Assembly: GCA_964413015.1 (NCBI GenBank)
Contig: CAYPQZ010000005.1
Span: 1 to 63,068 of the forward strand
Length of the DNA stretch: 63,068 bases
Source of the DNA: an uncultured Candidatus Saccharibacteria bacterium
GTDB taxonomy: Bacteria; Patescibacteriota; Minisyncoccia; Portnoybacterales; UBA2143
Reading direction: 5' to 3'
Shown in pieces: positions 1 to 63,068 of this stretch. The notes under the pieces were generated by a model. The model had not been told where the DNA came from, ran no database searches, and saw only the letters and a program-made list of their open reading frames with translations. The translations under genes were made by a program, and so were the position numbers. Within the stretch, counting starts at the first letter, position 1, and the number at the start of each line of letters is the position of its first letter.

Positions 1-1
1 A

Positions 2-199
2 GGCGTAAAGTCATCTTTAGTATTTCTAAGAAGAAAAGATGAAAACAAAAAAACTGAAAACTACCCTATTTTTATGGCTATCGCTGAACATATTGGATAT
101 GACGCCGCAGGCAGAACAGACCCGATAAATGACTTAGATAACATTATCAAAGAATATAATAAATTTCTAAAGAATCCCAAAAATTATGACGGCTACTAA
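2..199 (+). CDS. hsdM: C-terminal end of an N6-adenine DNA methyltransferase, probably type I R-M HsdM (5-prime truncated by window edge)
   Basis: Open frame from the window edge (..YPIFMAIAEHIGYDAAGRTDPINDL..) ending TAA 197-199. It overlaps the hsdS ATG (186) by 14 nt, the usual hsdM-hsdS coupling. Confidence 0.55.
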   Translation, partial: GVKSSLVFLRRKDENKKTENYPIFMAIAEHIGYDAAGRTDPINDLDNIIKEYNKFLKNPKNYDGY

Positions 200-1535
200 T
201 AATAAATGCTTTAAAATATTTTTTAATGAAGTTGAAAACAGGATTGACCCAAATCCCTATAATCCTATTCGCTTGAATACAATCAAAAAAATAAAGAAAA
301 CTAAATACGAACTTTTACCATTAAAGGAAGTTGCGTTATTTAAAAAAGAAACAACAAAACAAAATAAAGAAAATTTGCCATATTTAGGATTAGAGAATAT
401 AGAATCAAATACTGGAAAATTTATTTCTTCTTTAGAAAAAAAAGAAAGTTTTGGCACAGCTTCAAAGTTTAAAAAGGGTAATATACTTTTCCCCAGATTA
501 AGACCTTATCTAAATAAAGTCCATTTAGCTAAATTTGACGGCTACTGCTCAACAGAATTTTATATTTTAGAAGTCCAAAAATGCCTTAGCGAATATCTGT
601 TTGCGTTCTTAATATCTAATCTAATAGTGAATCAGACATCTTATCTAATAACTGGGAACACTTTGCCAAGACTTCAAACAAAAGATGTTGAGAATCTTTT
701 GATACCTATTCCGCCTAAAAAAACTCAAGAACAAATCATTAAAATAATGGGATCTGCTTATAAAGAAAAAAGACAAAAAGAAAACCAAGCAGATGAATTA
801 TTAAATTCTATTGATGATTATACCTTAAACAAATTAGGTATAAAAATGCCAGAGACAAAAGATAAAATATGTTTTGCAATTAACTCTAAAGAAGCAACCA
901 ATAGATTGGATTCTCATTATAATCAGCCAAAGTTTAAAGAAATTAAAAATGCTTTTGAAAAAGGAAAATATAAAACCAAAGAATTTGAAGGTGTTATTAA
1001 AAACATAAACTATGGCACAATACCAAAAGATTATTCAAATACAGGGATTCCTCTATTAAAAATAGGCAATCTTAAACCCAACGAAATTATAACCAATGAA
1101 CTTTCTTATATCCCAGACTTCCCAGAAGAAAAAGATAAACAAAAAATAACCCAAAAGGACGATTTACTAATTTCCCAATTAGGAACTGTCGGGATAACTG
1201 CTCCTATTACAAAAAAAGAAGAAGGATTTCTGTATGGCTCTTTCATTTTAAGATTGCAGATTTTACAGGGAAATCCTATGTTTTTTAGCATTATCTTAAA
1301 CTCATCAATTGGAAAAACACAATTTCAAAGAGATATGACTACTGCTACAGTAAGAGCTAATACTTCTATTCCTGCAGTTAAAAGTATAAAAATCCCTATT
1401 CCACCCCTTGCAATCCAAAACAAGATAGCTGAAGGAGTTAAAAATAGAAACGGAAAAGCCAAAAAACTAAAGTCTGAAGCCGAAAGTGCAATCAAAAATG
1501 CTAAAGAAAAAATTGAAAAAATAATTTTAACTTAA
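186..1535 (+). CDS. hsdS: Type I restriction-modification specificity subunit HsdS with two target-recognition domains
   Basis: 449 aa with duplicated architecture. Conserved post-TRD repeats ..LPRLQTKDVENLLIPIPPKKTQEQI.. and ..IPAVKSIKIPIPPLAIQNKIAEGV.. are each followed by charged coiled-coil spacers. Confidence 0.85.
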   Translation: MTATNNKCFKIFFNEVENRIDPNPYNPIRLNTIKKIKKTKYELLPLKEVALFKKETTKQNKENLPYLGLENIESNTGKFISSLEKKESFGTASKFKKGNILFPRLRPYLNKVHLAKFDGYCSTEFYILEVQKCLSEYLFAFLISNLIVNQTSYLITGNTLPRLQTKDVENLLIPIPPKKTQEQIIKIMGSAYKEKRQKENQADELLNSIDDYTLNKLGIKMPETKDKICFAINSKEATNRLDSHYNQPKFKEIKNAFEKGKYKTKEFEGVIKNINYGTIPKDYSNTGIPLLKIGNLKPNEIITNELSYIPDFPEEKDKQKITQKDDLLISQLGTVGITAPITKKEEGFLYGSFILRLQILQGNPMFFSIILNSSIGKTQFQRDMTTATVRANTSIPAVKSIKIPIPPLAIQNKIAEGVKNRNGKAKKLKSEAESAIKNAKEKIEKIILT

Positions 1536-1539
1536 ATTT

Positions 1540-3051
1540 ATGAAAACAATAATCTTAGCCAGAGTATCAACTGAAGAACAAAAAGAAGCTGGCAATTCCC
1601 TACCAGCCCAATTATTGAGATTGCAGAAATACGCCCAAGATAAAAACCTTAAAGTGATTAAGGAATTTAGCTTTGACGAATCGGCTTGGAAACAGGAACG
1701 AGAAGAATTTCAAAAGATAATTGAGGCATTAAAAAGCTCAAAAGAACCAATGGCTTTATGTTGCGATAAGATAGACCGCCTAATAAGAAACTTTACGAAG
1801 GACTTAGCCGTTCTTGAAGAATTAAGGAAAGACGGCAAATTAGAGCTTCATTTTTCATCTGATAATATAGTTTTGGGTAAAGATTCCCCTGCTTCTGATT
1901 TATTCCGCTTTCAAATTGGCGTAAGTCTGGCAAATTACTATTCAAACACAATCAGCGACAATGTTAAAAGAGCTTACGAAATTAAAATACAACGGGGCGA
2001 ATGGATTGGCAAAGCCCCTATTGGATATTTGAACATCAAAGACGAAGATAACAAAGATAAAGACATAGAAGTTGATTTAGACAGAAGCCCCTATGTTATT
2101 AAAATATTTGAAATGTATGCTACTGGCAATTACTCTTTAAGAAAGATTAAAAAAGAAATGGACAAATTAGGGCTAAAAAGCGTTAGCGACAGCCCCAAAC
2201 CATTATCAATAAGTATGGTTGACCATACTCTTAGAAATCCATTTTATTACGGAATAATGAGAATCAAAGGAAAACTATATCCGCATAAATACCCTCATTT
2301 AATATCTAAACATCTATTTGATAAAGCCCAAGAAGTTAAAGATAATTGGCACAAGAAGCCGTTTAAATACGCTTCTAAGCCCTTTGCCTTCAGAGGGTTA
2401 ATAAAATGTGCTGATTGCGGTTGCACAATTACAGGCGAAACAGCTAAGGGGCATAAGTATTATAGTTGCACTAACTACCACAAAAAACACGACAAGAAAA
2501 TTTATGTCAAAGAAGAAGATTTATTAAAGCCGATTTACAAGATATTAAAAGGTATTCAATTAACTGATGATAAAGTTGAAGATTTGGTTGATGATTTGAA
2601 ACAAGCTAATAAATCCGAAAATAGATTTTTTACAAACAGCTTGCAGGAATTAAGAAAGGACTACGATAAATTAGAAAAAAGAATCAGCCGATTGGCTGAT
2701 GATAAGTATGACGGTTGTATTACTAACGATTTCTATAATAAAAAGTTTAAAGAATACGAAGAAAAACAGATAAAGTTAATAGCAGAAATGAACCTGCATA
2801 ACAAAGCAGACAAAGAGCATTATATTACGGCAAACACTATATTAAACCTTGCTCAAAGGGCTGAAAAAGTCTTTGAAGGTTCTGAAGAAGCCGAAAAAAG
2901 GCAACTACTGAATTTCTTACTTCAGAACCTTGAATTAAAGGGCAGAAAGCTAATGTATAAGCTAAAAACACCGTTTGATACGGTGCTTTTGGCTCATAAC
3001 TGTTCGGATTTGCTCTGCGGGCAGGACTCGAACCTGCAACCCACTGGTTAA
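1540..3051 (+). CDS. Large serine recombinase (resolvase-type catalytic domain, recombinase domain, zinc ribbon, coiled coil)
   Basis: N-terminus MKTIILARVSTEEQ (catalytic Ser motif), ..DRLIRN.., Cys cluster CADCGCTITGE..YYSCTNY, C-terminal coiled coil. The last 13 codons are antisense to tRNA-Asn. Confidence 0.9.
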   Translation: MKTIILARVSTEEQKEAGNSLPAQLLRLQKYAQDKNLKVIKEFSFDESAWKQEREEFQKIIEALKSSKEPMALCCDKIDRLIRNFTKDLAVLEELRKDGKLELHFSSDNIVLGKDSPASDLFRFQIGVSLANYYSNTISDNVKRAYEIKIQRGEWIGKAPIGYLNIKDEDNKDKDIEVDLDRSPYVIKIFEMYATGNYSLRKIKKEMDKLGLKSVSDSPKPLSISMVDHTLRNPFYYGIMRIKGKLYPHKYPHLISKHLFDKAQEVKDNWHKKPFKYASKPFAFRGLIKCADCGCTITGETAKGHKYYSCTNYHKKHDKKIYVKEEDLLKPIYKILKGIQLTDDKVEDLVDDLKQANKSENRFFTNSLQELRKDYDKLEKRISRLADDKYDGCITNDFYNKKFKEYEEKQIKLIAEMNLHNKADKEHYITANTILNLAQRAEKVFEGSEEAEKRQLLNFLLQNLELKGRKLMYKLKTPFDTVLLAHNCSDLLCGQDSNLQPTG

Positions 3052-3084
3052 CAGCCAGTTGCTCTACCATTGAGCTACCGCAGA
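3013..3084 (-). tRNA. tRNA-Asn (anticodon GTT)
   Basis: Hand-folded cloverleaf on the minus strand: acceptor TCTGCGG/CCGCAGA, anticodon stem ACTGG/CCAGT with loop CTGTTAA, T arm GCAGG-TTCGAGT-CCTGC, discriminator G. CCA is not encoded. Confidence 0.9.
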
Positions 3085-3106
3085 ATATTTGATTATATTT
3101 AACATT

Positions 3107-4186
3107 CTACTCAAACGATAATAAAGCGTCAAGCGTCTGCTGGGCGCATTTCTGCCAGGAAAATTGCCCGGCTTGAATCAGTCCTTTGTTAATCAATTCA
3201 CGGCGCAGGGGTTGATTAGTCAGTCCTTGGTAAATGGCATAAGTGATTGCCTCCACATCAGAATTATCCTGAATATAGAGGACTGAATCCCCGGCCACCT
3301 CCGGGAGAGAAGCTAAGGAACTGGTAATCACCGGAGTGCCGCAGGCCATAGCTTCTAAAACCGGCAGGCCAAAACCTTCATAATCAGAAAGATAAATAAA
3401 TAAATCGGCTGCGTTGTATAAAGAGGTTAAGTCGTTCCCTTCAAGATAATCTTGACGCAAGACATTTTCCCCGGATAATTTTTGGCCAGTATAATTACGG
3501 CCAATAATTAAAAACTGATAATTAGGCAATTGTTCAGTTATTTTTTCAAAAGCGGCTAGAACTTCCGGCAGATGGCGGCGTTTAAAAATAGAGCCGACTG
3601 AAAGAATAAATTTATCCTTAATTTGATATTTCTTTTTAATTTCTTCTAATTTATTCTGATCATCAATTTCTCTAAAGGAACGGTCAGCCGCTTCCGGGGT
3701 AACCAGAATTTTTCCCGGTTTAATTTGATAATGTTTTAAAATCTCTTGCTTGCTGAACTCTGAAGGAACGAAAATGATTTTGGCTTTTTGAACAGTTTTT
3801 TTAGAAACCCATTTAAGCAAAATTCTATCCCAAATACTCGGCCAGTTGAAATCGTCTGGCCGGGCTTGGTAAATAATATCGTGCAGAGTCAAGGCGATTT
3901 TCCCTTTATAAAAAATCGGACCGATATAGCCGGGACAGAATAAAATATCAATTTTGTCTTTTAGGGCCGCTTGCGGTAAAAGATAATGGATAAACCAAGT
4001 CTTGCTATCCGAATGAAGCAGCTTTTTTTCAAAAGGGCCAGCCAAATCTAAATCAGGAATCTCGTTCTTGAAATAAAGAACCATTTTTAAATTTTTACTC
4101 TGCCATTCTCTAAGCAGGTTTATTAAATAGCGGCCCACGCCAGTTGGCTGGCCCTCTAAATGGCTGGCTTCAATGCCAATTTTCAT
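3107..4186 (-). CDS. Glycosyltransferase family 4 (GT-B, RfaG-like)
   Basis: 359 aa with the typical C-terminal motif ..SDYEGFGLPVLEAMACGTPVITS.. Confidence 0.85.
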   Translation of the reverse strand: MKIGIEASHLEGQPTGVGRYLINLLREWQSKNLKMVLYFKNEIPDLDLAGPFEKKLLHSDSKTWFIHYLLPQAALKDKIDILFCPGYIGPIFYKGKIALTLHDIIYQARPDDFNWPSIWDRILLKWVSKKTVQKAKIIFVPSEFSKQEILKHYQIKPGKILVTPEAADRSFREIDDQNKLEEIKKKYQIKDKFILSVGSIFKRRHLPEVLAAFEKITEQLPNYQFLIIGRNYTGQKLSGENVLRQDYLEGNDLTSLYNAADLFIYLSDYEGFGLPVLEAMACGTPVITSSLASLPEVAGDSVLYIQDNSDVEAITYAIYQGLTNQPLRRELINKGLIQAGQFSWQKCAQQTLDALLSFE

Positions 4187-5057
4187 ATTTGCCCAACTTC
4201 TTAAAATAGAAATCCTTGATGCCTAATAAAATGGCTTTGGCCCAAAATCGCCGCTTAGGGGAAAAAATTATTTTAAGAATCTGTTTTTTAATCCGCCAGA
4301 CCGCGTCTAAATGAATTAACGGCTGAATATACCAAGGAGCATATTTTTGGGCCATTCTTAGGCCGTTCCGGACATGATAATAGATATATGACGACGAACC
4401 TTTTTTACTGCTAACTGAACCCTTATGCCAGATTTTGGCTGACGGGGCAAAGATACATTTAAAGCCGGCTTGCTGTGCTTTTAACGACCAATCCGTATCT
4501 TCATAATACAAAAAATATTCTTCCGGCATTAAACCAATTTTATTAATAACTTCTTTTTTAATTAAAAGACAACAACCGGTAAGATATTCAGTTTCCTCTT
4601 GATGGTCATACTGCCCTTTGTCTATTTCGCCATATCCCTTCATTATTCCCTTGTTGTAAAGCCAGTTAACTTGTCCACCGGCTGACCAAATTCTATTCTT
4701 ATCAAAGTAAAAATAAATTTTAGGACCCAGCATCCCAAAACTCTTATCACTTTCCCCCGCCTTAACCAATTTGCTTAAAAAATCCGGGCCGGCCACGGTG
4801 TCATTATTTAAGAGCAATACATAATCTGCCCCTTGCTCTAAAGCGTATTTAATCCCGACATTGTTTCCTCCAGCAAAACCCAGATTCTCTTGATTATAAA
4901 TAACCTTGAAATCTGTTTTTATTTTTTTATCGGAATTATTATCAATAATGACTACCTGCTTATTAGGGTAGTCATTTTTTTTAACCGACTCAAGGCATTC
5001 CAAAGTGTCCGGCCAATTATTCCAATTAAGGATTATAATAAAAACTCTGGACGACAT
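4170..5057 (-). CDS. Glycosyltransferase family 2
   Basis: 295 aa. N-terminal ..IIILNWNNWPDTLECLESV..IIDNNS.. and DxD-type ..LLLNNDT.. motifs. Overlaps the downstream GT4 gene by 17 nt. Confidence 0.85.
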   Translation of the reverse strand: MSSRVFIIILNWNNWPDTLECLESVKKNDYPNKQVVIIDNNSDKKIKTDFKVIYNQENLGFAGGNNVGIKYALEQGADYVLLLNNDTVAGPDFLSKLVKAGESDKSFGMLGPKIYFYFDKNRIWSAGGQVNWLYNKGIMKGYGEIDKGQYDHQEETEYLTGCCLLIKKEVINKIGLMPEEYFLYYEDTDWSLKAQQAGFKCIFAPSAKIWHKGSVSSKKGSSSYIYYHVRNGLRMAQKYAPWYIQPLIHLDAVWRIKKQILKIIFSPKRRFWAKAILLGIKDFYFKKLGKYENWH

Positions 5058-5084
5058 GGAATTATCTTAAAAAAACAGCTTTTT

Positions 5085-5597
5085 TTAATTTATCCCTAAA
5101 AGTTCAACTTCAAAAATGAGATTAGCGTTAGGCGGAATCAGCCCGCTGCCCGCGCCGGCCTCGCCATAGCCAAGCTCTGAAGGAATATACAATCTCCTGA
5201 TTTCCCCGACTTTCATTCCAACAACACCCAAATCCCATCCTGGGATTACTTGACCGGCGCCTAAGCTAAAAGCAAAAGGTTGTCCCCGGTCTACGCTTGA
5301 ATCAAACTTAGTTCCGTCTTCCAGAACACCAACATAATGAACTGTTGCCTGGTCGCCGTTGGCAATTGCCGGACCATTGCCCTGTTTTAATATTTGAGCT
5401 GTCAATTCCTTAAAATCCGGCTGGAACTGCTCGGCCGGTTCCGACTGTTCGGATTGTTCGGGTTGCTCAGATTGCTCGGGATGTTCTTCAAAAGAGCCGA
5501 CTCCCTCAAAAGAATCTCTTTGAGAAAGTTTATACAAAAAGTAAATGCCGCCAGCAAACACCGTTAAAATAATGATTGAATCAATAAATTTTTTCAT
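5085..5597 (-). CDS. FKBP-type peptidyl-prolyl cis-trans isomerase, membrane-anchored, with an acidic [14 protein letters not shown] linker
   Basis: C-terminal FKBP domain (..[47 protein letters not shown]..) and an N-terminal TM helix. Confidence 0.85.
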
Positions 5598-5619
5598 ATT
5601 TCTATCCTACCATTAAAAA

Positions 5620-5735
5620 TTTCTAACGTCTACCCTCCTTTTTAAAACAACCTCGTAAAACAACGGTTATTTTGCTGGCCCGTCAAAGGCGGACACTAAA
5701 TTTCACAAATGTGCAAAGTTACAGAACCGTTTATG
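5620..5735 (+). repeat. Degenerate copy of the R1 mosaic repeat (shares TTCTAACGTCYAC..AACC..CGGTTATTTT..GCTGGCC with the 19503-19649 copy)
   Basis: Direct comparison with 19503-19649. An extra segment sits after GCTGGCC. The copy overlaps the 3-prime end of lspA. Confidence 0.5.
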
Positions 5736-6159
5736 ATTTTATCAAACGAAAAATAAGGCATATTAATCCGCCAGCAACCATAACGTCGGCTATATTAAAA
5801 AAGGAAATAGGCAGAAATAAAACCCAAATCCAGTCCACTACGTACTCTAATTGCAGTCTATCCCAAAAATTACTGATTCCGCCTGCGATAATTAAAAGAA
5901 AGCCAACTAAAGCCAAGTAATCCCTTTTTAGCCAGCTTCGCCAAAACAAAAAGAGTAACAAAACCAATACTGCTCCAACAACTAAGCAAAGAAAAGCCCG
6001 GTCTAGGGTAAAAAAGTAGAAATTAGGGTTGCGGAACAATTCCAGTTCTACCCATTCCCCTGAAAAAAGCTGTGGTTTAGCCAAAAGTAAGTTTTTGGTC
6101 AGCCTGTCCAAAATGAAAAGCCCCAAAATAGAAATAATCGCCAGGCTGAATTTTTTCAT
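5731..6159 (-). CDS. lspA: Lipoprotein signal peptidase (signal peptidase II)
   Basis: 142 aa, 4 TM segments, motifs ..NPNFYFF.., ..WDRL..YVVDWI.., ..FNIADV.. Confidence 0.8.
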   Translation of the reverse strand: MKKFSLAIISILGLFILDRLTKNLLLAKPQLFSGEWVELELFRNPNFYFFTLDRAFLCLVVGAVLVLLLFLFWRSWLKRDYLALVGFLLIIAGGISNFWDRLQLEYVVDWIWVLFLPISFFNIADVMVAGGLICLIFRLIKS

Positions 6160-6164
6160 TATTT

Positions 6165-6842
6165 TTAGAAACTCGGATACTGCATAGGCTGAACGCCTTC
6201 GGGTAATTCAAACATGCTATTTGCAATATCTCCCATTTCTATATTATGAATCTCGGTAACCATGAATTCACCGGTGCGGGAAGTAATTTCTGTCTTAACA
6301 GGTATGCCGTACTTAGTCCAAATCCACCATTTGCTTTCATCTCCTTCGTCGGAAACGCCTTCCACCACCAAACAGTTTTTCCCATCCCATATTTCAGTTC
6401 CTAGCACTGTGGGACTCTGCTCGGGAATTCCGGACGACTGTTTATCGGGAGGCTCCACCATTACTTCTTTGGCCTGAGAAAGATCCTGTTGAAAGGCCGT
6501 GCCCTGAGAAGGCATATAAACGTAGGCTATCTGATCGGCGGTGTTAATAAGATAAATAACCTGCTGTCCCTCAACGTTTCCTTCCCACCTCATATTACCG
6601 CCTTCCAACCAAATTTTTGAAGTCATGTCCATCTTTTGTTCAGGACTAATCACCCGAACATCAAACTTATAACCTCCCAAATCCTGGGCTTTGGCTAAAA
6701 CCTCATCCAGAGAAAGCCCTTCTTCTTGTTCTCCTGTAGCAGGAGTAGTTCCCTCTTTCACTGTCTCTCGTTCTCCGCAGCCAGCTCCCATCAGAGCTAC
6801 AACTCCCAAAAGAAGAAAAGATAAAATTATTCTTTTATCCAT
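6165..6842 (-). CDS. Lipoprotein of unknown function (LolA-like or DUF4367-like fold is a guess)
   Basis: Signal peptide with lipobox LMGAG-C (MDKRIILSFLLLGVVALMGAGCG). Lies directly downstream of lspA. Confidence 0.65.
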   Translation of the reverse strand: MDKRIILSFLLLGVVALMGAGCGERETVKEGTTPATGEQEEGLSLDEVLAKAQDLGGYKFDVRVISPEQKMDMTSKIWLEGGNMRWEGNVEGQQVIYLINTADQIAYVYMPSQGTAFQQDLSQAKEVMVEPPDKQSSGIPEQSPTVLGTEIWDGKNCLVVEGVSDEGDESKWWIWTKYGIPVKTEITSRTGEFMVTEIHNIEMGDIANSMFELPEGVQPMQYPSF

Positions 6843-6845
6843 AAT

Positions 6846-7001
6846 TTAATTTTTTATTAGAATTAGAATATTTTCGACCTTTATTTTTTCGCCAGATAGT
6901 TTTGAAAATTTCTTAATCTCTAAAATATCGATTTTTTGCTCGCCAGTTTCAACTTTATGAATATAAGATTGAGGCTTTTTTAGCTTATGACTGGCCGCTT
7001 A
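6846..7001 (-). pseudogene. Start-less remnant of an XRE-family helix-turn-helix gene (C-terminal half only)
   Basis: 51-codon stop-free frame ..PQSYIHKVETGEQKIDILEIKKFSKLSGEKIKV.. with no ATG/GTG/TTG. The recognition-helix pattern QSYIxKxExG is typical of XRE HTH domains. Confidence 0.35.
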
Positions 7002-7857
7002 GGTTTAATGCCTTAACTAAATAATCAGCAATTTTCTTTGAAATATTATATTGACTAACCCTTTCATGGATAATCAAACTACAGGAGGTATTGATTTCAT
7101 TCAAAACATAACCATCTTTAGTTGTAAAAATATCGATAAAGGATATCTCCGATTTAATTCTTCGCGCAATATTTCCAGCTAATCCCAACAGTTCTTGGGA
7201 AGGATTTTTGTACAATTTAACATTCGGATTTAAACAAACGCTGCATTTAAAATCATTGACAGGTTCATCATAAAAAACGGCTTCTTTGATAGCCTCAAAA
7301 TCAATAACAATTACTCGATTTAACCTTTGATAATTAATATATTTTTGGATAACGATTTCATTGACCGGAATGTTTTTTATTTTTTCCAGTTCATTAAAAT
7401 TATCCTTATTGAACATGAAAGCAAATTTACCCTGACCCTGGCTGATAATCGGTTTAGCGACAACTTTTCCCCATTCCTCTATTTTTTCCTTTATTAAGGG
7501 AACAGCTCTTTCTTTAGAAGACTTCAGCGTTTCGACACAAGGAAAATTATTTTCTCGAGCAAAAATACAAGATTGATATTTATCGCTGGTTAATCTTATT
7601 GCCTTCGGGGAATTAATTATCCGGTACCCTTGATCCTCAAGCTCTTTTAAAATCTTATAGGTGTAAATTGGGCCAGCTGTTCGGGAATGAATTATAGTTT
7701 TTTGAGGAGAACATTTATTTTTATCTAAATACTTTTTTAACTCCTTAATATTAGTTATGCCGCAACAATAACCAGCTAAATTTACTTCTTTAGCTATAGA
7801 ATCAGCGTATTTCTGTCCCTTATTTGTCCTAACAATTACTACTCTTGGAATAATCAT
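6985..7857 (-). CDS. ATP-grasp domain protein (RimK-like)
   Basis: 290 aa, ..VVAKPIISQGQGKFAFM.., ..VIQKYI.., C-terminal ..DGYVLNEINTS.. typical of ATP-grasp folds. Confidence 0.7.
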   Translation of the reverse strand: MIIPRVVIVRTNKGQKYADSIAKEVNLAGYCCGITNIKELKKYLDKNKCSPQKTIIHSRTAGPIYTYKILKELEDQGYRIINSPKAIRLTSDKYQSCIFARENNFPCVETLKSSKERAVPLIKEKIEEWGKVVAKPIISQGQGKFAFMFNKDNFNELEKIKNIPVNEIVIQKYINYQRLNRVIVIDFEAIKEAVFYDEPVNDFKCSVCLNPNVKLYKNPSQELLGLAGNIARRIKSEISFIDIFTTKDGYVLNEINTSCSLIIHERVSQYNISKKIADYLVKALNLSGQS

Positions 7858-7916
7858 ATTTTAATTGAAATATTAACTGTAACATATTATTTTAATCTAT
7901 CTAAACCAAATACTCA

Positions 7917-7962
7917 GGTCTACGCGATAAAAAATATGCTTGGCTGATCACTTCGGTCCAGC
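7917..7962 (+). repeat. Mosaic repeat copy (module GGTCTACGCGATAAAAAATATGCTTGGCTG shared with 13474-13503, then ..ACTTCGGTCCAG)
   Basis: 30-nt identity with the 13474-13503 copy. The middle module is deleted relative to R1 copies. Confidence 0.7.
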
Positions 7963-8027
7963 AAAAAAGGGGTTAAGAGACTTTTTTCAAAATTTCTCTA
8001 TAATAGGGCTAAATTTTTCTTAAACCG

Positions 8028-8095
8028 GCCACTTCGGTCCAGATTAATAACAGATGAGGCCGTCAAGGGATTCTTTGGATTATTTAACTACACCT
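8028..8095 (+). repeat. Mosaic repeat copy, R2 module (GCCACTTCGGTCCAGATTAATAACAGATGAGGCCGTCAAGGGATTC..)
   Basis: About 60 nt align with 15217-15277. Four consecutive codons differ only by synonymous third-position changes in frame PLRSRLITD[EK]AVKGF. Confidence 0.7.
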
Positions 8096-8258
8096 ATACA
8101 ACGCACCCCGGTTGCTATAATTATAGCAAAAATGCTCGTATTGAGCCAGTCGAAATAAGACAAATGAGACACTATAAAAAGAAAGTTTATTGTGTCTCAT
8201 TTAAAATTATAATTATCTAACAATTTTCTATGTTTAGCGCGGTATTAATTAAAAATGG

Positions 8259-8641
8259 CTACGGCAAAGTTATCTCTGCCCTTACTTGAATTGATTGAGC
8301 GGTAATGCTACCGCCTTCGTTTGCCTCTCCGCTTACCATTACCGACTTACCGATTTCAAGGTCATCTAATGTTCCGATAGTAAATTTGCTGACTTCAGTA
8401 CTATCTGAATAAAAAACAATATTTGAGCCGCCGTCAGGAAGTTTTACGGTGATACTTGATTCATCTTTTGAATAGAAATAATTAAAGTGCCTTTTTCAAC
8501 CGCCGCGGTCATGTATTGCGTTGTATTGCTATCTTTGGTTAACCCCTGATACCCAAAATAGCCTCCGGTGAAAATCATAAGAAGGCTCATTAGAGATATA
8601 AGTTTGTGTTGAATCAGTGATTTAAATATTTTAGAAAGCAT
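8259..8641 (-). pseudogene. Frameshifted gene for a membrane-anchored secreted protein with a C-terminal beta-barrel-like domain (DUF5666-like)
   Basis: N-terminal part [19 protein letters not shown] (ORF 8444-8641) continues in another frame as ..[63 protein letters not shown].. to TAG 8259-8261. A 1-nt indel lies near 8470. Confidence 0.5.
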
Positions 8642-8728
8642 ATTGTAAATATTATAAAGAAAATCTTAGACGTCCTCCTAATACTTACGGGAAGCGCCTA
8701 AGATTTTCTTATCTAGGGGGTGAAATTT

Positions 8729-9172
8729 TTACCAGCCAAAGCCCATGCCAAAACCTCGATGAGAGCCTCTGCCCATCTTGCCATTGGTCATTCGCTCTTC
8801 CGTAAATTGTAAACGATTGTCAGCTTGCTCCTGATTTATAACGCCATTATCTACTAACGCTTTAATATGATTTTGCATTTGTTTTTGCCTAGCTTCCATC
8901 ATCCGTTCCTGAAGATGTTCTTGGGTAATGCCCTCTGCTTCGGCGATTTCTTTAAAGTTTTTGCCCTCGGCCCAGTAATTTTTTATCTCATCAACACCAA
9001 TACCAAAGAACTCGGCTTTATCCTGAAACATTGTTTCTTGATGCTGGGCTATTTCTTCGGGTGTAGCATTGCCAAACCCGCCGAACCAGCCATGAGCTGA
9101 AGCAACGCCAGTACCGGCCAGAACCAAAGCTAAAGCTGGTAAAATTGTATAAGCGAGATATTTTTTACTCAT
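8729..9172 (-). CDS. Secreted helical protein of unknown function (DUF2680-like)
   Basis: 147 aa, signal peptide ..LAGTGVASA, charged helical body, Gly/Phe-rich C-terminus. Confidence 0.55.
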   Translation of the reverse strand: MSKKYLAYTILPALALVLAGTGVASAHGWFGGFGNATPEEIAQHQETMFQDKAEFFGIGVDEIKNYWAEGKNFKEIAEAEGITQEHLQERMMEARQKQMQNHIKALVDNGVINQEQADNRLQFTEERMTNGKMGRGSHRGFGMGFGW

Positions 9173-9307
9173 AAAATAAGCTCCTTTTTATTATTTATGT
9201 TCTCGACCTTTATCCTGTACCATCTTCCTTAGAGAGGATAATAAGATAGATACGAGACTCTACTTATTAATACAAAAAATAGCTAAATTTCTTTCATTTT
9301 TACCTAC

Positions 9308-9358
9308 AATAAAAAGAAGGCCAAAGACGAGCAAAATTCCTCTCTATCTCGTTTGGCC
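9308..9358 (-). terminator. Intrinsic terminator after the sigma/membrane-protein operon
   Basis: On the minus strand: GGCCAAACGAG..loop..CTCGTCTTTGGCC followed by TTCTTTTTATT. Confidence 0.5.
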
Positions 9359-9401
9359 TTCTATTTATTAATACAAATTAAAAGTTTTTTTCTTTCAGCA
9401 A

Positions 9402-10136
9402 TTATCTGCGCCAAGGCGCTGGCATATGGGGCCGTCGCTGAAAAATCTCAAATTGCTCATCAATCTTGCGAACGCCAAAAGATTGCACTGTGCCATCGTC
9501 TCGCTTACCTAAAACCACCACCCTGTCGCCTTCTTTAATGCCTGGGCCTAATGGAGAACGGATAGTTGAAGTGGCCAGAATAGTCAATACTTTACCTTCA
9601 GCTGTTTCTAAATAAAAACCGTTATCTATTACATCAGAAACAATACCATAATGGACATCGCCTAATCTGGGCATGCCAAAACCACGATAGAATCCTCCCA
9701 TCATCGGCAATCTTCTTTCTTGGGCTTTCCAGAAAAAATCTGGATGTAAATGAGTCTTACTAATCACAAAACTGCCCAAAAAAGCAAGGATAATAATAAC
9801 TAAAATTGAATAAAGAATCGGGCGGCGATAAGCAAAAGAAAAACGTTTAACCAATATCTCCAAAACAACAATCAGAATTATGGCTATTAAAATTAAAAGC
9901 CAAGGTAATGATTTAATGAAGATTCCAATAACTGGAAAACCAAATCTAGGCAGGAACCATACTCCGCTGGCTCTTAAATTAAAAAGGATAAAGCTGACTA
10001 AGAACAAAACAAAAAAAGCGACCAATAAAGTAAGCGAGGCAACCAAAACAGCCCTTAAAATAAAATATATTTTAGGTCGCATTTTTATCTGCTCTTTTTT
10101 TATTTTATTGAAAACTTTATCACTTATTGAACCCAT
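9402..10136 (-). CDS. Multi-pass membrane protein with extracytoplasmic beta-domain; possible anti-sigma partner
   Basis: 244 aa. Overlaps the upstream ECF sigma gene by 17 nt. C-terminal ..GIVSDVIDNGFYLETAEGKVLTI..GDRVVVLGKRDDGTVQSFGVRKI.. resembles the domain in the 8259-8641 pseudogene. Confidence 0.5.
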   Translation of the reverse strand: MGSISDKVFNKIKKEQIKMRPKIYFILRAVLVASLTLLVAFFVLFLVSFILFNLRASGVWFLPRFGFPVIGIFIKSLPWLLILIAIILIVVLEILVKRFSFAYRRPILYSILVIIILAFLGSFVISKTHLHPDFFWKAQERRLPMMGGFYRGFGMPRLGDVHYGIVSDVIDNGFYLETAEGKVLTILATSTIRSPLGPGIKEGDRVVVLGKRDDGTVQSFGVRKIDEQFEIFQRRPHMPAPWRR

Positions 10137-10692
10137 ATTTTTGAAAAAGAGATTTCATAATCTCCTTGCCTCTTTTTAATCTAATACCAACTGTGGCAAT
10201 CGGGATATGTAAAACATCAGCAATTTCCTGATAAGTTAGATCCTCAAAATAATATAAAACTAATGGTTCGCGATACTTGGGGCCTAACTTATTAAGACAC
10301 TTATCCAACATCTGGCTAAGTTCCAATTGATTAGTTTCTTTATCAGCATTCTCCTTGGAAACAGAACGGGGCCATAATATATCTAAGTCAAAAAAAGGCA
10401 ATGGCTCTTTGCCCTTTTTTTTAATGGCGTTAATAAATTCATTGTGGGCAATGCGGTAGAGCCAAGAAGAAAACTTTCTTGAAGCGTCAAAGCTTTGGAT
10501 ATTGGCATAGGTTTTAATAAAGACCTCTTGAATTAAATCTTCGATATCATTGTAATTAAAAAGGAATTTTCTTCCATAGCGCAACATCTTCTCTTGGTAT
10601 CTTTTGACCAATATACCAAATGACTCAATTTTGCCCGATTGAACCATACGCACAATTTCCTCATCTGGAAGCTGGCTTAGCGATTTAGACAT
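10120..10692 (-). CDS. RNA polymerase sigma-70 family factor, ECF-type
   Basis: 190 aa. Region 2 (..DLIQEVFIKTYANIQSFD..FSSWLYRIAHNEFINAIKKK..) and region 4 (..YFEDLTYQEIADVLHIPIATVGIRLKRGK..). Confidence 0.85.
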   Translation of the reverse strand: MSKSLSQLPDEEIVRMVQSGKIESFGILVKRYQEKMLRYGRKFLFNYNDIEDLIQEVFIKTYANIQSFDASRKFSSWLYRIAHNEFINAIKKKGKEPLPFFDLDILWPRSVSKENADKETNQLELSQMLDKCLNKLGPKYREPLVLYYFEDLTYQEIADVLHIPIATVGIRLKRGKEIMKSLFQKYGFNK

Positions 10693-10731
10693 ATATGGCT
10701 CTTACTATATTTATACAACAAACTTCTTTTT

Positions 10732-11811
10732 TTATTTCAAATATTTCTCCACATTCTCCAAATGCTCCTCATAAATTTCAGCGCAATGAATATTTCTGTC
10801 ATTATCGTGGAGATAATAGAAACAATCGGTCTCGGCAGGATTCAGCACGGACTCAATAGCGTTAATGCCCGGATTGGCAATTGGATGAGGCGGAAGCCCC
10901 TTATAAAGATAGGTATTGTATTCTGAATCAATCTTTTTGTCGACAACTGTAATTGGCGTCCACCAGTTTTCAACGCCTTGATAGTATCCGTTTTTAATAT
11001 AGCAGTTATCAGGTTCCTGCTGGCAATCGCAGAGCCGTTGTTCTTTATTGCCCGAACTATGGCAGAGATCGCTGAAAGCCGACTGGCTGTCTCTGGTATA
11101 CTGGAGCGTGGCGTCAATTTCCAATTTCATATCATTAAGCAAACGATTCCAGATGATGCCGGCGATTAAAGGCATATCATTTTTGCCAGCCGCTTCCCTT
11201 TGGATAATTGAAGCAACCTTTAGAGCGGTTGTCCACTTAATATTTTCTTGGATAAATTCGTCTGAATAAGATGCGAACTTTTCATTAAACTTATTAATAA
11301 ATCTTTGAGCGATTTGCAGTCCTGTCTCGTCTATAGGGATAAGATAAGTATCGGGAAAATATACTCCCTCAAGATAATCATATTCCATAGCTGTATATTT
11401 GGTGACCCAGTCGCTTTTTTCCTGTTCATCCCAATTTAATGTTTGGGCTAGAATTTCGGCAATTTGCTCTTTTCTTAATCCCTCAGGAATAATCACCCAT
11501 TTCATATACGGACCCTGCTTGAATGCTTTGGCAATCTGCCAAACATTCATTGATTTGGATATTTTATAGGCACCGGGTTTTATTTCAGTATTGCCAAAGA
11601 CAATACGAAAAACAGCTTCATTTCTAATAAATTCCTGTTCTTTTAATTGCTCAGTTATTTCTTTTAAATCATTATTACCAATAGTAATTGTAAACTGCTC
11701 TGACTCGGCGTTTCTTTGCGGAGCCAAGAACTGATAAAAAAAAACAAACATAGTCAATCCTAAAACCGCTAATACCAATCCAGCGATTACCATTAGTATC
11801 CTCTTATTCAT
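10732..11811 (-). CDS. mltG: Endolytic murein transglycosylase MltG (YceG-like)
   Basis: 359 aa, N-terminal TM, ..IIPEG.., ..ASIIQREA.., ..YNTYLYKGLPPHPIANPGINAIESVLNP.. Confidence 0.85.
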   Translation of the reverse strand: MNKRILMVIAGLVLAVLGLTMFVFFYQFLAPQRNAESEQFTITIGNNDLKEITEQLKEQEFIRNEAVFRIVFGNTEIKPGAYKISKSMNVWQIAKAFKQGPYMKWVIIPEGLRKEQIAEILAQTLNWDEQEKSDWVTKYTAMEYDYLEGVYFPDTYLIPIDETGLQIAQRFINKFNEKFASYSDEFIQENIKWTTALKVASIIQREAAGKNDMPLIAGIIWNRLLNDMKLEIDATLQYTRDSQSAFSDLCHSSGNKEQRLCDCQQEPDNCYIKNGYYQGVENWWTPITVVDKKIDSEYNTYLYKGLPPHPIANPGINAIESVLNPAETDCFYYLHDNDRNIHCAEIYEEHLENVEKYLK

Positions 11812-13342
11812 GGCTTTCCGCCGAATCAGGATTCTGCTGCTGATAATCCTTGTACGGTTCTATCTCGCTCATTCTTGAGTCGAGAATTTTCTTCGCTTTT
11901 ATCCGCGATATGTTCAAAGATTGCCATTTTGAGAAATAGGAAGAATTGATATCTTGAGCGCGCCAATACAATCCGCGAGCAAAACTGCCTTTCAAATTTT
12001 CATTTAATACACCCAATATTTTGATGGTATCTGGTATAGCGTCGCTTGAAAGACTGCCTAAATAGCGAGTATCAAGCTTTCCGGTGACAGTAAACCGCTC
12101 AATATTGCGACGCGCGATAAACATATCGGGATTGAGAAAATTCATCACGACCAAAAACAGAATGATTGAAATAAAAGCTTGTAAAGCGAAAATACTTTCT
12201 CTCCCGTTTCTATAAATCTTATAGAACAACAAACAAAATACAACTGCCAGTAAAATAATAAAAGCGTGGCTGAACAGTCTCTGATCCGTGAAGCCATAGG
12301 CTTCTTCGTAGAGCGACAAACGGGTAAAAGCAGAGGCCATAATCAGGATCACTTGAAGGATTAATGCAGTGCTTAAAACTTTGAATCCGATTGCATGACC
12401 GGATTCTTTTTTAGTAATATATTTTTCCGTAAACAAAAGCAAAACCAAAGAAATGACAGCCACCGCTATTAGCTCGAAAAATCCGCGTCGAGCATATTCG
12501 GCATAAGTAAAACCTTGAGCAGAAATATTGCTCTCGCCTCCGAAAAGATAAGTTATCTGGATAAGCATAAAAATGAAAAACAGGACATTGACTAAACCGA
12601 GCAGAATAGAGCTTTCTATGCGTCCGATGTTGTAGCTCTTACTGTTTTGCTGTACGTTGATCTGGTTTTCCTGCTTTCCGAATAAATAAGAATAGGCGCC
12701 GATATAGACAAGTGTCGCTATTAAAATTAAAACAGACCTAGCGATTATTTCCGGCTCAATATTAATGTTGATCAGATCTGAAACATATTTTTTAAAAATC
12801 AGATCCGCCGAAGAAAAAAGAAGCAGGAAAACGGACAAAACCGGAATAGTCATTAGAATGCCTTTAACAACCTGCGAGAAAACATTTTGATCTTTCTTTG
12901 CTTTAAATGAAAGAAATAAATCGGATAATGTTTTAAACAAAGGACGGATAAATTTAATCGGAAGAAAGAAGACTTTTATGTAATCTTCTATCAAAAAGCT
13001 TTTTACCTTCTCGCTGAACGATATTTTGGCGATTACAAGCAACAGCAATAAAGAAGCGACTATATTAAGAAAGGTGAGCATTTCACTGGAACGGACAAAA
13101 ACCATTATACTGAAAAACATAAGAGATATCAGAAGCCAAAAAACTTCTTTATTTATTTTCTTCTTAAAGAACATGGTTAAAGTAAAAAGCCCAACAATAA
13201 TCAAAACAACATATAACAAAAAAGCGATCCCGGGAACTTTGCCGTAGAAAAAGAAATCAAAAAGCAGGCCTAAAACTAAAGATACTCCAGATATGAGGCC
13301 TGCTTTAATTAAAGTGTTGAATTGTAAATTTTGCGTATCCAT
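11804..13342 (-). CDS. Polytopic membrane protein (DUF4153/DUF4173-like)
   Basis: 512 aa with more than 10 predicted TM helices and no catalytic motif recognised. Confidence 0.55.
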   Translation of the reverse strand: MDTQNLQFNTLIKAGLISGVSLVLGLLFDFFFYGKVPGIAFLLYVVLIIVGLFTLTMFFKKKINKEVFWLLISLMFFSIMVFVRSSEMLTFLNIVASLLLLLVIAKISFSEKVKSFLIEDYIKVFFLPIKFIRPLFKTLSDLFLSFKAKKDQNVFSQVVKGILMTIPVLSVFLLLFSSADLIFKKYVSDLININIEPEIIARSVLILIATLVYIGAYSYLFGKQENQINVQQNSKSYNIGRIESSILLGLVNVLFFIFMLIQITYLFGGESNISAQGFTYAEYARRGFFELIAVAVISLVLLLFTEKYITKKESGHAIGFKVLSTALILQVILIMASAFTRLSLYEEAYGFTDQRLFSHAFIILLAVVFCLLFYKIYRNGRESIFALQAFISIILFLVVMNFLNPDMFIARRNIERFTVTGKLDTRYLGSLSSDAIPDTIKILGVLNENLKGSFARGLYWRAQDINSSYFSKWQSLNISRIKAKKILDSRMSEIEPYKDYQQQNPDSAESHE

Positions 13343-13470
13343 AAAACTTAATTTTGTTTCTCCAGCGCGGAATAATGAAGCTTTTCATAGTTTTATTTCG
13401 AATCCCAGGCGAGTTAGGGATTTTGGGCAATTTCGGCAACCCCTGATTTTTGACTTGGTTAAGCGAAAAA

Positions 13471-13578
13471 ATGGGTCTACGCGATAAAAAATATGCTTGG
13501 CTGGCCATCGTGGACAATATCAGAACTATTATCCAACAACAGAAAGAATATATTCATATTCCAGACTTGTTAAAATAA
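13471..13578 (+). repeat. R1 mosaic repeat, copy 1. The only copy with an ATG (35-codon ORF MGLRDKKYAWLAIVDNIRTIIQQQKEYIHIPDLLK)
   Basis: Aligns with 17388-17466 and 19562-19649. 8 of 11 substitutions against copy 2 fall at third codon positions of this plus-strand frame. Confidence 0.7.
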
Positions 13579-13692
13579 TTTTATAAAGCTATTTCTAAAG
13601 AACAATAGGATAACTTTTCTTAACAAGCTTTTTAGAATTTGATACATTTATAATAGAATACATATAAAAAACACCTCTACTGGTTCCGTCCT

Positions 13693-14415
13693 TTAGCGGT
13701 GTTTTTTCTTTTTATACTCTAATTTTTTTCTTAAATTATCCATAAAAATAATTTTCTCCTTTGCCGTCTTTTTTAATAATACGGAACAGGTCTTAATATA
13801 AGGACTGATTACAAATTTTAACTTATCATTCTTATATAAATATTTTACTAATGAATAAAAATCGCCATCACTACTAACAATTAAAGCTTTACTGCATTTC
13901 TCGTAATCAATCATTGCTTGCAAAACTAAATCAGCATCAACATTTCCCTTAACTTCTCCTTTATTATCAGGCAAAGTTGGAAAAATCCAACCGTAGCCTC
14001 CTTCCAAATTACTGCCTATAAATAAATCTGATGTATGGCGTTCTTTTATAAGAGGCGCTAGATATTCCATTCCTACACCAATAATTGGCTTGACTAAAGC
14101 TATTTTCATCTCTTTTCCTAAAATCACACCAACGCCGGAGCAATCTGCAAATATCCTAGCAGAAATTTTTTTAACAACTGCTTCGTTTTTAGAGCTGAAA
14201 TATACTTTATTAATTGGATTTAGAATACGATTTGGGATATTCCATTCTTTCGGTTTAATAAAACTTCCTGATGTATTATATTGAACATCTTCAGCATTTT
14301 TCTTTTTATCCAATAATAATATTTTAAGATTTGAATCTGATAATTCTCTCGTTAAACAAAGCCCTGCTGGGTCCGCCCCAACAATAATTAAATCATAATT
14401 CTCTACACTCTCCGC
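13693..14415 (-). pseudogene. Chimeric, degenerate ORF: N-terminal part of an FAD-dependent (geranylgeranyl-reductase-like) oxidoreductase fused to the C-terminal part of a NYN/LabA-like domain
   Basis: The stop-free frame extends upstream of the TTG in the ORF track to 14415 and encodes ..YDLIIVGADPAGL.. (GxGxxG with the second G replaced by D) with no canonical start. ..ARIFADCSGVG.. and ..GGYGWIFP.. are flavoprotein motifs. From ..KGNVDADLVLQAM..ALIVSSDGDFYSLVKYL.. it is NYN-like. Confidence 0.5.
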
Positions 14416-14439
14416 CTAACCGACTCATTGAGGATTTTT

Positions 14440-15090
14440 TCAATCATCTATCTTTAATAAATAAGTCTTATCTTTTTTAGTCAACCTTTTGAAAAAATCA
14501 TCACTGTTAAAAACTAAACCGTAGTTCTCTTTAACTTCAGACAAAGTCGTCTGATAAAAATTGCCAACCAACGAAGCAGTTAAATCGGATAAAAGAATAA
14601 CATCCCAGCCTTTATTAAATCCGTCTCTCAACGAAGACTCAACACAAATCGAGGTATCAACGCCGCTAAACAGTAAAGTATCAACCTTTAAAGATTTCAG
14701 CCAAAGTTCCAGCTCGGTATCCTGAAAGACAGAATCCCGTCGTTTGAATAAAACCAACTCGGATAGCTTTTCCTTAAATTGGTCTATCAGTTTAGCATCC
14801 CAGCTTCCCTTGACACAGAGAGGAATCTTTTCAATCCGCTCTCGCCTTTTCTGAGGCAGAATCTGGTGGTTTTTTTCTAATAAATCAATCCCTGATTTTT
14901 CCCTAATCGCCTTGGTAAAAATAATTGGCATCCCTAAAGATTTGGCCTGTCCATAAGCAGCAACCAGTTTGGGAACAATTTTCTGGTATTTAGCGATATC
15001 ATAACCAAGTTTATCAAAGGAACCGCCTTTAGAGACAAAGCAGTTCTGCATATCAATAATAATTAAGGCTGGTTTAATTTTATAGTCCAT
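14440..15090 (-). CDS. Isochorismatase-family cysteine hydrolase
   Basis: 216 aa, ..ALIIIDMQNCF.., ..FTKA.., ..GVDTSICVESSLRDGFNKGWDVILLSD.. Confidence 0.85.
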   Translation of the reverse strand: MDYKIKPALIIIDMQNCFVSKGGSFDKLGYDIAKYQKIVPKLVAAYGQAKSLGMPIIFTKAIREKSGIDLLEKNHQILPQKRRERIEKIPLCVKGSWDAKLIDQFKEKLSELVLFKRRDSVFQDTELELWLKSLKVDTLLFSGVDTSICVESSLRDGFNKGWDVILLSDLTASLVGNFYQTTLSEVKENYGLVFNSDDFFKRLTKKDKTYLLKIDD

Positions 15091-15216
15091 AAAGTTAAAA
15101 AGATGGCTGTTTCCCGCCCGTTAATTTTATTCTAGCAATTTTCGTTGATCTTTACAAACGAATCAATCATTATATCAAAAAGGAGAGCCAAAACTCTTCT
15201 AAAAATGAATATTATA

Positions 15217-15307
15217 GCCACTTCGGTCCAGATTAATAACAGATAAGGCCGTTAAAGGCTTTCTTGGGCTATCTAGCAGTGATAATCTACAAAAAGTATT
15301 CGGCTAA
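15217..15307 (+). repeat. Mosaic repeat copy, R2 module (start-less frame PLRSRLITDKAVKGFLGL..)
   Basis: Aligns with 8028-8095. A TAG sits immediately upstream, and the frame is stop-free to TAA 15305-15307. Confidence 0.7.
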
Positions 15308-15408
15308 GAGTTATCGCCATTCAAACTTAAAGACGCTGACAAACAATCAACGTCTTTAAAAATGAAGATTTTACCGGAAAAGATAAAAATCTTTTCTAAC
15401 TACTAATC

Positions 15409-15990
15409 CTATTGGCCGGGGATAGAAAGATCTGAGGGCTTGCCAATTCTCTCCTGAGCTTGGAAAAGCCCGTATTCAGCTGCTGCCTGAGCCACCGCAT
15501 TCATGTTATTATAAGCTGTTTGAATGGCGTTTCTAGCTTGCTCAGGGCCTACCACAGCATTTTCCTCTGCCTGTTCAGGAAGGGTCTTTGCCCATTCATT
15601 AACATGAGAAAGAGCGGAATCAACAATATCAATGTAAGCATCCTTTTCGGTTGTTGTCATCTCGCCGGACTCTCTCTGAGCATTCTCCAGTGCTTTAGTG
15701 GCCTTAAACACGCCTGAATACATAATATGTTCTTGCGAATCACTAAGTTCATCCAGAACAAAATCCAATCCATAGTTTACATAACCAAGGGCTTGATCGT
15801 CCAAAGGTCTATGAAACATAACTTCGTACATTTTGGTCAGCTGTTCCTGATTGACTTGGCAAGTATTTTGGGCAGAAGCTACCTGTCCTTGATGCATTAA
15901 AACTGCCCCAAATAAAAAACCGCCAACAAAAAAAATCAAACCAAAAATTAAGCTTATTCCTAAATGACTTTTATTATTTAATAATCTCAC
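15409..15990 (-). CDS. Membrane-anchored secreted protein with a DUF4214-like segment
   Basis: 193 aa. GTG start preceded by AAAGGAGGTGAT. TM anchor, ..FHRPLDDQALGYVNYGL.. Confidence 0.6.
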   Translation of the reverse strand: MRLLNNKSHLGISLIFGLIFFVGGFLFGAVLMHQGQVASAQNTCQVNQEQLTKMYEVMFHRPLDDQALGYVNYGLDFVLDELSDSQEHIMYSGVFKATKALENAQRESGEMTTTEKDAYIDIVDSALSHVNEWAKTLPEQAEENAVVGPEQARNAIQTAYNNMNAVAQAAAEYGLFQAQERIGKPSDLSIPGQ

Positions 15991-16149
15991 CTTATATCAC
16001 CTCCTTTCTTATTTAAATTTTATAAATTCAGTTTAAAATTATGATAATATTGTACTAATTAATTATAGCACACTTATTCCTAAAATTCTATGAAAAAAAT
16101 AAAAGGGGAAAATAAATAATCAACGCCTAATAATCAACATCCTACAAAT

Positions 16150-16224
16150 TGGCTGCCGATATTGGACGAGGTCAGAATCTCTTTATCTGATATATCTACA
16201 CTTCGGTCACAATCGGCAAAGTAA
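16150..16224 (+). repeat. Degenerate mosaic repeat copy that bridges the R1 and R2 modules (..WLPILDEVRISLSDISTLRSQSAK)
   Basis: GGCTGCCGATATTGGACGAGGTCAGAA aligns with GGCTGGCCATCGTGGACAACGTTAGAA of R1. TATATCTACACTTCGGTC aligns with both the R1 tail and the R2 head. Confidence 0.5.
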
Positions 16225-16329
16225 TAATAAAGCTAGTCCCTTTATCCTTGCCTTCACTTTTGATAAAATTGATACAATTATTAGTATCTTCTTTGATATC
16301 AATCTTTAGTTTGATTTTAGGATATTTGT

Positions 16330-16731
16330 TCATTGTTTAAGCTTCTTTAATAAATCATCTCTGTCCATCTTAATTTTTGTCAGCTTGGGCCAGGTATTTA
16401 ATCCATCATTTTTAAATCTGGGCAGTAAATGAAAATGAAAATGAAATACAGATTGCTCTCCGTCAATTCCACTGGCATGCATTAAATTAGCTCCAGTAGC
16501 ATTGATTTTCTTTCGGTAGAGTAAAGTTAGTTTTTTGGCGACTTTAACCACCTTGGATAAAACACCTTCTGGAATATCATATAAATCAGCGTAATGTTTT
16601 TTAGGCGCAATCAAAGTATGCCCGTAAACTTCTACCTTTTGAGGCAAAAAACAAATTACATCTTTATCTTCATAAACAATCTTAGCCGGTTCTTCTTTAT
16701 TTATGATTTTACAGAATATGCAATCTCTCAT
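16330..16731 (-). CDS. HIT-family (histidine triad) nucleotide hydrolase/transferase
   Basis: 133 aa, ..CIFCKI.., histidine triad ..HFHFHLLPR.. Confidence 0.85.
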   Translation of the reverse strand: MRDCIFCKIINKEEPAKIVYEDKDVICFLPQKVEVYGHTLIAPKKHYADLYDIPEGVLSKVVKVAKKLTLLYRKKINATGANLMHASGIDGEQSVFHFHFHLLPRFKNDGLNTWPKLTKIKMDRDDLLKKLKQ

Positions 16732-16745
16732 AATTAAAATGGATA

Positions 16746-17369
16746 TTACTCAACAATGATAACTTCTCCATCTTTGAGCGCTTTGAACAACATTTTATTT
16801 TCTATCATATATTCTACGGCTTTTTTCGCGCTTTCTGCTTCTGCATGGTCTGACTGATAATGAGGGATTACAGAATAATTAAGAATTCCTAGGCCGTCCC
16901 AGGCAATCTCCGATTGATCGCCATAGGGCTTTATATTCGGGTCATCCACTAGATTCATACCTTTTAAGGTTGTTGACAACACACAAACTCCAGCGCTATA
17001 TCCCCCGTATAGAATATTGTCTTTTTTAACTAACTTTTTCAAAATCTCATCAAAACCGCTTAATTTCATAGCCTGTCTAAGCACAAAAAGATTGCCGCCT
17101 CTGACCCAAATCACGCCGAATTCCGACATCCTTTCTTCTAATTCGCCTTGTTTATTGAAATAGTCACGTAAATCTACTATCTCGATATCTAAACCCAGTT
17201 CTTCAAGTTGTTCTATGTCAGATTGTTCGCTTTTCTTTCTTCTTTCCAAATCATCTGAAAAATCAAGCGCATTGGAAATATAGGCGGTTTTTTTATTTTC
17301 GCTTGGTAATAGCTCTTTTAACTTATCGAGTTCGTTTCCTAACTTGTATGAAGATAAGTAAAATTTCAT
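16746..17369 (-). CDS. Peptidase E-like protein (S51 / type 1 glutamine amidotransferase-like)
   Basis: Start moved to MKFYLSSYKL (ATG 17369), because the longer ORF in the track runs into repeat copy 2. ..VRGGNLFVLRQAM.., ..GGYSAGVCVLS.. Confidence 0.7.
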   Translation of the reverse strand: MKFYLSSYKLGNELDKLKELLPSENKKTAYISNALDFSDDLERRKKSEQSDIEQLEELGLDIEIVDLRDYFNKQGELEERMSEFGVIWVRGGNLFVLRQAMKLSGFDEILKKLVKKDNILYGGYSAGVCVLSTTLKGMNLVDDPNIKPYGDQSEIAWDGLGILNYSVIPHYQSDHAEAESAKKAVEYMIENKMLFKALKDGEVIIVE

Positions 17370-17387
17370 ATTATTAATTAAATTTAA

Positions 17388-17466
17388 GCTGGCCATCGTG
17401 GACAACGTTAGAACCATTATCCAACGACAGAAAGATTATATCTATATTCCTGATTTAAGTCCGTAA
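17388..17466 (+). repeat. R1 mosaic repeat, copy 2 (start-less frame LAIVDNVRTIIQRQKDYIYIPDLSP)
   Basis: See 13471-13578. Similarity begins exactly at GCTGGCC. TAA at 17464-17466, 2 nt from the convergent TPR gene stop. Confidence 0.7.
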
Positions 17467-17468
17467 GC

Positions 17469-18077
17469 TTAATTTATTAATCTATCCAACATCAATTCAG
17501 CAAGCTTTGACTTTTTAGCTAATCTTTTTAAAATCCTTAAATACTCTTCTCTCTTTTCTTTATCATTTAATTTTCTATTAATAATTATTAAATTGGAAAG
17601 AGGGATAGCTGATTTTTCTTTGTTTCTACTTAAAAGAAATGCTTTCCTGTAATAAGCAATAGCCAATTTGTCTTTTTTCAATCTTCTGTAAATATTCCCC
17701 AAATCATTATAAGTGCTAAAATTTCTCTTTAAATTATGAGCTTTTTTATAATATTTCAAGGCCTCTGACATTTTCTCTTGATGCATCAAAACTGTACCCA
17801 TTCCTCGAAATGTTTCTTGTTTATTTTTTTCGTTCTTGATGTTTTTTCTAAAATACTTCTTTGCCTTATCTTGGTATTGACTTCTTAGGGATTTATCACT
17901 AATTTTCAAAGCCCATTGATCATAAAGCCAGCCCAATAGAAGATATATCTTAAATATTTCTTCGCTTTTTTTATCAACCTGTTTAAAATATTTCTCTAAT
18001 AATACCTTAGCTTCTTGGTATTTCTGCTTATTTAATAAGTTATTATATTTTTCAAAAATTATCTTTCTTTCTCTCAT
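17469..18077 (-). CDS. Tetratricopeptide-repeat protein
   Basis: 202 aa with repeated ..A..YY.KA...-type TPR helices (..ALKYYKKAHNL.., ..AIAYYRKAFLL..). Confidence 0.7.
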   Translation of the reverse strand: MRERKIIFEKYNNLLNKQKYQEAKVLLEKYFKQVDKKSEEIFKIYLLLGWLYDQWALKISDKSLRSQYQDKAKKYFRKNIKNEKNKQETFRGMGTVLMHQEKMSEALKYYKKAHNLKRNFSTYNDLGNIYRRLKKDKLAIAYYRKAFLLSRNKEKSAIPLSNLIIINRKLNDKEKREEYLRILKRLAKKSKLAELMLDRLIN

Positions 18078-18087
18078 ATTTAAAATT

Positions 18088-18122
18088 ATATAAAAAAGCC
18101 GTGATATTATTATACCACGGCC
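18088..18122 (-). terminator. Intrinsic terminator directly after the precursor-peptide gene
   Basis: Minus strand: GCCGTGG-loop-CACGGC followed by TTTTTTATAT. Confidence 0.65.
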
Positions 18123-18159
18123 GATTCAAAAGGTTAATAATCCGCAAAAGAACAATTTT

Positions 18160-18339
18160 CTAATCCACATCGCTATCAGTATCATTCCAGCCGCCAGTCT
18201 GAGTCTCTGTAATCGTATGATTGGCCTCAAAAGTGCCATTATCCAATAGAAACATCTGCAGTTTGGGATCATAACGACCATTAAATTCAACCTGTTTAAC
18301 ATCTTCTGCGAACTTAGCCAAAAAAGGTACTGTATTCAT
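18160..18339 (-). CDS. Putative graspetide (omega-ester RiPP) precursor peptide, 59 aa
   Basis: ATG 18339 preceded by GGGGTGAG, 14 nt after the ATP-grasp stop. Leader has PFLAKFAE. C-terminal core is TITETQTGGWNDTDSDVD. Confidence 0.65.
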   Translation of the reverse strand: MNTVPFLAKFAEDVKQVEFNGRYDPKLQMFLLDNGTFEANHTITETQTGGWNDTDSDVD

Positions 18340-18352
18340 TTTCTCACCCCTT

Positions 18353-19327
18353 TTAATTTTTAATGTGTTTTGCAAATAACGAAATAAGCGTATCTGTTAT
18401 CGGTAAATTAGTTAAATGCTCTATCCAATACCATTGACCATTAGGATTTACTTCCAGAAAAACATACTTATTATCTGGCGTCAAAATCATATCAAATGCT
18501 CCGAATTTCAAACCAGCAATTTCAAGAAATTCAACCAACCTTTCCTTAATTGCAACGGGTATTTCATATGGATAATGTGGCACATTGTCAAAATCATACC
18601 TTCGCCAATCATCCTTTGTTTGCGAAGATTTTTGAGATTCTATCGCGCAACTGAAAACACTATCTTCTATAACTGTAATTCTCAATTCCAATTTTTTCGG
18701 AATACAAGATTGAAAGAGTGTTGGGAGAAATTTTATAGATTCTAAATCTTCAAGATCTTTTGAGGTCAGCTTATGGGTATAGATATTTTTCAGTCGCTTT
18801 CCCTCTTTGATATGGCCGACTGAAACAGCCTTTGATATAATTTCTCCGTATTCCTCCTTAAATCCGTAAACCGCATTAGGGTTATTAGTCACCAGAGTAG
18901 GAGGTATTTCCAAGCCAATTTCTGTTGCCAAATTCAATTGATATAACTTATTATCAATCTCTTTGTTTCGAAAAGGATTATTTAGCCAAAACCTTTTCTC
19001 TAATAATCGCCAAATGTTACTTAAAATAAAATCAGATTCTCTTGATACAAACTCCACAATAGAAGAATCTATGATATCAGAATGAATATTTGGTTTTTCA
19101 GGCCTACGATACCAAACAGCAGAAATATTTTTTACGAGATCTATTATCCTTTCTTCGGCCTGAAGTTTTATTTTCCTGACTCCACTCCCATCAATCTTCA
19201 ATTCAAGAATATGCGAAATCAAAAGATCTTCCATATTCCATCGGAAAAACGGCAAATCTAATTCACGCAACTTTTTAATAACAATATCTGTGTGAGCATC
19301 TAATTTATTGCTCAAAATCAGCAACAT
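18353..19327 (-). CDS. ATP-grasp RiPP maturase-like ligase (MdnB/MdnC - MvdC/MvdD type)
   Basis: About 324 aa starting MLLILSNKLDAHTDIVIKKLRELDLPFFRWNMEDL, with ATG 19327 six nt after GGGAGGTGA. The ORF track starts at GTG 19336, inside that SD. C-terminal ..YVFLEVNPNGQWYWIE.. Confidence 0.75.
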   Translation of the reverse strand: MLLILSNKLDAHTDIVIKKLRELDLPFFRWNMEDLLISHILELKIDGSGVRKIKLQAEERIIDLVKNISAVWYRRPEKPNIHSDIIDSSIVEFVSRESDFILSNIWRLLEKRFWLNNPFRNKEIDNKLYQLNLATEIGLEIPPTLVTNNPNAVYGFKEEYGEIISKAVSVGHIKEGKRLKNIYTHKLTSKDLEDLESIKFLPTLFQSCIPKKLELRITVIEDSVFSCAIESQKSSQTKDDWRRYDFDNVPHYPYEIPVAIKERLVEFLEIAGLKFGAFDMILTPDNKYVFLEVNPNGQWYWIEHLTNLPITDTLISLFAKHIKN

Positions 19328-19502
19328 CTTTTTCACCTCCCTTCATCTGAATTCTCTTTCGTTATTTTGACTTTCAAAGAACGATTACGATTCAAATAAC
19401 CTAATGTCCACTATTAATATTAAAATATACTTATTTACAAATTTTGTCAAATAAATTTGTATACCAAATCGCCCCACCATTTAACTCGTTGTTACTCAAA
19501 AA

Positions 19503-19649
19503 GTTCTAACGTCCACACTCCCTATTAAAAACAACCGCATTAAATAGCGGTTATTTTATTTGCTGGCCATCGTGGACAACGTTAGAACCATCATTCAGCG
19601 ACAGAACGAACATATTTATATTCCCAACCTAACACTAACTGCCATCTAG
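19503..19649 (+). repeat. R1 mosaic repeat, copy 3, with its upstream arm (frame LLAIVDNVRTIIQRQNEHIYIPNLTLTAI)
   Basis: GTTCTAACGTCCAC (19503-19516) is the inverted complement of GTGGACAACGTTAGAAC (19572-19588). Inner hairpin AACCGC/GCGGTT at 19533-19552. 8 of 11 substitutions against copy 2 are at third positions. Confidence 0.7.
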
Positions 19650-19767
19650 TCTGTTCTCATCACCTGTTTTCCCCATTTCTTGGGCATTTTTTCAATAAGC
19701 ATATCTTAACGCAGTCCGTTGATGCCTCTCGGTCGGGCTTTTTATTCGGGAAATGAAATATATGATG

Positions 19768-20508
19768 CTACCGAAGCGTCCATCCTCCATCAACAATAAT
19801 TGTCTGACCTGTCATGTAATTAGACTTATCAGAGGCCAAAAAGACTACAACATTAGCAATATCTTTTATTGTACCCATTCTTGCCAAAGGAATCGCCGCT
19901 ATCGTTTGTTTTTTAACCTCTTCGTTTGATGTTTCGTCTGCTCCCGGAGTATCAATAGCGCCCGGGGCAACCGCATTCACATTTATTTTCTGAGGAGCCA
20001 ATTCCAGGGCCAAAGCTCTTATCATACTGCTCACTCCGCCCTTTGAGGCGCAATAATGGGTCAAGGATGGAAAGCCAATGAGAGCCGCAATTGAAGAGAT
20101 ACTGACAATCTTACTTCCTGACTTCATAATTTTTACCGCTGCCTGCGAACATAAGAAAACGCTTTTTAAGTTTACGTCTAAAACCTTATCCCAATCTTTC
20201 TCGGTCATATTCAAAAAGGGAACAAATGGGAAAACACCAGCGTTATTTACAAGAATATCTAATTGACTAAATTTTTCCATTGTTTTGGCAATCAAATTAT
20301 CTACATCTTCTTTTTGGGAAACATCACAACTAACTGCCAAGCCCTTAACTCCCATACTCTCTATTTCTTCAACAACTTTTTCGCAATCCTTTTGATTAAT
20401 ATCACTGACAACAACGTTGCATCCTTCTTTTGCCAAGGCGATTACTATTCCGTAACCAATGCCTCTTCTGGCACCGGTCACAATTGCTACTTTATTTTTT
20501 AATTGCAT
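19768..20508 (-). CDS. SDR-family oxidoreductase (FabG-like 3-oxoacyl reductase)
   Basis: Start moved to MQLKNKVAIVTGARRGIGYG (ATG 20508), because the longer ORF overlaps tRNA-Gln. ..NNAG.., ..YCASKGG.. catalytic motif. Confidence 0.85.
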   Translation of the reverse strand: MQLKNKVAIVTGARRGIGYGIVIALAKEGCNVVVSDINQKDCEKVVEEIESMGVKGLAVSCDVSQKEDVDNLIAKTMEKFSQLDILVNNAGVFPFVPFLNMTEKDWDKVLDVNLKSVFLCSQAAVKIMKSGSKIVSISSIAALIGFPSLTHYCASKGGVSSMIRALALELAPQKINVNAVAPGAIDTPGADETSNEEVKKQTIAAIPLARMGTIKDIANVVVFLASDKSNYMTGQTIIVDGGWTLR

Positions 20509-20536
20509 ATTAATTATTTTTTTTAATTTTAACCTG

Positions 20537-20607
20537 CTGCCGGGCAGGGATTCGAACCCCGATAACATCCTCCAAGGGGATGCGTCCTACCGTTAGACGA
20601 CCCGGCA
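20537..20607 (-). tRNA. tRNA-Gln (anticodon TTG), with an unusual anticodon loop CCTTGGA
   Basis: Hand fold: acceptor TGCCGGG/CCCGGCA (U1:A72, discriminator G73 as in bacterial tRNA-Gln), D arm GTCT-AACGGTA-GGAC, anticodon stem CATCC/GGATG, T arm CGGGG-TTCGAAT-CCCTG. Confidence 0.75.
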
Positions 20608-20610
20608 ATA

Positions 20611-21702
20611 CTATTCCTGAGAACACTCCACTACTGCCAATTCCAGGGGCAGTTGGGGAAAATCGGCCGACTTGATTTCGTTGCCGGCCTGAATAAAAAG
20701 ATGAATCGCTCTAATTAAATCCGGCTGGGAAAACTTTTTGCCTTGGTTAATTATGGTGTCTAATTGTTCTTTAGTCAATTCAACCGCGACTAATTTGGAC
20801 AAATCGGGATTAACTTTTAAAATCAGCATTTTCCTTAAATAATTGACCAGCGATTTGGCAAACTGGGTTAAATCATGCCCCTGGGCAATAATCTGATTGA
20901 TATGTGAAATAGCCGCTCCGTTATTATTTTCAATTAAGTAATCGGCCATATCTTGAACCGTTTTGATATCCGTTACCCCCAAGATTGCTTGGACTTCTTC
21001 CAAGGTGATTTCTTTATCTTCCACGGAAATAATCTGGCCTAATAAGCTTTCACTGTCGCGAACCGAGCCGTCAGCGTTTAACGCGACCAACTCTAGAGCC
21101 GGCTTGGCTATCTTTACTTTTTCCTGCTTAGCAATCCAGGCCAGCCGGCCAACAATTTTATCTAAAGTTAGCTTATGGAAATCGAACCGCTGACAGCGGG
21201 AAATTATGGTCTGGGGAACTTTATGAATTTCTGTAGTCGCCAAAACAAAAATGGCGTGAGCCGGCGGTTCTTCCAATGTCTTAAGTAAAGCGTTAAAGGC
21301 CTCTCTAGTCAATTGGTGGCATTCGTCGATAATAAAAACCTTGTATTTTAAGCTGTTGGGGCTAAATTTAATCCCTTCACGCAATTCTCTGATTTCATCA
21401 ATTCCCCGGTTAGAGGCGGCATCAATTTCAATTAAATCCAGGGATTTGCCCTGATTGATTTCTTGACAGGCCGGACACTGGTTGCAGGGCTCAAACTTTT
21501 TCAATTTTTGGCAATTAACCGCTTTGGCCAATAAACGGGCAACGGTGGTTTTGCCGGTCCCTCGAGGTCCGGCGAACAAATAGGCATGAGCCACTTTCCC
21601 CATAACCAAAGCATTAGTTAAGGTTTGAACAATATGCTCCTGATTAACCACTTCTGCAAAGGTTTTCGGCCGATATTTACGATACAAAACTAAATTAGAC
21701 AT
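20611..21702 (-). CDS. dnaX: DNA polymerase III subunit gamma/tau (short form)
   Basis: 363 aa, ..FAGPRGTGKTT.., zinc module CQKLKKFEPCNQCPACQ, ..IIDECHQLT.., ..SRCQRF.. Confidence 0.9.
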   Translation of the reverse strand: MSNLVLYRKYRPKTFAEVVNQEHIVQTLTNALVMGKVAHAYLFAGPRGTGKTTVARLLAKAVNCQKLKKFEPCNQCPACQEINQGKSLDLIEIDAASNRGIDEIRELREGIKFSPNSLKYKVFIIDECHQLTREAFNALLKTLEEPPAHAIFVLATTEIHKVPQTIISRCQRFDFHKLTLDKIVGRLAWIAKQEKVKIAKPALELVALNADGSVRDSESLLGQIISVEDKEITLEEVQAILGVTDIKTVQDMADYLIENNNGAAISHINQIIAQGHDLTQFAKSLVNYLRKMLILKVNPDLSKLVAVELTKEQLDTIINQGKKFSQPDLIRAIHLFIQAGNEIKSADFPQLPLELAVVECSQE

Positions 21703-21704
21703 CT

Positions 21705-22130
21705 CTATTTTTTAAAAACAATAAACTTATAGCCAATAAAATTCCAGGCCAAAGATAGGCCGGTCGCAACAACCTTTGCCAAATTAGCCCAAAGCTCTTT
21801 GCTTAAGCCGTAAACCGGCGGAATAAAAGTCGTAATACCATAGACAATGCCGCTGTTTATTGCCAGTCCAATTAAAGTCACCATGATAAACTGAGAGAAT
21901 TCGTTAACTTTGATTTCATCTCTGTCTTTAAATGTCCAATACTTATTCCAGAAATAGCTGTTAATCACCGCGACAAAGAAAGACGCCGCGTTCAGCAAAA
22001 AAATCCACTTGCCGGCATAAATTCCAGTCCACCACATCAACAGATTCAAGACGCTAAAATCTATGGCGGTATTCATAACTCCAATAACTACAAATCTGCT
22101 AAATTGAGCTGCTAATTTTTTAATTCTCAT
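21705..22130 (-). CDS. GtrA-family membrane protein
   Basis: 141 aa, 4 TM, ..FSRFVVIGVMNTAIDFSVLNLL.. Confidence 0.75.
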   Translation of the reverse strand: MRIKKLAAQFSRFVVIGVMNTAIDFSVLNLLMWWTGIYAGKWIFLLNAASFFVAVINSYFWNKYWTFKDRDEIKVNEFSQFIMVTLIGLAINSGIVYGITTFIPPVYGLSKELWANLAKVVATGLSLAWNFIGYKFIVFKK

Positions 22131-22133
22131 AAA

Positions 22134-24674
22134 CTATATCACCGTAGCTTGATTAACCTCAAAAATCAGACCCTTTTTGAGAATCAACGTATCTCGGCGC
22201 TTAACTTTGTCCTCTAAGAACAACTTTGCCAAAGAGTTTTCCACTTTTTCATGAATTACTCTTTTAAGAGGCCTGGCGCCATACAATGGATCATAACCCA
22301 ACCGGGCTAATTCTTCAACCGCCTCTATTTCAACCCTAAGCTTAACTCCTTTATCCATCAGTTTATTCTCGGTTATCTTAAGAAATAATTTAGCAATCTC
22401 AATCATATTCTCCATAGACAAAGGCCTGAATAAAATAATTTTATCAAAACGGTTTAAAAGCTCCGGTTTGAAATGTTCCAATAAAACCCTATCTTTCAGT
22501 TTATCCTCTATTTCTTTGTAATTCGTCCCTTTCCTTATTTCCTGCTGGATGAATTGAGTCCCCGCGTTAGAAGTGGCGATTAGAATAATATTGGTAAAAT
22601 TAATTACTTCGCCGGAAACGTCGGTTAATCGCCCTTCATCCATTACCTGTAAAAAAAGATTTAAGAGATCAGGATGGGCCTTTTCTACTTCATCTAACAG
22701 CAAAAGAGAATATGGCTGGCGTTTGACCGCTTCTGTTAGGTAGCCCTTATGAATCCCTTCCTCGGAACGCATGCCGATTAAACGCCGAAGGCCTCTTTTT
22801 TCCTGATACTCGGACATATCCAGACGAATCGTTTTTTTCTCGCTGCCAAAATAGACGCGGGCCAGCGACTTGGCCGATTCTGTTTTGCCAACTCCGGTCG
22901 GTCCGACAAAAAGAAAATTACAGATAGTTTTTCCCCGGTCCTGAACATCAAGCCGACTGCGCCTCAAAGCGGAAGCAATCGCATTGACGCCTTCATCCTG
23001 ATTAATCACCCGTTGATGAATCAATTTTTCTAAATTCAATAATTTCTCTTTTTCTATTTCCTGAATCTCTCCCAAAGGAATGCCCGTTTTATTAACGATT
23101 AAACTGACCACGTCGCTGTCTTTAACCAAATTGTTAGGACCTTTCTTTTGTCTGACTTCATAAGCTGATTCAGCCAGCAAATCCATAGTTTTAGCCGGCA
23201 GGGCTTTTCCGTAAAGATACTGGTCGGCCAATTTAATCGCCTTTTCCAAGGCGGCGGCCGAGAACAAAATTTTCAAATCTCGCTCAATGACAAAAATTTT
23301 GGTGAGTAGAATTCGCCAGACGGCATCGGCCGGCGGCAAAGCTACTTTTATCTTGTCCAGCAGCCGACCCAGAATTTGTCCCTCAATCTTATCCGCAAAA
23401 TTAACTGTTGAAGCGGTGCCGATGAAATAAAACGATTTCCTGTCCAAAACAGAAGCCAGGATTTCTGAAAAATCTAGTCCCTGGGCATGGCTTTTTAAGC
23501 CAACCAGATTGTCAACATTTTCTACAACTAGAATGATATTCCCGGCCCGACTGATTTCAAAAAGAATTTTTCTTAAATATTCCTCTCCTTTTTGATGCGC
23601 TCTGGATAAACTGACTAGCCCGCTTACGTCCAGCGAAACCAATCTCTTGTCCTGCAAAAACTTAGGAACATTTTCAGAAACCATCAACTGAGCAACTTTT
23701 TTCAGAATGGCTTTTTTGCCTATTTCGCTCTGGCCGACTAGAATCACTCCGGGTCTGCCAGCGCTAAAAAAACTAAAAATTTTCTCAATTTCTTTATCAC
23801 GGCCGATAACCATTTCGAAAGCCCCTTGCCTGGCTAAAAATGTCATATCTTGACTGACCTTATCCAGCAATGGAGTTAAAGCAGCAGTCATCGAACGGTT
23901 CAATTTTCCCTTCGGCTTAAGCAGTTTTTTCCAGAAAAATTCTTTTTCCTGCTGCTGAATTACCTTTTCTGCCTGTTCCCATTCAACGACTTTCTTAACC
24001 TCTTCGGGGCTAATGCCGAATTCGTCAAAAATCATGCCCACCAAGTTTTCCTGCTGGCTAATCGCCCAGAGAATATCTAAAGAATCAATCTGCTCTTTTC
24101 TGTTTTCCAGACATAAATAATAAGCTTGATAAAAAATTTCCTTGAAATCGCTCGCTATTTTCGGTTCTAAAAGATTTTTTTTCAGTCCCTGTTCCGGATT
24201 CGCCGAGAAAGACCGTTCCAAAACTTTTTTGGCCTTTTGAATGATTAATCTCGGCTGGCAGTTTAATCGTTTAAGTATTTTCGCAAAATTCTTGTTCCCC
24301 GCAAAACAGACAAAAAGATGAATCGGACGTAAAAATTTGTATCTTTTACGGTAGCCAATCAGCCAGGTTTTTTCCAGCGATTTTCGAGCTGATTTATCTA
24401 AAAACAAGGCAATATTCACTTCCTGTACATCTGCTAACAGCCTTATTTTATTCACTCTCTCCTTACTCCGCTGCCAAACATACAGGATAAAGGCATCAAC
24501 CAACAAAGACAAATAAAAGATTTCCAGCGAGTCCGTGGAAAGGAACAGAATAACAATTCCGTAAAAGCCAGACAAAACCAGACAAAGCAAAATCAGCCAA
24601 AATAAAAGGGCTTTTAAGCGTCTTTGGGCAATCCCCAAAAGGCTCAAATTCGGTTCGAAAGTAATTTTATCCAT
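22134..24674 (-). CDS. Membrane-anchored Clp/Hsp100-like AAA+ ATPase (degenerate first AAA module, canonical second)
   Basis: 846 aa with two N-terminal TM helices and a Clp-N-like repeat. AAA-1 has GQSEIGKK / VVENVD. AAA-2 has FVGPTGVGKTE / LLLLDEVEKAH, ..GARPLKR.. Confidence 0.75.
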   Translation of the reverse strand: MDKITFEPNLSLLGIAQRRLKALLFWLILLCLVLSGFYGIVILFLSTDSLEIFYLSLLVDAFILYVWQRSKERVNKIRLLADVQEVNIALFLDKSARKSLEKTWLIGYRKRYKFLRPIHLFVCFAGNKNFAKILKRLNCQPRLIIQKAKKVLERSFSANPEQGLKKNLLEPKIASDFKEIFYQAYYLCLENRKEQIDSLDILWAISQQENLVGMIFDEFGISPEEVKKVVEWEQAEKVIQQQEKEFFWKKLLKPKGKLNRSMTAALTPLLDKVSQDMTFLARQGAFEMVIGRDKEIEKIFSFFSAGRPGVILVGQSEIGKKAILKKVAQLMVSENVPKFLQDKRLVSLDVSGLVSLSRAHQKGEEYLRKILFEISRAGNIILVVENVDNLVGLKSHAQGLDFSEILASVLDRKSFYFIGTASTVNFADKIEGQILGRLLDKIKVALPPADAVWRILLTKIFVIERDLKILFSAAALEKAIKLADQYLYGKALPAKTMDLLAESAYEVRQKKGPNNLVKDSDVVSLIVNKTGIPLGEIQEIEKEKLLNLEKLIHQRVINQDEGVNAIASALRRSRLDVQDRGKTICNFLFVGPTGVGKTESAKSLARVYFGSEKKTIRLDMSEYQEKRGLRRLIGMRSEEGIHKGYLTEAVKRQPYSLLLLDEVEKAHPDLLNLFLQVMDEGRLTDVSGEVINFTNIILIATSNAGTQFIQQEIRKGTNYKEIEDKLKDRVLLEHFKPELLNRFDKIILFRPLSMENMIEIAKLFLKITENKLMDKGVKLRVEIEAVEELARLGYDPLYGARPLKRVIHEKVENSLAKLFLEDKVKRRDTLILKKGLIFEVNQATVI

Positions 24675-25025
24675 TTATGAAATAAACTTGTAAACGGCAA
24701 AGACCGGCAAAACCAGCCAAGCTAATAAAACCAACACCCATAAAAAAAACCAAAGAAACATAAACAGAAATCTCCAAAACAATTGGAATAAACGGACCAT
24801 CATGCTTAAAACATAAGCGTCCCAGCCCCGTTGAGCATACATCGGCTTAAAAACATTCCTGATAAGAATCGACAAAGCCATAACCCGCCAGCCGTCCTTT
24901 ACCCTTTTCCAGCAAAAAAAAGCCGCTTTTTTCAAACCCCGGCTGTACCACCAGACCGGAAAATAGAGAAGCTCTAAAACAGCATCTAAAAACAAATCTT
25001 TAAAAATTAGCTTGTAAGCCGTCAT
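24675..25025 (-). CDS. Small polytopic membrane protein
   Basis: 116 aa. Abuts the Clp-like gene (stop/start adjacent) and lies 12 nt after the VirD4-like gene. Confidence 0.5.
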   Translation of the reverse strand: MTAYKLIFKDLFLDAVLELLYFPVWWYSRGLKKAAFFCWKRVKDGWRVMALSILIRNVFKPMYAQRGWDAYVLSMMVRLFQLFWRFLFMFLWFFLWVLVLLAWLVLPVFAVYKFIS

Positions 25026-25037
25026 AGGTTTTTAAGA

Positions 25038-27539
25038 TTATTTTACTTCCATATCTGAACTGGCGGATGTTGAGGTTGCCACCGGCGGAGTAGCTAACTT
25101 CCAGCGCTCGGCAATTTCATGGTCAACCAAACTTTTCTCCCGTCCATATTCCAAACGGGATAATTCTTTGATAACCCTGGAGTTTTCCGAATTTCCCTGT
25201 TCCGGCGGCTCAGTCATCAGATTAAACGGTTGAGAGGTCTCGTTGTTAACCATCAATTTAATATAGGCGTTAAAATTATCAACGTTAATCAGGTCCTGTT
25301 TATTAAAAACCGGCTCAAACTGCTTAACCAAAAATTCGGCATCTTCGGCCCCGACTCGGAAGCTTGCCATTGAACCGACGTTGCCAAAGACCGCCTTTTG
25401 AATTTCCTCGGTAAGCTGGCCGATAAACTGATGAGCAATAGTCAGGCAGAGATGATACTTGCGCGCTTCGGAAAGAATCGTGGCAATACTGTTAGTGGCA
25501 AAATTCTGGAACTCGTCCATATAGAGGTAGAAATCATTGCGCTCTTCTTCCGGCAAATCAACCCTGGAAAAGCTGGCCATTAAGATTTTGCCGGTAACAA
25601 TCAACCCCAGCAAAGCGCTGTTGATATCCCCTAGCCGCCCCTTGCTTAAATTAACCAACAATATCTTTCGTTCGTCCATAATCTGTCGGAAATTAAGCGA
25701 GGTCTCCGACTGACCGATTATCGGCCGCATATAGTCATTGGCGATAAAAACGTTGAATTTGGAAGTGATGTACGGAACGATATTTTGCAAAGCCGCCTCG
25801 CCGCCTGCTTTTTCGGCTTCTTTTTCCCAAAAATCTCTGACCACGATATTCTGGCATTTAGTTAACAATCTTTTTCTGAATTCTGCGTCCGCCATCACTT
25901 TAGGGACCTCCATTAAAGTAAACTTCTTGCTTGGGTCATCCATTAACAGTAAAAGCGCGTTGCGGGTATACTGTTCAAACATCGGCCCGCCGGTTTGCTT
26001 TAAATCATAGAGCTTGTCAAAAATGCTCATTAGTTCATTAACCGCAAAAGTTTTTTGCTCCGGATAATTGACGTCGTAATCAAGCATATTTAAACCAAGC
26101 GGCCTCTCTAAATCAGCCGGATTCAGGACCATTACATCTTTAGTCCGTTCTTCGGGAATCACTCTGAGAATTCTTTCAACCAAATCCCCGTGCGGATCTA
26201 AAAGCCCGACTCCATGGCCTTTCTGAATGTCCTGAATAACCAAATTGCCTAGAAAGACCGACTTGCCGGTGCCAGTTTGCCCAATAACGTAAAGATGGCG
26301 CCGCCGATCGCTGTCTTGCGCGTAAATTTTTGTTTCTACCCCCCGATAGAGATTCCTGCCCAGAACTATCCCATGTTTAGGCATACTCGCCGGCGGAGCA
26401 GCCGATTTCGCTTTAAGGAATTTGACATTCGGCGTTTCAATTGAGCTGGTTGGGAAATGGAATAAACTGGTCAGCTCTTCAGTCCCCAAAAGCATTTTCT
26501 GGTTTCTGTTGAAAAGCCGGAAAGAAAAATTGTAAATTAACTTTTTTAAAGCTCGCCTTTTGATCCGGACTGATTTTAATTGATTCAAATTAGCCGAACT
26601 GAACTGAGTAAAAGCTCCTTCCAAATGGCCTAACAGTTGGTCGGCCCGCTCTTGGCTATCAGCCGAAACCAGTAATCTCACATTAACATCATAACCGGCC
26701 TTGCTGGCCTTATTGTCTATGGCTCTAATAACTTCTTCCTGCCCCGGAGTAATTGCCGAATTCTTATTTTCCAATTCCTGCTCTTTTTTCTGAAATGATT
26801 TAGATCCCCTTTTTAGACTTTTGATTATTTTACTCAAAGCATTGCCGCCGACAGCTGATCGGGCTTGATAAAAACTCTTGCCCCTTTGCATCTCTTTGGC
26901 AATTTCATGGCTTTGCTTTTGCCAGCTTGATAAAGTCGGGCGAAAAGCAATTTGAATAGCCGCGCCTTCGCCGGTCTCTTTAAGCTTGCTTAAAGTATTG
27001 GCAATCTCATTGAGAGGATCGGTTTCCAGCTCCTGATAAGTTTTAAAAGGCAAATGGTATGTCTTGGCCAGCTTTAAATAGGCGCCGGCAGACGCGCCTT
27101 GGGCATTGAAAATATTGTAGTCCTCCGCTTTTGAAATTGAGGCCTCCGGATAAAAACCATGAATCTGCTTTTCAACCACGCTCTCATAACGGCTAGGCAA
27201 GGCCAGGTAGAAAGCGATTTCTTCGCCTTGTTCAGGAGTGGCGATTTCAAAAACCAGATGAGGCTGGCCATAAATAAAAACATCCTTAGTTTCCTTAATG
27301 TTGCTAAAACTGCTGTAAAGCTGTTCCATCGCTGAAATGATTTCCTTAGCGCTTTTAGGCGCTTCGCTTTCTTCCTTTTTAACTTTCTTGGGCAGAGAAA
27401 TTAAAAATAGGCTCATATTTAAAGCCCTGGTTATCCGCCCTCTATTCTTAACCCGACGGATAAAAATCAACCCGCCGACAATAATAATCGCCGGAGCCAG
27501 CAAAACAAGTACCAATAAAAAAATTTGATTAAAGGTCAT
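25038..27539 (-). CDS. VirD4/TraD/TraG-like coupling-protein-type P-loop ATPase with N-terminal membrane anchor
   Basis: 833 aa. Walker A ..YVIGQTGTGKSVFL.., ..LLDPHGDL.., Walker B ..LYMDEFQNFAT.., ..LTIAHQFIGQL.. Confidence 0.7.
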   Translation of the reverse strand: MTFNQIFLLVLVLLAPAIIIVGGLIFIRRVKNRGRITRALNMSLFLISLPKKVKKEESEAPKSAKEIISAMEQLYSSFSNIKETKDVFIYGQPHLVFEIATPEQGEEIAFYLALPSRYESVVEKQIHGFYPEASISKAEDYNIFNAQGASAGAYLKLAKTYHLPFKTYQELETDPLNEIANTLSKLKETGEGAAIQIAFRPTLSSWQKQSHEIAKEMQRGKSFYQARSAVGGNALSKIIKSLKRGSKSFQKKEQELENKNSAITPGQEEVIRAIDNKASKAGYDVNVRLLVSADSQERADQLLGHLEGAFTQFSSANLNQLKSVRIKRRALKKLIYNFSFRLFNRNQKMLLGTEELTSLFHFPTSSIETPNVKFLKAKSAAPPASMPKHGIVLGRNLYRGVETKIYAQDSDRRRHLYVIGQTGTGKSVFLGNLVIQDIQKGHGVGLLDPHGDLVERILRVIPEERTKDVMVLNPADLERPLGLNMLDYDVNYPEQKTFAVNELMSIFDKLYDLKQTGGPMFEQYTRNALLLLMDDPSKKFTLMEVPKVMADAEFRKRLLTKCQNIVVRDFWEKEAEKAGGEAALQNIVPYITSKFNVFIANDYMRPIIGQSETSLNFRQIMDERKILLVNLSKGRLGDINSALLGLIVTGKILMASFSRVDLPEEERNDFYLYMDEFQNFATNSIATILSEARKYHLCLTIAHQFIGQLTEEIQKAVFGNVGSMASFRVGAEDAEFLVKQFEPVFNKQDLINVDNFNAYIKLMVNNETSQPFNLMTEPPEQGNSENSRVIKELSRLEYGREKSLVDHEIAERWKLATPPVATSTSASSDMEVK

Positions 27540-27576
27540 AAAAAATTTTGAATTGAAGCCATTAAAGGCCGGTTAC

Positions 27577-28014
27577 TCATAATTTCTTTAACTCGCCCTT
27601 TTCAACCAATTTTTCTTTCAACTCATCAATCAAAGTGTCATGGAGCTCGTCTAAAACATAAGCGTTATCTAGATTTTTAGCCACCTCAATGGAAAAATTT
27701 AATCCTTCTTCAAAAGCCAATTGGCAGAGCTTTTTAACCTGATTTTGACGGTCCAGTTTTCCTAATTCCTCAATCTCTTTTTTAATTTTTCCGGAAGTCG
27801 GCGGCGCTGAAGGCGGAGTCGGCGGCGAAGGATGAGCCAAAGAACTGCTTGGCTCTTTTTCAGCTTTAAAAACCTCCTGTTTTCCCAAAGCAGGTTCTTT
27901 TTCTCTGTCTAACGGCTCATCTGGAGATTCAGCCGGAGTTTCAGGTATTTTGGGAACCTCGGGCGTTTCAATATCTCCAACCGGTTTTTCGTACTTATTA
28001 TGTTCTTCAGGCAT
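27577..28014 (-). CDS. Hypothetical protein, Pro/Glu-rich N-terminus and helical C-terminus
   Basis: 145-aa ORF in an operon-like array. No motif recognised. Confidence 0.45.
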   Translation of the reverse strand: MPEEHNKYEKPVGDIETPEVPKIPETPAESPDEPLDREKEPALGKQEVFKAEKEPSSSLAHPSPPTPPSAPPTSGKIKKEIEELGKLDRQNQVKKLCQLAFEEGLNFSIEVAKNLDNAYVLDELHDTLIDELKEKLVEKGELKKL

Positions 28015-28019
28015 ATTAA

Positions 28020-28355
28020 TTACTCCATCTTCTCCGCTTCGGTCATCATTTCTTCTTTAACCGCAAGAATCTCTTTGTTCATCAACTCTTCAAAATTAGG
28101 GACTTTTTCAGCAACAAAATTGTTGGTTTTATCCGAATCGCCGGTGTCAATCAATTTTTCCAATTCCGCTTGGTCTTCTTCAGAAAGCTCTCCCATTACT
28201 TTAACCATAGTCCGTTTAAAAACCAGGTCGGTAATTTTTTCCAATAACTGGATTTTTTTCTCTTGAGAAAGCGCTTCTAATCCTAAAAGAGAAATGATGT
28301 TTTTTTGAAGCAGTTCTTTGTTCATAGAAACTTTATTCCCAGCCCAGAAAGCCAA
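28020..28355 (-). CDS. Hypothetical small helical protein (DUF5663-like, uncertain)
   Basis: 111-aa ORF, 5 nt upstream of the next gene. Confidence 0.45.
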   Translation of the reverse strand: MAFWAGNKVSMNKELLQKNIISLLGLEALSQEKKIQLLEKITDLVFKRTMVKVMGELSEEDQAELEKLIDTGDSDKTNNFVAEKVPNFEELMNKEILAVKEEMMTEAEKME

Positions 28356-28417
28356 TTGATTGATAATTGATTTCCCTAAAGCTTGAAAACAATTTAGTTA
28401 TTTTAAATCTATAAAAT

Positions 28418-30763
28418 CTATTTAACCCCGGCAATCTTTCCTATGGCTTCGCCTTGCCAGCATTCTTTAAGATATTCATGAACAGTTATGCTTTTATTTG
28501 CTGGATGCCAATAGAGATAATGAGTAAGCATATCTCTAAGTTTTAATTTACGCCAAAGCTCTAGATGGTCGTTGCTTTGAATCATCTCCTCGGGCGGATT
28601 CCAATAGCTATATTCCGAAACAAATTTCTGAACCGGAACATCTTTCAGGACTTCGTATTCGTCAGGACGTAAATTAAACATATCGCTGATTCTGCCTTCT
28701 ACCGCATAATCAATTCTGGCCGCTTCAGTTGTTTCTACGGCCTCTTTCCCATTTAATAAATCCGCCGCTTCGGAGTTCTCTGGCTTTGTTTCCTTTATTT
28801 TTTCCAGGGCCTCGGTTTCTGCCTGCAAATCGGTCTCTTTAACTCCGTTATCTAATTCCCAGGCATAGACATCTTCGCCGTTTGGATAAGGAATCGTCCG
28901 GTACCTGCCCCAATTAACTTTATCAACATAATCTTTTAGATTCTCCGACAATCCGGCGGCTTTGGCTCCGCCGAATTTATCTTGGGCCTCTTTTAAAACC
29001 TGTTTGATATTGTCAGTAGAAAATTCTATTTTGTCTCCGACATGTAAAACATTTTCCGCCGCTTCAGGATGCGCCTCCCGATACAAATCCCATAATCGGC
29101 CTTCGGCCCAAACTTTTTGGGTCGGATTCAGTTTGTCCAATCCGCTATCGCCAGCTTCATGAATATATTGGGTAAGCGCCTTACGCGCCTCATGAATATA
29201 TCCTTCATTGGCCTGGACTGTAGATCCAAACTTCTCCGGCAATTTTTCCGCCGCTCCTTCCATTGTTTCAGCCGCCGCATCTACGGCTTTCTCTTTTGCT
29301 TGAAACAATGCCCGCGTAGCGGATTTTTTATTTTCTTCAGCCAGAGTCATAGCTTCTTCAGAATGTCCTCCCAGATGCTCTGCTAACCGATTAATTCCAA
29401 CGCCTCCAACGAATACACCAAGGCCAACAGCGAGTACTTTTCTTACCCGAGCATTCCTTTTAACGCTTTTATCTATTTCCCCCAATTGCTTGTCAGCCGC
29501 TTTTATTAAAACATCGGCCTTTTTATTAGCTTTTTTATTCTCGCCTATTAAAAGCTCCTGATACTTATCCTTTAACTTTTGGTAATTTTCATTATCGCTT
29601 ACCTTCTCTCCTTTTAATCTGGCGCGTATCTCGTATTGAGCCATAATTTTTTCCGCCTGTTCATAATTTATTGATCCAAGTTTTTTATCAGTTAAACGTG
29701 GGTATTTTTCCCCGGCCATCCTCATAAGTTCATAAGAACCCATGCCGGTGGCAACCCCGGAATAAATCCGTTTGGCCGCCAAAGCGCTCACGCCAACCAT
29801 TGACCCTGCGCCAAGGCCAATACCGGTACCAAGCAAACCTAAGCTGACAAGAGTTCTGGCATTAAGGCCTTTGGCTAAAAATTTTCCGAATTTATTCTCT
29901 ATTTTATATCCTCTTTTTTCTAAAGTTCTATATAAACTCAATTCTTTGCCGGCCCAGTCCCAAACTTTTTTCCATTTACCTTTTTCAAATTTTTCCGCCC
30001 GTCTGTCAGCCAATTTCGTTCTTTCGTCAACGAACCTGTCCATATGTTTGCCCACATATTTAGACCGGGCTTTCTCGTATTTTTCCTTGGCTTCTTCATA
30101 TTCTTTCTTAACTTGAGCTTTTCCTTCTTTTTTGCCTTTGAATAATTTGTCCTTCAACGCAAACTCCAGATATTTCTGATACTCTTTTTCGTTGTTTATA
30201 AACTCCTCCCGCGCCGCTTTTACTTCCGGAATCTCTCCCAAAGAAATCACGTCTTTTAATTCTATTACTTCCTCTTCTGGTTTTTTCGGCTTTATTTCTT
30301 TCTCCGGCTCGGCATCTTTTTTTTTCTTTTCTTCTTGACTTCTTTCCATCTCTTCCCTAGCGCCTAATTTTAACTTTTCTGATAAGGGCTTTTTTCCTGA
30401 TCCGGACCTTTTTCCTGGATCAGGTTTCTTTTCCGGACCAGTTCCCCTTTTTGAGCCAAAGGATGTTCCGGTAATTTGTTCCCATCGTTCCTCCATTTCC
30501 TTTTCTTCCGCCTGATCTTTCGTCTGCCGGCGAACTTCTTCAGCGGCCGCCTCCATTTGAAGGTCTTCTTCTTCTTTCAGCCCCTCCTCTTTTTTCTTGT
30601 CTGCATAAAGTTCCGCCTGAGCGATTTCTTCATCTAAAGCTTTCTCCGATTCTGAAATATCTCTTTTTTCTTTTGCCTGCCTTTCTAATTCTTCTTTCAT
30701 TTCTTCTGCCTCTTCCTTTCTTGCAGCTCCTCCTTGAGAAAACGACTCAAATTTATTAGACAT
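28418..30763 (-). CDS. Large hypothetical protein: highly charged coiled-coil N-terminus, central Gly-rich TM segments, globular C-terminus
   Basis: 781-aa ORF with E/K-rich low-complexity sequence and ..LVSLGLLGTGIGLGAGSMVGVSALAA.. TM region. Confidence 0.55.
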   Translation of the reverse strand: MSNKFESFSQGGAARKEEAEEMKEELERQAKEKRDISESEKALDEEIAQAELYADKKKEEGLKEEEDLQMEAAAEEVRRQTKDQAEEKEMEERWEQITGTSFGSKRGTGPEKKPDPGKRSGSGKKPLSEKLKLGAREEMERSQEEKKKKDAEPEKEIKPKKPEEEVIELKDVISLGEIPEVKAAREEFINNEKEYQKYLEFALKDKLFKGKKEGKAQVKKEYEEAKEKYEKARSKYVGKHMDRFVDERTKLADRRAEKFEKGKWKKVWDWAGKELSLYRTLEKRGYKIENKFGKFLAKGLNARTLVSLGLLGTGIGLGAGSMVGVSALAAKRIYSGVATGMGSYELMRMAGEKYPRLTDKKLGSINYEQAEKIMAQYEIRARLKGEKVSDNENYQKLKDKYQELLIGENKKANKKADVLIKAADKQLGEIDKSVKRNARVRKVLAVGLGVFVGGVGINRLAEHLGGHSEEAMTLAEENKKSATRALFQAKEKAVDAAAETMEGAAEKLPEKFGSTVQANEGYIHEARKALTQYIHEAGDSGLDKLNPTQKVWAEGRLWDLYREAHPEAAENVLHVGDKIEFSTDNIKQVLKEAQDKFGGAKAAGLSENLKDYVDKVNWGRYRTIPYPNGEDVYAWELDNGVKETDLQAETEALEKIKETKPENSEAADLLNGKEAVETTEAARIDYAVEGRISDMFNLRPDEYEVLKDVPVQKFVSEYSYWNPPEEMIQSNDHLELWRKLKLRDMLTHYLYWHPANKSITVHEYLKECWQGEAIGKIAGVK

Positions 30764-30998
30764 ATTATTGCCTCCTTTCTTTTTATTTTACCACAGGAAT
30801 AAATTAATAAGAATACTCATCAACGGTCAGGCTGCAGCCGTCATTGCATAAAAAATTAGCCGCCAAAGTCTTTTCTCCAAGTAAAAGATAATTGGCGGCG
30901 TAAATCGGCCCTAAAATGAGTAAAAATGTTTTCCCCATATCCATATATTGATTATATCCTTTATAGCGTGTTAAAATCAATAAAGGATATTCACATTT

Positions 30999-32885
30999 AT
31001 GAAAATTAAGCGCCAATCAGCCAATTTTATAGCCGCCGGCCTGCTTTTTTTAATGTTCGGCCTGGCTTTTTCCACTCTTCAGTATGAATCTTTGACTATG
31101 GATGAATTAGCCCATACGCCTGCCGGCTATTCGTACATAACCCAGCAGGACATGCGCTTAAATCCGGAACATCCGCCGTTATTAAAAGACGCCGCCGGAA
31201 TGTCTGTCTGGCTGGGAGAAAAATTTACCGGACGGACAATCGTTTTCCCAACAGAACACCAGAGCTGGCAAACAGACCTTAACGGCCAATGGGATTTTGG
31301 CAGAGAGCTCCTTTATCGGTCCGGCAATGACGCCGATCAAATGATCTTCTGGTCGCGTCTGCCTATGCTTTTGCTCATGCTTCTGCTAGGTTTTTATGTC
31401 TTTAAATGGGCCCGCGAATTGTACGGCAACAAAGCTGGGCTGATAGCGCTTTTCCTTTACTCCTTATCGCCAACTTTTATAGCCCACGGCCGCCTGGTAA
31501 CCACTGATGTGGGCGCGGCCGCGGCCTTTTTTATTGCCGCTTATTATTTAATTAAATGGCTCAAAGAACCAAGTAAAAAAAACTTAATCATTGCCGGATT
31601 GGTTCTTGGTCTGGCCCTATTAACTAAGTTTTCTTTGGCTTTAATAATTCCCTATTTTATATTTTTAGTAATTGTTTGGATTGTATCTGCTGTAATCAAA
31701 GGCAGTCCTAAAAATAACGTCCTTGCGCACAAGAACATCATTTTAAGGACTGTCCTTGGACTCTTCCTTATTGGCCTAATCGCCATGGCGCTGGTCTGGC
31801 CTGTTTATCTATTCCATACTTGGGAATATCCGGTAGAAAAGCAATTGAGCGACGCCCAGACAAACCTCCAGACCTTTGGCAAAAGATGGCTGGCCGACCC
31901 AGTCATCTGGCTCTCTGACAAGCCATTGCTCCGCCCTTACGGCCAATTCTTTCTAGGCCTTCTAATGGTTATCCAGAGAGCGGCCGGCGGGAACACTACA
32001 TATTTCCTGGGAGAAATTTCCAAAATCGCCTGGCTTCATTATTTCCCCGTCGTCTTTTTAATCAAAGTCCCCCTGCCTCTGTTAATTCTCGCCTTAATCG
32101 CTTTAGGTTCAATCTTTGGCATCACTCTAAGAAAAAATAAAAAAAGTAAAAGGTTATTCGTCTGCATTTTATCATTCGTTAAAAAATATTTTACTGAAAT
32201 CGCTATGTTGGCTTTCTTGGCTATTTACTGGATAACTAGTATTAGAAGCAACTTAAATATTGGCGTCAGACACATCCTGCCGACTTTCCCCTTTCTTTAT
32301 GTTTTAATAAGCGGACAGATTGCAAAATGGCTGCGGCCGCCAATAGGACCGGTTTTAGAAAAGATAAAGGTTAATTCAACCGGTGTTATAAAATCAACCA
32401 GAATGATTCTCTCTTTTTACTCCCAAACCGCTATTAAGGCCTTCCTGATTATTATCCTGCTTGGCTGGTACGCTTATTCGGCCATTCTGATATATCCACA
32501 TTTTATCGCTTATTTCAACGAATCAGTCGGCGGTCCTAGCCAAGGATACAAGTACGTGACTGATTCCAATCTTGATTGGGGCCAGGATCTGAAACGACTA
32601 ACTGAATTTTGCGAAGAAAAAAATATCTCGACGATTTACGTTGACTATTTTGGCGGCGACTCGCTGGAGTATCGCCTAGAAGACAAATTTCGTCCATGGT
32701 GGGGCGAACGCGACCCAGATGAACTGCCTCCCAATAGCTGGCTGGCTGTCTCGGCAACCATGCTTCAGGGCGGTCGAGGCATGCCCGATGCCGAATACAA
32801 TGAAAAAACCGGCTACTATAACTGGCTGAACCAATACGAGCCGGTTACTGTCATCGGCCATTCCATTTTTGTTTATCACTTGTAA
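30999..32885 (+). CDS. Glycosyltransferase family 39 (ArnT/PMT-like, lipid-carrier dependent)
   Basis: 628 aa, polytopic, N-terminal ..SLTMDELAHTPAGYSY.. loop with the DE motif. Confidence 0.8.
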   Translation: MKIKRQSANFIAAGLLFLMFGLAFSTLQYESLTMDELAHTPAGYSYITQQDMRLNPEHPPLLKDAAGMSVWLGEKFTGRTIVFPTEHQSWQTDLNGQWDFGRELLYRSGNDADQMIFWSRLPMLLLMLLLGFYVFKWARELYGNKAGLIALFLYSLSPTFIAHGRLVTTDVGAAAAFFIAAYYLIKWLKEPSKKNLIIAGLVLGLALLTKFSLALIIPYFIFLVIVWIVSAVIKGSPKNNVLAHKNIILRTVLGLFLIGLIAMALVWPVYLFHTWEYPVEKQLSDAQTNLQTFGKRWLADPVIWLSDKPLLRPYGQFFLGLLMVIQRAAGGNTTYFLGEISKIAWLHYFPVVFLIKVPLPLLILALIALGSIFGITLRKNKKSKRLFVCILSFVKKYFTEIAMLAFLAIYWITSIRSNLNIGVRHILPTFPFLYVLISGQIAKWLRPPIGPVLEKIKVNSTGVIKSTRMILSFYSQTAIKAFLIIILLGWYAYSAILIYPHFIAYFNESVGGPSQGYKYVTDSNLDWGQDLKRLTEFCEEKNISTIYVDYFGGDSLEYRLEDKFRPWWGERDPDELPPNSWLAVSATMLQGGRGMPDAEYNEKTGYYNWLNQYEPVTVIGHSIFVYHL

Positions 32886-33721
32886 TAGACTCTCCCTTCT
32901 ATTCTCAAGTCAACATATTCCAAAGAATCGGTTTTCCCAATTTCTTCTTCCAGAACCATTTCCAGCGTCCTTAGCTGGGATTCTGCAGAATAGCTTGGAT
33001 TAAGATGAACCCGCCAACCGGATAATAAATTTGCTCTTAAATCCTCTGTCGAAATAATTTCAAAATCGTTTGATTTTAACGGCTGTCCCGAAGCCGTTTT
33101 TATTTCGGGCAATCTTTCTCTGACGTCCAAAATAAAGTCCATCATTTCCAAAGCAACTACCTGCTCCCGCAATCCGACTTGTTTGTTTTCAGAGCTGTAA
33201 ATATTTAAAATCAGGCTTCCTTTAATCAAGACAGTCTCCTTAAAGATAATTCCTTCTTTATCAATACGGAAACACCGGCTAATTTTTCTATCGCTTTTAA
33301 CCGCAAACTCTTCCTCTGTCGAAGTAGCGACTGTCTCCGATTCCACTTCCTCAATTTGGCACCAAATACCAGCCGGGTCCCTTTTAACTATCTCTACTTC
33401 CAAAATGTTAGGCAGTTTTTTTTGGATAATAACTTCTTTAATTTCAGGGAAAGCGTTAAGTATGTCATTCTTTATTTCTTCAACTGGCACCAAAAAAATA
33501 CTTTTTTGCGGGATGACTCCTAAGAGCTTTTCTTCCAAATTCTTCTGTACAATTTCTTCCGTAAAAATGTTAGATTCTAAGGGTCTAACATCTATTTCCT
33601 TTATCCAAAAAGCATCAGACCAAACAGCAAAATAGACTGCCGCGCCCAGCAAACAAAAAAACAGGCCGGCGAACAGCGCCAGCTTGAGAGGGCTTCTTTT
33701 TTTGTACTGATTTTTTTTCAT
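32876..33721 (-). CDS. ftsQ: FtsQ-like cell-division protein (TM anchor + POTRA)
   Basis: 281 aa, TM anchor, then ..IKEIDVRPLESNIFTEEIV..IFLVPVEEIKNDILNAFPEIKEVIIQKKLPNILEVEIVKR.. Confidence 0.6.
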   Translation of the reverse strand: MKKNQYKKRSPLKLALFAGLFFCLLGAAVYFAVWSDAFWIKEIDVRPLESNIFTEEIVQKNLEEKLLGVIPQKSIFLVPVEEIKNDILNAFPEIKEVIIQKKLPNILEVEIVKRDPAGIWCQIEEVESETVATSTEEEFAVKSDRKISRCFRIDKEGIIFKETVLIKGSLILNIYSSENKQVGLREQVVALEMMDFILDVRERLPEIKTASGQPLKSNDFEIISTEDLRANLLSGWRVHLNPSYSAESQLRTLEMVLEEEIGKTDSLEYVDLRIEGRVYYK

Positions 33722-33743
33722 TGTTGCCGATTAAAGCCAATTG

Positions 33744-33807
33744 AAGGACAGTCCTTAAAATGATGTCCCTTGAGCACAAGGGCGTCATTTTAAAGACTGT
33801 TCTTATC
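33744..33807 (-). repeat. R5 long-hairpin repeat (AAGGACAGTCCTTAAAATGATGTCCCTTG-AGCA-CAAGGGCGTCATTTTAAAGACTGTTCT), copy 1, plus a truncated R6 tail to 33865
   Basis: Near-identical to 40884-40947 and 50164-50227. Imperfect stem of about 25 bp. Confidence 0.8.
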
Positions 33808-33877
33808 AGTTTGCCTTATCAGTTTCCCTTTGTCAAAATTCAAGGAGTCGTCCTTTCCTTTATTATTTTTCCTTTAA

Positions 33878-35149
33878 CTATCCAATCCTCTTAATGCCGC
33901 CCATATATTTCTGCAAAGCTTCTGGAACCCTAATGCTTCCGTCTTTCTGCTGGTAATTTTCAATAATCGCAATCAATATTCGGCCAATGGCCATGGCTGT
34001 TGCGTCATTCATATAAGCAAATTCTAATCGGCCATCTTTCCGCCTAATTCTGGTATTGAGCCGCCGCGCCTGATAATCAGTCATATAATCAGAGGTATGG
34101 GTCTCCCGATAAGCATTTTGGCCTGGCATCCAACATTCAATATCAATCTGGCGATAATCTGGCCCCCCCATATCACCCGTACAAAGAATAACCACTTGAT
34201 AAGGAATCTCCAGCTGCTGAACTAAATATTCTTGAACCGCCACAATTAAATCTTGTTCTGTTTGGCCATACTCGGGCTGAATAAAAGTTTCCATTTCAGC
34301 TTTATCAAATTGATGCCTCCTCAGAATCCCAGCTGTATCTTTGCCATAAGCCCCGGCTTCTCGACGAAAAGCAGTTGAATAACCAATATATCTGATGGGC
34401 AAGTCTTTTTCATCAATAATTTCATCGAGATGCAAAGGCCCGAGCGTATGTTCCGCGCTGCCGATTAATAAAGAATCGTCTTGCTCCAGATAATACCGGT
34501 CTTCAATCGGATCAAATCGATCCATTTTTTTCATCACTTTTGCCTTGGCAATGACTGGCGGTAAAACAGGAATAAAGGGTTTATCGAAAGGGTTTTTAAC
34601 CTTTTTAGCCAGCTGACTGATTATTTTTCTATTAGTTAAAGTTTCAAAGACAAACTGGATAATGGCAAACTGTGCCAAAACCGCTTGATTGAATAAATAA
34701 TTAAAGCGGGTGCCAGAAATCTTAGCTGACTTTTCCGTATCAATCAGATTCAAGGCTATGCCTAATTCCATATGGTTTTTGGACTTGAAATCAAACTCGG
34801 TCGGTTCTTTGAATTTCCGCAAAACTTTATTATCTGACTCATCTTTGCCTTCAGGCACATCGTTAGCAATTAGATTAGGCACTTCGATAAGCCGTTTATT
34901 TAATCCCTCTTCTGCTTGTCTTAATTCTGGCTCAAGCTTTTTTATTTTATCTTTTAATTCTTTGGCTTTATCCTGCTGGTCTTTGCCCAATTTCTTTTGC
35001 TCAGCTTTCAAGCTTTCGGTTTCCTGAAGTAACTCCCTCCTTTGTTTGTCTAATTCCAAAATCCGGTCAACTTGGCAATTTGACCCGCGCTTTTGACAAT
35101 TTTCCTTAATTTTATCAGGATTCTCCCGAATGTATTTTATATCTAACAT
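33878..35149 (-). CDS. serS: Seryl-tRNA synthetase
   Basis: 423 aa, N-terminal coiled-coil arm, class II motifs ..FRREAG.., ..TLNGTA-like MNDATAMAIGR.. Confidence 0.9.
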   Translation of the reverse strand: MLDIKYIRENPDKIKENCQKRGSNCQVDRILELDKQRRELLQETESLKAEQKKLGKDQQDKAKELKDKIKKLEPELRQAEEGLNKRLIEVPNLIANDVPEGKDESDNKVLRKFKEPTEFDFKSKNHMELGIALNLIDTEKSAKISGTRFNYLFNQAVLAQFAIIQFVFETLTNRKIISQLAKKVKNPFDKPFIPVLPPVIAKAKVMKKMDRFDPIEDRYYLEQDDSLLIGSAEHTLGPLHLDEIIDEKDLPIRYIGYSTAFRREAGAYGKDTAGILRRHQFDKAEMETFIQPEYGQTEQDLIVAVQEYLVQQLEIPYQVVILCTGDMGGPDYRQIDIECWMPGQNAYRETHTSDYMTDYQARRLNTRIRRKDGRLEFAYMNDATAMAIGRILIAIIENYQQKDGSIRVPEALQKYMGGIKRIG

Positions 35150-35159
35150 AAAAGTAATT

Positions 35160-36443
35160 CTATTTGGGCTTCATAAAAGGGAATAAAATGCTTTCCCTCA
35201 AACTGCGAGAGCCGGTTAACAGAAAAACCAGCCGATCAATGCCTAATCCTAGGCCGGCCGCCGGCGGCATACCGTATTCCAGAGCTTCTAGAAAATCTTC
35301 GTCCAATCTCTGGGCTTCTTGATCTCCCTTTTTACGCAAGGCCTCCTGATTTTCAAACGCTTCCCGCTGTTTTAAGGGATCGTTTTGCTCGGTAAAGGCC
35401 TTGATTAATTCCACCCCTTGAACAATTCCCTGCAAGGCCTGGCCATTTTTACATAGAGGAATGTTTGGAATACGCAGGACAAAGGTCGGTTTCTCGATTT
35501 TGGCAAAACTTTCCTTTTCATCGCCGTTTTTGACAATCTCTTGGTATTCGGCCCTGGCCCATTTCTTGGGGAAGAAATCGGGCGCCAATTGATGCATCAT
35601 TTTTTCCGTAAAGCCCATTAAATCCTCCCAGTCCCAATAAGCCGTGTAGAACTCCAACTCGGTAAAATCAGGATTGTGTTCCCGGTCCATGCCTTCATTC
35701 CTGAAACAGCGGCCAATCTCAAAAACCCGTTCATAGCCGCCAACCAGCAATCTTTTTAAATAAAGCTCGGGAGCGACTCTTAAATACAAATCCATATCCA
35801 AGGCGTTAAGATGAGTTTTAAAAGGCCGGGCACTAGCGCCTCCATGCATCAATTGAAGAATCGGAGTTTCCACTTCAATAAACTTATGGCTGTCTAAAAA
35901 GTCTCTGAGGCTTTTAATAATGGCGCTGCGTTTTTTAAAAACATCTTTGGTTTCTCTATTCATCAGCAAATCTAAATATCTTTTTCGGAATCTTTCTTCA
36001 ATATCCTTAAGGCCATGCCACTTTTCGGGCAAAGGCAATAAACTCTTGGCCAGAATCCGATATTTTTTAACCAGCAAAGTTGGCTCGCCTTTTTTAGTCG
36101 AAAAAAGAGGCCCTTGAACTTCAACAAAATCCCCTACGTCAAAATTATCCTGAAAAAAAACAAAATTCTGTTCGCCTAATTCGTCTTTTTTAAAATAGAT
36201 TTGGAATTTGCCTGAACCATCTTCCAGGTTGGCAAAAATAGAGCCTCCGTGAATCCGAATTGCCCTTAAACGGCCGACTAAAAAGATTGTCTTTCCCTGT
36301 TTGGCTAATTTCTTAAACCGGTCACCGGCTTCCTGGCAAGAGCAGGTTCTTTGGGCATCGGTCGGATAAGGATTAAATCCCTGCTTTTGGAGCTTCTTTA
36401 GTTTCTTTACCCTATCTTTTTTTATTGATTCAACAGAAGACAT
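35160..36443 (-). CDS. lysS: Lysyl-tRNA synthetase, class II (compact)
   Basis: 427 aa, OB-fold N-domain, ..CFRNEGMDREHNPDFTELEFY.., ..GMPPAAGLGLGIDRLVFLLTG.. Confidence 0.85.
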   Translation of the reverse strand: MSSVESIKKDRVKKLKKLQKQGFNPYPTDAQRTCSCQEAGDRFKKLAKQGKTIFLVGRLRAIRIHGGSIFANLEDGSGKFQIYFKKDELGEQNFVFFQDNFDVGDFVEVQGPLFSTKKGEPTLLVKKYRILAKSLLPLPEKWHGLKDIEERFRKRYLDLLMNRETKDVFKKRSAIIKSLRDFLDSHKFIEVETPILQLMHGGASARPFKTHLNALDMDLYLRVAPELYLKRLLVGGYERVFEIGRCFRNEGMDREHNPDFTELEFYTAYWDWEDLMGFTEKMMHQLAPDFFPKKWARAEYQEIVKNGDEKESFAKIEKPTFVLRIPNIPLCKNGQALQGIVQGVELIKAFTEQNDPLKQREAFENQEALRKKGDQEAQRLDEDFLEALEYGMPPAAGLGLGIDRLVFLLTGSRSLRESILFPFMKPK

Positions 36444-36490
36444 GAATAAAATTTTTAATTTTCAATTTTTAATTTTGTAAATAAATCTTA

Positions 36491-36578
36491 AGCCCGCAAG
36501 AGCTATGTTCTAAGCGTTGCTGATAGGTAGCTTTGGCAATCGGGAAAATTACAAAATTATAAAATTAGAAATTTACTT
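36491..36578 (-). repeat. R3 repeat, 88 nt, starting at the greA stop codon
   Basis: Aligns with 37131-37218 (AGCCCGCAAGARCTRTGYTCTAAGCGTTGCTGAYRGRTAGCTTTGGCARKCGGGAAAATTACAAAATTATAAAATTAGAAATTTACTT). Confidence 0.8.
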
Positions 36579-37055
36579 GATATTAGTTATTTTATACTCC
36601 ATTTTTCCTTTGGGAGCTTCCACCTCTATTATATCACCGACTTCGTGCCCGAAAAAGGCCTCGCCTAAGGGCGATTCATTGGAGATTTTACCTTGAGACG
36701 GATTGGCTTCCTGAGAGCCGACAATCATAAAGGATTGCTTCTCTCCATGATTGGCCTTATTGCCCCGGCCTTTAATTAATTTAACTTCAATTATTGAGCC
36801 GATTCGAATTCCCTTTACGCTTTTGTGGTTTGGCATGATTAAACTGGATTCTTTAATAATCTGTTCCAATTCAAAAATTCTCCCTTCATTAAATGACTGG
36901 TCTTCTTTAGCTGTTGCGTATTCGGTATTTTCGCTTAAATCGCCCAGCGACTTGGCTTCTCCAAGCCGCTCGGCAATTTCCTGCCGCTTGACTGTTTTTC
37001 GCTCTTTCAGCTCTTTTTCCAATTTTTTAAGCCCTTCCGGAGAAATATATTTCAT
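36573..37055 (-). CDS. greA: Transcription elongation factor GreA
   Basis: 160 aa, ..GDLSENTEYATAKEDQ.. coiled-coil finger and FKBP-like C-domain. Confidence 0.9.
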   Translation of the reverse strand: MKYISPEGLKKLEKELKERKTVKRQEIAERLGEAKSLGDLSENTEYATAKEDQSFNEGRIFELEQIIKESSLIMPNHKSVKGIRIGSIIEVKLIKGRGNKANHGEKQSFMIVGSQEANPSQGKISNESPLGEAFFGHEVGDIIEVEAPKGKMEYKITNIK

Positions 37056-37130
37056 GAATAAAATTTTTAATTTTAAATGTTTAAAAATTAGAATTTAAAA
37101 ATTACTCACTTGCCCGCAATGCAAAACATC

Positions 37131-37218
37131 AGCCCGCAAGAACTGTGCTCTAAGCGTTGCTGACGGATAGCTTTGGCAGGCGGGAAAATTACAAAATTAT
37201 AAAATTAGAAATTTACTT
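37131..37218 (-). repeat. R3 repeat, 88 nt, starting at the mrdA stop codon
   Basis: See 36491-36578. Confidence 0.8.
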
Positions 37219-39156
37219 ACTAAAGTACCACTCCAAAACCTCTTTGGCAACTGGGACGGCCGACTCATGACCTTCTCCGCCGCCTTCTATTAGAATTACC
37301 AGAACGATTTCCGGATTATCGTAAGGGGCAAACCCGACAAACCAGGAATGGGTTTTGTCCTCGATGCCAAACTGAGCCGTTCCGGTCTTCCCGGCAACTT
37401 TAACCGGCAAAACTGATAATGCCCGGGCCGAGCCGCTGACCACGGCCTGCCGCATTCCTTGGCGAATCACTTCAAGATTTTGCGATTGGATAAAATTGCT
37501 TCGGACAATTCTTGGCGGGATATCTTCCAAGACATTCTTGTCTGAATCCACTATTTTATCAACCACCTGCGGCTGGTAAAGCGTTCCTTGGTTAGCGATA
37601 CTGGCTATGGCTAAAGCCATCTGCAAAGGAGTGACTAAGACATCTCCCTGGCCGATAGCCAAATGATAGGTATCACCCAGATACCATTGTTCGTCCGGTT
37701 TGTTTTCTTTTTTCCACTCCTTATCCGGAATCAGACCAGATTCCTCCTGAGGCAGGTCTATCTGAGTCTTCTGACCAAGTCCGAAATACTCCAAATATTT
37801 TTTAATCCTTTCGGCTCCCAATCCTTCGATTTCTCCATACCCTCCGCCAATGGTATAAAAAAATACGTTGCAGGATTCGGCAATCGCCTTAACTATATCA
37901 GTCAGTCCGTGGCTTTTCCAGTCTAGGAAACGATAGGATATCTGCGGATTATACTCATTAACAATATTTATCGCCCCTAAACAGTTGATTTTTTTACTCG
38001 GGCTGATAACCTTTTCCTCCAGAGCGGCCGCCCCAATTAACGGTTTAATAATCGAACCCGATGGATACTTCCCGGCCAAAGCTCGGTTCAAAAAAGGCTG
38101 GCTGTACTCGTTCTCCAAAAAATCCAGTTCGTCTTTCGAAATGCCTTCGACAAAAAGATTGCTATCTAAACCAGGTAGACTAACCAAAGCCATAACCCCG
38201 CCATTATTAGGATCAATCGCCAAGCCGACCGCTTTTTTTGACCTATTCTGATAAAACAACTTATCAACCATCCGGCTTAATGACTGATAAAGCTCCTGCT
38301 GTAATCCCTGATTAACGAAAAGGACTAATCCCTGGCCGGGCTGGGACGGTTTACTGGTCAATAATTGCTGGGTTTTGCCTAATCGGTCCACTTCAATTTG
38401 ATCCTGGCCCGATTGGCCCCGTAAAAAGTTTTCGTACTGGCATTCCAAACCGGCTTTGCCAATTTGGTCGTTTAACAAATATTCTTTATGCTCTTCCAAA
38501 TCATCCGCGTCAACTTGTCCGGTATAGCCCAGAAGATGCGAGAAATATGGAGCAAAAATGTACTCCCGTTGTGCGTTCTGTTCAATCCGGAATCCCGGCC
38601 AACCATCAATTAAGCTCTCCATAACCAGAGCGGCTGACCGCTCAACTCCTTTAATTAAAACCATTTGGCTTGCCCGATGGCGAGTCTTTTCTATCCGAGC
38701 TTTCAGTTCTTCCACTAATTCCGGATTGTCGCCGCCTTCAGTCAAACTGACTATTTTATGCAAAATCGCGCTCTGGACTGAATCAGGATTATCTAAAAAA
38801 TCATTCAAATTAACCGATAAATCAAACCTTGGGATATTCCGGACTAGAGCGCGGCCTGAATTGTCGTAAATAATGCCCCGCGGAGCCGCTAGAGAATAAA
38901 TTCTTAATTTATTGCCCTGAGCCAAACTCTGGTAATGCTCTCCTTTAACAATTTGCAAATAGCCGGCCCTTAAAAGAAGAAACAGTAACCCGCAAACAAT
39001 TGCCAAAAAAAGCAGGTTGAAATTCCGACGCTTAATTGGTTTTTCCAGTTTTCCTTTTTCCTCTATAGAACGAATCGCTTCGGCATCCAAAAAAATCTCC
39101 TCCGCTTCAATATTTTCTCTAGCCCTGTCTTTGATGGAATATTTTTTTAGCGCCAT
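37213..39156 (-). CDS. mrdA: Penicillin-binding protein 2 (elongasome transpeptidase)
   Basis: 647 aa, TM anchor, ..GSIIKP.. (SxxK), ..SCN.. (SxN), ..KTGTAQ.. (KTG). Confidence 0.9.
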   Translation of the reverse strand: MALKKYSIKDRARENIEAEEIFLDAEAIRSIEEKGKLEKPIKRRNFNLLFLAIVCGLLFLLLRAGYLQIVKGEHYQSLAQGNKLRIYSLAAPRGIIYDNSGRALVRNIPRFDLSVNLNDFLDNPDSVQSAILHKIVSLTEGGDNPELVEELKARIEKTRHRASQMVLIKGVERSAALVMESLIDGWPGFRIEQNAQREYIFAPYFSHLLGYTGQVDADDLEEHKEYLLNDQIGKAGLECQYENFLRGQSGQDQIEVDRLGKTQQLLTSKPSQPGQGLVLFVNQGLQQELYQSLSRMVDKLFYQNRSKKAVGLAIDPNNGGVMALVSLPGLDSNLFVEGISKDELDFLENEYSQPFLNRALAGKYPSGSIIKPLIGAAALEEKVISPSKKINCLGAINIVNEYNPQISYRFLDWKSHGLTDIVKAIAESCNVFFYTIGGGYGEIEGLGAERIKKYLEYFGLGQKTQIDLPQEESGLIPDKEWKKENKPDEQWYLGDTYHLAIGQGDVLVTPLQMALAIASIANQGTLYQPQVVDKIVDSDKNVLEDIPPRIVRSNFIQSQNLEVIRQGMRQAVVSGSARALSVLPVKVAGKTGTAQFGIEDKTHSWFVGFAPYDNPEIVLVILIEGGGEGHESAVPVAKEVLEWYFSK

Positions 39157-39577
39157 AGTTTAGAGATAAAAGAATGATTATTAATAGAGAATCATATCCC
39201 AGGATGGCAAACAGGCTTTTAGAGTTCCAAAAGACGTCTAAATGGAATAACTTGTTTAAAAGAAAAACCAGCAGATTAAAAGCCGAAATGCCCAAACCTG
39301 CAAAGATGGCCTTTATCCAAAAACCGCCCGCAGAAAAATTCCTTTTAAGCAAATTGATTAAACAGACTGCGCCTAACAAACTTAAGCTGATAAGCCCAAA
39401 AGTCAGTCCGGAGAAAATTTCCAAAAAAAAGGCGGCCAGAATAACCACCCACCAAATATCCTTAAAATTCTTAAGCGTAGCCAGAATAAAAACAAATGCC
39501 AAAGCTAAATCAGGGATGATTGTCGTTTGTAAAATTATCGCCAAAATCAGAATTAAAGTCAATAAGAGAGATCTCAT
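39119..39577 (-). CDS. mreD: Rod-shape-determining protein MreD (probable)
   Basis: 152 aa, polytopic, positioned between mreC and mrdA. Overlaps the mrdA start. Confidence 0.6.
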   Translation of the reverse strand: MRSLLLTLILILAIILQTTIIPDLALAFVFILATLKNFKDIWWVVILAAFFLEIFSGLTFGLISLSLLGAVCLINLLKRNFSAGGFWIKAIFAGLGISAFNLLVFLLNKLFHLDVFWNSKSLFAILGYDSLLIIILLSLNYGAKKIFHQRQG

Positions 39578-39604
39578 AGGTTAGTAACAAGGACAGTCCT
39601 TTAT

Positions 39605-40402
39605 TTATAAATTCTTAATCACAAAAACCCTCTCCAATCTGCCGAAGTCGGCAGCCGGTTTAATCTTGGCTTTCTGGGAAATCTGGACGTCTGAAAAGAA
39701 AATTTCCTGGACTTGGCCAATCAGCAGTCCTTTGGGAACCAGTCCGGCCAGTCCGGAAGTAATTACTGTTTCGCCTTTCTCAAGGCTCTGCCCTTGAGGC
39801 AGCATATCAATAACCATGCTTAAACATTGATTCCCTTTGACTAGCCCGAACGTACCTGATTCCTGGATTAAAGCGTTAATCCGGCTCCCCGAATCATTAG
39901 CCAGCTGAACCTTGGAAAAAGAGTCAGACACTTCAACTATTTGGCCAATTAAGATATCTCCGGCAGTAATCACTGCCGCTCTTTTTTTGACTCCGTGATT
40001 TCCGCCTTTATCAATTAAAATATGACTGCTTAGGAAAGATGAATCACGGCCAATGACATTAGCCAACACAAGCTTTCTGGATTCTAACTCTGGCAAATTT
40101 ATCTGTTCACGAATAAATTCATTTTCCTGCTCAACCTCCTTTAGACGGACCAGTTCGCTTAAAAGCTCTTCGTTCTTTTGCCTTAATTCGGCATTCTCAT
40201 CGTTAAGCCGGTTGACTGAAATGAAATAATCAAAAAAAATGTCTGTCTTTAAAGACGCCTGATAAAAAAACTTTTGAACCGGAGAAAATAATTTATAGAA
40301 AGCGTCCTGAGGAATTTTCAGCCAGCCCTGGTAATTTAAAAAAATTAAAATAAATATGACCGATAAAGATAAAATTAAAGGATGGCTAAATATTCTTTTC
40401 AT
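39605..40402 (-). CDS. mreC: Rod-shape-determining protein MreC
   Basis: 265 aa, TM anchor, coiled coil (..ENAELRQKNEELLSELVRLKE..), beta-barrel domains ..VITAGDILIGQIVEV.., ..GLVPKGLLIGQVQEI.. Confidence 0.85.
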   Translation of the reverse strand: MKRIFSHPLILSLSVIFILIFLNYQGWLKIPQDAFYKLFSPVQKFFYQASLKTDIFFDYFISVNRLNDENAELRQKNEELLSELVRLKEVEQENEFIREQINLPELESRKLVLANVIGRDSSFLSSHILIDKGGNHGVKKRAAVITAGDILIGQIVEVSDSFSKVQLANDSGSRINALIQESGTFGLVKGNQCLSMVIDMLPQGQSLEKGETVITSGLAGLVPKGLLIGQVQEIFFSDVQISQKAKIKPAADFGRLERVFVIKNL

Positions 40403-40413
40403 ATAACTACAAC

Positions 40414-40475
40414 AAAGGACAGCCCTTAAAGGACAGTCCTTAAAATTAAGGACTGTCCTTTAAGGGCTGTCCTTT
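40414..40475. repeat. Perfect 62-nt hairpin (29-bp stem, AAAT loop) built from four GGACWGYCC half-sites
   Basis: AAAGGACAGCCCTTAAAGGACAGTCCTTA-AAAT-TAAGGACTGTCCTTTAAGGGCTGTCCTTT. The arms are exact reverse complements. Confidence 0.9.
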
Positions 40476-40498
40476 AACATATCTTCTTTAGGCGCAAA

Positions 40499-40714
40499 TT
40501 ACATTGGCTTTTCCTCTTCAGACGAGTCCTCTTTAGAATTCTCAGACGATTCCATCGGTTCAGAAGATTCTAGAGATTCTGGAGATTCTGGAGATTCTGG
40601 GATTGAAGGGTTTTCCGGCTCCGAATCTGAGCCGCCTTTTTTTACCCTAAGGGTAAAATAAAGGATAATAACAGCCGCTAACACAATGATTACCCATAAC
40701 CAAATATTGCCCAT
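40499..40714 (-). CDS. Small membrane-anchored acidic protein with a PES-rich repeat tail
   Basis: 71 aa, N-terminal TM helix, ..PENPSIPESPESPESLESSEPMESSE.. Confidence 0.5.
   Translation of the reverse strand: MGNIWLWVIIVLAAVIILYFTLRVKKGGSDSEPENPSIPESPESPESLESSEPMESSENSKEDSSEEEKPM
40563..40600 (-). repeat. 9-bp tandem repeat (RGAGATTCT x4) encoding the (PES)n tract
   Basis: GAAGATTCT AGAGATTCT GGAGATTCT GGAGATTCT read directly. Confidence 0.8.
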
Positions 40715-40791
40715 AATTTTACTCCGTTAATTAAACGGTCTCCTTTCTTTATTTAATATACCACTTTATTTCAAATAATAAAACCAAGCTT

Positions 40792-40831
40792 GTGGATAAG
40801 TACGACCAATTTTTAATTTTTAATTTTTAAT
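40792..40831. promoter_or_regulatory. Perfect DnaA-box 9-mer (TGTGGATAA = TTATCCACA) + 8 nt + (AATTTTT)3 tract
   Basis: Exact consensus at 40792-40800 and heptamer tract at 40809-40831. The same composite recurs at 59859-59905. Confidence 0.3.
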
Positions 40832-40883
40832 AAATTTCTAATGACTTAATTTCTAAGCTAATATGATAAGTACAGTCGACGAT

Positions 40884-40947
40884 AAGGACAGTCCTTAAAA
40901 TGATGTCCTTTGAGCACAAGGGCGTCATTTTAAAGACTGTTCTTATC
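40884..40947 (-). repeat. R5 long-hairpin repeat, copy 2 (overlaps the stop codon of the GT26 gene)
   Basis: Near-identical to 33744-33807 and 50164-50227. Confidence 0.8.
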
Positions 40948-41800
40948 ATGGAAACTTGCCAAACTTCTTAAACAAAACTAATAAGGGGAATTTAATTACT
41001 GCGTTGTGTACTCGCCTGATCCTCCAAGGATGACAGAACAACCGCCAGGCCCATTCCAGACCAACTGAACGCATTGCCCGAGGCGCTCTCCTCCGCCGGC
41101 CGGAAATAAAATCAAAGGCCCCGCCTACCCCTACGGCCAGCCTAACCGAAGGAATGCTTTTCAAATTCTGATAAATGAATTTCTCCTGATAAGGAGCGCC
41201 CAAATTAACAAAAAGAATATCTGGACTGAAGAACCGCGCCTGCCTAGATTTGTTTTGTGCTTGCGAAAAAGACAATTTTTTTAAATCGTGCTGCGTCCGC
41301 CTACGCTGCGCGTAAGCGTTGCGGACGGGGGTGTGGGCGTGATATAAGAGGGAATGATTTAAAAATTTACTTCCGGAACAGATCGACCTGGGAACATCCA
41401 CTATCTCAAACTGCAAACCGGGATGATTTTTTTGGACGGCCCTTTTAATTGAATTAGCGCTGGATAATCCGCCTGACCAGTTAATTAAAAGAACGCTTAA
41501 TTTCTTTTGTCGGGCTTTTTTTAAAAGATACTCGGTTAAGTCCGCACCAGTCATTCTTTGCTTAATTGGCTGTCTTAAAAACCAGGAAACGAAAACTAGG
41601 CCGGTTCCGTCGGCTATAGACAAATCCGAATAGTTAAGGATTGACTTGAATTCCTGGTCTCGCCGGCTTTCAACCAAAAACTCCGGATTGGTCGTGACGA
41701 TATAGTGCTGACGGCCGTCCCGCAAAAAATCCTCCAATTTCTTAAAAATTCCCTGTTTGTCCAAATTATCTATTTTTACTCCAAGAATTTCCATAATCAA
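40946..41800 (-). CDS. WecG/TagA/CpsF-family (GT26) glycosyltransferase carrying an in-frame insert of about 38 aa derived from a palindromic repeat
   Basis: 284 aa, ..VTTNPEFLVE.., ..IADGTGLV.., ..PDILFVNLGAPYQEKF.., ..VGVGGAFDFISG..RAP...GLEWAWRL.. Residues about 143-180 (GSKFLNHSLLYHAHTPVRNAYAQRRRTQHDLKKLSFSQ) have no family counterpart. Confidence 0.8.
   Translation of the reverse strand: MIMEILGVKIDNLDKQGIFKKLEDFLRDGRQHYIVTTNPEFLVESRRDQEFKSILNYSDLSIADGTGLVFVSWFLRQPIKQRMTGADLTEYLLKKARQKKLSVLLINWSGGLSSANSIKRAVQKNHPGLQFEIVDVPRSICSGSKFLNHSLLYHAHTPVRNAYAQRRRTQHDLKKLSFSQAQNKSRQARFFSPDILFVNLGAPYQEKFIYQNLKSIPSVRLAVGVGGAFDFISGRRRRAPRAMRSVGLEWAWRLFCHPWRIRRVHNAVIKFPLLVLFKKFGKFP
41259..41372. repeat. 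R4 palindromic element (AT-rich inverted arms, GC-rich core) inside the GT26 coding sequence
   Basis: CTTGCGAAAAAGACAATTTTTTTAAATCGT..GC-rich core with GCGTCCGC/GCGGACG hairpin..GATTTAAAAATT. The left arm matches CTTGCGAGAAAGACAATTTTTGAATCGT at 45319-45346. Confidence 0.65.
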
Positions 41801-42333
41801 CCCCCCAGCTCAATTGACTCTAAAATAGTGTAATCAGGACCTTTTTTAGACAAAAAACTTTCCATAACCTCTATTGAATTAACCGGAAAAACCAAAGAAA
41901 TGTTTTTATCTATTTCCGGCTGGTCGGGTAAGTTTTGCCATTCTCCCCGTCTAATTCTGGCTAAAGTGACATGGACCTGAAAAGATTTGCCTCCCTGATA
42001 GCTAAGCAATTTTCCCTCTAAATCATTCCTTACCTTTATCAAGTCAGGATTCTTTTCTCCTTCCGCCCAAATCAAGCGCGGAAATTTTTCCGGGGACAGG
42101 CAAATCCTCCTCAACTTTATTTCAAAAGGATGGCTTTCTTGGACTGTCTGACGGATTAAACGACAAACCTCCAGAACTTCTTCATCGCTTAAATAGCCAA
42201 GAAAAATTAGGGTGACGTGCAAATTGTCTCTCTTGGTCCAACGAATCGGTAAGCCGGCCCATTGGCTCTGAATTCTTAATAATTCCCGCTTAATCGATTC
42301 CGGCAAATTAATGGCTAAAAAAATTCGACGCAT
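41797..42333 (-). CDS. thpR: RNA 2',3'-cyclic phosphodiesterase (2H family, LigT/ThpR)
   Basis: 178 aa with two HxT motifs (..LHVTLIFLG.., ..QVHVTLARI..). Confidence 0.85.
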   Translation of the reverse strand: MRRIFLAINLPESIKRELLRIQSQWAGLPIRWTKRDNLHVTLIFLGYLSDEEVLEVCRLIRQTVQESHPFEIKLRRICLSPEKFPRLIWAEGEKNPDLIKVRNDLEGKLLSYQGGKSFQVHVTLARIRRGEWQNLPDQPEIDKNISLVFPVNSIEVMESFLSKKGPDYTILESIELGG

Positions 42334-42378
42334 ATCACTTTAAATTATATCAAAGAAGGGATATAATGAGAATAGATT

Positions 42379-43257
42379 ATGCGCGAAGCTTTGCTTTATC
42401 AAACTCTGCCTCAAAAAAAGGTCCGCTGTCAGGCCTGTGCCCATTTTTGCCTCATTTCGCCCGGCCAAAGAGGTCTTTGCGGCGTTCGTGAAAATCGTAA
42501 AGGCAAACTTTATTCATTGAATTACGGTAAAGCCATTGCTCTTCAGATTGACCCGATTGAAAAAAAGCCGCTTTACCATTTTTTGCCCGGAACCTATTCT
42601 TTGTCTTTGGCCGCGGTCGGCTGTAATTTCGTCTGTCAAAACTGCCAGAACTGGGAAATTTCCCAGTCAGTCAAGTCCAACCAGCCCATTTTGGGACAGG
42701 GCCTGCCGCCTGAACAAATTATCCAGAAAGCCTTGGGCAATCATTGTCCCAGCATTTCCTATACTTATACTGAACCGACCATTTTTCTGGAATACGCTTT
42801 GGAAACCATGAAGTTAGCCAGGGCCAAAGGGCTTAAAAATATCTGGGTGACCAATGGCTTTATGAGCCCACAGGCCCTGAAATTAATTATTCCCTGGCTG
42901 GACGCGGCCAATGTTGATTTAAAATCTTTTAAAGAAAGCTTTTATTTAAAATATTGCGGCGGCCGCTTAAAACCGGTTTTGGAAAACCTTAAAAGACTCA
43001 AGCAGGAAGAAATTTGGCTGGAAGTAACCACGCTGCTTATTCCGGGACTGACCGACCAGGAAAAAATGTTGAAAAAAACAGCCCAATTTGTTAAAAAAGA
43101 ACTGGGCGCAGAAACGCCCTGGCATATTTCCCGGTTTTCTCCGGAAATATCCTGGAAGCTTAAAGATTTGCCAGCAACTCCTTTAAAAACACTCAATCAA
43201 GCAGAACAAATTGGCTTAGAAGCTGGGTTAAAATATGTTTATAAAGGAAATATTTAA
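42379..43257 (+). CDS. AmmeMemoRadiSam-system radical SAM enzyme
   Basis: 292 aa, ..VRCQACAHFCLISPGQRGLCGVREN.., ..DPIEKKPLYHF.., CX3CX2C ..GCNFVCQNCQNWEIS.. Confidence 0.85.
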   Translation: MREALLYQTLPQKKVRCQACAHFCLISPGQRGLCGVRENRKGKLYSLNYGKAIALQIDPIEKKPLYHFLPGTYSLSLAAVGCNFVCQNCQNWEISQSVKSNQPILGQGLPPEQIIQKALGNHCPSISYTYTEPTIFLEYALETMKLARAKGLKNIWVTNGFMSPQALKLIIPWLDAANVDLKSFKESFYLKYCGGRLKPVLENLKRLKQEEIWLEVTTLLIPGLTDQEKMLKKTAQFVKKELGAETPWHISRFSPEISWKLKDLPATPLKTLNQAEQIGLEAGLKYVYKGNI

Positions 43258-43270
43258 AGTTAAAGCCAAA

Positions 43271-43375
43271 AATTTAAGGATTGTCATAACCCGATAAGAA
43301 CAGTCCTTATCGTCAGCGTATTCCAAGAAACATCATTTTAAGGACTGTCCTTATTACATGGCAATCCTTAAATTT
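43271..43375 (+). repeat. Composite element: inverted arms AAATTTAAGGATTGTCAT / ATGGCAATCCTTAAATTT flanking a diverged, inverted R5 hairpin (43294-43352)
   Basis: 17/18 complementary arms. The interior retains GATAAGAACAGTCCTTA...TAAGGACTGTCCTTAT. Confidence 0.65.
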
Positions 43376-43390
43376 CCCTTATTCAAAATT

Positions 43391-43813
43391 ATGCCCCAAA
43401 AAGAAACTGATATCCAAAAAGTTGTCAATTATTACTTTAAAACCAAAGGATTAAGTTTGGATAAGCTTAAAGATGACATCAAAAAAAAGGAAATTATCTA
43501 TTCTCGGCATACCCGGGCAGCCAAACAGCTTTTGGAATTAGCCGGTTCTCTCCGAGACGCCAAAAAAGCAATTGATAAAGTGGCTAAATGGGCCAAATCA
43601 CGCAACCTGGACTATGCCATTGAGACCGTTTTCAAAAAATGGCTAGAGCTGGACAAACTTAAGCCCAAGGAAATAGTCAAGAAGCCCTTTTTCAGAAACC
43701 AGCCAATGATCTGGTCAGCCAGCCGGAAAAAATGGTATGTGGTCAGCCAGGATGACGAATGGAAAGAATTCGCCGGCAAAGAATCAGACATTAAATGGAA
43801 AATTGTAAAATAA
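43391..43813 (+). CDS. Hypothetical basic protein
   Basis: The ORF track starts at 43358, inside the repeat arm. The second Met (MPQKETDIQK..) is the more likely start. Confidence 0.45.
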   Translation: MPQKETDIQKVVNYYFKTKGLSLDKLKDDIKKKEIIYSRHTRAAKQLLELAGSLRDAKKAIDKVAKWAKSRNLDYAIETVFKKWLELDKLKPKEIVKKPFFRNQPMIWSASRKKWYVVSQDDEWKEFAGKESDIKWKIVK

Positions 43814-43820
43814 TAAAGAT

Positions 43821-44264
43821 ATGTTAGAAATACAGACTGGAGAAAACAATCCGATTCTGCGCCAAAAAGCGGAGAAGGTAGAAGGAATAAGCGCTGAGAT
43901 TAAGCAGCTAGCTTTAGATATGGCTGAAATGATAGAATCCGAGCCGAATGATATCGGCTTGGCGGCTCCGCAGGTCAACCATTCACTTTGCATTATTGTT
44001 GTCCAGCCCGACAAAAGCAAAAAAGCCCTTATTTTAATCAACCCTGAAATAAAGAAGGTTTCAACTAAAAAAGAAACTATGCCCGAAGGGTGTTTAAGCT
44101 TGCCCAATGTTATTGTTCCGGTTGAAAGGCCTTTTAAGATTACCGCTCAAGCGCTGGACCTGAAAGGGAATAAAATCAAAATAAAGGCCAAAGGCCTGTT
44201 TGCCCGGGTTATCCAGCATGAAGTTGATCACTTGCATGGAGTTTTGATTGTAGATTATCGTTAA
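43821..44264 (+). CDS. def: Peptide deformylase
   Basis: 147 aa, ..GLAAPQV.., ..EGCLSLP.., ..HEVDHLHG.. Confidence 0.9.
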   Translation: MLEIQTGENNPILRQKAEKVEGISAEIKQLALDMAEMIESEPNDIGLAAPQVNHSLCIIVVQPDKSKKALILINPEIKKVSTKKETMPEGCLSLPNVIVPVERPFKITAQALDLKGNKIKIKAKGLFARVIQHEVDHLHGVLIVDYR

Positions 44265-44275
44265 AAACGTTAAAC

Positions 44276-44404
44276 GACAGTCTTTAGAAAATTTAAGGAT
44301 TGTCATTGAGGATCACGTCCCTTTGCTGAAGGCGAAGGGCGTGTCTGCCTGTCCGCCTCTGGAGGGAAAGGACGACTCCTTAAATTTTGACAAGGACTGT
44401 CCTT
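44276..44404 (+). repeat. R6 structured element (outer arms AAAATTTAAGGAT / TCCTTAAATTTT, GC-rich core) between def and fmt
   Basis: Reverse complement aligns with 50240-50375. Ends in an AAGGACTGTCCTT site. Confidence 0.75.
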
Positions 44405-44411
44405 GCCATCA

Positions 44412-45284
44412 ATGAAAACAAAAATTATTTTTATTGGCACGGGAGAGTTTGCAGCCCCTATTTTAGAAAAATTAATTGAAAGCAGCTATCAAGTCAGAGC
44501 GGTCATTACCGCTCCCGACAAGCCGGCCGGCCGCCGGAATGAACTGGCCGCCTCGCCGGTCAAAAAAACAGCTCTAAAACACAAGCTAACTGTTTTGCAG
44601 CCCGATAAAATTTCTAACACTGAATCTCAAATTAAAAAACTGTCGCCTGATTTAATCATAACGGCCGATTACGGCCAAATAATTCCCCGGCAAATTCTGG
44701 AAATTCCTAAATCCGGCTGCCTGAATCTTCACCCGTCGCTCTTGCCTAAATACCGCGGACCCTCGCCTATCCAAACAGCCATCCTCAATGGCGATAAAAA
44801 AACCGGTTTGACCATTATTCTAATGGACGCCAAAATGGATCATGGCCCGATTGTCGCCCAAGAAGAAATGGTTATTCAAGATAACGATAATTCCCAAACT
44901 TTGGGAAAAAAGCTGTCTGAACAAGCGGCTGGACTGCTGGCAAAGACCCTGCCACGTTATTTGGAGAGAGAGATAGAACCATGCCTCCAATCAGAAAGCC
45001 GGGCTTCTTACACAAAAATCTTAACTCGTCAGAACGGACAAATTGATTTAAATAAAGAAGCCGAAAAAATTCAAAGAATGGTTCGGGCTTTTTATCCTTG
45101 GCCCGGCGCCTGGCTCATAATTAACGGCCGGCGGGTAAAAATCTTGAAAGCCAAGGCAGTTAATCAAAAAACTGAAGCAACCTTGGAGACCAAAAAAGGG
45201 TATTTGCTTCTAGAAATGGTCCAACCGGCCGGGAAAAAGCCAATGACTGGACAGGAATTCGCCAGAGGATATTTGCGTACTTAA
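44412..45284 (+). CDS. fmt: Methionyl-tRNA formyltransferase
   Basis: Start at MKTKIIFIGTGEFA. ..NLHPSLLPKYRGPSPIQ.. Confidence 0.9.
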   Translation: MKTKIIFIGTGEFAAPILEKLIESSYQVRAVITAPDKPAGRRNELAASPVKKTALKHKLTVLQPDKISNTESQIKKLSPDLIITADYGQIIPRQILEIPKSGCLNLHPSLLPKYRGPSPIQTAILNGDKKTGLTIILMDAKMDHGPIVAQEEMVIQDNDNSQTLGKKLSEQAAGLLAKTLPRYLEREIEPCLQSESRASYTKILTRQNGQIDLNKEAEKIQRMVRAFYPWPGAWLIINGRRVKILKAKAVNQKTEATLETKKGYLLLEMVQPAGKKPMTGQEFARGYLRT

Positions 45285-45305
45285 AGACAGTTAAGAGCCG
45301 CGCCT

Positions 45306-45429
45306 TGGAATATAAGGCCTTGCGAGAAAGACAATTTTTGAATCGTAGGCGTGGGCGAGCTGTTCGCGCAAAGCGCGAATAGGGCTAAGCGATTCAAAAA
45401 TTCGTCTTCGAGCAAAAGGCCATATTCCC
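45306..45429. repeat. R4 palindromic element, intergenic copy (about 39-nt imperfect inverted arms around a GC-rich core)
   Basis: GGAATATAAGGCCTTGCGAGAAAGACAATTTTTGAATCG ... CGATTCAAAAATTCGTCTTCGAGCAAAAGGCCATATTCC. Confidence 0.7.
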
Positions 45430-45513
45430 AACTCGTTTTGATAAGGACAGTCCTTATCTGCTTGCCATTGCCAAAATTTAAGGATTGCGTCTTGCTAATA
45501 AACAGCTTGCTAC

Positions 45514-45542
45514 TTGACCTTTACGATTCTCTCTGATAATCT
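45514..45542 (+). promoter_or_regulatory. Possible sigma-70-type promoter for rpsF (TTGACC-17 nt-TAATCT). It would give a near-leaderless mRNA.
   Basis: Hexamers read directly. The -10 ends 6 nt before ATG 45549, and no SD precedes the ATG. Confidence 0.3.
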
Positions 45543-45548
45543 GTTAAC

Positions 45549-46016
45549 ATGAATGAAGAGAAAAAATCATATCAATTAACCTGTTTTATCTCGCCTGATT
45601 TAAAGGAAGAAGAACTAAACGAAGCCATTAAGAAAATAGAGCAGTTGATTACTGGCGATGAAGGAGATGTCCAATATGCAGGAACTCCCGTTAGCAAAAG
45701 TCTGTCTTACAAGATAAATAAACATCAGGACGCTTTTTATTTCCTTCTAAATTTTCTTTTGCCGGCATCTAAAATAAGACAGCTCTGCCAAAAATTAAAC
45801 TTGGAAAAAAATATCCTCCGTTATTTAATCACCGTCCGGAAACAGCTTAAAGAAAACAAAGAGGTTAAAAAATCAAGCCGGATTAAAAAAGAACTTGATT
45901 CTAAAATGATTGACCGGATTGAGCCAATGCCCGAACCAGCCGCCAAAATCGAAAAAAAAGAGAAGTCCCGAATCCAGGAATTAGATAAAAAATTAGACGA
46001 AATCCTTAATCAATAG
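45549..46016 (+). CDS. rpsF: 30S ribosomal protein S6 with a basic/acidic C-terminal extension
   Basis: N-terminal ..YQLTCFISPDLKEEELNEAIKKIEQLI.. and rpsF-ssb-rpsR synteny. Confidence 0.8.
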   Translation: MNEEKKSYQLTCFISPDLKEEELNEAIKKIEQLITGDEGDVQYAGTPVSKSLSYKINKHQDAFYFLLNFLLPASKIRQLCQKLNLEKNILRYLITVRKQLKENKEVKKSSRIKKELDSKMIDRIEPMPEPAAKIEKKEKSRIQELDKKLDEILNQ

Positions 46017-46020
46017 CTAC

Positions 46021-46140
46021 AGCTACAAAATACGAATTTTGTACGAATATACTAATAAAGCTACGAGATACGAATTTTGTACAAATATACGAATCTTAAA
46101 TTCTGTTTTTCGTATATTTGTAATAAACTCGTAATTCGTA
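46021..46140 (+). promoter_or_regulatory. Direct/inverted repeat cluster upstream of ssb (32-nt direct repeat x2 plus an inverted partial copy)
   Basis: AGCTACAAAATACGAATTTTGTACGAATATAC (46021-46052) vs AGCTACGAGATACGAATTTTGTACAAATATAC (46059-46090). Inverted TTCGTATATTTGTA at 46109-46122. Confidence 0.4.
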
Positions 46141-46149
46141 GAGAAAAAC

Positions 46150-46665
46150 ATGAATTTCAATAAAGCTTTCGTTGTCGGCCGACTAACCCGCGATCCGGAA
46201 AGCAGAACCCTGCCTTCTGGACAAACAGTCGCCTCTTTTGGATTAGCTACCAATAGATTTTGGACCGACCAATCAGGTGAAAAAAAAGAATCTACTGAAT
46301 TCCATAATATAGTTGCTTTTGGAAAATTGTCTGATATTTGCTCGCGCTATCTTAATAAAGGACAATTAGTTTTAATTGAAGGGCGCATTCAGACAAGCTC
46401 CTGGGACGATAAAGACGGCAACAAAAGATACCGAACCGAAATTGTCGCGGAAAATATGCAGATGGGGCCCCGAAGCGGTCCCGCGCAAAACCAGAACACG
46501 CCAGCCCAAGACCAAAATCCTAATCTGAAAGACACCGAGGAAATCCCAGTTATTGAAGCTGAAGAGCCAATTCCAAACCAAGAAGAGCCAGCTCCTGACA
46601 ATTCGCCTCAAGAAGAATCTGCCACTAAAGAAGAGGAAGTTGATGTAAAGAATATCCCCTTTTAA
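46150..46665 (+). CDS. ssb: Single-stranded DNA-binding protein
   Basis: 171 aa, OB fold ..NKAFVVGRLTRDPE..TEFHNIVAFGKL.., acidic tail ending ..DVKNIPF. Confidence 0.9.
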   Translation: MNFNKAFVVGRLTRDPESRTLPSGQTVASFGLATNRFWTDQSGEKKESTEFHNIVAFGKLSDICSRYLNKGQLVLIEGRIQTSSWDDKDGNKRYRTEIVAENMQMGPRSGPAQNQNTPAQDQNPNLKDTEEIPVIEAEEPIPNQEEPAPDNSPQEESATKEEEVDVKNIPF

Positions 46666-46674
46666 TTTAATTCT

Positions 46675-46878
46675 ATGACGAAGTCTTGCTACTTTTGCCA
46701 ACAAAAAATAGAGGAAATTGATTATCAAGACACTGAATTGTTAAATCAATTTATTTCCGGCCAGGCAAAGATAATTTCTCCCAGACGAACCAACGTCTGC
46801 GCCAAACATCAGAGAAAACTGGCCAAAGCAATCAAAAAAGCCCGTATCATGGGCCTTTTGCCGTTTACTAGGAATTAA
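46675..46878 (+). CDS. rpsR: 30S ribosomal protein S18
   Basis: 67 aa, ..[40 protein letters not shown].. Confidence 0.9.
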
Positions 46879-46882
46879 TGCG

Positions 46883-46904
46883 AATAAAGGACTGCCCTTT
46901 TATT
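46883..46904. terminator. Bidirectional hairpin between convergent rpsR and recA (a GGACTGCCC-type site)
   Basis: AATAAAGG-ACTG-CCCTTTTATT. The 3-prime arm includes the recA stop codon. Confidence 0.45.
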
Positions 46905-47904
46905 GTACAGCCTTTATCGCCTTGACAATCTCCGTTGCTAAACGGGGATTTTCTTTTAAGTAGGACTTGGCACCCTCTATGCCCTGACCGAGCTTTTGCT
47001 TCTGGTAATTGAACCAAGCGCCTGACCGATTAATTACTCCCAAATTGACCCCGGTATTAATAATATCAGCCAGCCTGGAAATGCCTTCGTTGTAAAAGAT
47101 ATCAAATTCGGTCTGTCTGAAAGGCGGGGCCACCTTATTTTTGACCACCTTGGCCTTAATCCGATTTCCAATAATCTGATCGCCCTGCTTTATCTGCGCC
47201 GAACGCCGCAATTCCAAACGGACTGATGAATAAAATTTCAAGGCCTTGCCGCCCGGCGTATCTTCGGGGTTTCCAAACATTATTCCTATTTTCAACCTTA
47301 TCTGGTTTATAAAAATAATTGTGGTTCCGCTTTTAGCAGTAATAGCGGTAAGTTTCCTCAAGGCCTGACTCATTAAACGCGCCTGCAAACCAATGTGCTG
47401 CTGGCCCATCTCGCCCTCAATTTCAACCCGGGGCGTCAAAGCGGCCACCGAATCAACCACCACAATATCAACCGCCCCTGATTTAACCAAGCTTTCTAGG
47501 ATTTCCAGCGCCTGCTCTCCAGTGTCCGGCTGAGAAATCAGCAAATCATTGATCTTAACCCCTATTTTCTTAGCGTACTCCGGATCCAGAGCGTGTTCCG
47601 CATCAATAAAAGCGGCCAATCCGCCTTTTTTTTGCGCCTCAGAAACAATGTGAAGCGCCAGAGTGGTTTTACCGCCGGATTCAGGCCCAAAAATTTCAAT
47701 AATCCGCCCCTTAGGCATGCCGCCTACTCCCAAAGCCAAATCCAGAGAGATGGAGCCGGTTGGAATAGCGTCAACATCAACATGCCTGGCTTCTCCTAAT
47801 TTCATAATCGCCCCTTCGCCAAAACGTCCCTTGATTTCATCAACGGTTGCCTCCAAGATTTTTTCTCGGTCACCTTTTTTGTCTTTTGGTTCATCTTTCG
47901 TCAT
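46900..47904 (-). CDS. recA: Recombinase RecA
   Basis: 334 aa, ..[15 protein letters not shown].., ..VVVDSVAAL.., ..IFINQIR.. Confidence 0.95.
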
Positions 47905-47922
47905 AATACTAAATTTTAAATA

Positions 47923-50142
47923 CTAAACTTCGTTCTCCCCCTTATCAACAAAAACATTTCTTGGTTTGGCTCCGTCAGCCGGACCAACCACGCCCTGCTC
48001 TTCTAAGATATCCAGTAGACGGGCCGCCCGGGCGTAACCGACCCGTAAACGGCGCTGAAGCAGAGAAGCCGAGGCCTTGCCGGCCTGAATGACAATCTCT
48101 TTGGCTTCCTCACAAAGTTCGTCTTCCATATCGGAATTGCCGAAACTATCGGCCATTTTTATATGTCCCGGACCCGATTCAAGAGTTACTTCGTCTTGGT
48201 AATTAGGAGCCTGGGTTTCTCTTAAATAGTCGGCAACCCGTTTAACTTCTTTGTCGGAAATATACGAACCCTGAATCCGGCATGGCTTAGCTGAATTGCC
48301 CGATAGGAAAAGCATATCGCCGTTGCCTAAAAGCTTTTCCGAGCCGGCCATATCTAAAATGGTTCTGGAGTCAATCTGGGAAGCCACCTGAAAGGCCATC
48401 CGCGAAGTGATATTCGCTTTAATCAACCCTGTAATAACTTCCACTGAAGGCCGCTGTGTGGAAACCACTAAATGAATTCCCACCGCTCGGGCCATCTGGG
48501 CCAGACGGACAATCGCCGCTTCTGCTTCTCTGCCAAAAGACGACATCAAGTCGGCCAACTCGTCAATAATAATCACTAGATAAGGCATTGTCTCGGTATC
48601 CTGATTGCTAATCCTGCAATAGGCCCCGATATCTCGTTTGCCCGCCTCTTGAAGAATTTCAAAACGCCTTTCCATTTCGCTTACCGCCCAGCGCAAAGAA
48701 CTAACCGCTTTATCAGACTGAACAATTACCGGAGCCATCAAATGAGGAATTGAGTTATAAGCGGTTAATTCAACTCTTTTAGGGTCAATCAAAATCATTT
48801 TTAAATTATCCGGAGAGTTGCGGTAAAGCAAGCTGATAATTAAATTATTCAAAGCGATAGTCTTCCCAGTACCAGTGGCTCCAGCAACCAGTAAATGAGG
48901 CATCTGGGCTAAATCGGCAAACATTGGATTACCAGCTACGTCCCTGCCCAAAGCAAAGGTCAAAGGAGCCGACTCACGAAAAGTCGGCCTCTCCAAAAGA
49001 GTATACAGCCGGACTAAAACAATTGATTTGTTGGGAATCTCTATGCCGACTAAAGGACGACCCGGAATTGGCGCTTCAATCCGCAAGGGATGAGCTGCCA
49101 GAGCTAAAGACAAGTCGTTCTGCAAAGCGGTAATCCGGGAAAGTTTTATCCCTTGGGCCGGCCTTAAGGTATACTGGGTAACTGTCGGCCCGATATTGAC
49201 TTCCGCCATTTCCACTTCAATACCAAAATTTTCCAAAGTTCGCTTGATAATATTAATATTGGCTTTAATGTCTCCACTGGTCGGCTGTCCCTTGTCTTTC
49301 TCCAAAAAATCAAGGGGCGGCAGTTTGAAATCCCCTGACGCCTTTTTGTAAACAACGCTTGAACTGGTTTTAAAGTCAACCGGGGTAATCGCGCCACCGG
49401 CCTTTTCTTTGCCCTTGATTCTTTCTTCCGAAGAGGCCTTGTTCCCCAAGAGCCTGTCTCCCGACTCGGAAATTGTTTCCGATTTATCTTTGCTTCTTTT
49501 AAATTTCTGCCATAAACTAATTTTCTCGCCATTCAAGGAGATGCTTTTATCAGTTTGTTCCGCCTCTTGAGAAGGCTCCAAAAGCGGTTTTTCTTTTTTT
49601 GAAGGAATTAGAGAAATGTTGAAAATAACTAAAATGGAAATTATTAAAAGAGCCAGCAGAATTATCAGCCCGGCCCAAAATCCCAGGTATTCTGCCAACG
49701 GATAGCCAAAAAGAAAACCAAGGTAGCCGCCGGCGGGAATAGTGTCTCCGTTGCCTAAAATATGTAAAACGCCTAGTACGCTGAAAATGAAAATAAAAAC
49801 ACCGATGAAAATTGTTTTGTAGGCCGGTTCAGGTTTACCGGTTTCGGTAAGTTTAACTGACGGCTTCTTTAATTTGGGCGAAAGAATCGCCAAGCCGATT
49901 ATCACAAAACTGACCGGAATTAACAAGAATCCCCTGCCAAAAAACAACTGGCTGAATTCAAAAAAGTGCTGGCCAAAAGTTCCAGCGCAATTAAAAAAAC
50001 TCAAGAAGCTGATTACTGCCAAGGTAAAAAAAGTTACCGTCAAGATGCCTCTTTTAGTTTCAGAATGAAGGGCCGCTTTTTTATCCTTCAGCTTCTTGTT
50101 TTTTACCAGCCGGTCCTTTTTTTTAGAACGCTTTTTTGACAT
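47923..50142 (-). CDS. ftsK: DNA translocase FtsK/SpoIIIE
   Basis: 739 aa, N-terminal TM domain, ..HLLVAGATGTGKT.., ..LVIIIDELADLM.., C-terminal gamma winged helix ..ASASLLQRRLRVGYARAARLLD.. Confidence 0.9.
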   Translation of the reverse strand: MSKKRSKKKDRLVKNKKLKDKKAALHSETKRGILTVTFFTLAVISFLSFFNCAGTFGQHFFEFSQLFFGRGFLLIPVSFVIIGLAILSPKLKKPSVKLTETGKPEPAYKTIFIGVFIFIFSVLGVLHILGNGDTIPAGGYLGFLFGYPLAEYLGFWAGLIILLALLIISILVIFNISLIPSKKEKPLLEPSQEAEQTDKSISLNGEKISLWQKFKRSKDKSETISESGDRLLGNKASSEERIKGKEKAGGAITPVDFKTSSSVVYKKASGDFKLPPLDFLEKDKGQPTSGDIKANINIIKRTLENFGIEVEMAEVNIGPTVTQYTLRPAQGIKLSRITALQNDLSLALAAHPLRIEAPIPGRPLVGIEIPNKSIVLVRLYTLLERPTFRESAPLTFALGRDVAGNPMFADLAQMPHLLVAGATGTGKTIALNNLIISLLYRNSPDNLKMILIDPKRVELTAYNSIPHLMAPVIVQSDKAVSSLRWAVSEMERRFEILQEAGKRDIGAYCRISNQDTETMPYLVIIIDELADLMSSFGREAEAAIVRLAQMARAVGIHLVVSTQRPSVEVITGLIKANITSRMAFQVASQIDSRTILDMAGSEKLLGNGDMLFLSGNSAKPCRIQGSYISDKEVKRVADYLRETQAPNYQDEVTLESGPGHIKMADSFGNSDMEDELCEEAKEIVIQAGKASASLLQRRLRVGYARAARLLDILEEQGVVGPADGAKPRNVFVDKGENEV

Positions 50143-50163
50143 AGACTAAGAATAAGGCGATTA

Positions 50164-50227
50164 GAGGACAGTCCTTAAAATGATGTCCCTTGAGCACAAG
50201 GGCGTCATTTTAAAGACTGTTCTTATC
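50164..50227 (-). repeat. R5 long-hairpin repeat, copy 3
   Basis: Near-identical to 33744-33807 and 40884-40947. Confidence 0.8.
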
Positions 50228-50239
50228 AGATTGTCTTAT

Positions 50240-50375
50240 CAGTTTCCCCTTGTCAAAATTTAAGGATTCCTCCTTTTCCTCCAGAGGCGGATAGGCGGAC
50301 ACGCCCTTCGCTTTCGGCGTAAGGTCACTACTCTCAATGGCAATCCTTAAATTTCCTTAAAGACAGCTCTTAAAT
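50240..50375 (-). repeat. R6 structured element between rpoC and ftsK (same orientation relative to transcription as the def-fmt copy)
   Basis: Reverse complement aligns with 44276-44404, with differences that keep the inner stems (CCUU-A-CGC/GCG-AAGG vs CCCUU-UGC/GCG-AAGGG; GGCG/CGCC vs GGCG/UGCC). Confidence 0.75.
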
Positions 50376-50396
50376 TTTTAAACTGCTTCTGCAATT

Positions 50397-53300
50397 TTAA
50401 GTTTTCTGAAATCCTGTCCCTGCTGGTATCAGTTTACCAATAATTACATTTTCCTTCAATCCCTTCAGCTTATCCTTTTTGCCCTGAACACTAGCGTCAA
50501 TTAAAACGCGAGTTGTCTCAATGAAAGAAGCGGCCGAAAGGAAGCTTTCGGTAGTCAAAGAAACCTTGGTAATGCCTAATAGCAATTGGCTCCCAATCGC
50601 CAATTTGCCTTTTTTATTAGTCATCCGGTTATTTTCCCTTTGGAAAAGGTTCTTTTCTACGACTGAATCAGCTAAGAGATTGGTTCCGCCCGGATTTTTA
50701 ACCTTAATACGGGAAAACATCTGCCTGACAATCATTTCAATATGCTTGTCATCTATGTTCTCCCCGGCAAAGGTGTAAATCTTCTGAACTTCCCTGACAA
50801 TGTAACGCTGGACTGCTTCGGCGCCGGCTGTTTTGTAAAGCTCTTTTAAATCAATGTTTCCTTCTCCTAACTGCTGTCCCTTGGAAACCAAATCCCCTTT
50901 ACTTACGCTGGCTATTGTCTTGCCCGGCAAACTATATTCCAAAAGATTCTTGCTTTTCTTTTTAACTTTCCCGCCTGCAACGCTATGCGCAGCATTGCGG
51001 ACAGGTGACTTTTTCCCTGAAGTTTTACGCTCCTCCATCGGTTCTATCTGGACAATTTTTTGGCTGCCGCTTTCAACAATTTCTTTGACCTGTCCGTCAA
51101 CTTCCGAAATAACCGCCTTGCCTTTAGGTGGACGGGCCTCAAAAATTTCCTCAACCCGGGGCAGGCCTTGAGTAATATCCTGACCGCCAGCCACTCCACC
51201 GGTATGGAAAGTCCTTAAAGTCAGCTGGGTCCCCGGCTCGCCAATCGCCTGAGCAGTAATAATCCCGACGGCTTCGCCCAGTTCAACTGTCCGGTTGCGT
51301 CCTAAATCATAACCGTAGCATTTCTGACAAATCCCGTTCAGCGACTGACAGCTGATTGCTGAACGGACTCTTAATTTTCCTATCCCGGCTTCATCTATTT
51401 CCTGGGCCATTCGTTTGTCAATTGTCTGTCCCGGTCTGGCTAAAATTTTCCCTGCTTTCTTAGGATGGACAACCTTTTCCAGACAGGTTCTTCGGTAAAT
51501 TCGCGAAGCAAAAGAATTTCCCATATCTTCTTCATCCTCGCGATAGACATAAATTCCCTTTTTGTCCCCGCAGTCATTTTCGCAAACAACAATATCCTGA
51601 CAAACATCAACCAGCCGCCTGGTCAAATACCCGGCGGTAGCCGTTTTCAAAGCGGTATCGGCTAATCCCTTACGTCCGCCGTGAGTGGAAATAAAATACT
51701 CTAAAACGCTAAAGCCTTCCTTATACGAGCTTCTAATGGGCAGTTCAATGGTTTCTCCGGCCGGATTAATAACCAGGCCTTTCATACCCATCATTTGAGT
51801 AAGCTGGCTTAAAGAGCCTCGGGCTTTCGAATCATAAATATTAAAAATGGAGCTTTTGGCGTTAATGACTTCGGGAATCCGTTTGGCTACTTTATCGGTG
51901 GTATTCAGCCAGATTTCAATTATCCGCGATTTCCTTTCCGACTCGGTCAAAAGGCCGCTTTCATACTGATTCTGAACCGCCACCTGCTCTTTATGGGCCT
52001 GTTTGAGCCATTCCTGTTTTTCTTTAGGGACATTTAAGTCATCCATGCCCCAGCTGATTCCCGAGACAGTAGCATACTTAAAGCCCATCCGCTTGATTCT
52101 ATCAAGGATTGAAGCCGTCTTTTTGATACCGACCGATTCTATTAATTCTGAAATAAGCTTATGCAAATCTCGGGACCGCATGGTTTCGTTAATGAAGCCG
52201 GCTTCAGCGGGCAGGGGTTCGTTAAAAATGATTCGGCCGACCGAAGTTTCAATAATCTCATTGTTTTCCATGCGTACCTTAATCCGGGCTTTCAAATGAA
52301 CATTGCCAAAGTGCTTAGCCATTAAGGCCTCTGAAGGACTGGAGAAAATCTTATCCTGTCCGGGCAAGTCATCTTCAATCTTGGTCATCCAGTAACATCC
52401 TAAAATCATATCTTGAGTTGGGATAGCCACTGGATTGCCGGTAGCCGGCTTCAAAAGATTCTCTGAAGAAAGCATTATTTCCTTGGCCTCCGTCTGGGCC
52501 TCTTCACTTAAAGGCAGATGGACCGCCATCTGGTCTCCGTCAAAGTCAGCGTTAAAGGCCCGGCAGACTAAAGGATGTATCTGAATAGCGTTGCCCTCAA
52601 TTAAAACCGGCTGAAAGGCCTGGATACCTAAACGGTGCAGAGTTGGCGCTCGATTCAGAAGGACATAACGGTCCTTGGTAACTTCTTCCAAGATGCCCCA
52701 GACTTCGTCTATTTCTTCTTCAATCAACCGACCCGCTCCCCGGACATTATGGGCCAGACCGCGCTCAACCAACTTGTTGATAATAAAGGGTTTGAAAAGT
52801 TCCAGGGCCATATACTTAGGCAAACCACATTGATTCAGCTTCAAATCCGGGCCAACCACAATTACCGAACGGCCTGAATAGTCCACTCGTTTGCCCAGCA
52901 GGTTCTGCCTGAACCGGCCCTGCTTGCCTTTAAGCCCATCGGTCAATGACTTAAGAATCCTTTTTTGTCCGGTAGAAGCGGCCACCATAACTTGTCCTCG
53001 TCGGCTGGTATTGTCAATCAAGGCATCCACCGCTTCTTGAAGCATTCTTTTTTCATTCCGGCAGATAACTTCCGGAGCATTAAGTTCTATCAGACGTTTA
53101 AGTCGGTTGTTCCGGTTAATTACCCGACGATACAAATCATTCACGTCGGAAGTAGCAAAACGGCCTCCGTCCAGTTGGACCATCGGTCTTAAATCAGGCG
53201 GCAAAACCGGCAGCACGGTCAAAAAGAACCATTCAGGCCTGAGCCTGGCTTCAATCATCCCTTTAACTAGGTTTAATCTCTTCAAATGCTTCTTATTTGC

Positions 53301-54026
53301 GGCCGAACTGCCTTTTTTGGCCTTATCGCTTAATTCTTTAGCCAAGGCCTCTAAATTGATTTTTTCAAAAATATTCCTCAAGACCTCGGCGCCAGTACCG
53401 GCTTCAAAGACCTGGCCAAATTTCAAGCTTAAATCACGATACTCAACTTCTGAAAGCACCTGGTGCAGATAAAGACTTTTAACCTTGCGAATAGCTGAGT
53501 CTCTTTGCTCTTTCAAAGCACTTTTGACTTTTACCTCTTGATTCTTAAATTTCTGTTTGTATTCCTTGTCTATTTCTTTAATAACCTTGTTTCTTTCGTC
53601 TTCATTAATTTTGGTTATAATATATCCGGCGAAGTAGATGACTTTTTCCAGTTCCTGTAAGGACTTGTCCAAAATTAGGCCCATTTTAGAAGGAACGCCC
53701 CGCAAAAACCAGATATGGGAAACCGGAACCGCCAGAGAAATATGGCCCATCCGCTCGCGCCTAACAATTGACCGGGTTACTTCCACTCCGCACTTATCGC
53801 AGATCACTCCTTTATAGCGGATTCTTCGATATTTGCCACAAGCGCATTCCCAGTCCTTTTCCGGACCGAAGATTTTCTCGCAAAACAAGCCGTCTTTTTC
53901 CGCCCGCTGGGTACGGTAATTGATTGTTTCTGGCTTGAGGACCTCGCCGTGCGACCAATTCAAAATTTCCTCGGGCGAAGCGAGCTTTAAACGGATAGCT
54001 TTAAAATCAGAAACCTTTGTAGTCAT
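50397..54026 (-). CDS. rpoC: DNA-directed RNA polymerase subunit beta-prime
   Basis: 1209 aa, zinc motif ..CACGKY..CDKCGVEV.., active site ..NADFDGDQMAVH.. Confidence 0.95.
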   Translation of the reverse strand: MTTKVSDFKAIRLKLASPEEILNWSHGEVLKPETINYRTQRAEKDGLFCEKIFGPEKDWECACGKYRRIRYKGVICDKCGVEVTRSIVRRERMGHISLAVPVSHIWFLRGVPSKMGLILDKSLQELEKVIYFAGYIITKINEDERNKVIKEIDKEYKQKFKNQEVKVKSALKEQRDSAIRKVKSLYLHQVLSEVEYRDLSLKFGQVFEAGTGAEVLRNIFEKINLEALAKELSDKAKKGSSAANKKHLKRLNLVKGMIEARLRPEWFFLTVLPVLPPDLRPMVQLDGGRFATSDVNDLYRRVINRNNRLKRLIELNAPEVICRNEKRMLQEAVDALIDNTSRRGQVMVAASTGQKRILKSLTDGLKGKQGRFRQNLLGKRVDYSGRSVIVVGPDLKLNQCGLPKYMALELFKPFIINKLVERGLAHNVRGAGRLIEEEIDEVWGILEEVTKDRYVLLNRAPTLHRLGIQAFQPVLIEGNAIQIHPLVCRAFNADFDGDQMAVHLPLSEEAQTEAKEIMLSSENLLKPATGNPVAIPTQDMILGCYWMTKIEDDLPGQDKIFSSPSEALMAKHFGNVHLKARIKVRMENNEIIETSVGRIIFNEPLPAEAGFINETMRSRDLHKLISELIESVGIKKTASILDRIKRMGFKYATVSGISWGMDDLNVPKEKQEWLKQAHKEQVAVQNQYESGLLTESERKSRIIEIWLNTTDKVAKRIPEVINAKSSIFNIYDSKARGSLSQLTQMMGMKGLVINPAGETIELPIRSSYKEGFSVLEYFISTHGGRKGLADTALKTATAGYLTRRLVDVCQDIVVCENDCGDKKGIYVYREDEEDMGNSFASRIYRRTCLEKVVHPKKAGKILARPGQTIDKRMAQEIDEAGIGKLRVRSAISCQSLNGICQKCYGYDLGRNRTVELGEAVGIITAQAIGEPGTQLTLRTFHTGGVAGGQDITQGLPRVEEIFEARPPKGKAVISEVDGQVKEIVESGSQKIVQIEPMEERKTSGKKSPVRNAAHSVAGGKVKKKSKNLLEYSLPGKTIASVSKGDLVSKGQQLGEGNIDLKELYKTAGAEAVQRYIVREVQKIYTFAGENIDDKHIEMIVRQMFSRIKVKNPGGTNLLADSVVEKNLFQRENNRMTNKKGKLAIGSQLLLGITKVSLTTESFLSAASFIETTRVLIDASVQGKKDKLKGLKENVIIGKLIPAGTGFQKT

Positions 54027-54029
54027 GAT

Positions 54030-57000
54030 TTACTTTTCTATTAACTCCACTCCTAATCCCAGAGCTTTGAGCTCGCTGATTAAGACATTAAACGACGAAG
54101 GGACATTCGGCGCCTGGATTTTCTTGCCTCGGATAATCGCGTCGTAAGTCCCGGCCCGGCCGGTGACGTCATCCGACTTAATAGTCAACATCTCCTGTAA
54201 AGTATGGGCCGCCCCATACCCTTCTAAAGCCCAAACTTCCATTTCTCCGAATCGCTGTCCGCCGAATTGGGCTTTGCCGCCCAAGGGCTGCTGAGTAATC
54301 AATGAATAAGGCCCGACTGACCGCATATGAATCTTATCCTCAACCAAATGAAGCAATTTCATTATGTAAATATAGCCGACCGTAACTGGCTTTTCAAAAG
54401 GCTCGCCATTGCGGCCATCGTAAAGAATGACCTTGCCATCTTCAGGTAAACCGGCTTTTTTCAATTCCTGCTTAATATCCTCCTCTTTAACTCCGGCCAA
54501 AGACGGACTGATTGTCCTATGTCCCAGAGCATGAACTGCCCAGCCCAGATGGGTTTCCAAAATCTGGCCAATATTCATTCGGGAAGCCACTCCTAACGGA
54601 TTAAGGACCACTTCCACCGGTGTGCCGTCAGCCAAGTAAGGCATATCTTCCTCGGGCAGAATCTTGGCAATGATTCCCTTATTGCCGTGTCGTCCAGCCA
54701 ACTTGTCGCCCACCGAAACCTTTCTTAATTGAGCCACTTCCACCTGAATGCTTTTAATCACCCCTGACGGTAGCTTGTCGCCTTTGTCACGGGAAAAAAC
54801 TTTTATCCCGACTACCCGTCCCCGTTTACCATGAGGCGTTCTTAAAGAAGTGTCTTTGACATCACGGGCCTTTTCTCCGAAAATCGCCTGCAAGAGACGC
54901 TCTTCGGAAGTTAAATCGGTTTCTCCTTTGGGAGAAATTTTGCCGATTAGAATATCGTTCGGCCCGACTTCAGCGCCAATCCGGATAATCCCTTCTTCAT
55001 CCAAATCTTTTAATCGCTCTTCACCGACATTAGGAATATCCGGCGTGGTAATTTCCGGACCCAGTTTAGTTTCTCTGACATCACAAGTAAAATCCTCTAT
55101 ATGAATAGAAGTATAACGGTCGTCTTTAACGACTTTCTCCGAAAGGATAATCGCATCCTCAAAATTACTACCTCTTAAGGACATAAAAGCAACCAGCAAA
55201 TTCTGTCCCAAAGACAAAACTCCTTGATCGGTAGCCGCTCCGTCAGCCAGAATTTCTCCTTGCTTGACCGACTGTCCTTTTTTAACTAATGGACGCTGGC
55301 AAATGCAAGTATATTGGTTAGTCCGGGAAAAAGAACGTAAAGGATAATTTCTGAACCGACCATCCGAAGAAAGGTTCCCTTGCGATAAATCGGAGATACT
55401 CCATGGCTTATTTTTAGCTTTCTTTTTCAAGGAAATTTTTATTTGGTTAGCGTCCACCTCTTTTACCCAACAATCTTCTTTAGCAACCACCATTTGTCCG
55501 GAATCTTTAGCTGACTTTTCTTCCATGCCTGTGCCAACCAAAGGGGCTTCCGGCTTGATACAGGCAACCGCCTGACGCTGCATGTTTGAACCCATTAAGG
55601 CCCGGTTACTGTCATCGTGTTCCAAAAAAGGTATCAAAGCGGCGGCAATACTGATTGGTTGCTGGGGCAAAACATCAATTAAGTCAATTTTATTCCGATT
55701 AATTGTATCCGGCTGTCCCTGGACCCGTGCTTCTACCTCTTTGTTTAAAAACTGGCCGGTCTTAGAGACTGCCACTCCGGCATGGGCAATGTTAAACTGC
55801 TCTTCCTGATTGGCGGTTAAATAGACGATTTCCTTGGTCAGTCGTCCTTGCTTGACTTTACGGTAAGGAGTTTCCAAAAAACCGTATTCATTTAAACGGG
55901 CGCAAGTACTTAAATGCCCAACCAAACCAATGTTGGGACCCTCCGGAGTATGTATCGGACAAATTCTTCCATAATGGCTGGGATGGACATCTCTAACTTC
56001 AAAGCCGGCCCGCTCCCTGGCCAAACCGCCCGGACCCATAGCCGAAAGACGTCTTTTATGCTCCAGTTCAGCCAACGGATTATGTTGGTCCATAAACTGG
56101 GAAAGCTGCGAAGAGGTGAAAAATTCCTTAGCCGCCCCCATGAATGGCTTGGCGTTAACCAGTTGTCCGGGCAACAGCTCGTTATGTTCAAAAGTTGACA
56201 TGCGGTCTCGGATAATTCTTTCCATTCTGGCCAAACCGACTCTTAATTTATTCTGAAGCAGTTCGCCAAAGGATTTAACCCGACGGTTGCCTAAATGGTC
56301 AATGTCATCGGGCAGGGCAAGCGGATTATTATTCAGCTGAATTAATTCTTTAATAATAGCGACCAAATCGTCAAAATGAATCACCCGGTCTTGCTTGGTA
56401 ATTGGGGATAGCTCCTTTGTCTGGGGACTCCCCTCAATAGACAGGCGCTGTCCCATTTTCCAACGGCCGACTTCGCCCAAATCATATCTTTCAAAAGAAA
56501 GCATTGCCTTAATAAAAGAACGGGCATTGTCTTCAGTGGCCAGATCGCCCGGCCGAATGCGCTTGTAAACTTCCACGAAAGCCTGGCCGATATCTTTAGA
56601 AACGTCTTTCCCTAAAGTAGATTCAAGATAATCAAATTCTCCTGTATTGACCTTGGCAAAAAGTTCTTTAATCTGTCCACTTTCCAGAGAATTGGTTTTC
56701 CCATCTAAAGAAGCTAGAACCCTTAACAAAGCGGTTACCGGGACTTTTCTTTTCCGGTCAATTTTTACGCCAATGCTTTTATCGGCGTCGGTTTCAAATT
56801 CCAGCCAGGCGCCCCGGTTAGGAATAACTTTGGCGCCAAAAAGCTGTTGGCCTCTTAAAAAACGGGAAGTGAAGAAAACCCCTGAAGACCTGATAAGCTG
56901 GGAGATGACAACCCGTTCTACAGCGTTGACGATAAAAGTGCCCCGTTCGGTCATTAAAGGAAAATCGCCTAGAAAAATGTCCTGTTCTTTGGATTGCTTG

Positions 57001-57266
57001 GTTTGAAGATTGACCAGTTTAACCCGACAATACAAAGAGGCCTCATAAGAAACATTATGGGCCTTGGCTTCGACTTCATTATACTTGGGCTCTTCTAAAT
57101 GATAGTCAAAGAAAGATAATTCAAAATTTTTGCCGCTCCAGTCCTGAATTGGGAAAACCTCATCAAAAAGGTCACGCAAACCTTTTTCCCAGAACCATTG
57201 ATAAGATTTTTTTTGTATTTCAATAAGATCAGGCAGATTAAAATTGCTCTGGGTTTGATTAGACAT
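54030..57266 (-). CDS. rpoB: DNA-directed RNA polymerase subunit beta
   Basis: 1078 aa, ..GRHGNKGI.., ..GGQRFGEMEVWALEGYGAA.. Confidence 0.95.
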   Translation of the reverse strand: MSNQTQSNFNLPDLIEIQKKSYQWFWEKGLRDLFDEVFPIQDWSGKNFELSFFDYHLEEPKYNEVEAKAHNVSYEASLYCRVKLVNLQTKQSKEQDIFLGDFPLMTERGTFIVNAVERVVISQLIRSSGVFFTSRFLRGQQLFGAKVIPNRGAWLEFETDADKSIGVKIDRKRKVPVTALLRVLASLDGKTNSLESGQIKELFAKVNTGEFDYLESTLGKDVSKDIGQAFVEVYKRIRPGDLATEDNARSFIKAMLSFERYDLGEVGRWKMGQRLSIEGSPQTKELSPITKQDRVIHFDDLVAIIKELIQLNNNPLALPDDIDHLGNRRVKSFGELLQNKLRVGLARMERIIRDRMSTFEHNELLPGQLVNAKPFMGAAKEFFTSSQLSQFMDQHNPLAELEHKRRLSAMGPGGLARERAGFEVRDVHPSHYGRICPIHTPEGPNIGLVGHLSTCARLNEYGFLETPYRKVKQGRLTKEIVYLTANQEEQFNIAHAGVAVSKTGQFLNKEVEARVQGQPDTINRNKIDLIDVLPQQPISIAAALIPFLEHDDSNRALMGSNMQRQAVACIKPEAPLVGTGMEEKSAKDSGQMVVAKEDCWVKEVDANQIKISLKKKAKNKPWSISDLSQGNLSSDGRFRNYPLRSFSRTNQYTCICQRPLVKKGQSVKQGEILADGAATDQGVLSLGQNLLVAFMSLRGSNFEDAIILSEKVVKDDRYTSIHIEDFTCDVRETKLGPEITTPDIPNVGEERLKDLDEEGIIRIGAEVGPNDILIGKISPKGETDLTSEERLLQAIFGEKARDVKDTSLRTPHGKRGRVVGIKVFSRDKGDKLPSGVIKSIQVEVAQLRKVSVGDKLAGRHGNKGIIAKILPEEDMPYLADGTPVEVVLNPLGVASRMNIGQILETHLGWAVHALGHRTISPSLAGVKEEDIKQELKKAGLPEDGKVILYDGRNGEPFEKPVTVGYIYIMKLLHLVEDKIHMRSVGPYSLITQQPLGGKAQFGGQRFGEMEVWALEGYGAAHTLQEMLTIKSDDVTGRAGTYDAIIRGKKIQAPNVPSSFNVLISELKALGLGVELIEK

Positions 57267-57334
57267 AAAAGAAACCTTTCCCTTGCTTAGAGAGGGCTTG
57301 AGAAATTAAATTGCTTAAAAATTAAATCTTAATT

Positions 57335-57363
57335 TAGTATAAATGATTGACAGAAAGTGTCAA
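57335..57363 (-). promoter_or_regulatory. Candidate sigma-70 promoter for rpoBC (TTGACA-17 nt-ATACTA)
   Basis: -35 at 57363..57358 and -10 at 57340..57335 on the minus strand, about 68 nt upstream of the rpoB ATG. Confidence 0.4.
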
Positions 57364-57366
57364 GGG

Positions 57367-59742
57367 TTATTCTTCTTCTGCCGGCGGCTGGGCTGCTGAA
57401 GATTCTAATTGCTGTATTAACTGCTGGATATTTTTATTCCCCGGAGACAGCTGGTCAACAAGCTTGAACTGAATTAAAGCATCTTCGCCCCTCCCTTTGG
57501 CTTGGTAAGACAACCCTAAAGCGTAGTGGCCGTTGGCGTATTCCGGAGTAATAATTACCGCCTGTTCAAACATAGAAATCGCTTTATCAATCCGGTCAAG
57601 GTTGAAATGCAGGCGCCCTAGCTGGAAATAGATTTCAGTAGCCGCGCCGGCTAATCTTGAGCCGCGCTGGAAACTTACTCCTTTAATCTTGACCAAGGCC
57701 GATTCGGCATATTTAAGAGCTTCTTCCAGCTCGCCTTTTTCTTCATAAACCAAAGCTAATTGGAGATGGGCGTCTAAGTAATTCTCCTTCAATTCAATCG
57801 CCCGCTGGCAATACTTAACCGTTTTATCCCAATCCTTTTCTTCGCTCATTAAATTCAATCGGCAGAGTTCGCGATAGAACAAAGGATTGGTCGGCTCCAA
57901 TTCCACCGCCTTGGCGTAAGCGTCCAAAGCAAAAGGCAGAGTTCCGCCTACCAACATTCTTGAATCTCGGTAAATTCTCGCCAGATTCTCCCAAGCAATA
58001 ACCGAATTGGGACTTAAGGTAATGGCAAACCTAGACTGTTGGATAGCTCCTGAAGCAAGGGCCTGCAAAAGCTGGCCGTTCCGCTCCTCTTCCGATTTAT
58101 TGGCTTCTGTCCAAGCGCTGATTAAATATGTCCGCGACAAAGCCGTCCGGTAATCTGTTCGGTACTTGTTGAAATTAACTGCCTTCTCTATATTTTGAAT
58201 CGCCTGTTCGTCTGTCTCCACTGGCTGGGTAAGGGTTGTTTCCGCAAGATAAAACCGTCCGCCTAAATAGAATAAACTTAACAGACCGAAGAACAAAATT
58301 AAAAGAATAATATTCATAACCAATCCTACTTCCGGCAGTTGCTTAAAAGAAAACTTTATCTTCTTAATCGCTTTCCCCTGCGCTTTTTGCCAAACCACAA
58401 TAATTAACGCCATCATAAACCAGAAAAAGAAATACAGGACAGAGTTTTCCGGATAAAAGAACTGAGCGGTTAACAAAGCCAGCCAAGAAAAAATTAAAGA
58501 GAAAACTAGAATTGACGCCGAATTGTTTCCGAATGCTTCACTGTCTAATTTGTTTCTCTTAATTCTCGATAAGAAAATCAGCATTACCAGCAAAAATACG
58601 AAGAGCAGCGAAGCGTAAGACAGAATTCCCAAGATGCCGGCAGTTGCCGCAACTTCCAGCATATGGCTGGGCGCCTTGTCAAACCGGATATTCCAGAAAG
58701 CGCTCTGGTTGAATTCCACCGGCTTGAACTTGGCAAAGTCAAACAGAAAAGTCCCCTGCCCGGAGCCAAGTACCGGATAACTTTTCAGACTCTGCCAAGC
58801 GACTGACTTGGCGGTCTGGTTGTCTAAGATAATTTCTTGAGGCAAGGGTTGAGCAATTAACCCAGCTGTCTGCATTCCAACGCCTATCCAGCCGGTAAAC
58901 ACCCCGATGGCCGAAATAATCAGCAAAACAATCGGCAGAAACAAAAGATTAACTTTTTCCTTAAGAATCCGCGTCCAGAAACAGACCGCCAATAAAATTA
59001 ACATAACTATTCCTAAACTGATCCAGGCCGGCCTGAAATCTATCATTATGATTAAAATCAATGAAGATAAAACTAAACCGTAATGGATAACGTTTTCAAT
59101 CGTCTTAATCCCTTTTAAACTGTTTTCTTTTCTTTCAATTAACAGTAGTCCGATGACTAAACTGACAACAAAAACCAGAAATATGCTCAACCCTTCTAAA
59201 GAGCCGCTAACCGGGTTGAAAGACCGCCGAGCCATTAACGGCGGCAATTCAGGAATTCTGCTCCAGATATTAAAAACGGACAGGTAGGAAGCAATCACCG
59301 CAATACCGCTGGAATACAAGAGAGTATTAATGATTCCTTTTAAAGACAAGTTCAGGCCTTTTTTAGCGCCTATGGAAACATTGTTGACCACCACAAAATA
59401 CATCACCGATAAGGCCAGCAGAAAAATTGCTGAATCGGAAAACCGGCCGTAAAAACCCAGCCAGGAAGAAATTTTATCCAGAGAAAAAGCCGCGCTTACT
59501 GAAGTAGCCGCCATAAAGGCCAGTATCCAGAAATCCAAGGGGGTTCGTTTGAAAACAACTTTTTTCTGAACAACCGCCATTTTGAATATCCAGGCAATAA
59601 AAGATAGGCCGACTAAAAAAACCAGCAGATACTGCTTGTTAAATTCATACACTTCTAAAGTCCAGGGCAGCCAGAACAAAGGCATTAAAAAAACCAGACC
59701 GTAAATTGAATACTTGATAATAAAGTTGACTATTTTGCCCAT
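57367..59742 (-). CDS. O-antigen ligase-like polytopic membrane protein fused to C-terminal TPR repeats
   Basis: 791 aa with more than 10 TM helices and a C-terminal ..AYAKAVELEP..YCQRAIELKENY..ALKYAESAL.. TPR array. Confidence 0.75.
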   Translation of the reverse strand: MGKIVNFIIKYSIYGLVFLMPLFWLPWTLEVYEFNKQYLLVFLVGLSFIAWIFKMAVVQKKVVFKRTPLDFWILAFMAATSVSAAFSLDKISSWLGFYGRFSDSAIFLLALSVMYFVVVNNVSIGAKKGLNLSLKGIINTLLYSSGIAVIASYLSVFNIWSRIPELPPLMARRSFNPVSGSLEGLSIFLVFVVSLVIGLLLIERKENSLKGIKTIENVIHYGLVLSSLILIIMIDFRPAWISLGIVMLILLAVCFWTRILKEKVNLLFLPIVLLIISAIGVFTGWIGVGMQTAGLIAQPLPQEIILDNQTAKSVAWQSLKSYPVLGSGQGTFLFDFAKFKPVEFNQSAFWNIRFDKAPSHMLEVAATAGILGILSYASLLFVFLLVMLIFLSRIKRNKLDSEAFGNNSASILVFSLIFSWLALLTAQFFYPENSVLYFFFWFMMALIIVVWQKAQGKAIKKIKFSFKQLPEVGLVMNIILLILFFGLLSLFYLGGRFYLAETTLTQPVETDEQAIQNIEKAVNFNKYRTDYRTALSRTYLISAWTEANKSEEERNGQLLQALASGAIQQSRFAITLSPNSVIAWENLARIYRDSRMLVGGTLPFALDAYAKAVELEPTNPLFYRELCRLNLMSEEKDWDKTVKYCQRAIELKENYLDAHLQLALVYEEKGELEEALKYAESALVKIKGVSFQRGSRLAGAATEIYFQLGRLHFNLDRIDKAISMFEQAVIITPEYANGHYALGLSYQAKGRGEDALIQFKLVDQLSPGNKNIQQLIQQLESSAAQPPAEEE

Positions 59743-59858
59743 AATCGCGTTTTTTTAAGCTTAAACTCAATAAAGGATTTTTAAAAAAATTCTTTATCCC
59801 GGAAAAAGCTTAAGTTAATTATTATTTTAATTATACTCTATTTTTTTGTTTAAGGGAA

Positions 59859-59905
59859 TGTGGATAACTGATTAGAATTTTTAATTTTTAATTTTTAATT
59901 TTTAA
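59859..59905. promoter_or_regulatory. Second copy of the perfect DnaA-box 9-mer + 8 nt + (AATTTTT)4 composite
   Basis: TGTGGATAA at 59859-59867 and AATTTTT x4 at 59876-59905. Confidence 0.3.
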
Positions 59906-60033
59906 ATAATTTTTTAATAACTAAATTTTAAAACATCACTTGCATTCTTTAGAAATCTTAGCAAAAATTAACGCCAATCCATGAGCTTCCTGCCATAACT
60001 TTCTACATCCATCTTTATTAAAAATTAAAAATT

Positions 60034-63000
60034 TTACTCATCTGTGCTAGTGGCCGTACTGGTGCTGGTTTCATTGCCAATAAAATTATCTGTGCTGGTG
60101 GCTGTATTACACCCCTCATCAATTATCCCGTCGCAGTTATTGTCAATCTCATCATCGCATAGTTCAGCCGTGCCCGGGTTAATCTCCGGGTCAAAGTCAT
60201 TGCAGTCATCTTCATTGTCAGCGTATCCTTCCGGCGGAGTACAGCCAATATAGAAATTGCCGGAACTCCCGTATCCATCGCCGTCTAAGTCAATATAGAA
60301 ATAGTCATTTTTACAAGAGGACGACTCATCAAAATGATTCTCCTCAAAAAGGACGTCATTTTGAGGATTGTCCTCTGGGATATTAGATGCTTGGACAATC
60401 CAGTAATCAAAACTCAAAGTTTCTTCGGTCTCTTTGTCTAAACAGACCTTAAAGGACCGGCCTGTCTCTTTGCCGCAAATCCACCATGAAGCGCCGGCTA
60501 AATTGGAAGTAAAGCTGACAAATATCTTGGAATCTTCGCGGATTTGGATGTTTTCCACGATTGCCGAGTCAGAAGAGCTGGCGATTTTGCTTTCGCCCAT
60601 AATTTCATTCTCTCCTTGCGGCATGGCCAGCCGGCCGCCCGAAACCACTTCCAAATCTTCAGTTCTTAACTTATCAATAACTGCATAACCATCGCTGTCT
60701 AATACTAATCCAGACAAGGACGTTCCTTGAGAATCTGCGTCTTCGTCAGAGGACGTACTTTCAAGAAGCGCCCTTGATTCTATTTCCGCAACTCTAATGC
60801 TTAATTCATCAACTTCATTCTTGACCGCCTTAACTCCGGCAATGGCAAAAGTGGCGTAATCATAAAGCGAGATAGATTTGCCGTCGCTGGACAAGACCTC
60901 GGCCGGCGTACCTTCATCTTCCACAATTACCCCTAACATCGTGTCCATAGAGGATAACTCCTCTTGAGGATTGTCCTCGCCCCAGTTTTTCCACCGATAC
61001 CTAGCCACTTCCATCCCCCCTATTTCCTCTAAAATATCTTCGTAATCAGTTTCCTCTAAATAGGTAATATCTGTCTTGTACTCTCTGGAAGAGTAGACGT
61101 CCCAGCCGTCGGCGATGGCGTTGCCCATGCCCTGGCCAATGGTCAGGATATTAGTCGGCGTAGTCGTGGCTATTCCCACCTTGCCGTTTTCCACTAAATA
61201 GAGCAAAGGCGTATTAGAGGCGTTATTGATAGTAAGAACATCTAATAATTCCGTAGTCGTTGCTTCTGTCATCCTAAAATCATTGGCGAATTCAATATCT
61301 TCAACATGTTCTGTATGAACCCAGATATTAGACCATCTTAGGCCATCTTTACCCAAATCGTCAGCATCGTCAGAATCAGGCACCACATCTCCATCTACTT
61401 GCAACACGTAATCTGGATCCGTCGTCCCGATGCCGACGTTGCCCTCTCCTGTAGAATCAGTATCTATATAAATAGCTACTAAATCATTTTTTGTTTGGAA
61501 TACCATTTTTTCATCGTTCGAGAAAAATGTAATTTGTCCACTATAGTCCCGTTCGAAACGCAGACCCCCTTTTACATTTCCACTTTCTCCTAACGCAAAA
61601 CCTGCACCAGTTCCTTCTTGTATAGTCCCCGTGTTATCAACAGTTATATAAGTATATCCCTCTTGATTTTTTTGAACATATAATGGGCTCCCTGGACTAT
61701 CCGTCCCGATGCCGACGTTGCCGTTATCTAAAACTGTAACTTTTTCTGAATTATTGCTGTCTGTGAGCTGTAATAGCCTGTCAGTGCCCGTTCCACTGCC
61801 CTTGACACTAAATTTGGCTATAGGACTCGTCGTCCCGATGCCGACGTTGCCGGTGCTATCTATTCTTGCTGCTTCTGCTTGATTTATCGTTATCCCAATT
61901 TCGTTATTAGCTGGGCGATAAAATCCTGTATAAGCACTGTCAAAAAAAGAATAAGAAGGATAGGATTCAGTACCACTTGTCATCATTACGCCATAATCAT
62001 CTCCTCTCATTGAAACACCACCATTCGCAACAAGAGCCCACACATTAGCACCATAACTGTAAAATCCTGTATCTGGGTCATCACTAAAACTATAACTTGG
62101 GGCAGAAACTGTACCATTAGGCACAAAAATTTGTCCACTGTCAATTTCCAACTTCGCTCCCGGACTCGCCGTTCCGATGCCGACGTTGCCGTCTTTGTTT
62201 ATCCTCATCCTTTCGTTTGCACTACTTGAACCATCAGAATCCGTATAAAATGCCAAAAATCCATCAGCAGTATTGCCTGTAGTATCTGTCCCTCCTTTTA
62301 TAGCTGCACGGGTTGTCCTTGTATAACTACCATCATAATAATTATCCTCAAAAGTGATTACGGCCCCTTTGCCGATAACATCATTTTCATATTCATTATA
62401 CAATCTTAAAATTGCATCATTTCCAGACAAGTCTCCTGTTGTGTGAGTTTTATTTCCAACAATATCCAACTTCGCCCCGGGATCCGTCGTCCCGATGCCG
62501 ACGTTGCCGCCGTTTTGGAAAGTAACCAAATCTGTTCCATTAGGAGCGCCACTTTTAATTCTTATTGAGTTAGCAAGGCCTGTTCCTGTGCCATCGTAAC
62601 CAAAAAACATTACATCATTTATTGTTTCTTCACCAAATCTTATACCAGTCGTTCCTGAGATGATTGAGTTCATATAGATATAAGGACTTGCACTCGGATT
62701 GTTTCCGCCCAAATCCAATAACCCTCTCGGAGTCGCCGTCCCGATGCCGACATTGCCACCAGTATTGAAGTAACTATTTTCACCACTCAAACCATTAAGT
62801 TGTATCGTATTTCCTCCGTTATAGCGAAGTGAAAGATATCCACCGTTATTGTTCGCCTCAAGGAGAATGGCCGAGTTTCCGCCATCATCTTCCATTAGAG
62901 CGATATCACCACCTCCGACGGTAAGTTTTGAGCCAGGATCCGTCGTCCCGATGCCGACAGTGCCTGTACTAAAATCACCTTGTATCAAAGGAACAGCATT

Positions 63001-63068
63001 TATATTTGCCTGTTTTACAATAAACTGATTAGCAACATCATTACTCTTTCCAGCCTGATAACCAATAG
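60034..63068 (-). CDS. Tail-fiber-like surface protein (5-prime truncated by window edge): GNVGIGT repeat beta-structure, peptidase S74-type intramolecular chaperone domain, Cys/Asp-rich MopE-like C-terminus
   Basis: The frame stays open upstream of the track's TTG to the window end (..IGYQAGKSNDVANQFIV..). At least 7 GNVGIGT[TA][DS]PG repeats. ..MEVARYRWKNW..MLGVIVEDE..SLYDYATFAIAGVKA.. (S74-like). ..DLDGDGYG..CNDFDPEINPGTAELCDDEIDNNCDGIIDEGC.. Confidence 0.75.
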   Translation of the reverse strand, partial: IGYQAGKSNDVANQFIVKQANINAVPLIQGDFSTGTVGIGTTDPGSKLTVGGGDIALMEDDGGNSAILLEANNNGGYLSLRYNGGNTIQLNGLSGENSYFNTGGNVGIGTATPRGLLDLGGNNPSASPYIYMNSIISGTTGIRFGEETINDVMFFGYDGTGTGLANSIRIKSGAPNGTDLVTFQNGGNVGIGTTDPGAKLDIVGNKTHTTGDLSGNDAILRLYNEYENDVIGKGAVITFEDNYYDGSYTRTTRAAIKGGTDTTGNTADGFLAFYTDSDGSSSANERMRINKDGNVGIGTASPGAKLEIDSGQIFVPNGTVSAPSYSFSDDPDTGFYSYGANVWALVANGGVSMRGDDYGVMMTSGTESYPSYSFFDSAYTGFYRPANNEIGITINQAEAARIDSTGNVGIGTTSPIAKFSVKGSGTGTDRLLQLTDSNNSEKVTVLDNGNVGIGTDSPGSPLYVQKNQEGYTYITVDNTGTIQEGTGAGFALGESGNVKGGLRFERDYSGQITFFSNDEKMVFQTKNDLVAIYIDTDSTGEGNVGIGTTDPDYVLQVDGDVVPDSDDADDLGKDGLRWSNIWVHTEHVEDIEFANDFRMTEATTTELLDVLTINNASNTPLLYLVENGKVGIATTTPTNILTIGQGMGNAIADGWDVYSSREYKTDITYLEETDYEDILEEIGGMEVARYRWKNWGEDNPQEELSSMDTMLGVIVEDEGTPAEVLSSDGKSISLYDYATFAIAGVKAVKNEVDELSIRVAEIESRALLESTSSDEDADSQGTSLSGLVLDSDGYAVIDKLRTEDLEVVSGGRLAMPQGENEIMGESKIASSSDSAIVENIQIREDSKIFVSFTSNLAGASWWICGKETGRSFKVCLDKETEETLSFDYWIVQASNIPEDNPQNDVLFEENHFDESSSCKNDYFYIDLDGDGYGSSGNFYIGCTPPEGYADNEDDCNDFDPEINPGTAELCDDEIDNNCDGIIDEGCNTATSTDNFIGNETSTSTATSTDE

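What the first reader, a model, noticed from the sequence alone, without database searches (positions are those of the whole stretch)
13471..19649. Plus-strand mosaic repeat family that evolves like coding sequence and cuts a minus-strand accessory region into cassette-like modules
Seen in sequence:
- Three well-preserved copies (13501-13578, 17388-17466, 19562-19649) share GCTGGCCATCGTGGACAAYRTYAGAACYATYATYCARCRACAGAA...
- In one plus-strand frame (LAIVDN[IV]RTIIQ[QR]Q[KN][ED][YH]I[HY]IP[DN]L), 8 of 11 substitutions are third-position for copy 1 vs copy 2, and again 8 of 11 for copy 2 vs copy 3. The few amino-acid changes are conservative.
- Only copy 1 has an ATG (35-codon ORF at 13471-13578). 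Copies 2 and 3 begin abruptly at GCTGGCC.
- Related modules occur at 15217-15307, 16150-16224, 7917-8095 and 5620-5735. The 16150 copy bridges the two module types.
- Every copy is on the plus strand, directly 3-prime of a minus-strand gene or gene pair. The resulting units are: chimeric ORF + isochorismatase; DUF4214 protein; HIT + S51 peptidase; TPR + precursor + ATP-grasp.
- In copy 3, GTTCTAACGTCCAC (19503-19516) is the inverted complement of GTGGACAACGTTAGAAC (19572-19588). This is reminiscent of integron attC inverse-core/core pairs (RYYYAAC/GTTRRRY), though not a canonical match.

Competing inferences:
- Displaced 3-prime gene ends left by serial site-specific integrations.
- A small-protein gene family.
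- attC-like recombination sites that happen to be translated.
Basis: partly seen in the sequence, partly recalled or inferred. Interest (0 to 1): 0.7.

Follow-up and report, generated by a model that had tools for sequence, protein, structure and literature searches.

The report
Split serine-integrase tails marking island scars
The repeat is the detached last 25-30 codons of a large serine integrase gene, whose recombination site lies inside its own coding end; each integration next to a tRNA gene leaves one such tail, so the copies mark the edges of old mobile-element insertions rather than a new gene family or an integron.

Summary
The three repeats (13498-13578, 17386-17466, 19560-19649, all +) are real and evolve like coding sequence.

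**Parent gene.** It is a large serine recombinase (LSR). In five related loci (L001, L094, L098, L125, L138) one continuous 519-568 aa ORF ends in ...W-L-x-I-V-D-N-V-R-T-I-I-Q-x-Q-N-E-Y-I-Y-I-P-D-L....

**Two states of one gene.** In L080 an LSR 98% identical to L001's is the same up to ...AATGGCTG. It then reads into the reverse complement of the 3' end of tRNA-Gln instead of the tail.

**The window's own LSR.** It lies at 1540-3051 and is 44% identical to the tailed L138 enzyme. It also lacks the tail and reads into tRNA-Asn (3012-3084).

**Meaning.** The crossover site lies inside the 3' end of the integrase ORF. Integration at a tRNA 3' end moves the tail to the far end of the element. Complete examples are L084 and L085.

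**Two layers of constraint.**
- The first ~27 bp are conserved even at synonymous sites, as expected of a P' half-site. Its outer motif lies 5 bp further from the crossover than in the tRNA half-site, the published LSR rule.
- The rest is conserved only at protein level.

**Verdict.** The window copies are co-oriented tail scars that subdivide a low-GC island beside tRNA-Gln. How arrays without an integrase arise remains inferred.

The parts
13498..13578 (+). Tail copy 1. TGG-CTG-GCC-ATC-GTG-GAC..., peptide WLAIVDNIRTIIQQQKEYIHIPDLLK*. A chance ATG at 13471 makes a 35-codon ORF.
   Evidence: A related strain (L082) is identical for about 47 nt left of the GCTGG core but only 81% identical in the tail, and homology is lost after the tail.
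17386..17466 (+). Tail copy 2. The W position is AAG; peptide (K)LAIVDNVRTIIQRQKDYIYIPDLSP*. It fills the whole gap between the TPR gene stop and the S51 peptidase start.
19560..19649 (+). Tail copy 3. The W position is TTG; peptide (L)LAIVDNVRTIIQRQNEHIYIPNLTLTAI*.
19503..19559 (+). Left arm of copy 3: motif D (GTTCTAACGTCCAC, an inverted and 3-nt shorter copy of the tail's GTGGAC-AAC-GTTAGAAC) plus a bidirectional terminator-like hairpin (AACCGC...GCGGTT) and a T-run.
   Evidence: composite z = -3.5. The same kind of arm precedes tails in L006, L019 and L052, and precedes tRNA-Gln in L064. Its role is unexplained.
5621..5735 (+). Second D-plus-hairpin arm (5621-5675), joined at GCTGGCC to a different right arm (5676-5735; LLARQRRTLNF...). 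This is a junction of the same type with an unidentified or degenerate partner.
   Evidence: In the syntenic L004 and L022 a canonical tail sits upstream of the same FKBP gene.
16149..16224 (+). Diverged tail relic: TTGGCTGCCGATATTGGACGAGGTCAGAATC..., peptide WLPILDEVRISLSD.... It fits the family-wide native-tail pattern WL..[LV]D..R.
   Evidence: L039 has a similar second block.
7917..7975 (+). Module A (7917-7946, identical to 13474-13503), joined at TTGGCTG to a short module C form (CACTTCGGTCCAG). Same left arm as copy 1, different right arm.
8028..8086 (+). Module C copy (GCCACTTCGGTCCAGATTAATAACAGAT...). It has a sharp left edge and its nature is unresolved.
   Evidence: (D15). No relatives in the 79 genome loci.
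15217..15307 (+). Module C copy between the isochorismatase module and the 193-aa gene.
   Evidence: (D15).
1540..3051 (+). Large serine recombinase, 503 aa, with Resolvase + Recombinase + Zn_ribbon_recom domains. The body ends ...TPFDTVLLAHNCSDL. The last 12 codons (LCGQDSNLQPTG*) are the antisense of tRNA-Asn. The native tail is missing.
   Evidence: It is 44% identical over aa 1-487 to the L138 LSR, which ends WLRIVEDVRTIIQQQNEYIYIPDLRQVSL*.
3012..3084 (-). tRNA-Asn(gtt). Its 3' end forms the B'-type half-site joined to the LSR body, an attR-type junction at about 3010-3016 (TTGCTC|TGCGGGCAGGACTCGAACC).
186..1535 (+). Type I R-M specificity (HsdS-like) gene directly upstream of the LSR. It is probably cargo of the element integrated at tRNA-Asn. 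The element's far end lies left of the window.
   Evidence: GC is 0.31-0.33 here against 0.40-0.47 in the core.
20536..20607 (-). tRNA-Gln(ttg), next to dnaX. It is the probable original target whose 3' side now carries the accreted island (13.5-20.5 kb).
   Evidence: The same dnaX-tRNA-Gln arrangement with tails 1-3.5 kb to the 3' side occurs in L018, L019, L040, L048, L055 and L071.
13693..15090 (-). Module 1 cargo: NYN-like ORF (13693-14313) plus isochorismatase (14440-15090).
   Evidence: A NYN-like gene also follows the tail in L062 and, judged from the ORF sequence alone, in L024.
15409..15990 (-). Module 2 cargo: 193-aa protein with an N-terminal hydrophobic segment and no Pfam hit.
16330..17371 (-). 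Module 3 cargo: HIT hydrolase (16330-16731) plus S51 peptidase (16746-17371).
17469..19336 (-). Module 4 cargo: TPR protein, a small ORF (18160-18375) and an MvdD-type ATP-grasp, a RiPP-like cluster.
19768..20508 (-). Module 5: SDR/FabG-like gene between copy 3 and tRNA-Gln.

Best explanation
**What the repeat is.** It is the C-terminal tail, the last 25-30 codons, of a family of large serine recombinases (LSRs) of Patescibacteria/CPR. It begins exactly at the enzyme's own crossover site.

**How integration splits the gene.**
- In the uninterrupted gene the ORF runs body -> ...W-L | x-I-V-D-N-V-R-T-I-I-Q...Y-I-Y-I-P-D-L -> stop.
- The crossover lies in G-C-T of TGG-CTN. In targets that encode CCA (L080) the TGG is the complement of the tRNA's CCA end; the C is the complement of its discriminator base.
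- The enzyme integrates its element at the 3' end of a tRNA gene lying on the opposite strand.
- The LSR body is then joined to the antisense of the tRNA, giving a protein that ends WLP..DSN...
- The tail with its P' half-site is carried to the far end of the element.

**Why the copies look coding yet lack a start.**
- The first ~27 bp of each copy is the P'-type half-site, constrained as DNA.
- The remainder was constrained only as protein while it was part of an active integrase.
- Each copy is therefore a sample of a once-functional LSR lineage.

**The window.**
- One such LSR (1540-3051) sits in the integrated state at tRNA-Asn.
- The three tails, plus a diverged one at 16150, are scars of earlier elements integrated on the 3' side of tRNA-Gln (20536-20607).
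- Their integrase bodies have since been lost. What remains is a low-GC accretion of small accessory gene modules separated by co-oriented tails.

**Shown:** the identity of the repeat, the two recombination states, the tRNA targeting and the geometry of complete elements.

**Inferred:** the order of events and how arrays without an integrase arose. The likely routes are repeated integration at the same tRNA after decay of the previous integrase, or insertion into a hybrid site.
For: **1. Continuous ORFs with the exact tail.**
- L001, 519 aa.
- L094 (549 aa), L098 (524 aa), L125 (568 aa), L138 (535 aa).
- L063, L134 and L139 start inside an LSR 3' end that runs into the tail.

**2. The same gene in two states.** L080 carries an LSR 98% identical to L001's, with the same upstream genes. 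The DNA is identical up to ...CAATGGCTG. It then continues as CCGGGCAGGGACTCGAACC, the complement of tRNA-Gln at 11462-11535 (-). L001 continues ACCATCGTGGACAATGTTAGAACC.

**3. The same left arm with tail or tRNA in one MAG.** L019 4925 carries the tail and L064 6750 the tRNA.

**4. LSRs read into tRNAs.** All 5 LSR loci examined read into the 3' end of a minus-strand tRNA: window, L068, L080, L084, L085. Of 120 homologues, 60 end WL..x.DSN.. (antisense T-arm), 39 stop 2 residues after WL, and about 15 carry native tails.

**5. Complete split elements in sister subfamilies.**
- L085: tail at ~1690-1860, cargo, then LSR 10001-11515 joined to tRNA-Gln.
- L084: tail at ~4890-5010, then LSR 10001-11500 joined to tRNA-Asn.
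- Same subfamily: L123 has a tail at 3057 and an LSR-end remnant at 9242-9337 abutting tRNA-Gln 9344-9417.

**6. Half-site logic.** P' reads GC-TGACCATCGTGGAC-AATGT-TAGAACC. B' (tRNA) reads GC-TCTGCGGGCAGGAC-TCGAACC. The outer motif is 5 bp further out in the P-type site, as published for LSRs (PMC3783163).

**7. Two layers of constraint.** Third-codon positions carry 1.0-1.9 bits in -10..+5 but mostly 0.3-1.0 bits further 3'. Arg is encoded by CGA, CGG, AGG and AGA; Leu by TTA, TTG and CTN; Ser by AGY and TCN.

**8. Co-orientation.** 110 + 105 DNA-level copies are all co-oriented within their loci.

**9. Composition.** GC is lower at 12-20 kb and 1-3 kb than in the core.
Against: - No LSR body or remnant lies next to the three window tails. 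Their origin by integration is inferred from other loci.
- The junction left of tRNA-Gln (20509-20535) shows no LSR remnant.
- Canonical LSRs do not recombine attP with attL or attR, so tandem arrays need an extra assumption.
- Almost all copies keep an open frame. This fits young scars, but it would also fit selection in place.
- Motif D lies 45-60 nt from the crossover, and module C is not explained by the model.
- The exact crossover dinucleotide is not fixed. GC would be palindromic; CT is more plausible.
Confidence: 0.85

Rival explanations
1. The tails are live att sites of integrase-less mobilisable cassettes. Each module (tail ... next tail) would be excised and re-inserted in trans by a resident LSR, so the array works like an integron built on a serine recombinase and tRNA genes.
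For: - Arrays of 2-4 co-oriented tails 0.4-3 kb apart, with no integrase between them, occur in many genomes.
- The first 27 bp stay conserved as DNA.
- Left arms reassort with different right arms: A|tail versus A|C, and D|tail versus D|tRNA.
- L094 shows LSR1+tail, 7 kb of cargo, then LSR2.
- A NYN-like first cargo gene recurs next to tails.
- Dehalococcoides ssrA islands include integrase-less 'cis-mobilisable' units (PMC3146451).
Against: - No circular cassette junction or presence/absence polymorphism of a single integrase-less module was seen.
- Protein-level conservation of the distal tail is not needed for a mere att site.
- LSR hybrid sites are normally inert without a directionality factor.
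Confidence: 0.2
2. The repeats are independent small-protein genes of about 25-35 aa, under selection where they sit.
For: - The substitution pattern is coding-like.
- The frame is open in ~95% of copies.
- Copy 1 has an ATG, and gene callers report 50 short ORFs.
- The tail is conserved in the related strain L082.
Against: - There is no conserved start. The boundary codon is TGG, TTG, TAG, AAG, AGG and others, and is a stop in 5 of 81 copies.
- Only 15 of 81 copies have an in-frame ATG.
- The N-termini of the called ORFs are unrelated.
- The block is the end of a 519-568 aa ORF in five loci.
Confidence: 0.03
3. The repeats are integron attC sites that separate gene cassettes.
For: - Co-oriented repeats lie between short cassettes.
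- There is a GTTAGAAC / GTTCTAAC inverted pair at copy 3.
Against: - Single-strand folding of the units is not better than shuffles (z from -1.3 to +1.1).
- Sequence is 80-90% conserved across phylum-level lineages, unlike attC.
- GTTAGAA(C) fails GTTRRRY.
- No tyrosine integrase was found among the 30 window ORFs scanned.
- The block is part of a serine recombinase ORF.
Confidence: 0.02
4. The repeats are a structured non-coding RNA, or a tmRNA-like tag template.
For: - The block is conserved without a start codon.
- Some tails end ...YANA or ...PQA, which recalls ssrA tags.
Against: - No Rfam hit.
- No tmRNA was found by ARAGORN in the window or in any of the scanned loci L001-L085 and L086-L165.
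- No significant fold.
- Synonymous codon switching for Arg, Leu and Ser shows selection on amino acids.
Confidence: 0.02

Closest known systems
Large serine integrases of phages and mobile elements (A118/LI, Bxb1, phiC31) and their attP/attB architecture
   Same: - The domain set is the same: Resolvase + Recombinase + zinc ribbon with a coiled coil.
- Arms are short, and the crossover falls at a small shared core.
- The outer (ZD) motif lies 5 bp closer to the centre in the B-type half-site than in the P-type one (PMC3783163).
   Different: - Here the crossover lies inside the integrase ORF, about 30 codons before its stop, so integration swaps the C-terminal tail.
- The target is the 3' end of tRNA genes (acceptor stem plus T-arm), used across several tRNA species.
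- I found no paper describing either feature for serine integrases. That is absence in the searched library only.
Dehalococcoides ssrA-specific genomic islands with the serine recombinase DsiB (McMurdie et al. 2011, PMC3146451)
   Same: - A serine recombinase integrates islands at the tRNA-like 3' end of a small RNA gene.
- Tandem islands accumulate downstream, bounded by co-oriented repeats, and some lack the integration module.
- Homologues of the present LSR family occur in Dehalococcoidia and Chloroflexota.
   Different: - There the boundary repeat is a 20-bp copy of the ssrA 3' end.
- Here it is a ~75-90 bp piece of the integrase's own coding sequence, and the targets are ordinary tRNA genes in CPR bacteria.
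- Whether DsiB also reads across its site was not tested.
SSV-type 'suicidal' tyrosine integrases of archaea (PMC7253208)
   Same: The recombination site lies within the integrase ORF. Integration at a tRNA gene splits the gene, and the fragments flank the integrated element and persist as relics.
   Different: - The enzyme family is unrelated: tyrosine versus serine.
- SSV integrases are cut into two pseudogenes.
- Here every recognised domain stays on one piece and only the last 25-35 residues are exchanged.
Integration-dependent immunity of mycobacteriophage BPs and relatives (PMC4557955)
   Same: attP lies in the 3' end of a gene, so integration changes that protein's C-terminus and with it its behaviour.
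   Different: There the gene is the repressor and the integrase is a tyrosine enzyme. A regulatory role of the tail swap here is only a hypothesis.
Integron cassette arrays (attC sites)
   Same: Co-oriented recombination sites separate short promoter-poor cassettes.
   Different: The recombinase family differs, the single-strand hairpin logic is absent, and the sequence is conserved and coding.

Membership tests
att-site remnant (P' arm plus displaced coding tail) of a large serine recombinase element | A recombinase with Resolvase, Recombinase and zinc-ribbon domains belongs to the system | tested here: met
   The window LSR 1540-3051 has PF00239, PF07508 and PF13408. L001's LSR has PF00239 and PF07508. 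Precomputed hits for the 120 listed homologues show PF00239 in all, PF07508 in all but two, and PF13408 in most.
att-site remnant (P' arm plus displaced coding tail) of a large serine recombinase element | The repeat is contiguous with the recombinase ORF in uninterrupted copies | tested here: met
   L001, L094, L098, L125 and L138 are single ORFs of 519-568 aa ending in the repeat.
att-site remnant (P' arm plus displaced coding tail) of a large serine recombinase element | The same left arm is found joined either to the repeat or to the target (two recombination states), with a sharp common breakpoint | tested here: met
   L001 versus L080: 98% identical LSR, breakpoint after ...AATGGCTG. L019 versus L064. 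Conservation among 81 copies starts at the GC of xxG-CTN.
att-site remnant (P' arm plus displaced coding tail) of a large serine recombinase element | P-type and B-type half-sites share motifs, with the outer motif shifted by 5 bp | tested here: met
   GGAC-AAYGT-TAGAACC (tail) versus GGAC-TCGAACC (tRNA-Asn) and GGGAC-TCGAACC (tRNA-Gln) at equal distance from the core. The rule is from PMC3783163. Read by eye on a few sites; no statistical test.
att-site remnant (P' arm plus displaced coding tail) of a large serine recombinase element | In an integrated element the tail lies at the end opposite the recombinase body, in the same orientation | tested here: met
   L085 and L084 (sister tail types). 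L123 (same tail type, degraded body next to tRNA-Gln). Not shown for the three window copies themselves.
att-site remnant (P' arm plus displaced coding tail) of a large serine recombinase element | The enzyme recombines these sites | not testable with these tools
   Needs an in vivo or in vitro recombination assay.
Integron attC site | Imperfect palindrome that folds as a single-strand hairpin (R''-L''/L'-R') | tested here: not met
   ssDNA folds of the three units on both strands give z from -1.3 to +1.1 against shuffles.
Integron attC site | Conserved R' core GTTRRRY at the cassette boundary | tested here: not met
   GTTAGAA-C has A at position 7. The sharp boundary is 27 nt upstream, at GCT, not at this motif.
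Integron attC site | IntI-type tyrosine integrase with attI at the head of the array | tested here: inconclusive
   No Phage_integrase hit in the 30 window ORFs scanned. Not every ORF of the window was scanned.
Independent small-protein gene | Conserved start codon and own translation signals | tested here: not met
   Boundary codon is TGG 36, TTG 15, TAG 5 and others. 15 of 81 copies have an in-frame ATG before a stop. N-termini of the 50 called ORFs are unrelated.
SSV-type split integrase | Tyrosine recombinase fold or catalytic set | tested here: not met
   The enzyme is a serine recombinase. Only the principle, an att site inside the ORF, is shared.
tmRNA / tag template | tRNA-like domain and tag frame detectable | tested here: not met
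   ARAGORN and Rfam find none.
Diversity-generating retroelement VR/TR pair | Differences confined to adenine positions of a template repeat, with a reverse transcriptase nearby | tested here: not met
   The differences are mostly third-position transitions of all kinds. No RT was seen among the scanned ORFs.

The most novel reading that the evidence does not exclude
The tail swap could be a built-in state switch. The free element makes a full-length integrase whose conserved tail is needed for integration, or tunes it or the enzyme's stability. Once integrated, the enzyme carries a few residues encoded by the antisense of the tRNA and behaves differently. Tail-flanked modules without an integrase could also be moved in trans, giving CPR bacteria an integron-like way to accrete cassettes at tRNA genes, based on a serine recombinase.
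Probability: 0.3. Interest if true: 0.8.

Novelty: new variant of a known kind. Interest (0 to 1): 0.6.

Why it matters
- **Explains a very common orphan ORF.** Gene callers report the block as unrelated tiny ORFs.
- **Gives a sequence marker for island boundaries.** CPR genomes are otherwise hard to dissect.
- **Points to a large family of serine integrases.** The search returned 846 homologues. They use tRNA 3' ends as targets and carry the crossover inside their own ORF.
- **Suggests a route to directionality control.** Exchange of the C-terminus on integration may be a simple way to couple enzyme properties to integration state.
- **May interest genome engineering.** Compact integrases with near-universal tRNA-derived targets could be useful tools.

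Tried and rejected
- **Parent gene inside the window.** A tblastn of the peptides found only the three copies and the A-module fragment.
- **First protein search.** It was repeated with a 42-aa read-through.
- **RNA element.** Rfam gave only the two tRNAs, both at gathering thresholds and at permissive E-values.
- **tmRNA tag.** This was suggested by ...YANA endings, but ARAGORN found no tmRNA in the window or in any scanned locus.
- **Phage origin.** There were no confirmed matches in IMG/VR viral contigs.
- **Integron attC.** The units have no significant hairpin. No literature links CPR to integron-like arrays.
- **Minus-strand coding.** The codon-aligned antisense frame is also open, but variable + third positions would be its first positions, so it was rejected (reasoning).
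- **GTG of Val as a start codon.** Rejected because GTA, GTC and GTT also occur.
- **Tail upstream of the L080 LSR.** None was found within 10 kb.
- **Left end of the window's own element.** The only other contig carrying this LSR is 2.3 kb.
- **Module C as a tRNA fragment or as a tail type.** No match to either.
- **Structure prediction of the tailed LSR.** Not attempted. The tailed proteins come from loci the tool does not accept, and the alignment around the tail would be dominated by tRNA-derived ends.

Full report
**1.

The window carries three co-oriented copies of a ~70-90 nt block at 13500-13568, 17388-17456 and 19562-19630, 80-86% identical. A degenerate 27-mer finds exactly these three, against zero expected.

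In the + frame they read (W/K/L)LAIVDN[IV]RTIIQ[QR]Q[KN][ED][YH]I[HY]IP[DN]L. Differences fall mainly on third codon positions:
- c1/c2: 2,1,7
- c1/c3: 4,1,8
- c2/c3: 2,0,8
- p = 0.02, 0.035 and 0.003

Only copy 1 has an ATG.

The other modules exist as described:
- Module A is identical at 7917 and 13474.
- Module C lies at 8028 and 15217, with a short form at 7949.
- A diverged peptide-coding copy lies at 16150.
- A D-plus-hairpin arm lies at 5621 and 19503.

The flanking genes are all on the minus strand. They are DUF4153, a NYN-like ORF, isochorismatase, a 193-aa protein without a Pfam hit, HIT, S51 peptidase, TPR, a small ORF, an MvdD-type ATP-grasp and an SDR. 'DUF4214' was not confirmed.

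**2. The block is widespread, and on its own it is not a gene**

A profile of the peptide found 50 database proteins of 24-74 aa from CPR metagenomes. They share the core but have unrelated N-termini, and no long protein was among them.

Scanning one genome per species gave 116 confirmed matches, almost all in genomes labelled Patescibacteria. A minority carry other labels such as Gammaproteobacteria, probably mis-binned contigs. Many matches lie at contig ends, and several loci hold 2-4 copies.

Aligned in register, conservation starts abruptly at the GC of xxG-CTN. The codon before it is TGG (36), TTG (15), TAG (5) or others. Only 15 of 81 copies have an in-frame ATG before a stop.

Amino-acid-level selection is nevertheless clear:
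- Arg is encoded by CGA, CGG, AGG and AGA.
- Leu is encoded by TTA, TTG and CTN.
- Ser is encoded by AGY and TCN.
- In the part not constrained by the search pattern, mismatches to consensus are 126, 89 and 321 by codon position.

A DNA profile found 110 copies in the genome loci and window, and 105 in the metagenome loci. Every one is co-oriented with its neighbours, and few are broken.

**3. The parent gene**

Clustering all ORFs around the copies showed a large serine recombinase on the same strand in five loci.

In L001 a 519-aa LSR ends ...KPFDTLAFYASRSQWLTIVDNVRTIIQRQNEYIYIPDLRPAILASQ, so the block is its C-terminal tail.

The metagenome loci add four more full-length ORFs with the exact tail: L094, L098, L125 and L138, of 524-568 aa. 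Three contigs (L063, L134, L139) begin inside an LSR 3' end that runs into the tail. From the coordinates, L139 looks like a circularly permuted ~10 kb element. The overlap itself could not be read.

The window's own LSR (1540-3051) has Resolvase, Recombinase and zinc-ribbon domains. It is 44% identical to the tailed L138 enzyme over residues 1-487. It ends ...TPFDTVLLAHNCSDL-LCGQDSNLQPTG*, and these last 12 codons are the antisense of tRNA-Asn 3012-3084.

**4. Two recombination states**

P0051 is 98% identical to the L001 LSR. Its contig (L080) has the same upstream genes and identical DNA up to ...CAATGGCTG. After that L080 continues with the reverse complement of the 3' end of tRNA-Gln(ctg), while L001 continues with the tail.

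Within one MAG, the same left arm is joined to a tail in L019 and to tRNA-Gln in L064.

All five LSR loci examined read into a minus-strand tRNA: window, L068, L080, L084 and L085.

Among the 120 best homologues:
- 60 end WL..x.DSN... D-S-N is GAC-TCG-AAC, the antisense T-arm, and in L080 the TGG is the complement of the tRNA's CCA.
- 39 stop two residues after WL.
- About 15 carry native tails of the general form WL..[LV]D..R[TN].

L085 and L084 show whole elements. A tail of a sister type sits at the left end, then cargo (an HTH_17 protein and restriction-modification genes), then the LSR body at the right end reading into tRNA-Gln or tRNA-Asn. L123 shows the same geometry for the present tail type, with a degraded body next to tRNA-Gln.

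**5. How it works**

The crossover lies within G-C-T of TGG-CTN.

On the tail side the sequence is GC-TGACCATCGTGGAC-AATGT-TAGAACC. On the tRNA side it is GC-TCTGCGGGCAGGAC-TCGAACC. The inner GGAC lies at the same distance from the core, and the outer motif is 5 bp further out in the tail. This is the published difference between P-type and B-type half-sites of serine integrases (PMC3783163).

Third-codon positions are strongly conserved only in these first ~27 bp (1.0-1.9 bits). Further 3' they mostly carry 0.3-1.0 bits. The start of the block is therefore constrained as a protein-binding DNA site and the rest as protein.

Integration thus exchanges the last 25-35 residues of the enzyme and leaves all recognised domains on the body. 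The coding-like divergence among orphan copies reflects divergence among active integrase lineages before each copy was detached. This last step is inference.

**6. The window**

*tRNA-Asn.* An LSR element with an HsdS-like gene (186-1535) is integrated at tRNA-Asn. Its far end lies beyond the window. A contig from the same population (L081, 100% identical over 3471-23578) breaks about 90 nt past tRNA-Asn.

*tRNA-Gln.* The three tails and the diverged tail lie on the 3' side of tRNA-Gln (20536-20607), which is next to dnaX. This arrangement recurs in L018, L019, L040, L048, L055 and L071. The region has lower GC than the core. No LSR body or remnant is present there.

*Related strain.* L082 is identical for about 47 nt up to the GCTGG core. 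Its tail is no closer to copy 1 than copies 2 and 3 are (81%), and homology ends after the tail. This fits different elements having used the same junction.

*Reading.* I read the region as an accretion of element remnants whose integrase ends were lost.

*How the array formed is not settled.*
- L065 and L014 show a tail followed directly by the tRNA, which suggests the tRNA site can be re-used after decay.
- L094 and the L001/L080 pair suggest insertion next to a resident LSR body.
- Both routes depart from the canonical rule that hybrid sites are inert.

**7. Comparison with known systems**

- The enzyme and its site logic are those of large serine integrases.
- Dehalococcoides ssrA islands are the nearest described case of a serine recombinase building tandem islands at a tRNA-like 3' end (PMC3146451).
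- An att site inside the integrase ORF is known for archaeal SSV-type tyrosine integrases (PMC7253208).
- C-terminal truncation by integration is known for a phage repressor (PMC4557955).
- I found no description of a serine integrase that spans its own crossover site or targets ordinary tRNA genes in this way, nor of this CPR repeat.
- Integron, small-gene, RNA, tmRNA and DGR readings each failed a defining test.

**8. Verdict**

The finding is real. Its first listed interpretation is correct in kind. The parent gene is the integrase itself. The window holds scars rather than an active novel machine. The family they reveal is an unusual and apparently undescribed variant of serine-integrase elements.

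Open points are motif D, module C, the exact crossover dinucleotide and the origin of integrase-less arrays.

Noticed in passing
window 19503-19516 and 5621-5633; L006 5263, L019 4865, L052 5947, L064 6692: Motif D (GTTCTAACGTCCAC) is an inverted, 3-nt shorter copy of the tail's half-site. It sits 45-60 nt left of the crossover with a terminator-like hairpin in between, next to tails and next to tRNAs. That is too far out for a standard LSR half-site.
   Followed up: partly
window 8028-8086, 15217-15307, 7949-7961: Module C (GCCACTTCGGTCCAGATTAATAACAGAT) has a sharp left edge like the tails. It has no relatives in the 79 genome loci and is not a tRNA fragment.
   Followed up: partly
L068 1130-1243 versus 2645-2764: A 114-nt inverted duplicate of the LSR 3' end, including tRNA-Ser-derived sequence, lies just upstream of the LSR start. 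It may be an inversion substrate or product.
   Followed up: no
window 17469-19336: RiPP-like cluster: MvdD-type ATP-grasp, a 71-codon ORF (possible graspetide precursor) and a TPR protein, carried as one tail-bounded module.
   Followed up: no
window 36483-36578 and 37123-37218: A 96-nt intergenic direct repeat, 89% identical, followed by an identical AT-rich stretch. Possibly a shared leader or promoter region.
   Followed up: no
window 33734-33856, 40874-40996, 50154-50276: A 123-nt repeat family, up to 92% identical, mostly in gaps between core genes (after serS, near the WecB/TagA-like gene, after rpoC); the 40874 copy overlaps the predicted 3' end of ORF 40946-41800. No Rfam hit.
   Followed up: no
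window 61385-62971: Periodic CGTCCCGATGCCGACGTTGCC motif, 7 copies spaced 129-339 nt apart (each spacing a multiple of 3), inside the >1000-aa ORF that runs off the window end. This is a repeat-domain surface protein gene on the minus strand.
   Followed up: no
window 40791-40856 and 59859-59932: TGTGGATAA (DnaA-box-like) followed by TTTTTAATTTTTAATTTTTAA runs at two intergenic sites.
   Followed up: no
window 25038-27539: An 833-aa HerA/VirD4-like ATPase (DUF87, T4SS-DNA_transf, TrwB hits) among core genes.
   Followed up: no
L084 6540-6860: A second, truncated LSR C-terminal pseudogene (last ~110 aa, ending WLPPCTHRG...) inside an intact element. It is flanked by two copies of TACCCATCGTGGGCGG, which resembles the tail's CCATCGTGGAC.
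   Followed up: no
L084 8315-8500, L085 4597-4776, L026 10935-11156: Small HTH genes recur as element cargo: HTH_17 (excisionase/MerR-like) in L084 and L085, and an unscanned ORF of similar sequence in L026. They are candidate recombination directionality factors.
   Followed up: no

What the first reader, a model, noticed from the sequence alone, without database searches (positions are those of the whole stretch)
18088..19336. Minimal graspetide-like RiPP module: MdnC/MvdC-type ATP-grasp ligase plus a 59-aa precursor with a TxTxTxT-GGWN-DxDxDxD core
Seen in sequence:
- An ATP-grasp ORF of about 324 aa has the N-terminus MLLILSNKLDAHTDIVIKKLRELDLPFFRWNMEDL.
- 14 nt after its stop comes a small ORF preceded by GGGGTGAG (ATG 18339): MNTVPFLAKFAEDVKQVEFNGRYDPKLQMFLLDNGTFEANHTITETQTGGWNDTDSDVD.
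- A GC-stem hairpin plus T-run (18088-18122) closes the unit.

Established knowledge: microviridin-class (graspetide / omega-ester peptide) ligases are ATP-grasp enzymes of about 325 aa. They dock on a PFFARFL-type leader helix and link Thr/Ser/Lys side chains to Asp/Glu side chains.

Inference:
- PFLAKFAE is the leader recognition motif.
- The last 18 residues have four alternating Thr, a Gly-Gly-Trp-Asn turn, then four alternating Asp. They would fold as a beta-hairpin carrying a ladder of up to four Thr-Asp esters.
- I do not recognise this exact core.
- No protease, acetyltransferase or exporter is adjacent.
- The host looks like a reduced CPR-type genome, where to my knowledge RiPPs are rarely described.
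Basis: partly seen in the sequence, partly recalled or inferred. Interest (0 to 1): 0.78.

Follow-up and report, generated by a model that had tools for sequence, protein, structure and literature searches.

The report
Graspetide peptide gene cluster with TPR partner
This is a real three-gene cluster (cross-linking enzyme, 59-residue precursor peptide, helical-repeat TPR protein) predicted to make a small ester-stapled hairpin peptide in what is probably an ultra-small CPR bacterium; it is a previously unlisted member of a known natural-product class, not a new kind of system.

Summary
A 324-aa ATP-grasp gene (19327-18353, minus strand) is followed 13 nt later by a 59-aa ORF (18339-18160), then a hairpin with a T-run (18122-18088).

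- **Ligase.** By sequence and predicted fold it is a graspetide macrocyclase (MdnC, CdnC, MdnB, PruB, PsnB), not RimK or GshB.
- **Small ORF.** It is under purifying selection and belongs to a modest family of precursors: 28 sequences collected here, 26 distinct cores.
- **Family motifs.** The leader reads PF(L)xxFxE...GxY(D/N)xxxQ. The core reads T-x-x-E-T-x-T-GG-(W/H/Y/F)-(N/G)-D-T-D-(S/T)-D.
- **Ladder.** The two inner Thr/Asp rungs are invariant. The outer rungs vary from 2 to 5. This window has a perfect 4/4 ladder.
- **Not a minimal two-gene unit.** A 202-aa TPR protein (18077-17469) travels with ligase and precursor in three different gene orders. The hairpin sits between precursor and TPR gene in all ten loci examined, so it looks like a post-precursor attenuator rather than the end of the module.
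- **Prior art.** CPR graspetide clusters with TPR proteins (Makarova 2022) and four-ester Thr-Asp hairpin ladders (amycolimiditide, albusimiditide) are published. This exact precursor family was not found in the published sets I could search.

Verdict: new member of a known kind, of moderate interest.

The parts
19422..19450 (-). Promoter-like site (TTGACA-17-TATTTT) about 95 nt upstream of the ligase start. It lies just after the terminator-like hairpin (19533-19552) of the upstream SDR gene.
   Evidence: This is a consensus match only; the number of promoter-like sites in the region is not above the shuffled expectation.
18353..19327 (-). Graspetide ATP-grasp macrocyclase, 324 aa.
   Evidence: Pfam PF21068 MvdD pre-ATP-grasp domain, E 3e-10. 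NCBIfam TIGR04187, TIGR04185 and TIGR04184 at E 4e-71 to 5e-60, against RimK at 1.6e-10. PDB sequence hits 5ig8, 7m4s, 5ig9, 7mgv, 9bou, 7drm. AF2 model pLDDT 92; the Foldseek top 32 hits are all graspetide macrocyclases, with TM about 0.8 for the best-matching chains. Invariant ELRITV, DWRR and EVNPNGQW motifs.
18160..18339 (-). Precursor peptide gene, 59 aa plus stop.
   Evidence: Homologues P0001-P0003. 21 proteins at E<=1e-3 among 1.84 billion representatives, about 16 of them precursor-sized peptides. Purifying selection.
18304..18327 (-). Leader recognition motif PFLAKFAE (residues 5-12). A second conserved leader block, G21-x-Y23-D24-x3-Q28, follows.
   Evidence: Alignment of family precursors. 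Matches the published Phhx(1,2)h signature.
18163..18216 (-). Predicted core TITETQTGGWNDTDSDVD (residues 42-59). Donors are T42, T44, T46, T48; the loop is G49-G50-W51-N52; acceptors are D53, D55, D57, D59. There is no Lys, so only ester links are possible.
   Evidence: Sequence and the register table of 28 family members.
18088..18122 (-). Stem-loop plus T-run between the precursor stop and the TPR start. It is probably a partial terminator or transcript-stabilising hairpin. A TTAACC-17-TATAAT promoter-like site with an extended -10 overlaps it (18137-18109).
   Evidence: An equivalent hairpin plus T-run is present at the same position in all 10 loci checked.
17469..18077 (-). 202-aa cytoplasmic TPR protein, the conserved third gene of the module.
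   Evidence: Pfam TPR_12, TPR_1, TPR_2. Co-located with ligase and precursor in three gene orders. Narrow family of 14 hits. AF2 pLDDT 93.8, 11 helices, generic TPR superhelix matches. Invariant GW.YDQ, RG..TV(L)MHQ and (Y)NDLGNIY motifs.

Best explanation
This is a three-gene graspetide biosynthetic module, probably in a CPR/Patescibacteria-type genome.

**Proposed mechanism**
- The 59-aa precursor docks through its N-terminal PFLAKFAE helix, and probably the GxYDxxxQ block, on the leader-binding domain of the ATP-grasp ligase.
- The ligase phosphorylates Asp side-chain carboxylates of the C-terminal core with ATP.
- The hydroxyl of a Thr located N-terminal to that Asp then attacks, forming a side-chain-to-side-chain omega-ester.
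- This repeats from the inside outwards.

**Predicted product**
- A very compact beta-hairpin stapled by nested, register-matched esters.
- T48-D53 closes a four-residue GGWN loop. This is the same number of enclosed residues as the inner ring of plesiocin.
- T46-D55 follows, and in this sub-clade also T44-D57 and T42-D59. That gives up to four losses of 18 Da.
- No lactam is possible because the core has no Lys.

**Other components**
- The hairpin plus T-run directly after the precursor gene most likely attenuates or stabilises the transcript.
- The TPR protein, a soluble five-repeat superhelix, is a functional part of the module. It is most likely a peptide-binding protein acting either as a partner or scaffold of the ligase, or as a binding/immunity protein for the acidic, Trp-containing product.
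- No dedicated protease, exporter or tailoring enzyme is conserved in the locus.

**Status of the steps**
- Shown: gene presence, family membership of the ligase, conservation and selection on the precursor, synteny with the TPR gene.
- Inferred: the chemistry, the linkage map, the TPR role, and the bioactivity (a protease-inhibitor-like loop is the default expectation for this class).
For: **Ligase**
- RiPP ATP-grasp HMMs score E 4e-71 to 5e-60 against RimK at 1.6e-10.
- Best PDB sequence hits are MdnB, AMdnB, MdnC, CdnC, PruB and PsnB.
- Foldseek puts MdnC bound to MdnA first (E 1.7e-30, TM 0.83) and RimK/LysX/ArgX only at about 1e-13.

**Precursor**
- 17 synonymous against 4 non-synonymous codon changes versus L162.
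- Leader and core are conserved across 28 family members.
- T(-1)/D(+3) and T(-3)/D(+5) are present in 28 of 28 members.
- Complete ladders of 3/3, 4/4 and 5/5 occur. Rung 3 is lost on both sides together (V with G) in 5 members.
- Donor and acceptor run lengths correlate (Spearman 0.42, p 0.035, not corrected for phylogeny).

**Published precedent**
- Equal-spacing nested Thr-Asp ester hairpins are established for amycolimiditide and albusimiditide (T19-D32, T17-D34, T11-D40, T9-D42).
- TTxxxxEE nested rings are established for plesiocin.

**TPR gene**
- It is adjacent in the orders ligase-precursor-TPR (window, L001, L162-L171, L178), precursor-TPR-ligase (L002/L172, L094) and precursor-ligase-TPR (L096, L103).
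- TPR association with CPR graspetide loci was noted in PMC8939145.
- Partner-protein-dependent graspetide synthetases exist (MirB/MirC, PMC13097080).
Against: - No chemistry was or could be tested here.
- Only two rungs are invariant. Rung 3 is one-sided in 9 of 28 members, so outer links may follow another register, or not form at all.
- The correlation of run lengths is weak and is not phylogenetically corrected.
- A 72%-identical TPR gene (L181/L182) sits without ligase or precursor within 5 kb on either side. The TPR protein can therefore persist alone. This argues against an exclusively biosynthetic role and leaves its function open.
- L093 carries a family-type precursor and ligase but no TPR hit within 3 kb.
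- The TPR fold matches are generic.
- No leader-cleavage site, protease or exporter is identifiable, so the mature product and its destination are unknown.
- The taxonomic assignment of the window rests on relatives only (L001 is a Saccharibacteria MAG at 61% ligase identity).
Confidence: 0.78

Rival explanations
1. The module is the two-gene unit the first reader proposed (ligase plus precursor, closed by a terminator). The TPR gene is then an unrelated neighbour.
For: A terminator-like hairpin separates the precursor from the TPR gene, and a -10-like TATAAT precedes the TPR gene. An orphan TPR homologue exists without ligase or precursor. L093 has ligase plus precursor without a TPR gene nearby.
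Against: The TPR gene stays adjacent through three different gene orders and down to 43% ligase identity, while all other flanking genes change. In the L172 order it lies between precursor and ligase. The TPR family is tiny (14 hits in 5.8 billion proteins). Three of the four TPR homologues looked up were informative, and two of those three sit in such loci.
Confidence: 0.12
2. The TPR protein is an immunity or sequestration protein, or a receptor, for the mature peptide. Under this reading it is not a biosynthetic partner. The ligase alone makes the product.
For: An orphan TPR gene is retained with its own upstream leader after apparent loss of ligase and precursor (L181/L182), which is the pattern of orphan immunity genes. 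The hairpin plus a possible own promoter would allow independent expression. TPR domains are general peptide-binding modules, for example the KLC2 TPR bound to a Trp-acidic peptide among the fold matches. All characterised single-ligase graspetides except rosaritide need no partner.
Against: There is no signal peptide or membrane segment, so it could only act in the cytoplasm. In L172-type loci the TPR gene is embedded between precursor and ligase. Nothing is known of any toxicity of the peptide. This is a sub-hypothesis of the best explanation rather than a contradiction of it.
Confidence: 0.35
3. The peptide is cross-linked, but not as a four-rung nested ladder. Only the two invariant inner esters (plus perhaps T42 to a distal Asp) form, or the links are interlocked or offset as in rosaritide or microviridin.
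For: Only T(-1)/D(+3) and T(-3)/D(+5) are invariant. Position -5 is V, I, F, Y or E in 15 of 28 members, while T(-7) is kept in most. Unpredicted connectivities keep being found (rosaritide). The opposite face carries a conserved E(-4) facing S/T(+6), which the ladder model leaves unused.
Against: In this sub-clade and in P0161, P0165, P0171 and P0179, donors and acceptors are matched exactly in number and register (4/4, 5/5). Equal-spacing pairing correctly predicted albusimiditide.
Confidence: 0.3
4. The ATP-grasp is a housekeeping RimK/GshB/LysX-type ligase and the small ORF is a spurious or unrelated peptide.
For: JGI's automatic name for homologues is 'glutathione synthase/RimK-type ligase-like ATP-grasp enzyme'. 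There are weak RimK and GshB HMM hits.
Against: RimK scores 40.8 bits against a cut-off of 143. RiPP maturase models score 157-240 bits. The fold search separates them by 16 orders of magnitude in E-value. The small ORF is conserved and under purifying selection. A separate RimK-type gene exists elsewhere in the window (6985-7857).
Confidence: 0.01

Closest known systems
CPR 'Branch 1' graspetide loci of Makarova et al. 2022 (PMC8939145), e.g. precursor cluster 5505 of candidate division CPR1
   Same: Both have an ATP-grasp plus a short precursor with a P-hydrophobic-hydrophobic leader and a G.YD...Q block. The core alternates Thr then Asp (ATATVTVSTNGYDGDID). TPR proteins occur in the loci and the hosts are CPR. 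The window core fits their signature TxxxTx(6-10)Dx(1-4)D. L082, whose precursor is of the cluster 5505 type, sits in the clade next to this one in my ligase tree.
   Different: The T-GG-(W/H/Y/F)-(N/G)-D-T-D precursor family is absent from their 174 precursor-cluster files as far as these are held. No Saccharibacteria is listed in their Branch 1. The neighbouring clade carries DUF6624 rather than the TPR gene. They left the TPR role 'unclear'.
Amycolimiditide and albusimiditide (graspimiditides, group 13)
   Same: A single ATP-grasp installs four Thr-Asp omega-esters with equal spacing on both strands. This gives a stem-loop hairpin ladder with 22-membered stem rings from i/i+2 spacing.
   Different: Those are actinobacterial. 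They have a PIMT-type O-methyltransferase that makes an aspartimide at a DG site in a larger loop. Here there is no methyltransferase, no DG, a four-residue loop, and a TPR protein instead. The ligase is closer in sequence to MdnB, MdnC and CdnC than to the one solved actinobacterial graspetide ligase, PruB of Streptomyces.
Plesiocin / PsnB (group 2)
   Same: Nested hairpin-like bicyclic core. The inner ring encloses four residues (TTxxxxEE against T-GGWN-D). There is a single ligase.
   Different: Plesiocin uses adjacent TT/EE with Glu acceptors, in four repeats per precursor, with a different leader. PsnB is only a remote sequence match (E 4e-11).
Microviridin system (MdnA/B/C, MvdC/D; group 1)
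   Same: PFFARFL-like leader helix. The ligase fold is closest to MdnC bound to MdnA.
   Different: No TxKxPSDx(D/E)(D/E) core, no Lys or lactam, one ligase rather than two, and no GNAT or ABC transporter. The scores are below the MvdC and MvdD equivalog cut-offs.
Rosaritide MirB/MirC (partner-protein-dependent graspetide synthesis, PMC13097080)
   Same: A strictly co-occurring non-enzymatic protein sits next to ligase and precursor.
   Different: MirC is a SurA/PpiC-like chaperone-domain protein, not a TPR protein. Dependence is demonstrated there and untested here.

Membership tests
Graspetide (omega-ester/amide RiPP) biosynthetic gene cluster | ATP-grasp macrocyclase of the MdnB/MdnC/PsnB type with an N-terminal leader-binding (pre-ATP-grasp) domain | tested here: met
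   PF21068 above its gathering score. TIGR04187/04185/04184/04192 at E 4e-71 to 5e-46. PDB sequence hits. Predicted fold matches MdnC, CdnC, AMdnB, MdnB, PruB and PsnB first.
Graspetide (omega-ester/amide RiPP) biosynthetic gene cluster | Adjacent short precursor with a conserved N-terminal leader motif (PFFARFL-like / Phhx(1,2)h) | tested here: met
   PFLAKFAE at residues 5-12, conserved as PF(L/P/I)xxFxE in the family. Motif definition from PMC8939145.
Graspetide (omega-ester/amide RiPP) biosynthetic gene cluster | C-terminal core with Thr/Ser/Lys donors placed N-terminal to Asp/Glu acceptors | tested here: met
   T42, T44, T46, T48 then D53, D55, D57, D59. The two inner pairs are invariant in 28 of 28 relatives.
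Graspetide (omega-ester/amide RiPP) biosynthetic gene cluster | Side-chain omega-ester or omega-amide cross-links in the product | not testable with these tools
   Needs co-expression and mass spectrometry.
Microviridin (group 1) | Core TxKxPSDx(D/E)(D/E), two ligases (ester and amide), GNAT acetyltransferase | tested here: not met
   The core lacks the motif and any Lys. There is one ligase and no GNAT within 10 kb on either side. MvdC scores 234 against a cut-off of 425, and MvdD 203 against 475.
Graspimiditide (amycolimiditide / fuscimiditide / albusimiditide) | PIMT-type O-methyltransferase in the cluster and an Asp-Gly aspartimidylation site in the loop | tested here: not met
   No methyltransferase among the genes within 10 kb on either side. 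The loop is GGWN and there is no DG. Definition.
Plesiocin-type (group 2) | Repeated TTxxxxEE core motifs | tested here: not met
   A single core with alternating T.T.T.T / D.D.D.D. Motif.
CPR Branch 1 graspetide loci (Makarova 2022) | Phhx(1,2)h leader, core TxxxTx(6-10)Dx(1-4)D, frequent TPR or 'cluster 23' neighbours, ligase in that tree branch | tested here: inconclusive
   The pattern is met (T44-x3-T48-x6-D55-x1-D57) and the TPR gene is present. Branch membership was only approximated: L082, which has a cluster 5505-type precursor, is in the neighbouring clade of my NJ tree. Their ligase sequences were not aligned directly.
Partner-protein-dependent graspetide systems (Carter 2026) | Ligase activity or stability depends on a co-encoded partner protein | not testable with these tools
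   Only co-occurrence is shown. An orphan TPR gene argues for caution.
Housekeeping ATP-grasp ligases (RimK / GshB / LysX) | Scores above family cut-offs; closest fold | tested here: not met
   RimK 40.8 bits against 143.4, GshB 18.2 against 299, LysX 17.9 against 275.6. Foldseek E about 1e-13 against 1e-30 for graspetide ligases.

The most novel reading that the evidence does not exclude
The module defines an undescribed graspetide group centred on CPR/Patescibacteria. A soluble TPR protein would be an obligatory third component: either a new type of ligase partner that presents the acidic Trp-containing core, or a cognate immunity or binding protein that can survive as an 'orphan'. The product would be the tightest ester 'zipper' hairpin known, with 4-5 consecutive i/i+2 Thr-Asp rungs closing a four-residue loop. 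Episymbiotic ultra-small bacteria might use it in dealing with their hosts or competitors.
Probability: 0.25. Interest if true: 0.7.

Novelty: new member of a known kind. Interest (0 to 1): 0.42.

Why it matters
**For graspetide chemistry.** The peptide offers a minimal 18-residue core, naturally variable from 2 to 5 rungs. That allows a study of how one ATP-grasp enzyme sets register and order in a stapled beta-hairpin, and it could serve as a scaffold for stable hairpin display.

**For biology.** It adds a clean, compact three-gene case to the few natural-product clusters known in reduced CPR-type genomes. It also gives a concrete handle, the strictly associated TPR protein and its orphan copies, on a question left open in the 2022 survey: what do TPR proteins do in graspetide loci?

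**Limits.** It does not open a new class. The enzyme family, the leader logic, the ladder topology and the presence of such clusters in CPR are all published.

Tried and rejected
1. **Published supplements.**
   - The core and leader strings (TETQTGG, GGWND, GGHND, GGHGD, PFLAKF, ETDTGG and others) were searched in the supplements of Makarova 2022 and Carter 2026. No match was found. Several large files are stored truncated, so absence is not absolute.
   - Carter groups 27 and 42, the ones said to be rich in candidate phyla, have unrelated representative precursors.
2. **Naming the organism.** There is no rRNA in the window, only two tRNAs. Cluster look-ups gave no names. The contig look-up gave only sample ids. 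CPR/Saccharibacteria is therefore inferred from relatives.
3. **TPR fold search.** It returned only generic TPR superhelices, with no specific functional homologue.
4. **Neighbouring genes.**
   - The S51 peptidase two genes downstream was considered as the leader or Asp-specific protease. It was rejected as a module part because no relative keeps it.
   - The upstream SDR is likewise rejected: it is separated by a terminator-like hairpin and a promoter-like site, and no relative's locus has an SDR next to the ligase.
5. **L179/L180 TPR loci.** The contigs are too short (124-166 nt upstream) to tell whether a ligase precedes the TPR gene.
6. **Complex prediction.** Multimer prediction of ligase with precursor, or TPR with precursor, is not possible with the single-chain tool.
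7. **Literature.** A search for graspetide plus tetratricopeptide found nothing.
Full report
**1. What is in the sequence**

On the minus strand the region reads as follows.
- A terminator-like hairpin of the upstream SDR gene lies at 19533-19552.
- A promoter-like TTGACA-17-TATTTT lies at 19450-19422.
- An SD (GGGAGGTG) and an ATG at 19327 open a 324-aa ORF that ends at 18353.
- Thirteen nucleotides containing AAGGGGTGAG follow. An ATG at 18339 then opens a 59-aa ORF, MNTVPFLAKFAEDVKQVEFNGRYDPKLQMFLLDNGTFEANHTITETQTGGWNDTDSDVD, with its stop at 18162-18160.
- A stem-loop at 18122-18097 is followed by a T-run.
- An ATG at 18077 opens a 202-aa ORF ending at 17469.
- An S51-family peptidase gene (17417-16746) follows 51 nt later.

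Two things were missed: a gene starts 20 nt after the T-run, and a peptidase lies two genes downstream.

**2. The ligase**

- Pfam finds only the MvdD pre-ATP-grasp domain (PF21068, above its cut-off).
- NCBIfam ranks four RiPP ATP-grasp maturase models first:
  - TIGR04187: 240 bits
  - MvdC: 234 bits
  - MvdD: 203 bits
  - grasp-with-spasm: 157 bits
- RimK (41 bits), GshB and LysX come far behind. All RiPP models score below their curated cut-offs, so the enzyme is in the superfamily but is an equivalog of none.
- The best solved relatives by sequence are MdnB (1e-52), AMdnB, MdnC, CdnC, PruB and PsnB.
- An AlphaFold2 model built on 21 homologues has mean pLDDT 92.
- Its 32 best Foldseek matches in the PDB are all graspetide macrocyclases, headed by MdnC bound to its precursor (E 1.7e-30, TM 0.83). 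RimK, LysX and ArgX appear only at about 1e-13.
- Motifs shared by graspetide ligases (WYRRP, ELRITV, DWRR, EVNPNGQW) are invariant among the closest 21 homologues.

**3. The small ORF is a real, conserved precursor**

- Three near-identical peptides exist in the protein collection.
- Homologous peptides lie next to ligases of 84%, 61%, 55%, 53-49% and 43% identity, and in a further clade at about 38-39% identity.
- Between the window and L162, 18 of 22 differences are at third codon positions (17 synonymous against 4 non-synonymous codons).
- Against the Saccharibacteria-MAG locus L001 the core shows 8 synonymous and 2 non-synonymous changes. The leader shows 10 and 17.
- A profile search of 1.84 billion representative proteins finds 21 proteins at E<=1e-3. 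About 16 of these are 57-91-aa precursors of the same design.
- The family consensus is M-x2-3-PF(L/P/I)-x2-F-x-E ... G-x-Y-(D/N)-x3-Q ... T-x-(T/V/I)-E-T-x-T-G-G-(W/H/Y/F/T)-(N/G/H)-D-(T/V)-D-(S/T/Q)-(D/G)-x-(D...).
- The leader fits the published Phhx(1,2)h signature. That signature is thought to play the role of microviridin's PFFARFL helix.

**4. How many rungs?**

I anchored 28 family members on the T-GG turn and read donors at -1, -3, -5... and acceptors at +3, +5, +7....
- The two inner pairs are present in all 28.
- The window's sub-clade, P0161 and P0165 have exact 4/4 ladders.
- P0171 and P0179 have 5/5, and P0163 has 3/3.
- In five members rung 3 is missing on both sides together (V with G).
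- In nine members rung 3 is missing on one side only.
- Donor and acceptor run lengths correlate modestly (Spearman 0.42, p 0.035, 26 distinct cores, no phylogenetic correction).

This supports a nested, register-matched hairpin. It also shows that only two esters are family-wide. The four-ester prediction applies to this peptide and remains an inference. There is no Lys in the core, so only esters can form.

Published precedents:
[quoted passage not shown] The last has T19-D32, T17-D34, T11-D40 and T9-D42, with 22-membered rings for i/i+2 spacing.
- The innermost ring here, T-GGWN-D, encloses four residues, like the inner ring of plesiocin's TTxxxxEE.
- On the other face of the putative hairpin, E(-4) and S/T(+6) are also well conserved. 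The ladder model does not use them, and I have no explanation for this beyond strand packing.

**5. The module has a third gene**

In every relative where enough sequence is available, a homologue of the 202-aa TPR protein is adjacent. It occurs in three different orders:
- ligase-precursor-TPR (window, L001, L162-L171, L178);
- precursor-TPR-ligase (L002/L172/L173, L094);
- precursor-ligase-TPR (L096, L103).

Supporting observations:
- All other neighbours differ between loci.
- In an NJ tree of 153 ligases, the ligases with this precursor type and the TPR gene form one clade plus an adjacent small clade.
- The TPR family is narrow, with 14 hits in 5.8 billion clustered proteins. It carries invariant GW.YDQ, RG..TV(L)MHQ and (Y)NDLGNIY motifs.
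- It has no hydrophobic N-terminus.
- It is predicted with pLDDT 93.8 as 11 helices. These match generic TPR superhelices only.

Two observations limit the conclusion.
- L093 has a family-type precursor and ligase but no TPR gene within 3 kb.
- A 72%-identical TPR gene in L181/L182 has no ligase or precursor within 5 kb on either side. It does keep the same upstream sequence (TTTTTATATAAATTTTCAAATATG) as the window and L162.

The TPR protein is thus linked to the module but can persist without it. That pattern fits a binding or immunity protein at least as well as a biosynthetic partner. Makarova et al. listed TPR proteins among graspetide-associated families with 'unclear' role. Carter et al. 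showed that a different kind of partner, MirC, can be essential for a graspetide ligase.

**6. The hairpin**

A stable stem-loop followed by a T-run lies directly after the precursor stop, before the next gene, in the window and in all nine relatives checked. This includes the L172 order, where the TPR gene and the ligase lie downstream of it. It is conserved in position, not in sequence.

That is the usual arrangement of a partial terminator or 3' stabiliser after a RiPP structural gene. It is not evidence for the end of the module. A -10-like TATAAT overlaps or follows it in several loci, so separate transcription of the TPR gene is possible.

**7. Context and host**

- The window has no rRNA.
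- The named relatives of the ligase are a Saccharibacteria MAG (61%), Parcubacteria, Pacebacteria, Portnoybacteria and a 'Patescibacteria group' MAG.
- The same contig has been assembled from several metagenomes.
- CPR origin is therefore likely but not shown.
- The module sits in a stretch of lower G+C (0.34-0.37 at 12-21 kb, against about 0.40-0.46 through 21-63 kb). It lies next to a tRNA (20537-20607).
- In the 84%-identical relative, the module lies between different genes: FtsE/FtsX upstream, and RimK-type and NYN genes downstream.
- This suggests that the three genes move as a unit.
- No protease, exporter or tailoring enzyme is conserved with the module. The S51 peptidase and the SDR are specific to this genome.

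**8. Comparison with what is known**

- Graspetide clusters in CPR bacteria were reported in 2022. Their 'Branch 1' has Phhx(1,2)h leaders, the core signature TxxxTx(6-10)Dx(1-4)D and TPR neighbours. The window core fits that pattern.
- Their cluster 5505 precursor (CPR1 bacterium...ATATVTVSTNGYDGDID) is of the L082 type, which is the neighbouring clade in my tree.
- The T-GG-aromatic-N-D-T-D family itself is not among their 174 precursor clusters, as far as the files are held. It is also not among the group representatives of the 2026 RODEO survey.
- The ladder topology is known from amycolimiditide and albusimiditide. Those have a methyltransferase and an aspartimide, which are absent here.

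I therefore file this as a new member (probably a new precursor group) of a known kind. Two features are worth an experiment: the strictly associated TPR protein, and the naturally variable number of rungs.

**9. Verdict**

The module is real and correctly recognised as a graspetide cluster. Interest 0.42.

Noticed in passing
window 12000-21000; tRNA at 20537-20607 (-): The module lies in a stretch of lower G+C (0.34-0.37, against about 0.40-0.46 through 21-63 kb), bounded by a tRNA gene. The tRNA overlaps the N-terminal extension of the longest SDR ORF (19768-20568), so the true SDR start is probably a later ATG. In the 84%-identical relative (L161/L162) the three genes sit between entirely different neighbours. 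This suggests the module is mobile or lies in a variable island.
   Followed up: partly
window 16746-17417 (-): A peptidase family S51 gene (dipeptidase E / cyanophycinase family, Asp-specific enzymes) lies 51 nt downstream of the TPR gene, next to a very Asp-rich peptide. It is not conserved in any related locus, so it is probably coincidental, but it was not tested.
   Followed up: partly
L181 / L182 5001-5609: An orphan TPR homologue (72% identical to the window's) has no ligase or precursor within 5 kb on either side but keeps the same upstream sequence. Its neighbours are two radical SAM genes, a 52-aa ORF, a methyltransferase and an acetyltransferase. This may be another peptide-modification island.
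   Followed up: partly
window 18163-18216 (precursor residues 45 and 56) and family alignment: On the face of the putative hairpin opposite the Thr/Asp ladder, E(-4) and S/T(+6) are conserved and would face each other. This would be an acceptor N-terminal to a donor, an orientation not seen in characterised graspetides. It remains unexplained.
   Followed up: no
window 18109-18137 (-): A TTAACC-17-TATAAT promoter-like site with an extended -10 TG overlaps the post-precursor hairpin. TATAAT-like boxes also follow the equivalent hairpins in L162, L168, L171 and L172. The TPR gene may therefore have its own promoter.
   Followed up: partly
window 6985-7857 (-): A separate RimK-type ATP-grasp gene is 65% identical to the gene that directly follows the TPR gene in L162/L163.
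   Followed up: no
window about 25038-27539 (-) (mapped from L174 1789-4290): An 833-aa DUF87 / TrwB / T4SS-DNA-transfer-like ATPase, with DUF5663 and small unknown ORFs, lies upstream of a ClpB-like AAA protein. This may be a secretion or conjugation-type apparatus.
   Followed up: no
L167 1216-1722: A truncated duplicate of the ligase N-terminal domain (168 aa, PF21068) lies just upstream of the full-length ligase. The gene caller missed the precursor there because it overlaps the end of the ligase ORF.
   Followed up: no
L083 41-985 and 2283-2783; L168 1935-2456: In the neighbouring ligase clade a DUF6624 protein follows the ligase and an rve-type integrase (IS element) precedes the cluster. 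L168 has both the TPR gene and DUF6624. DUF6624 is the family flagged in the 2026 RODEO survey as frequently co-occurring with graspetide groups 18, 20, 23 and 42.
   Followed up: partly
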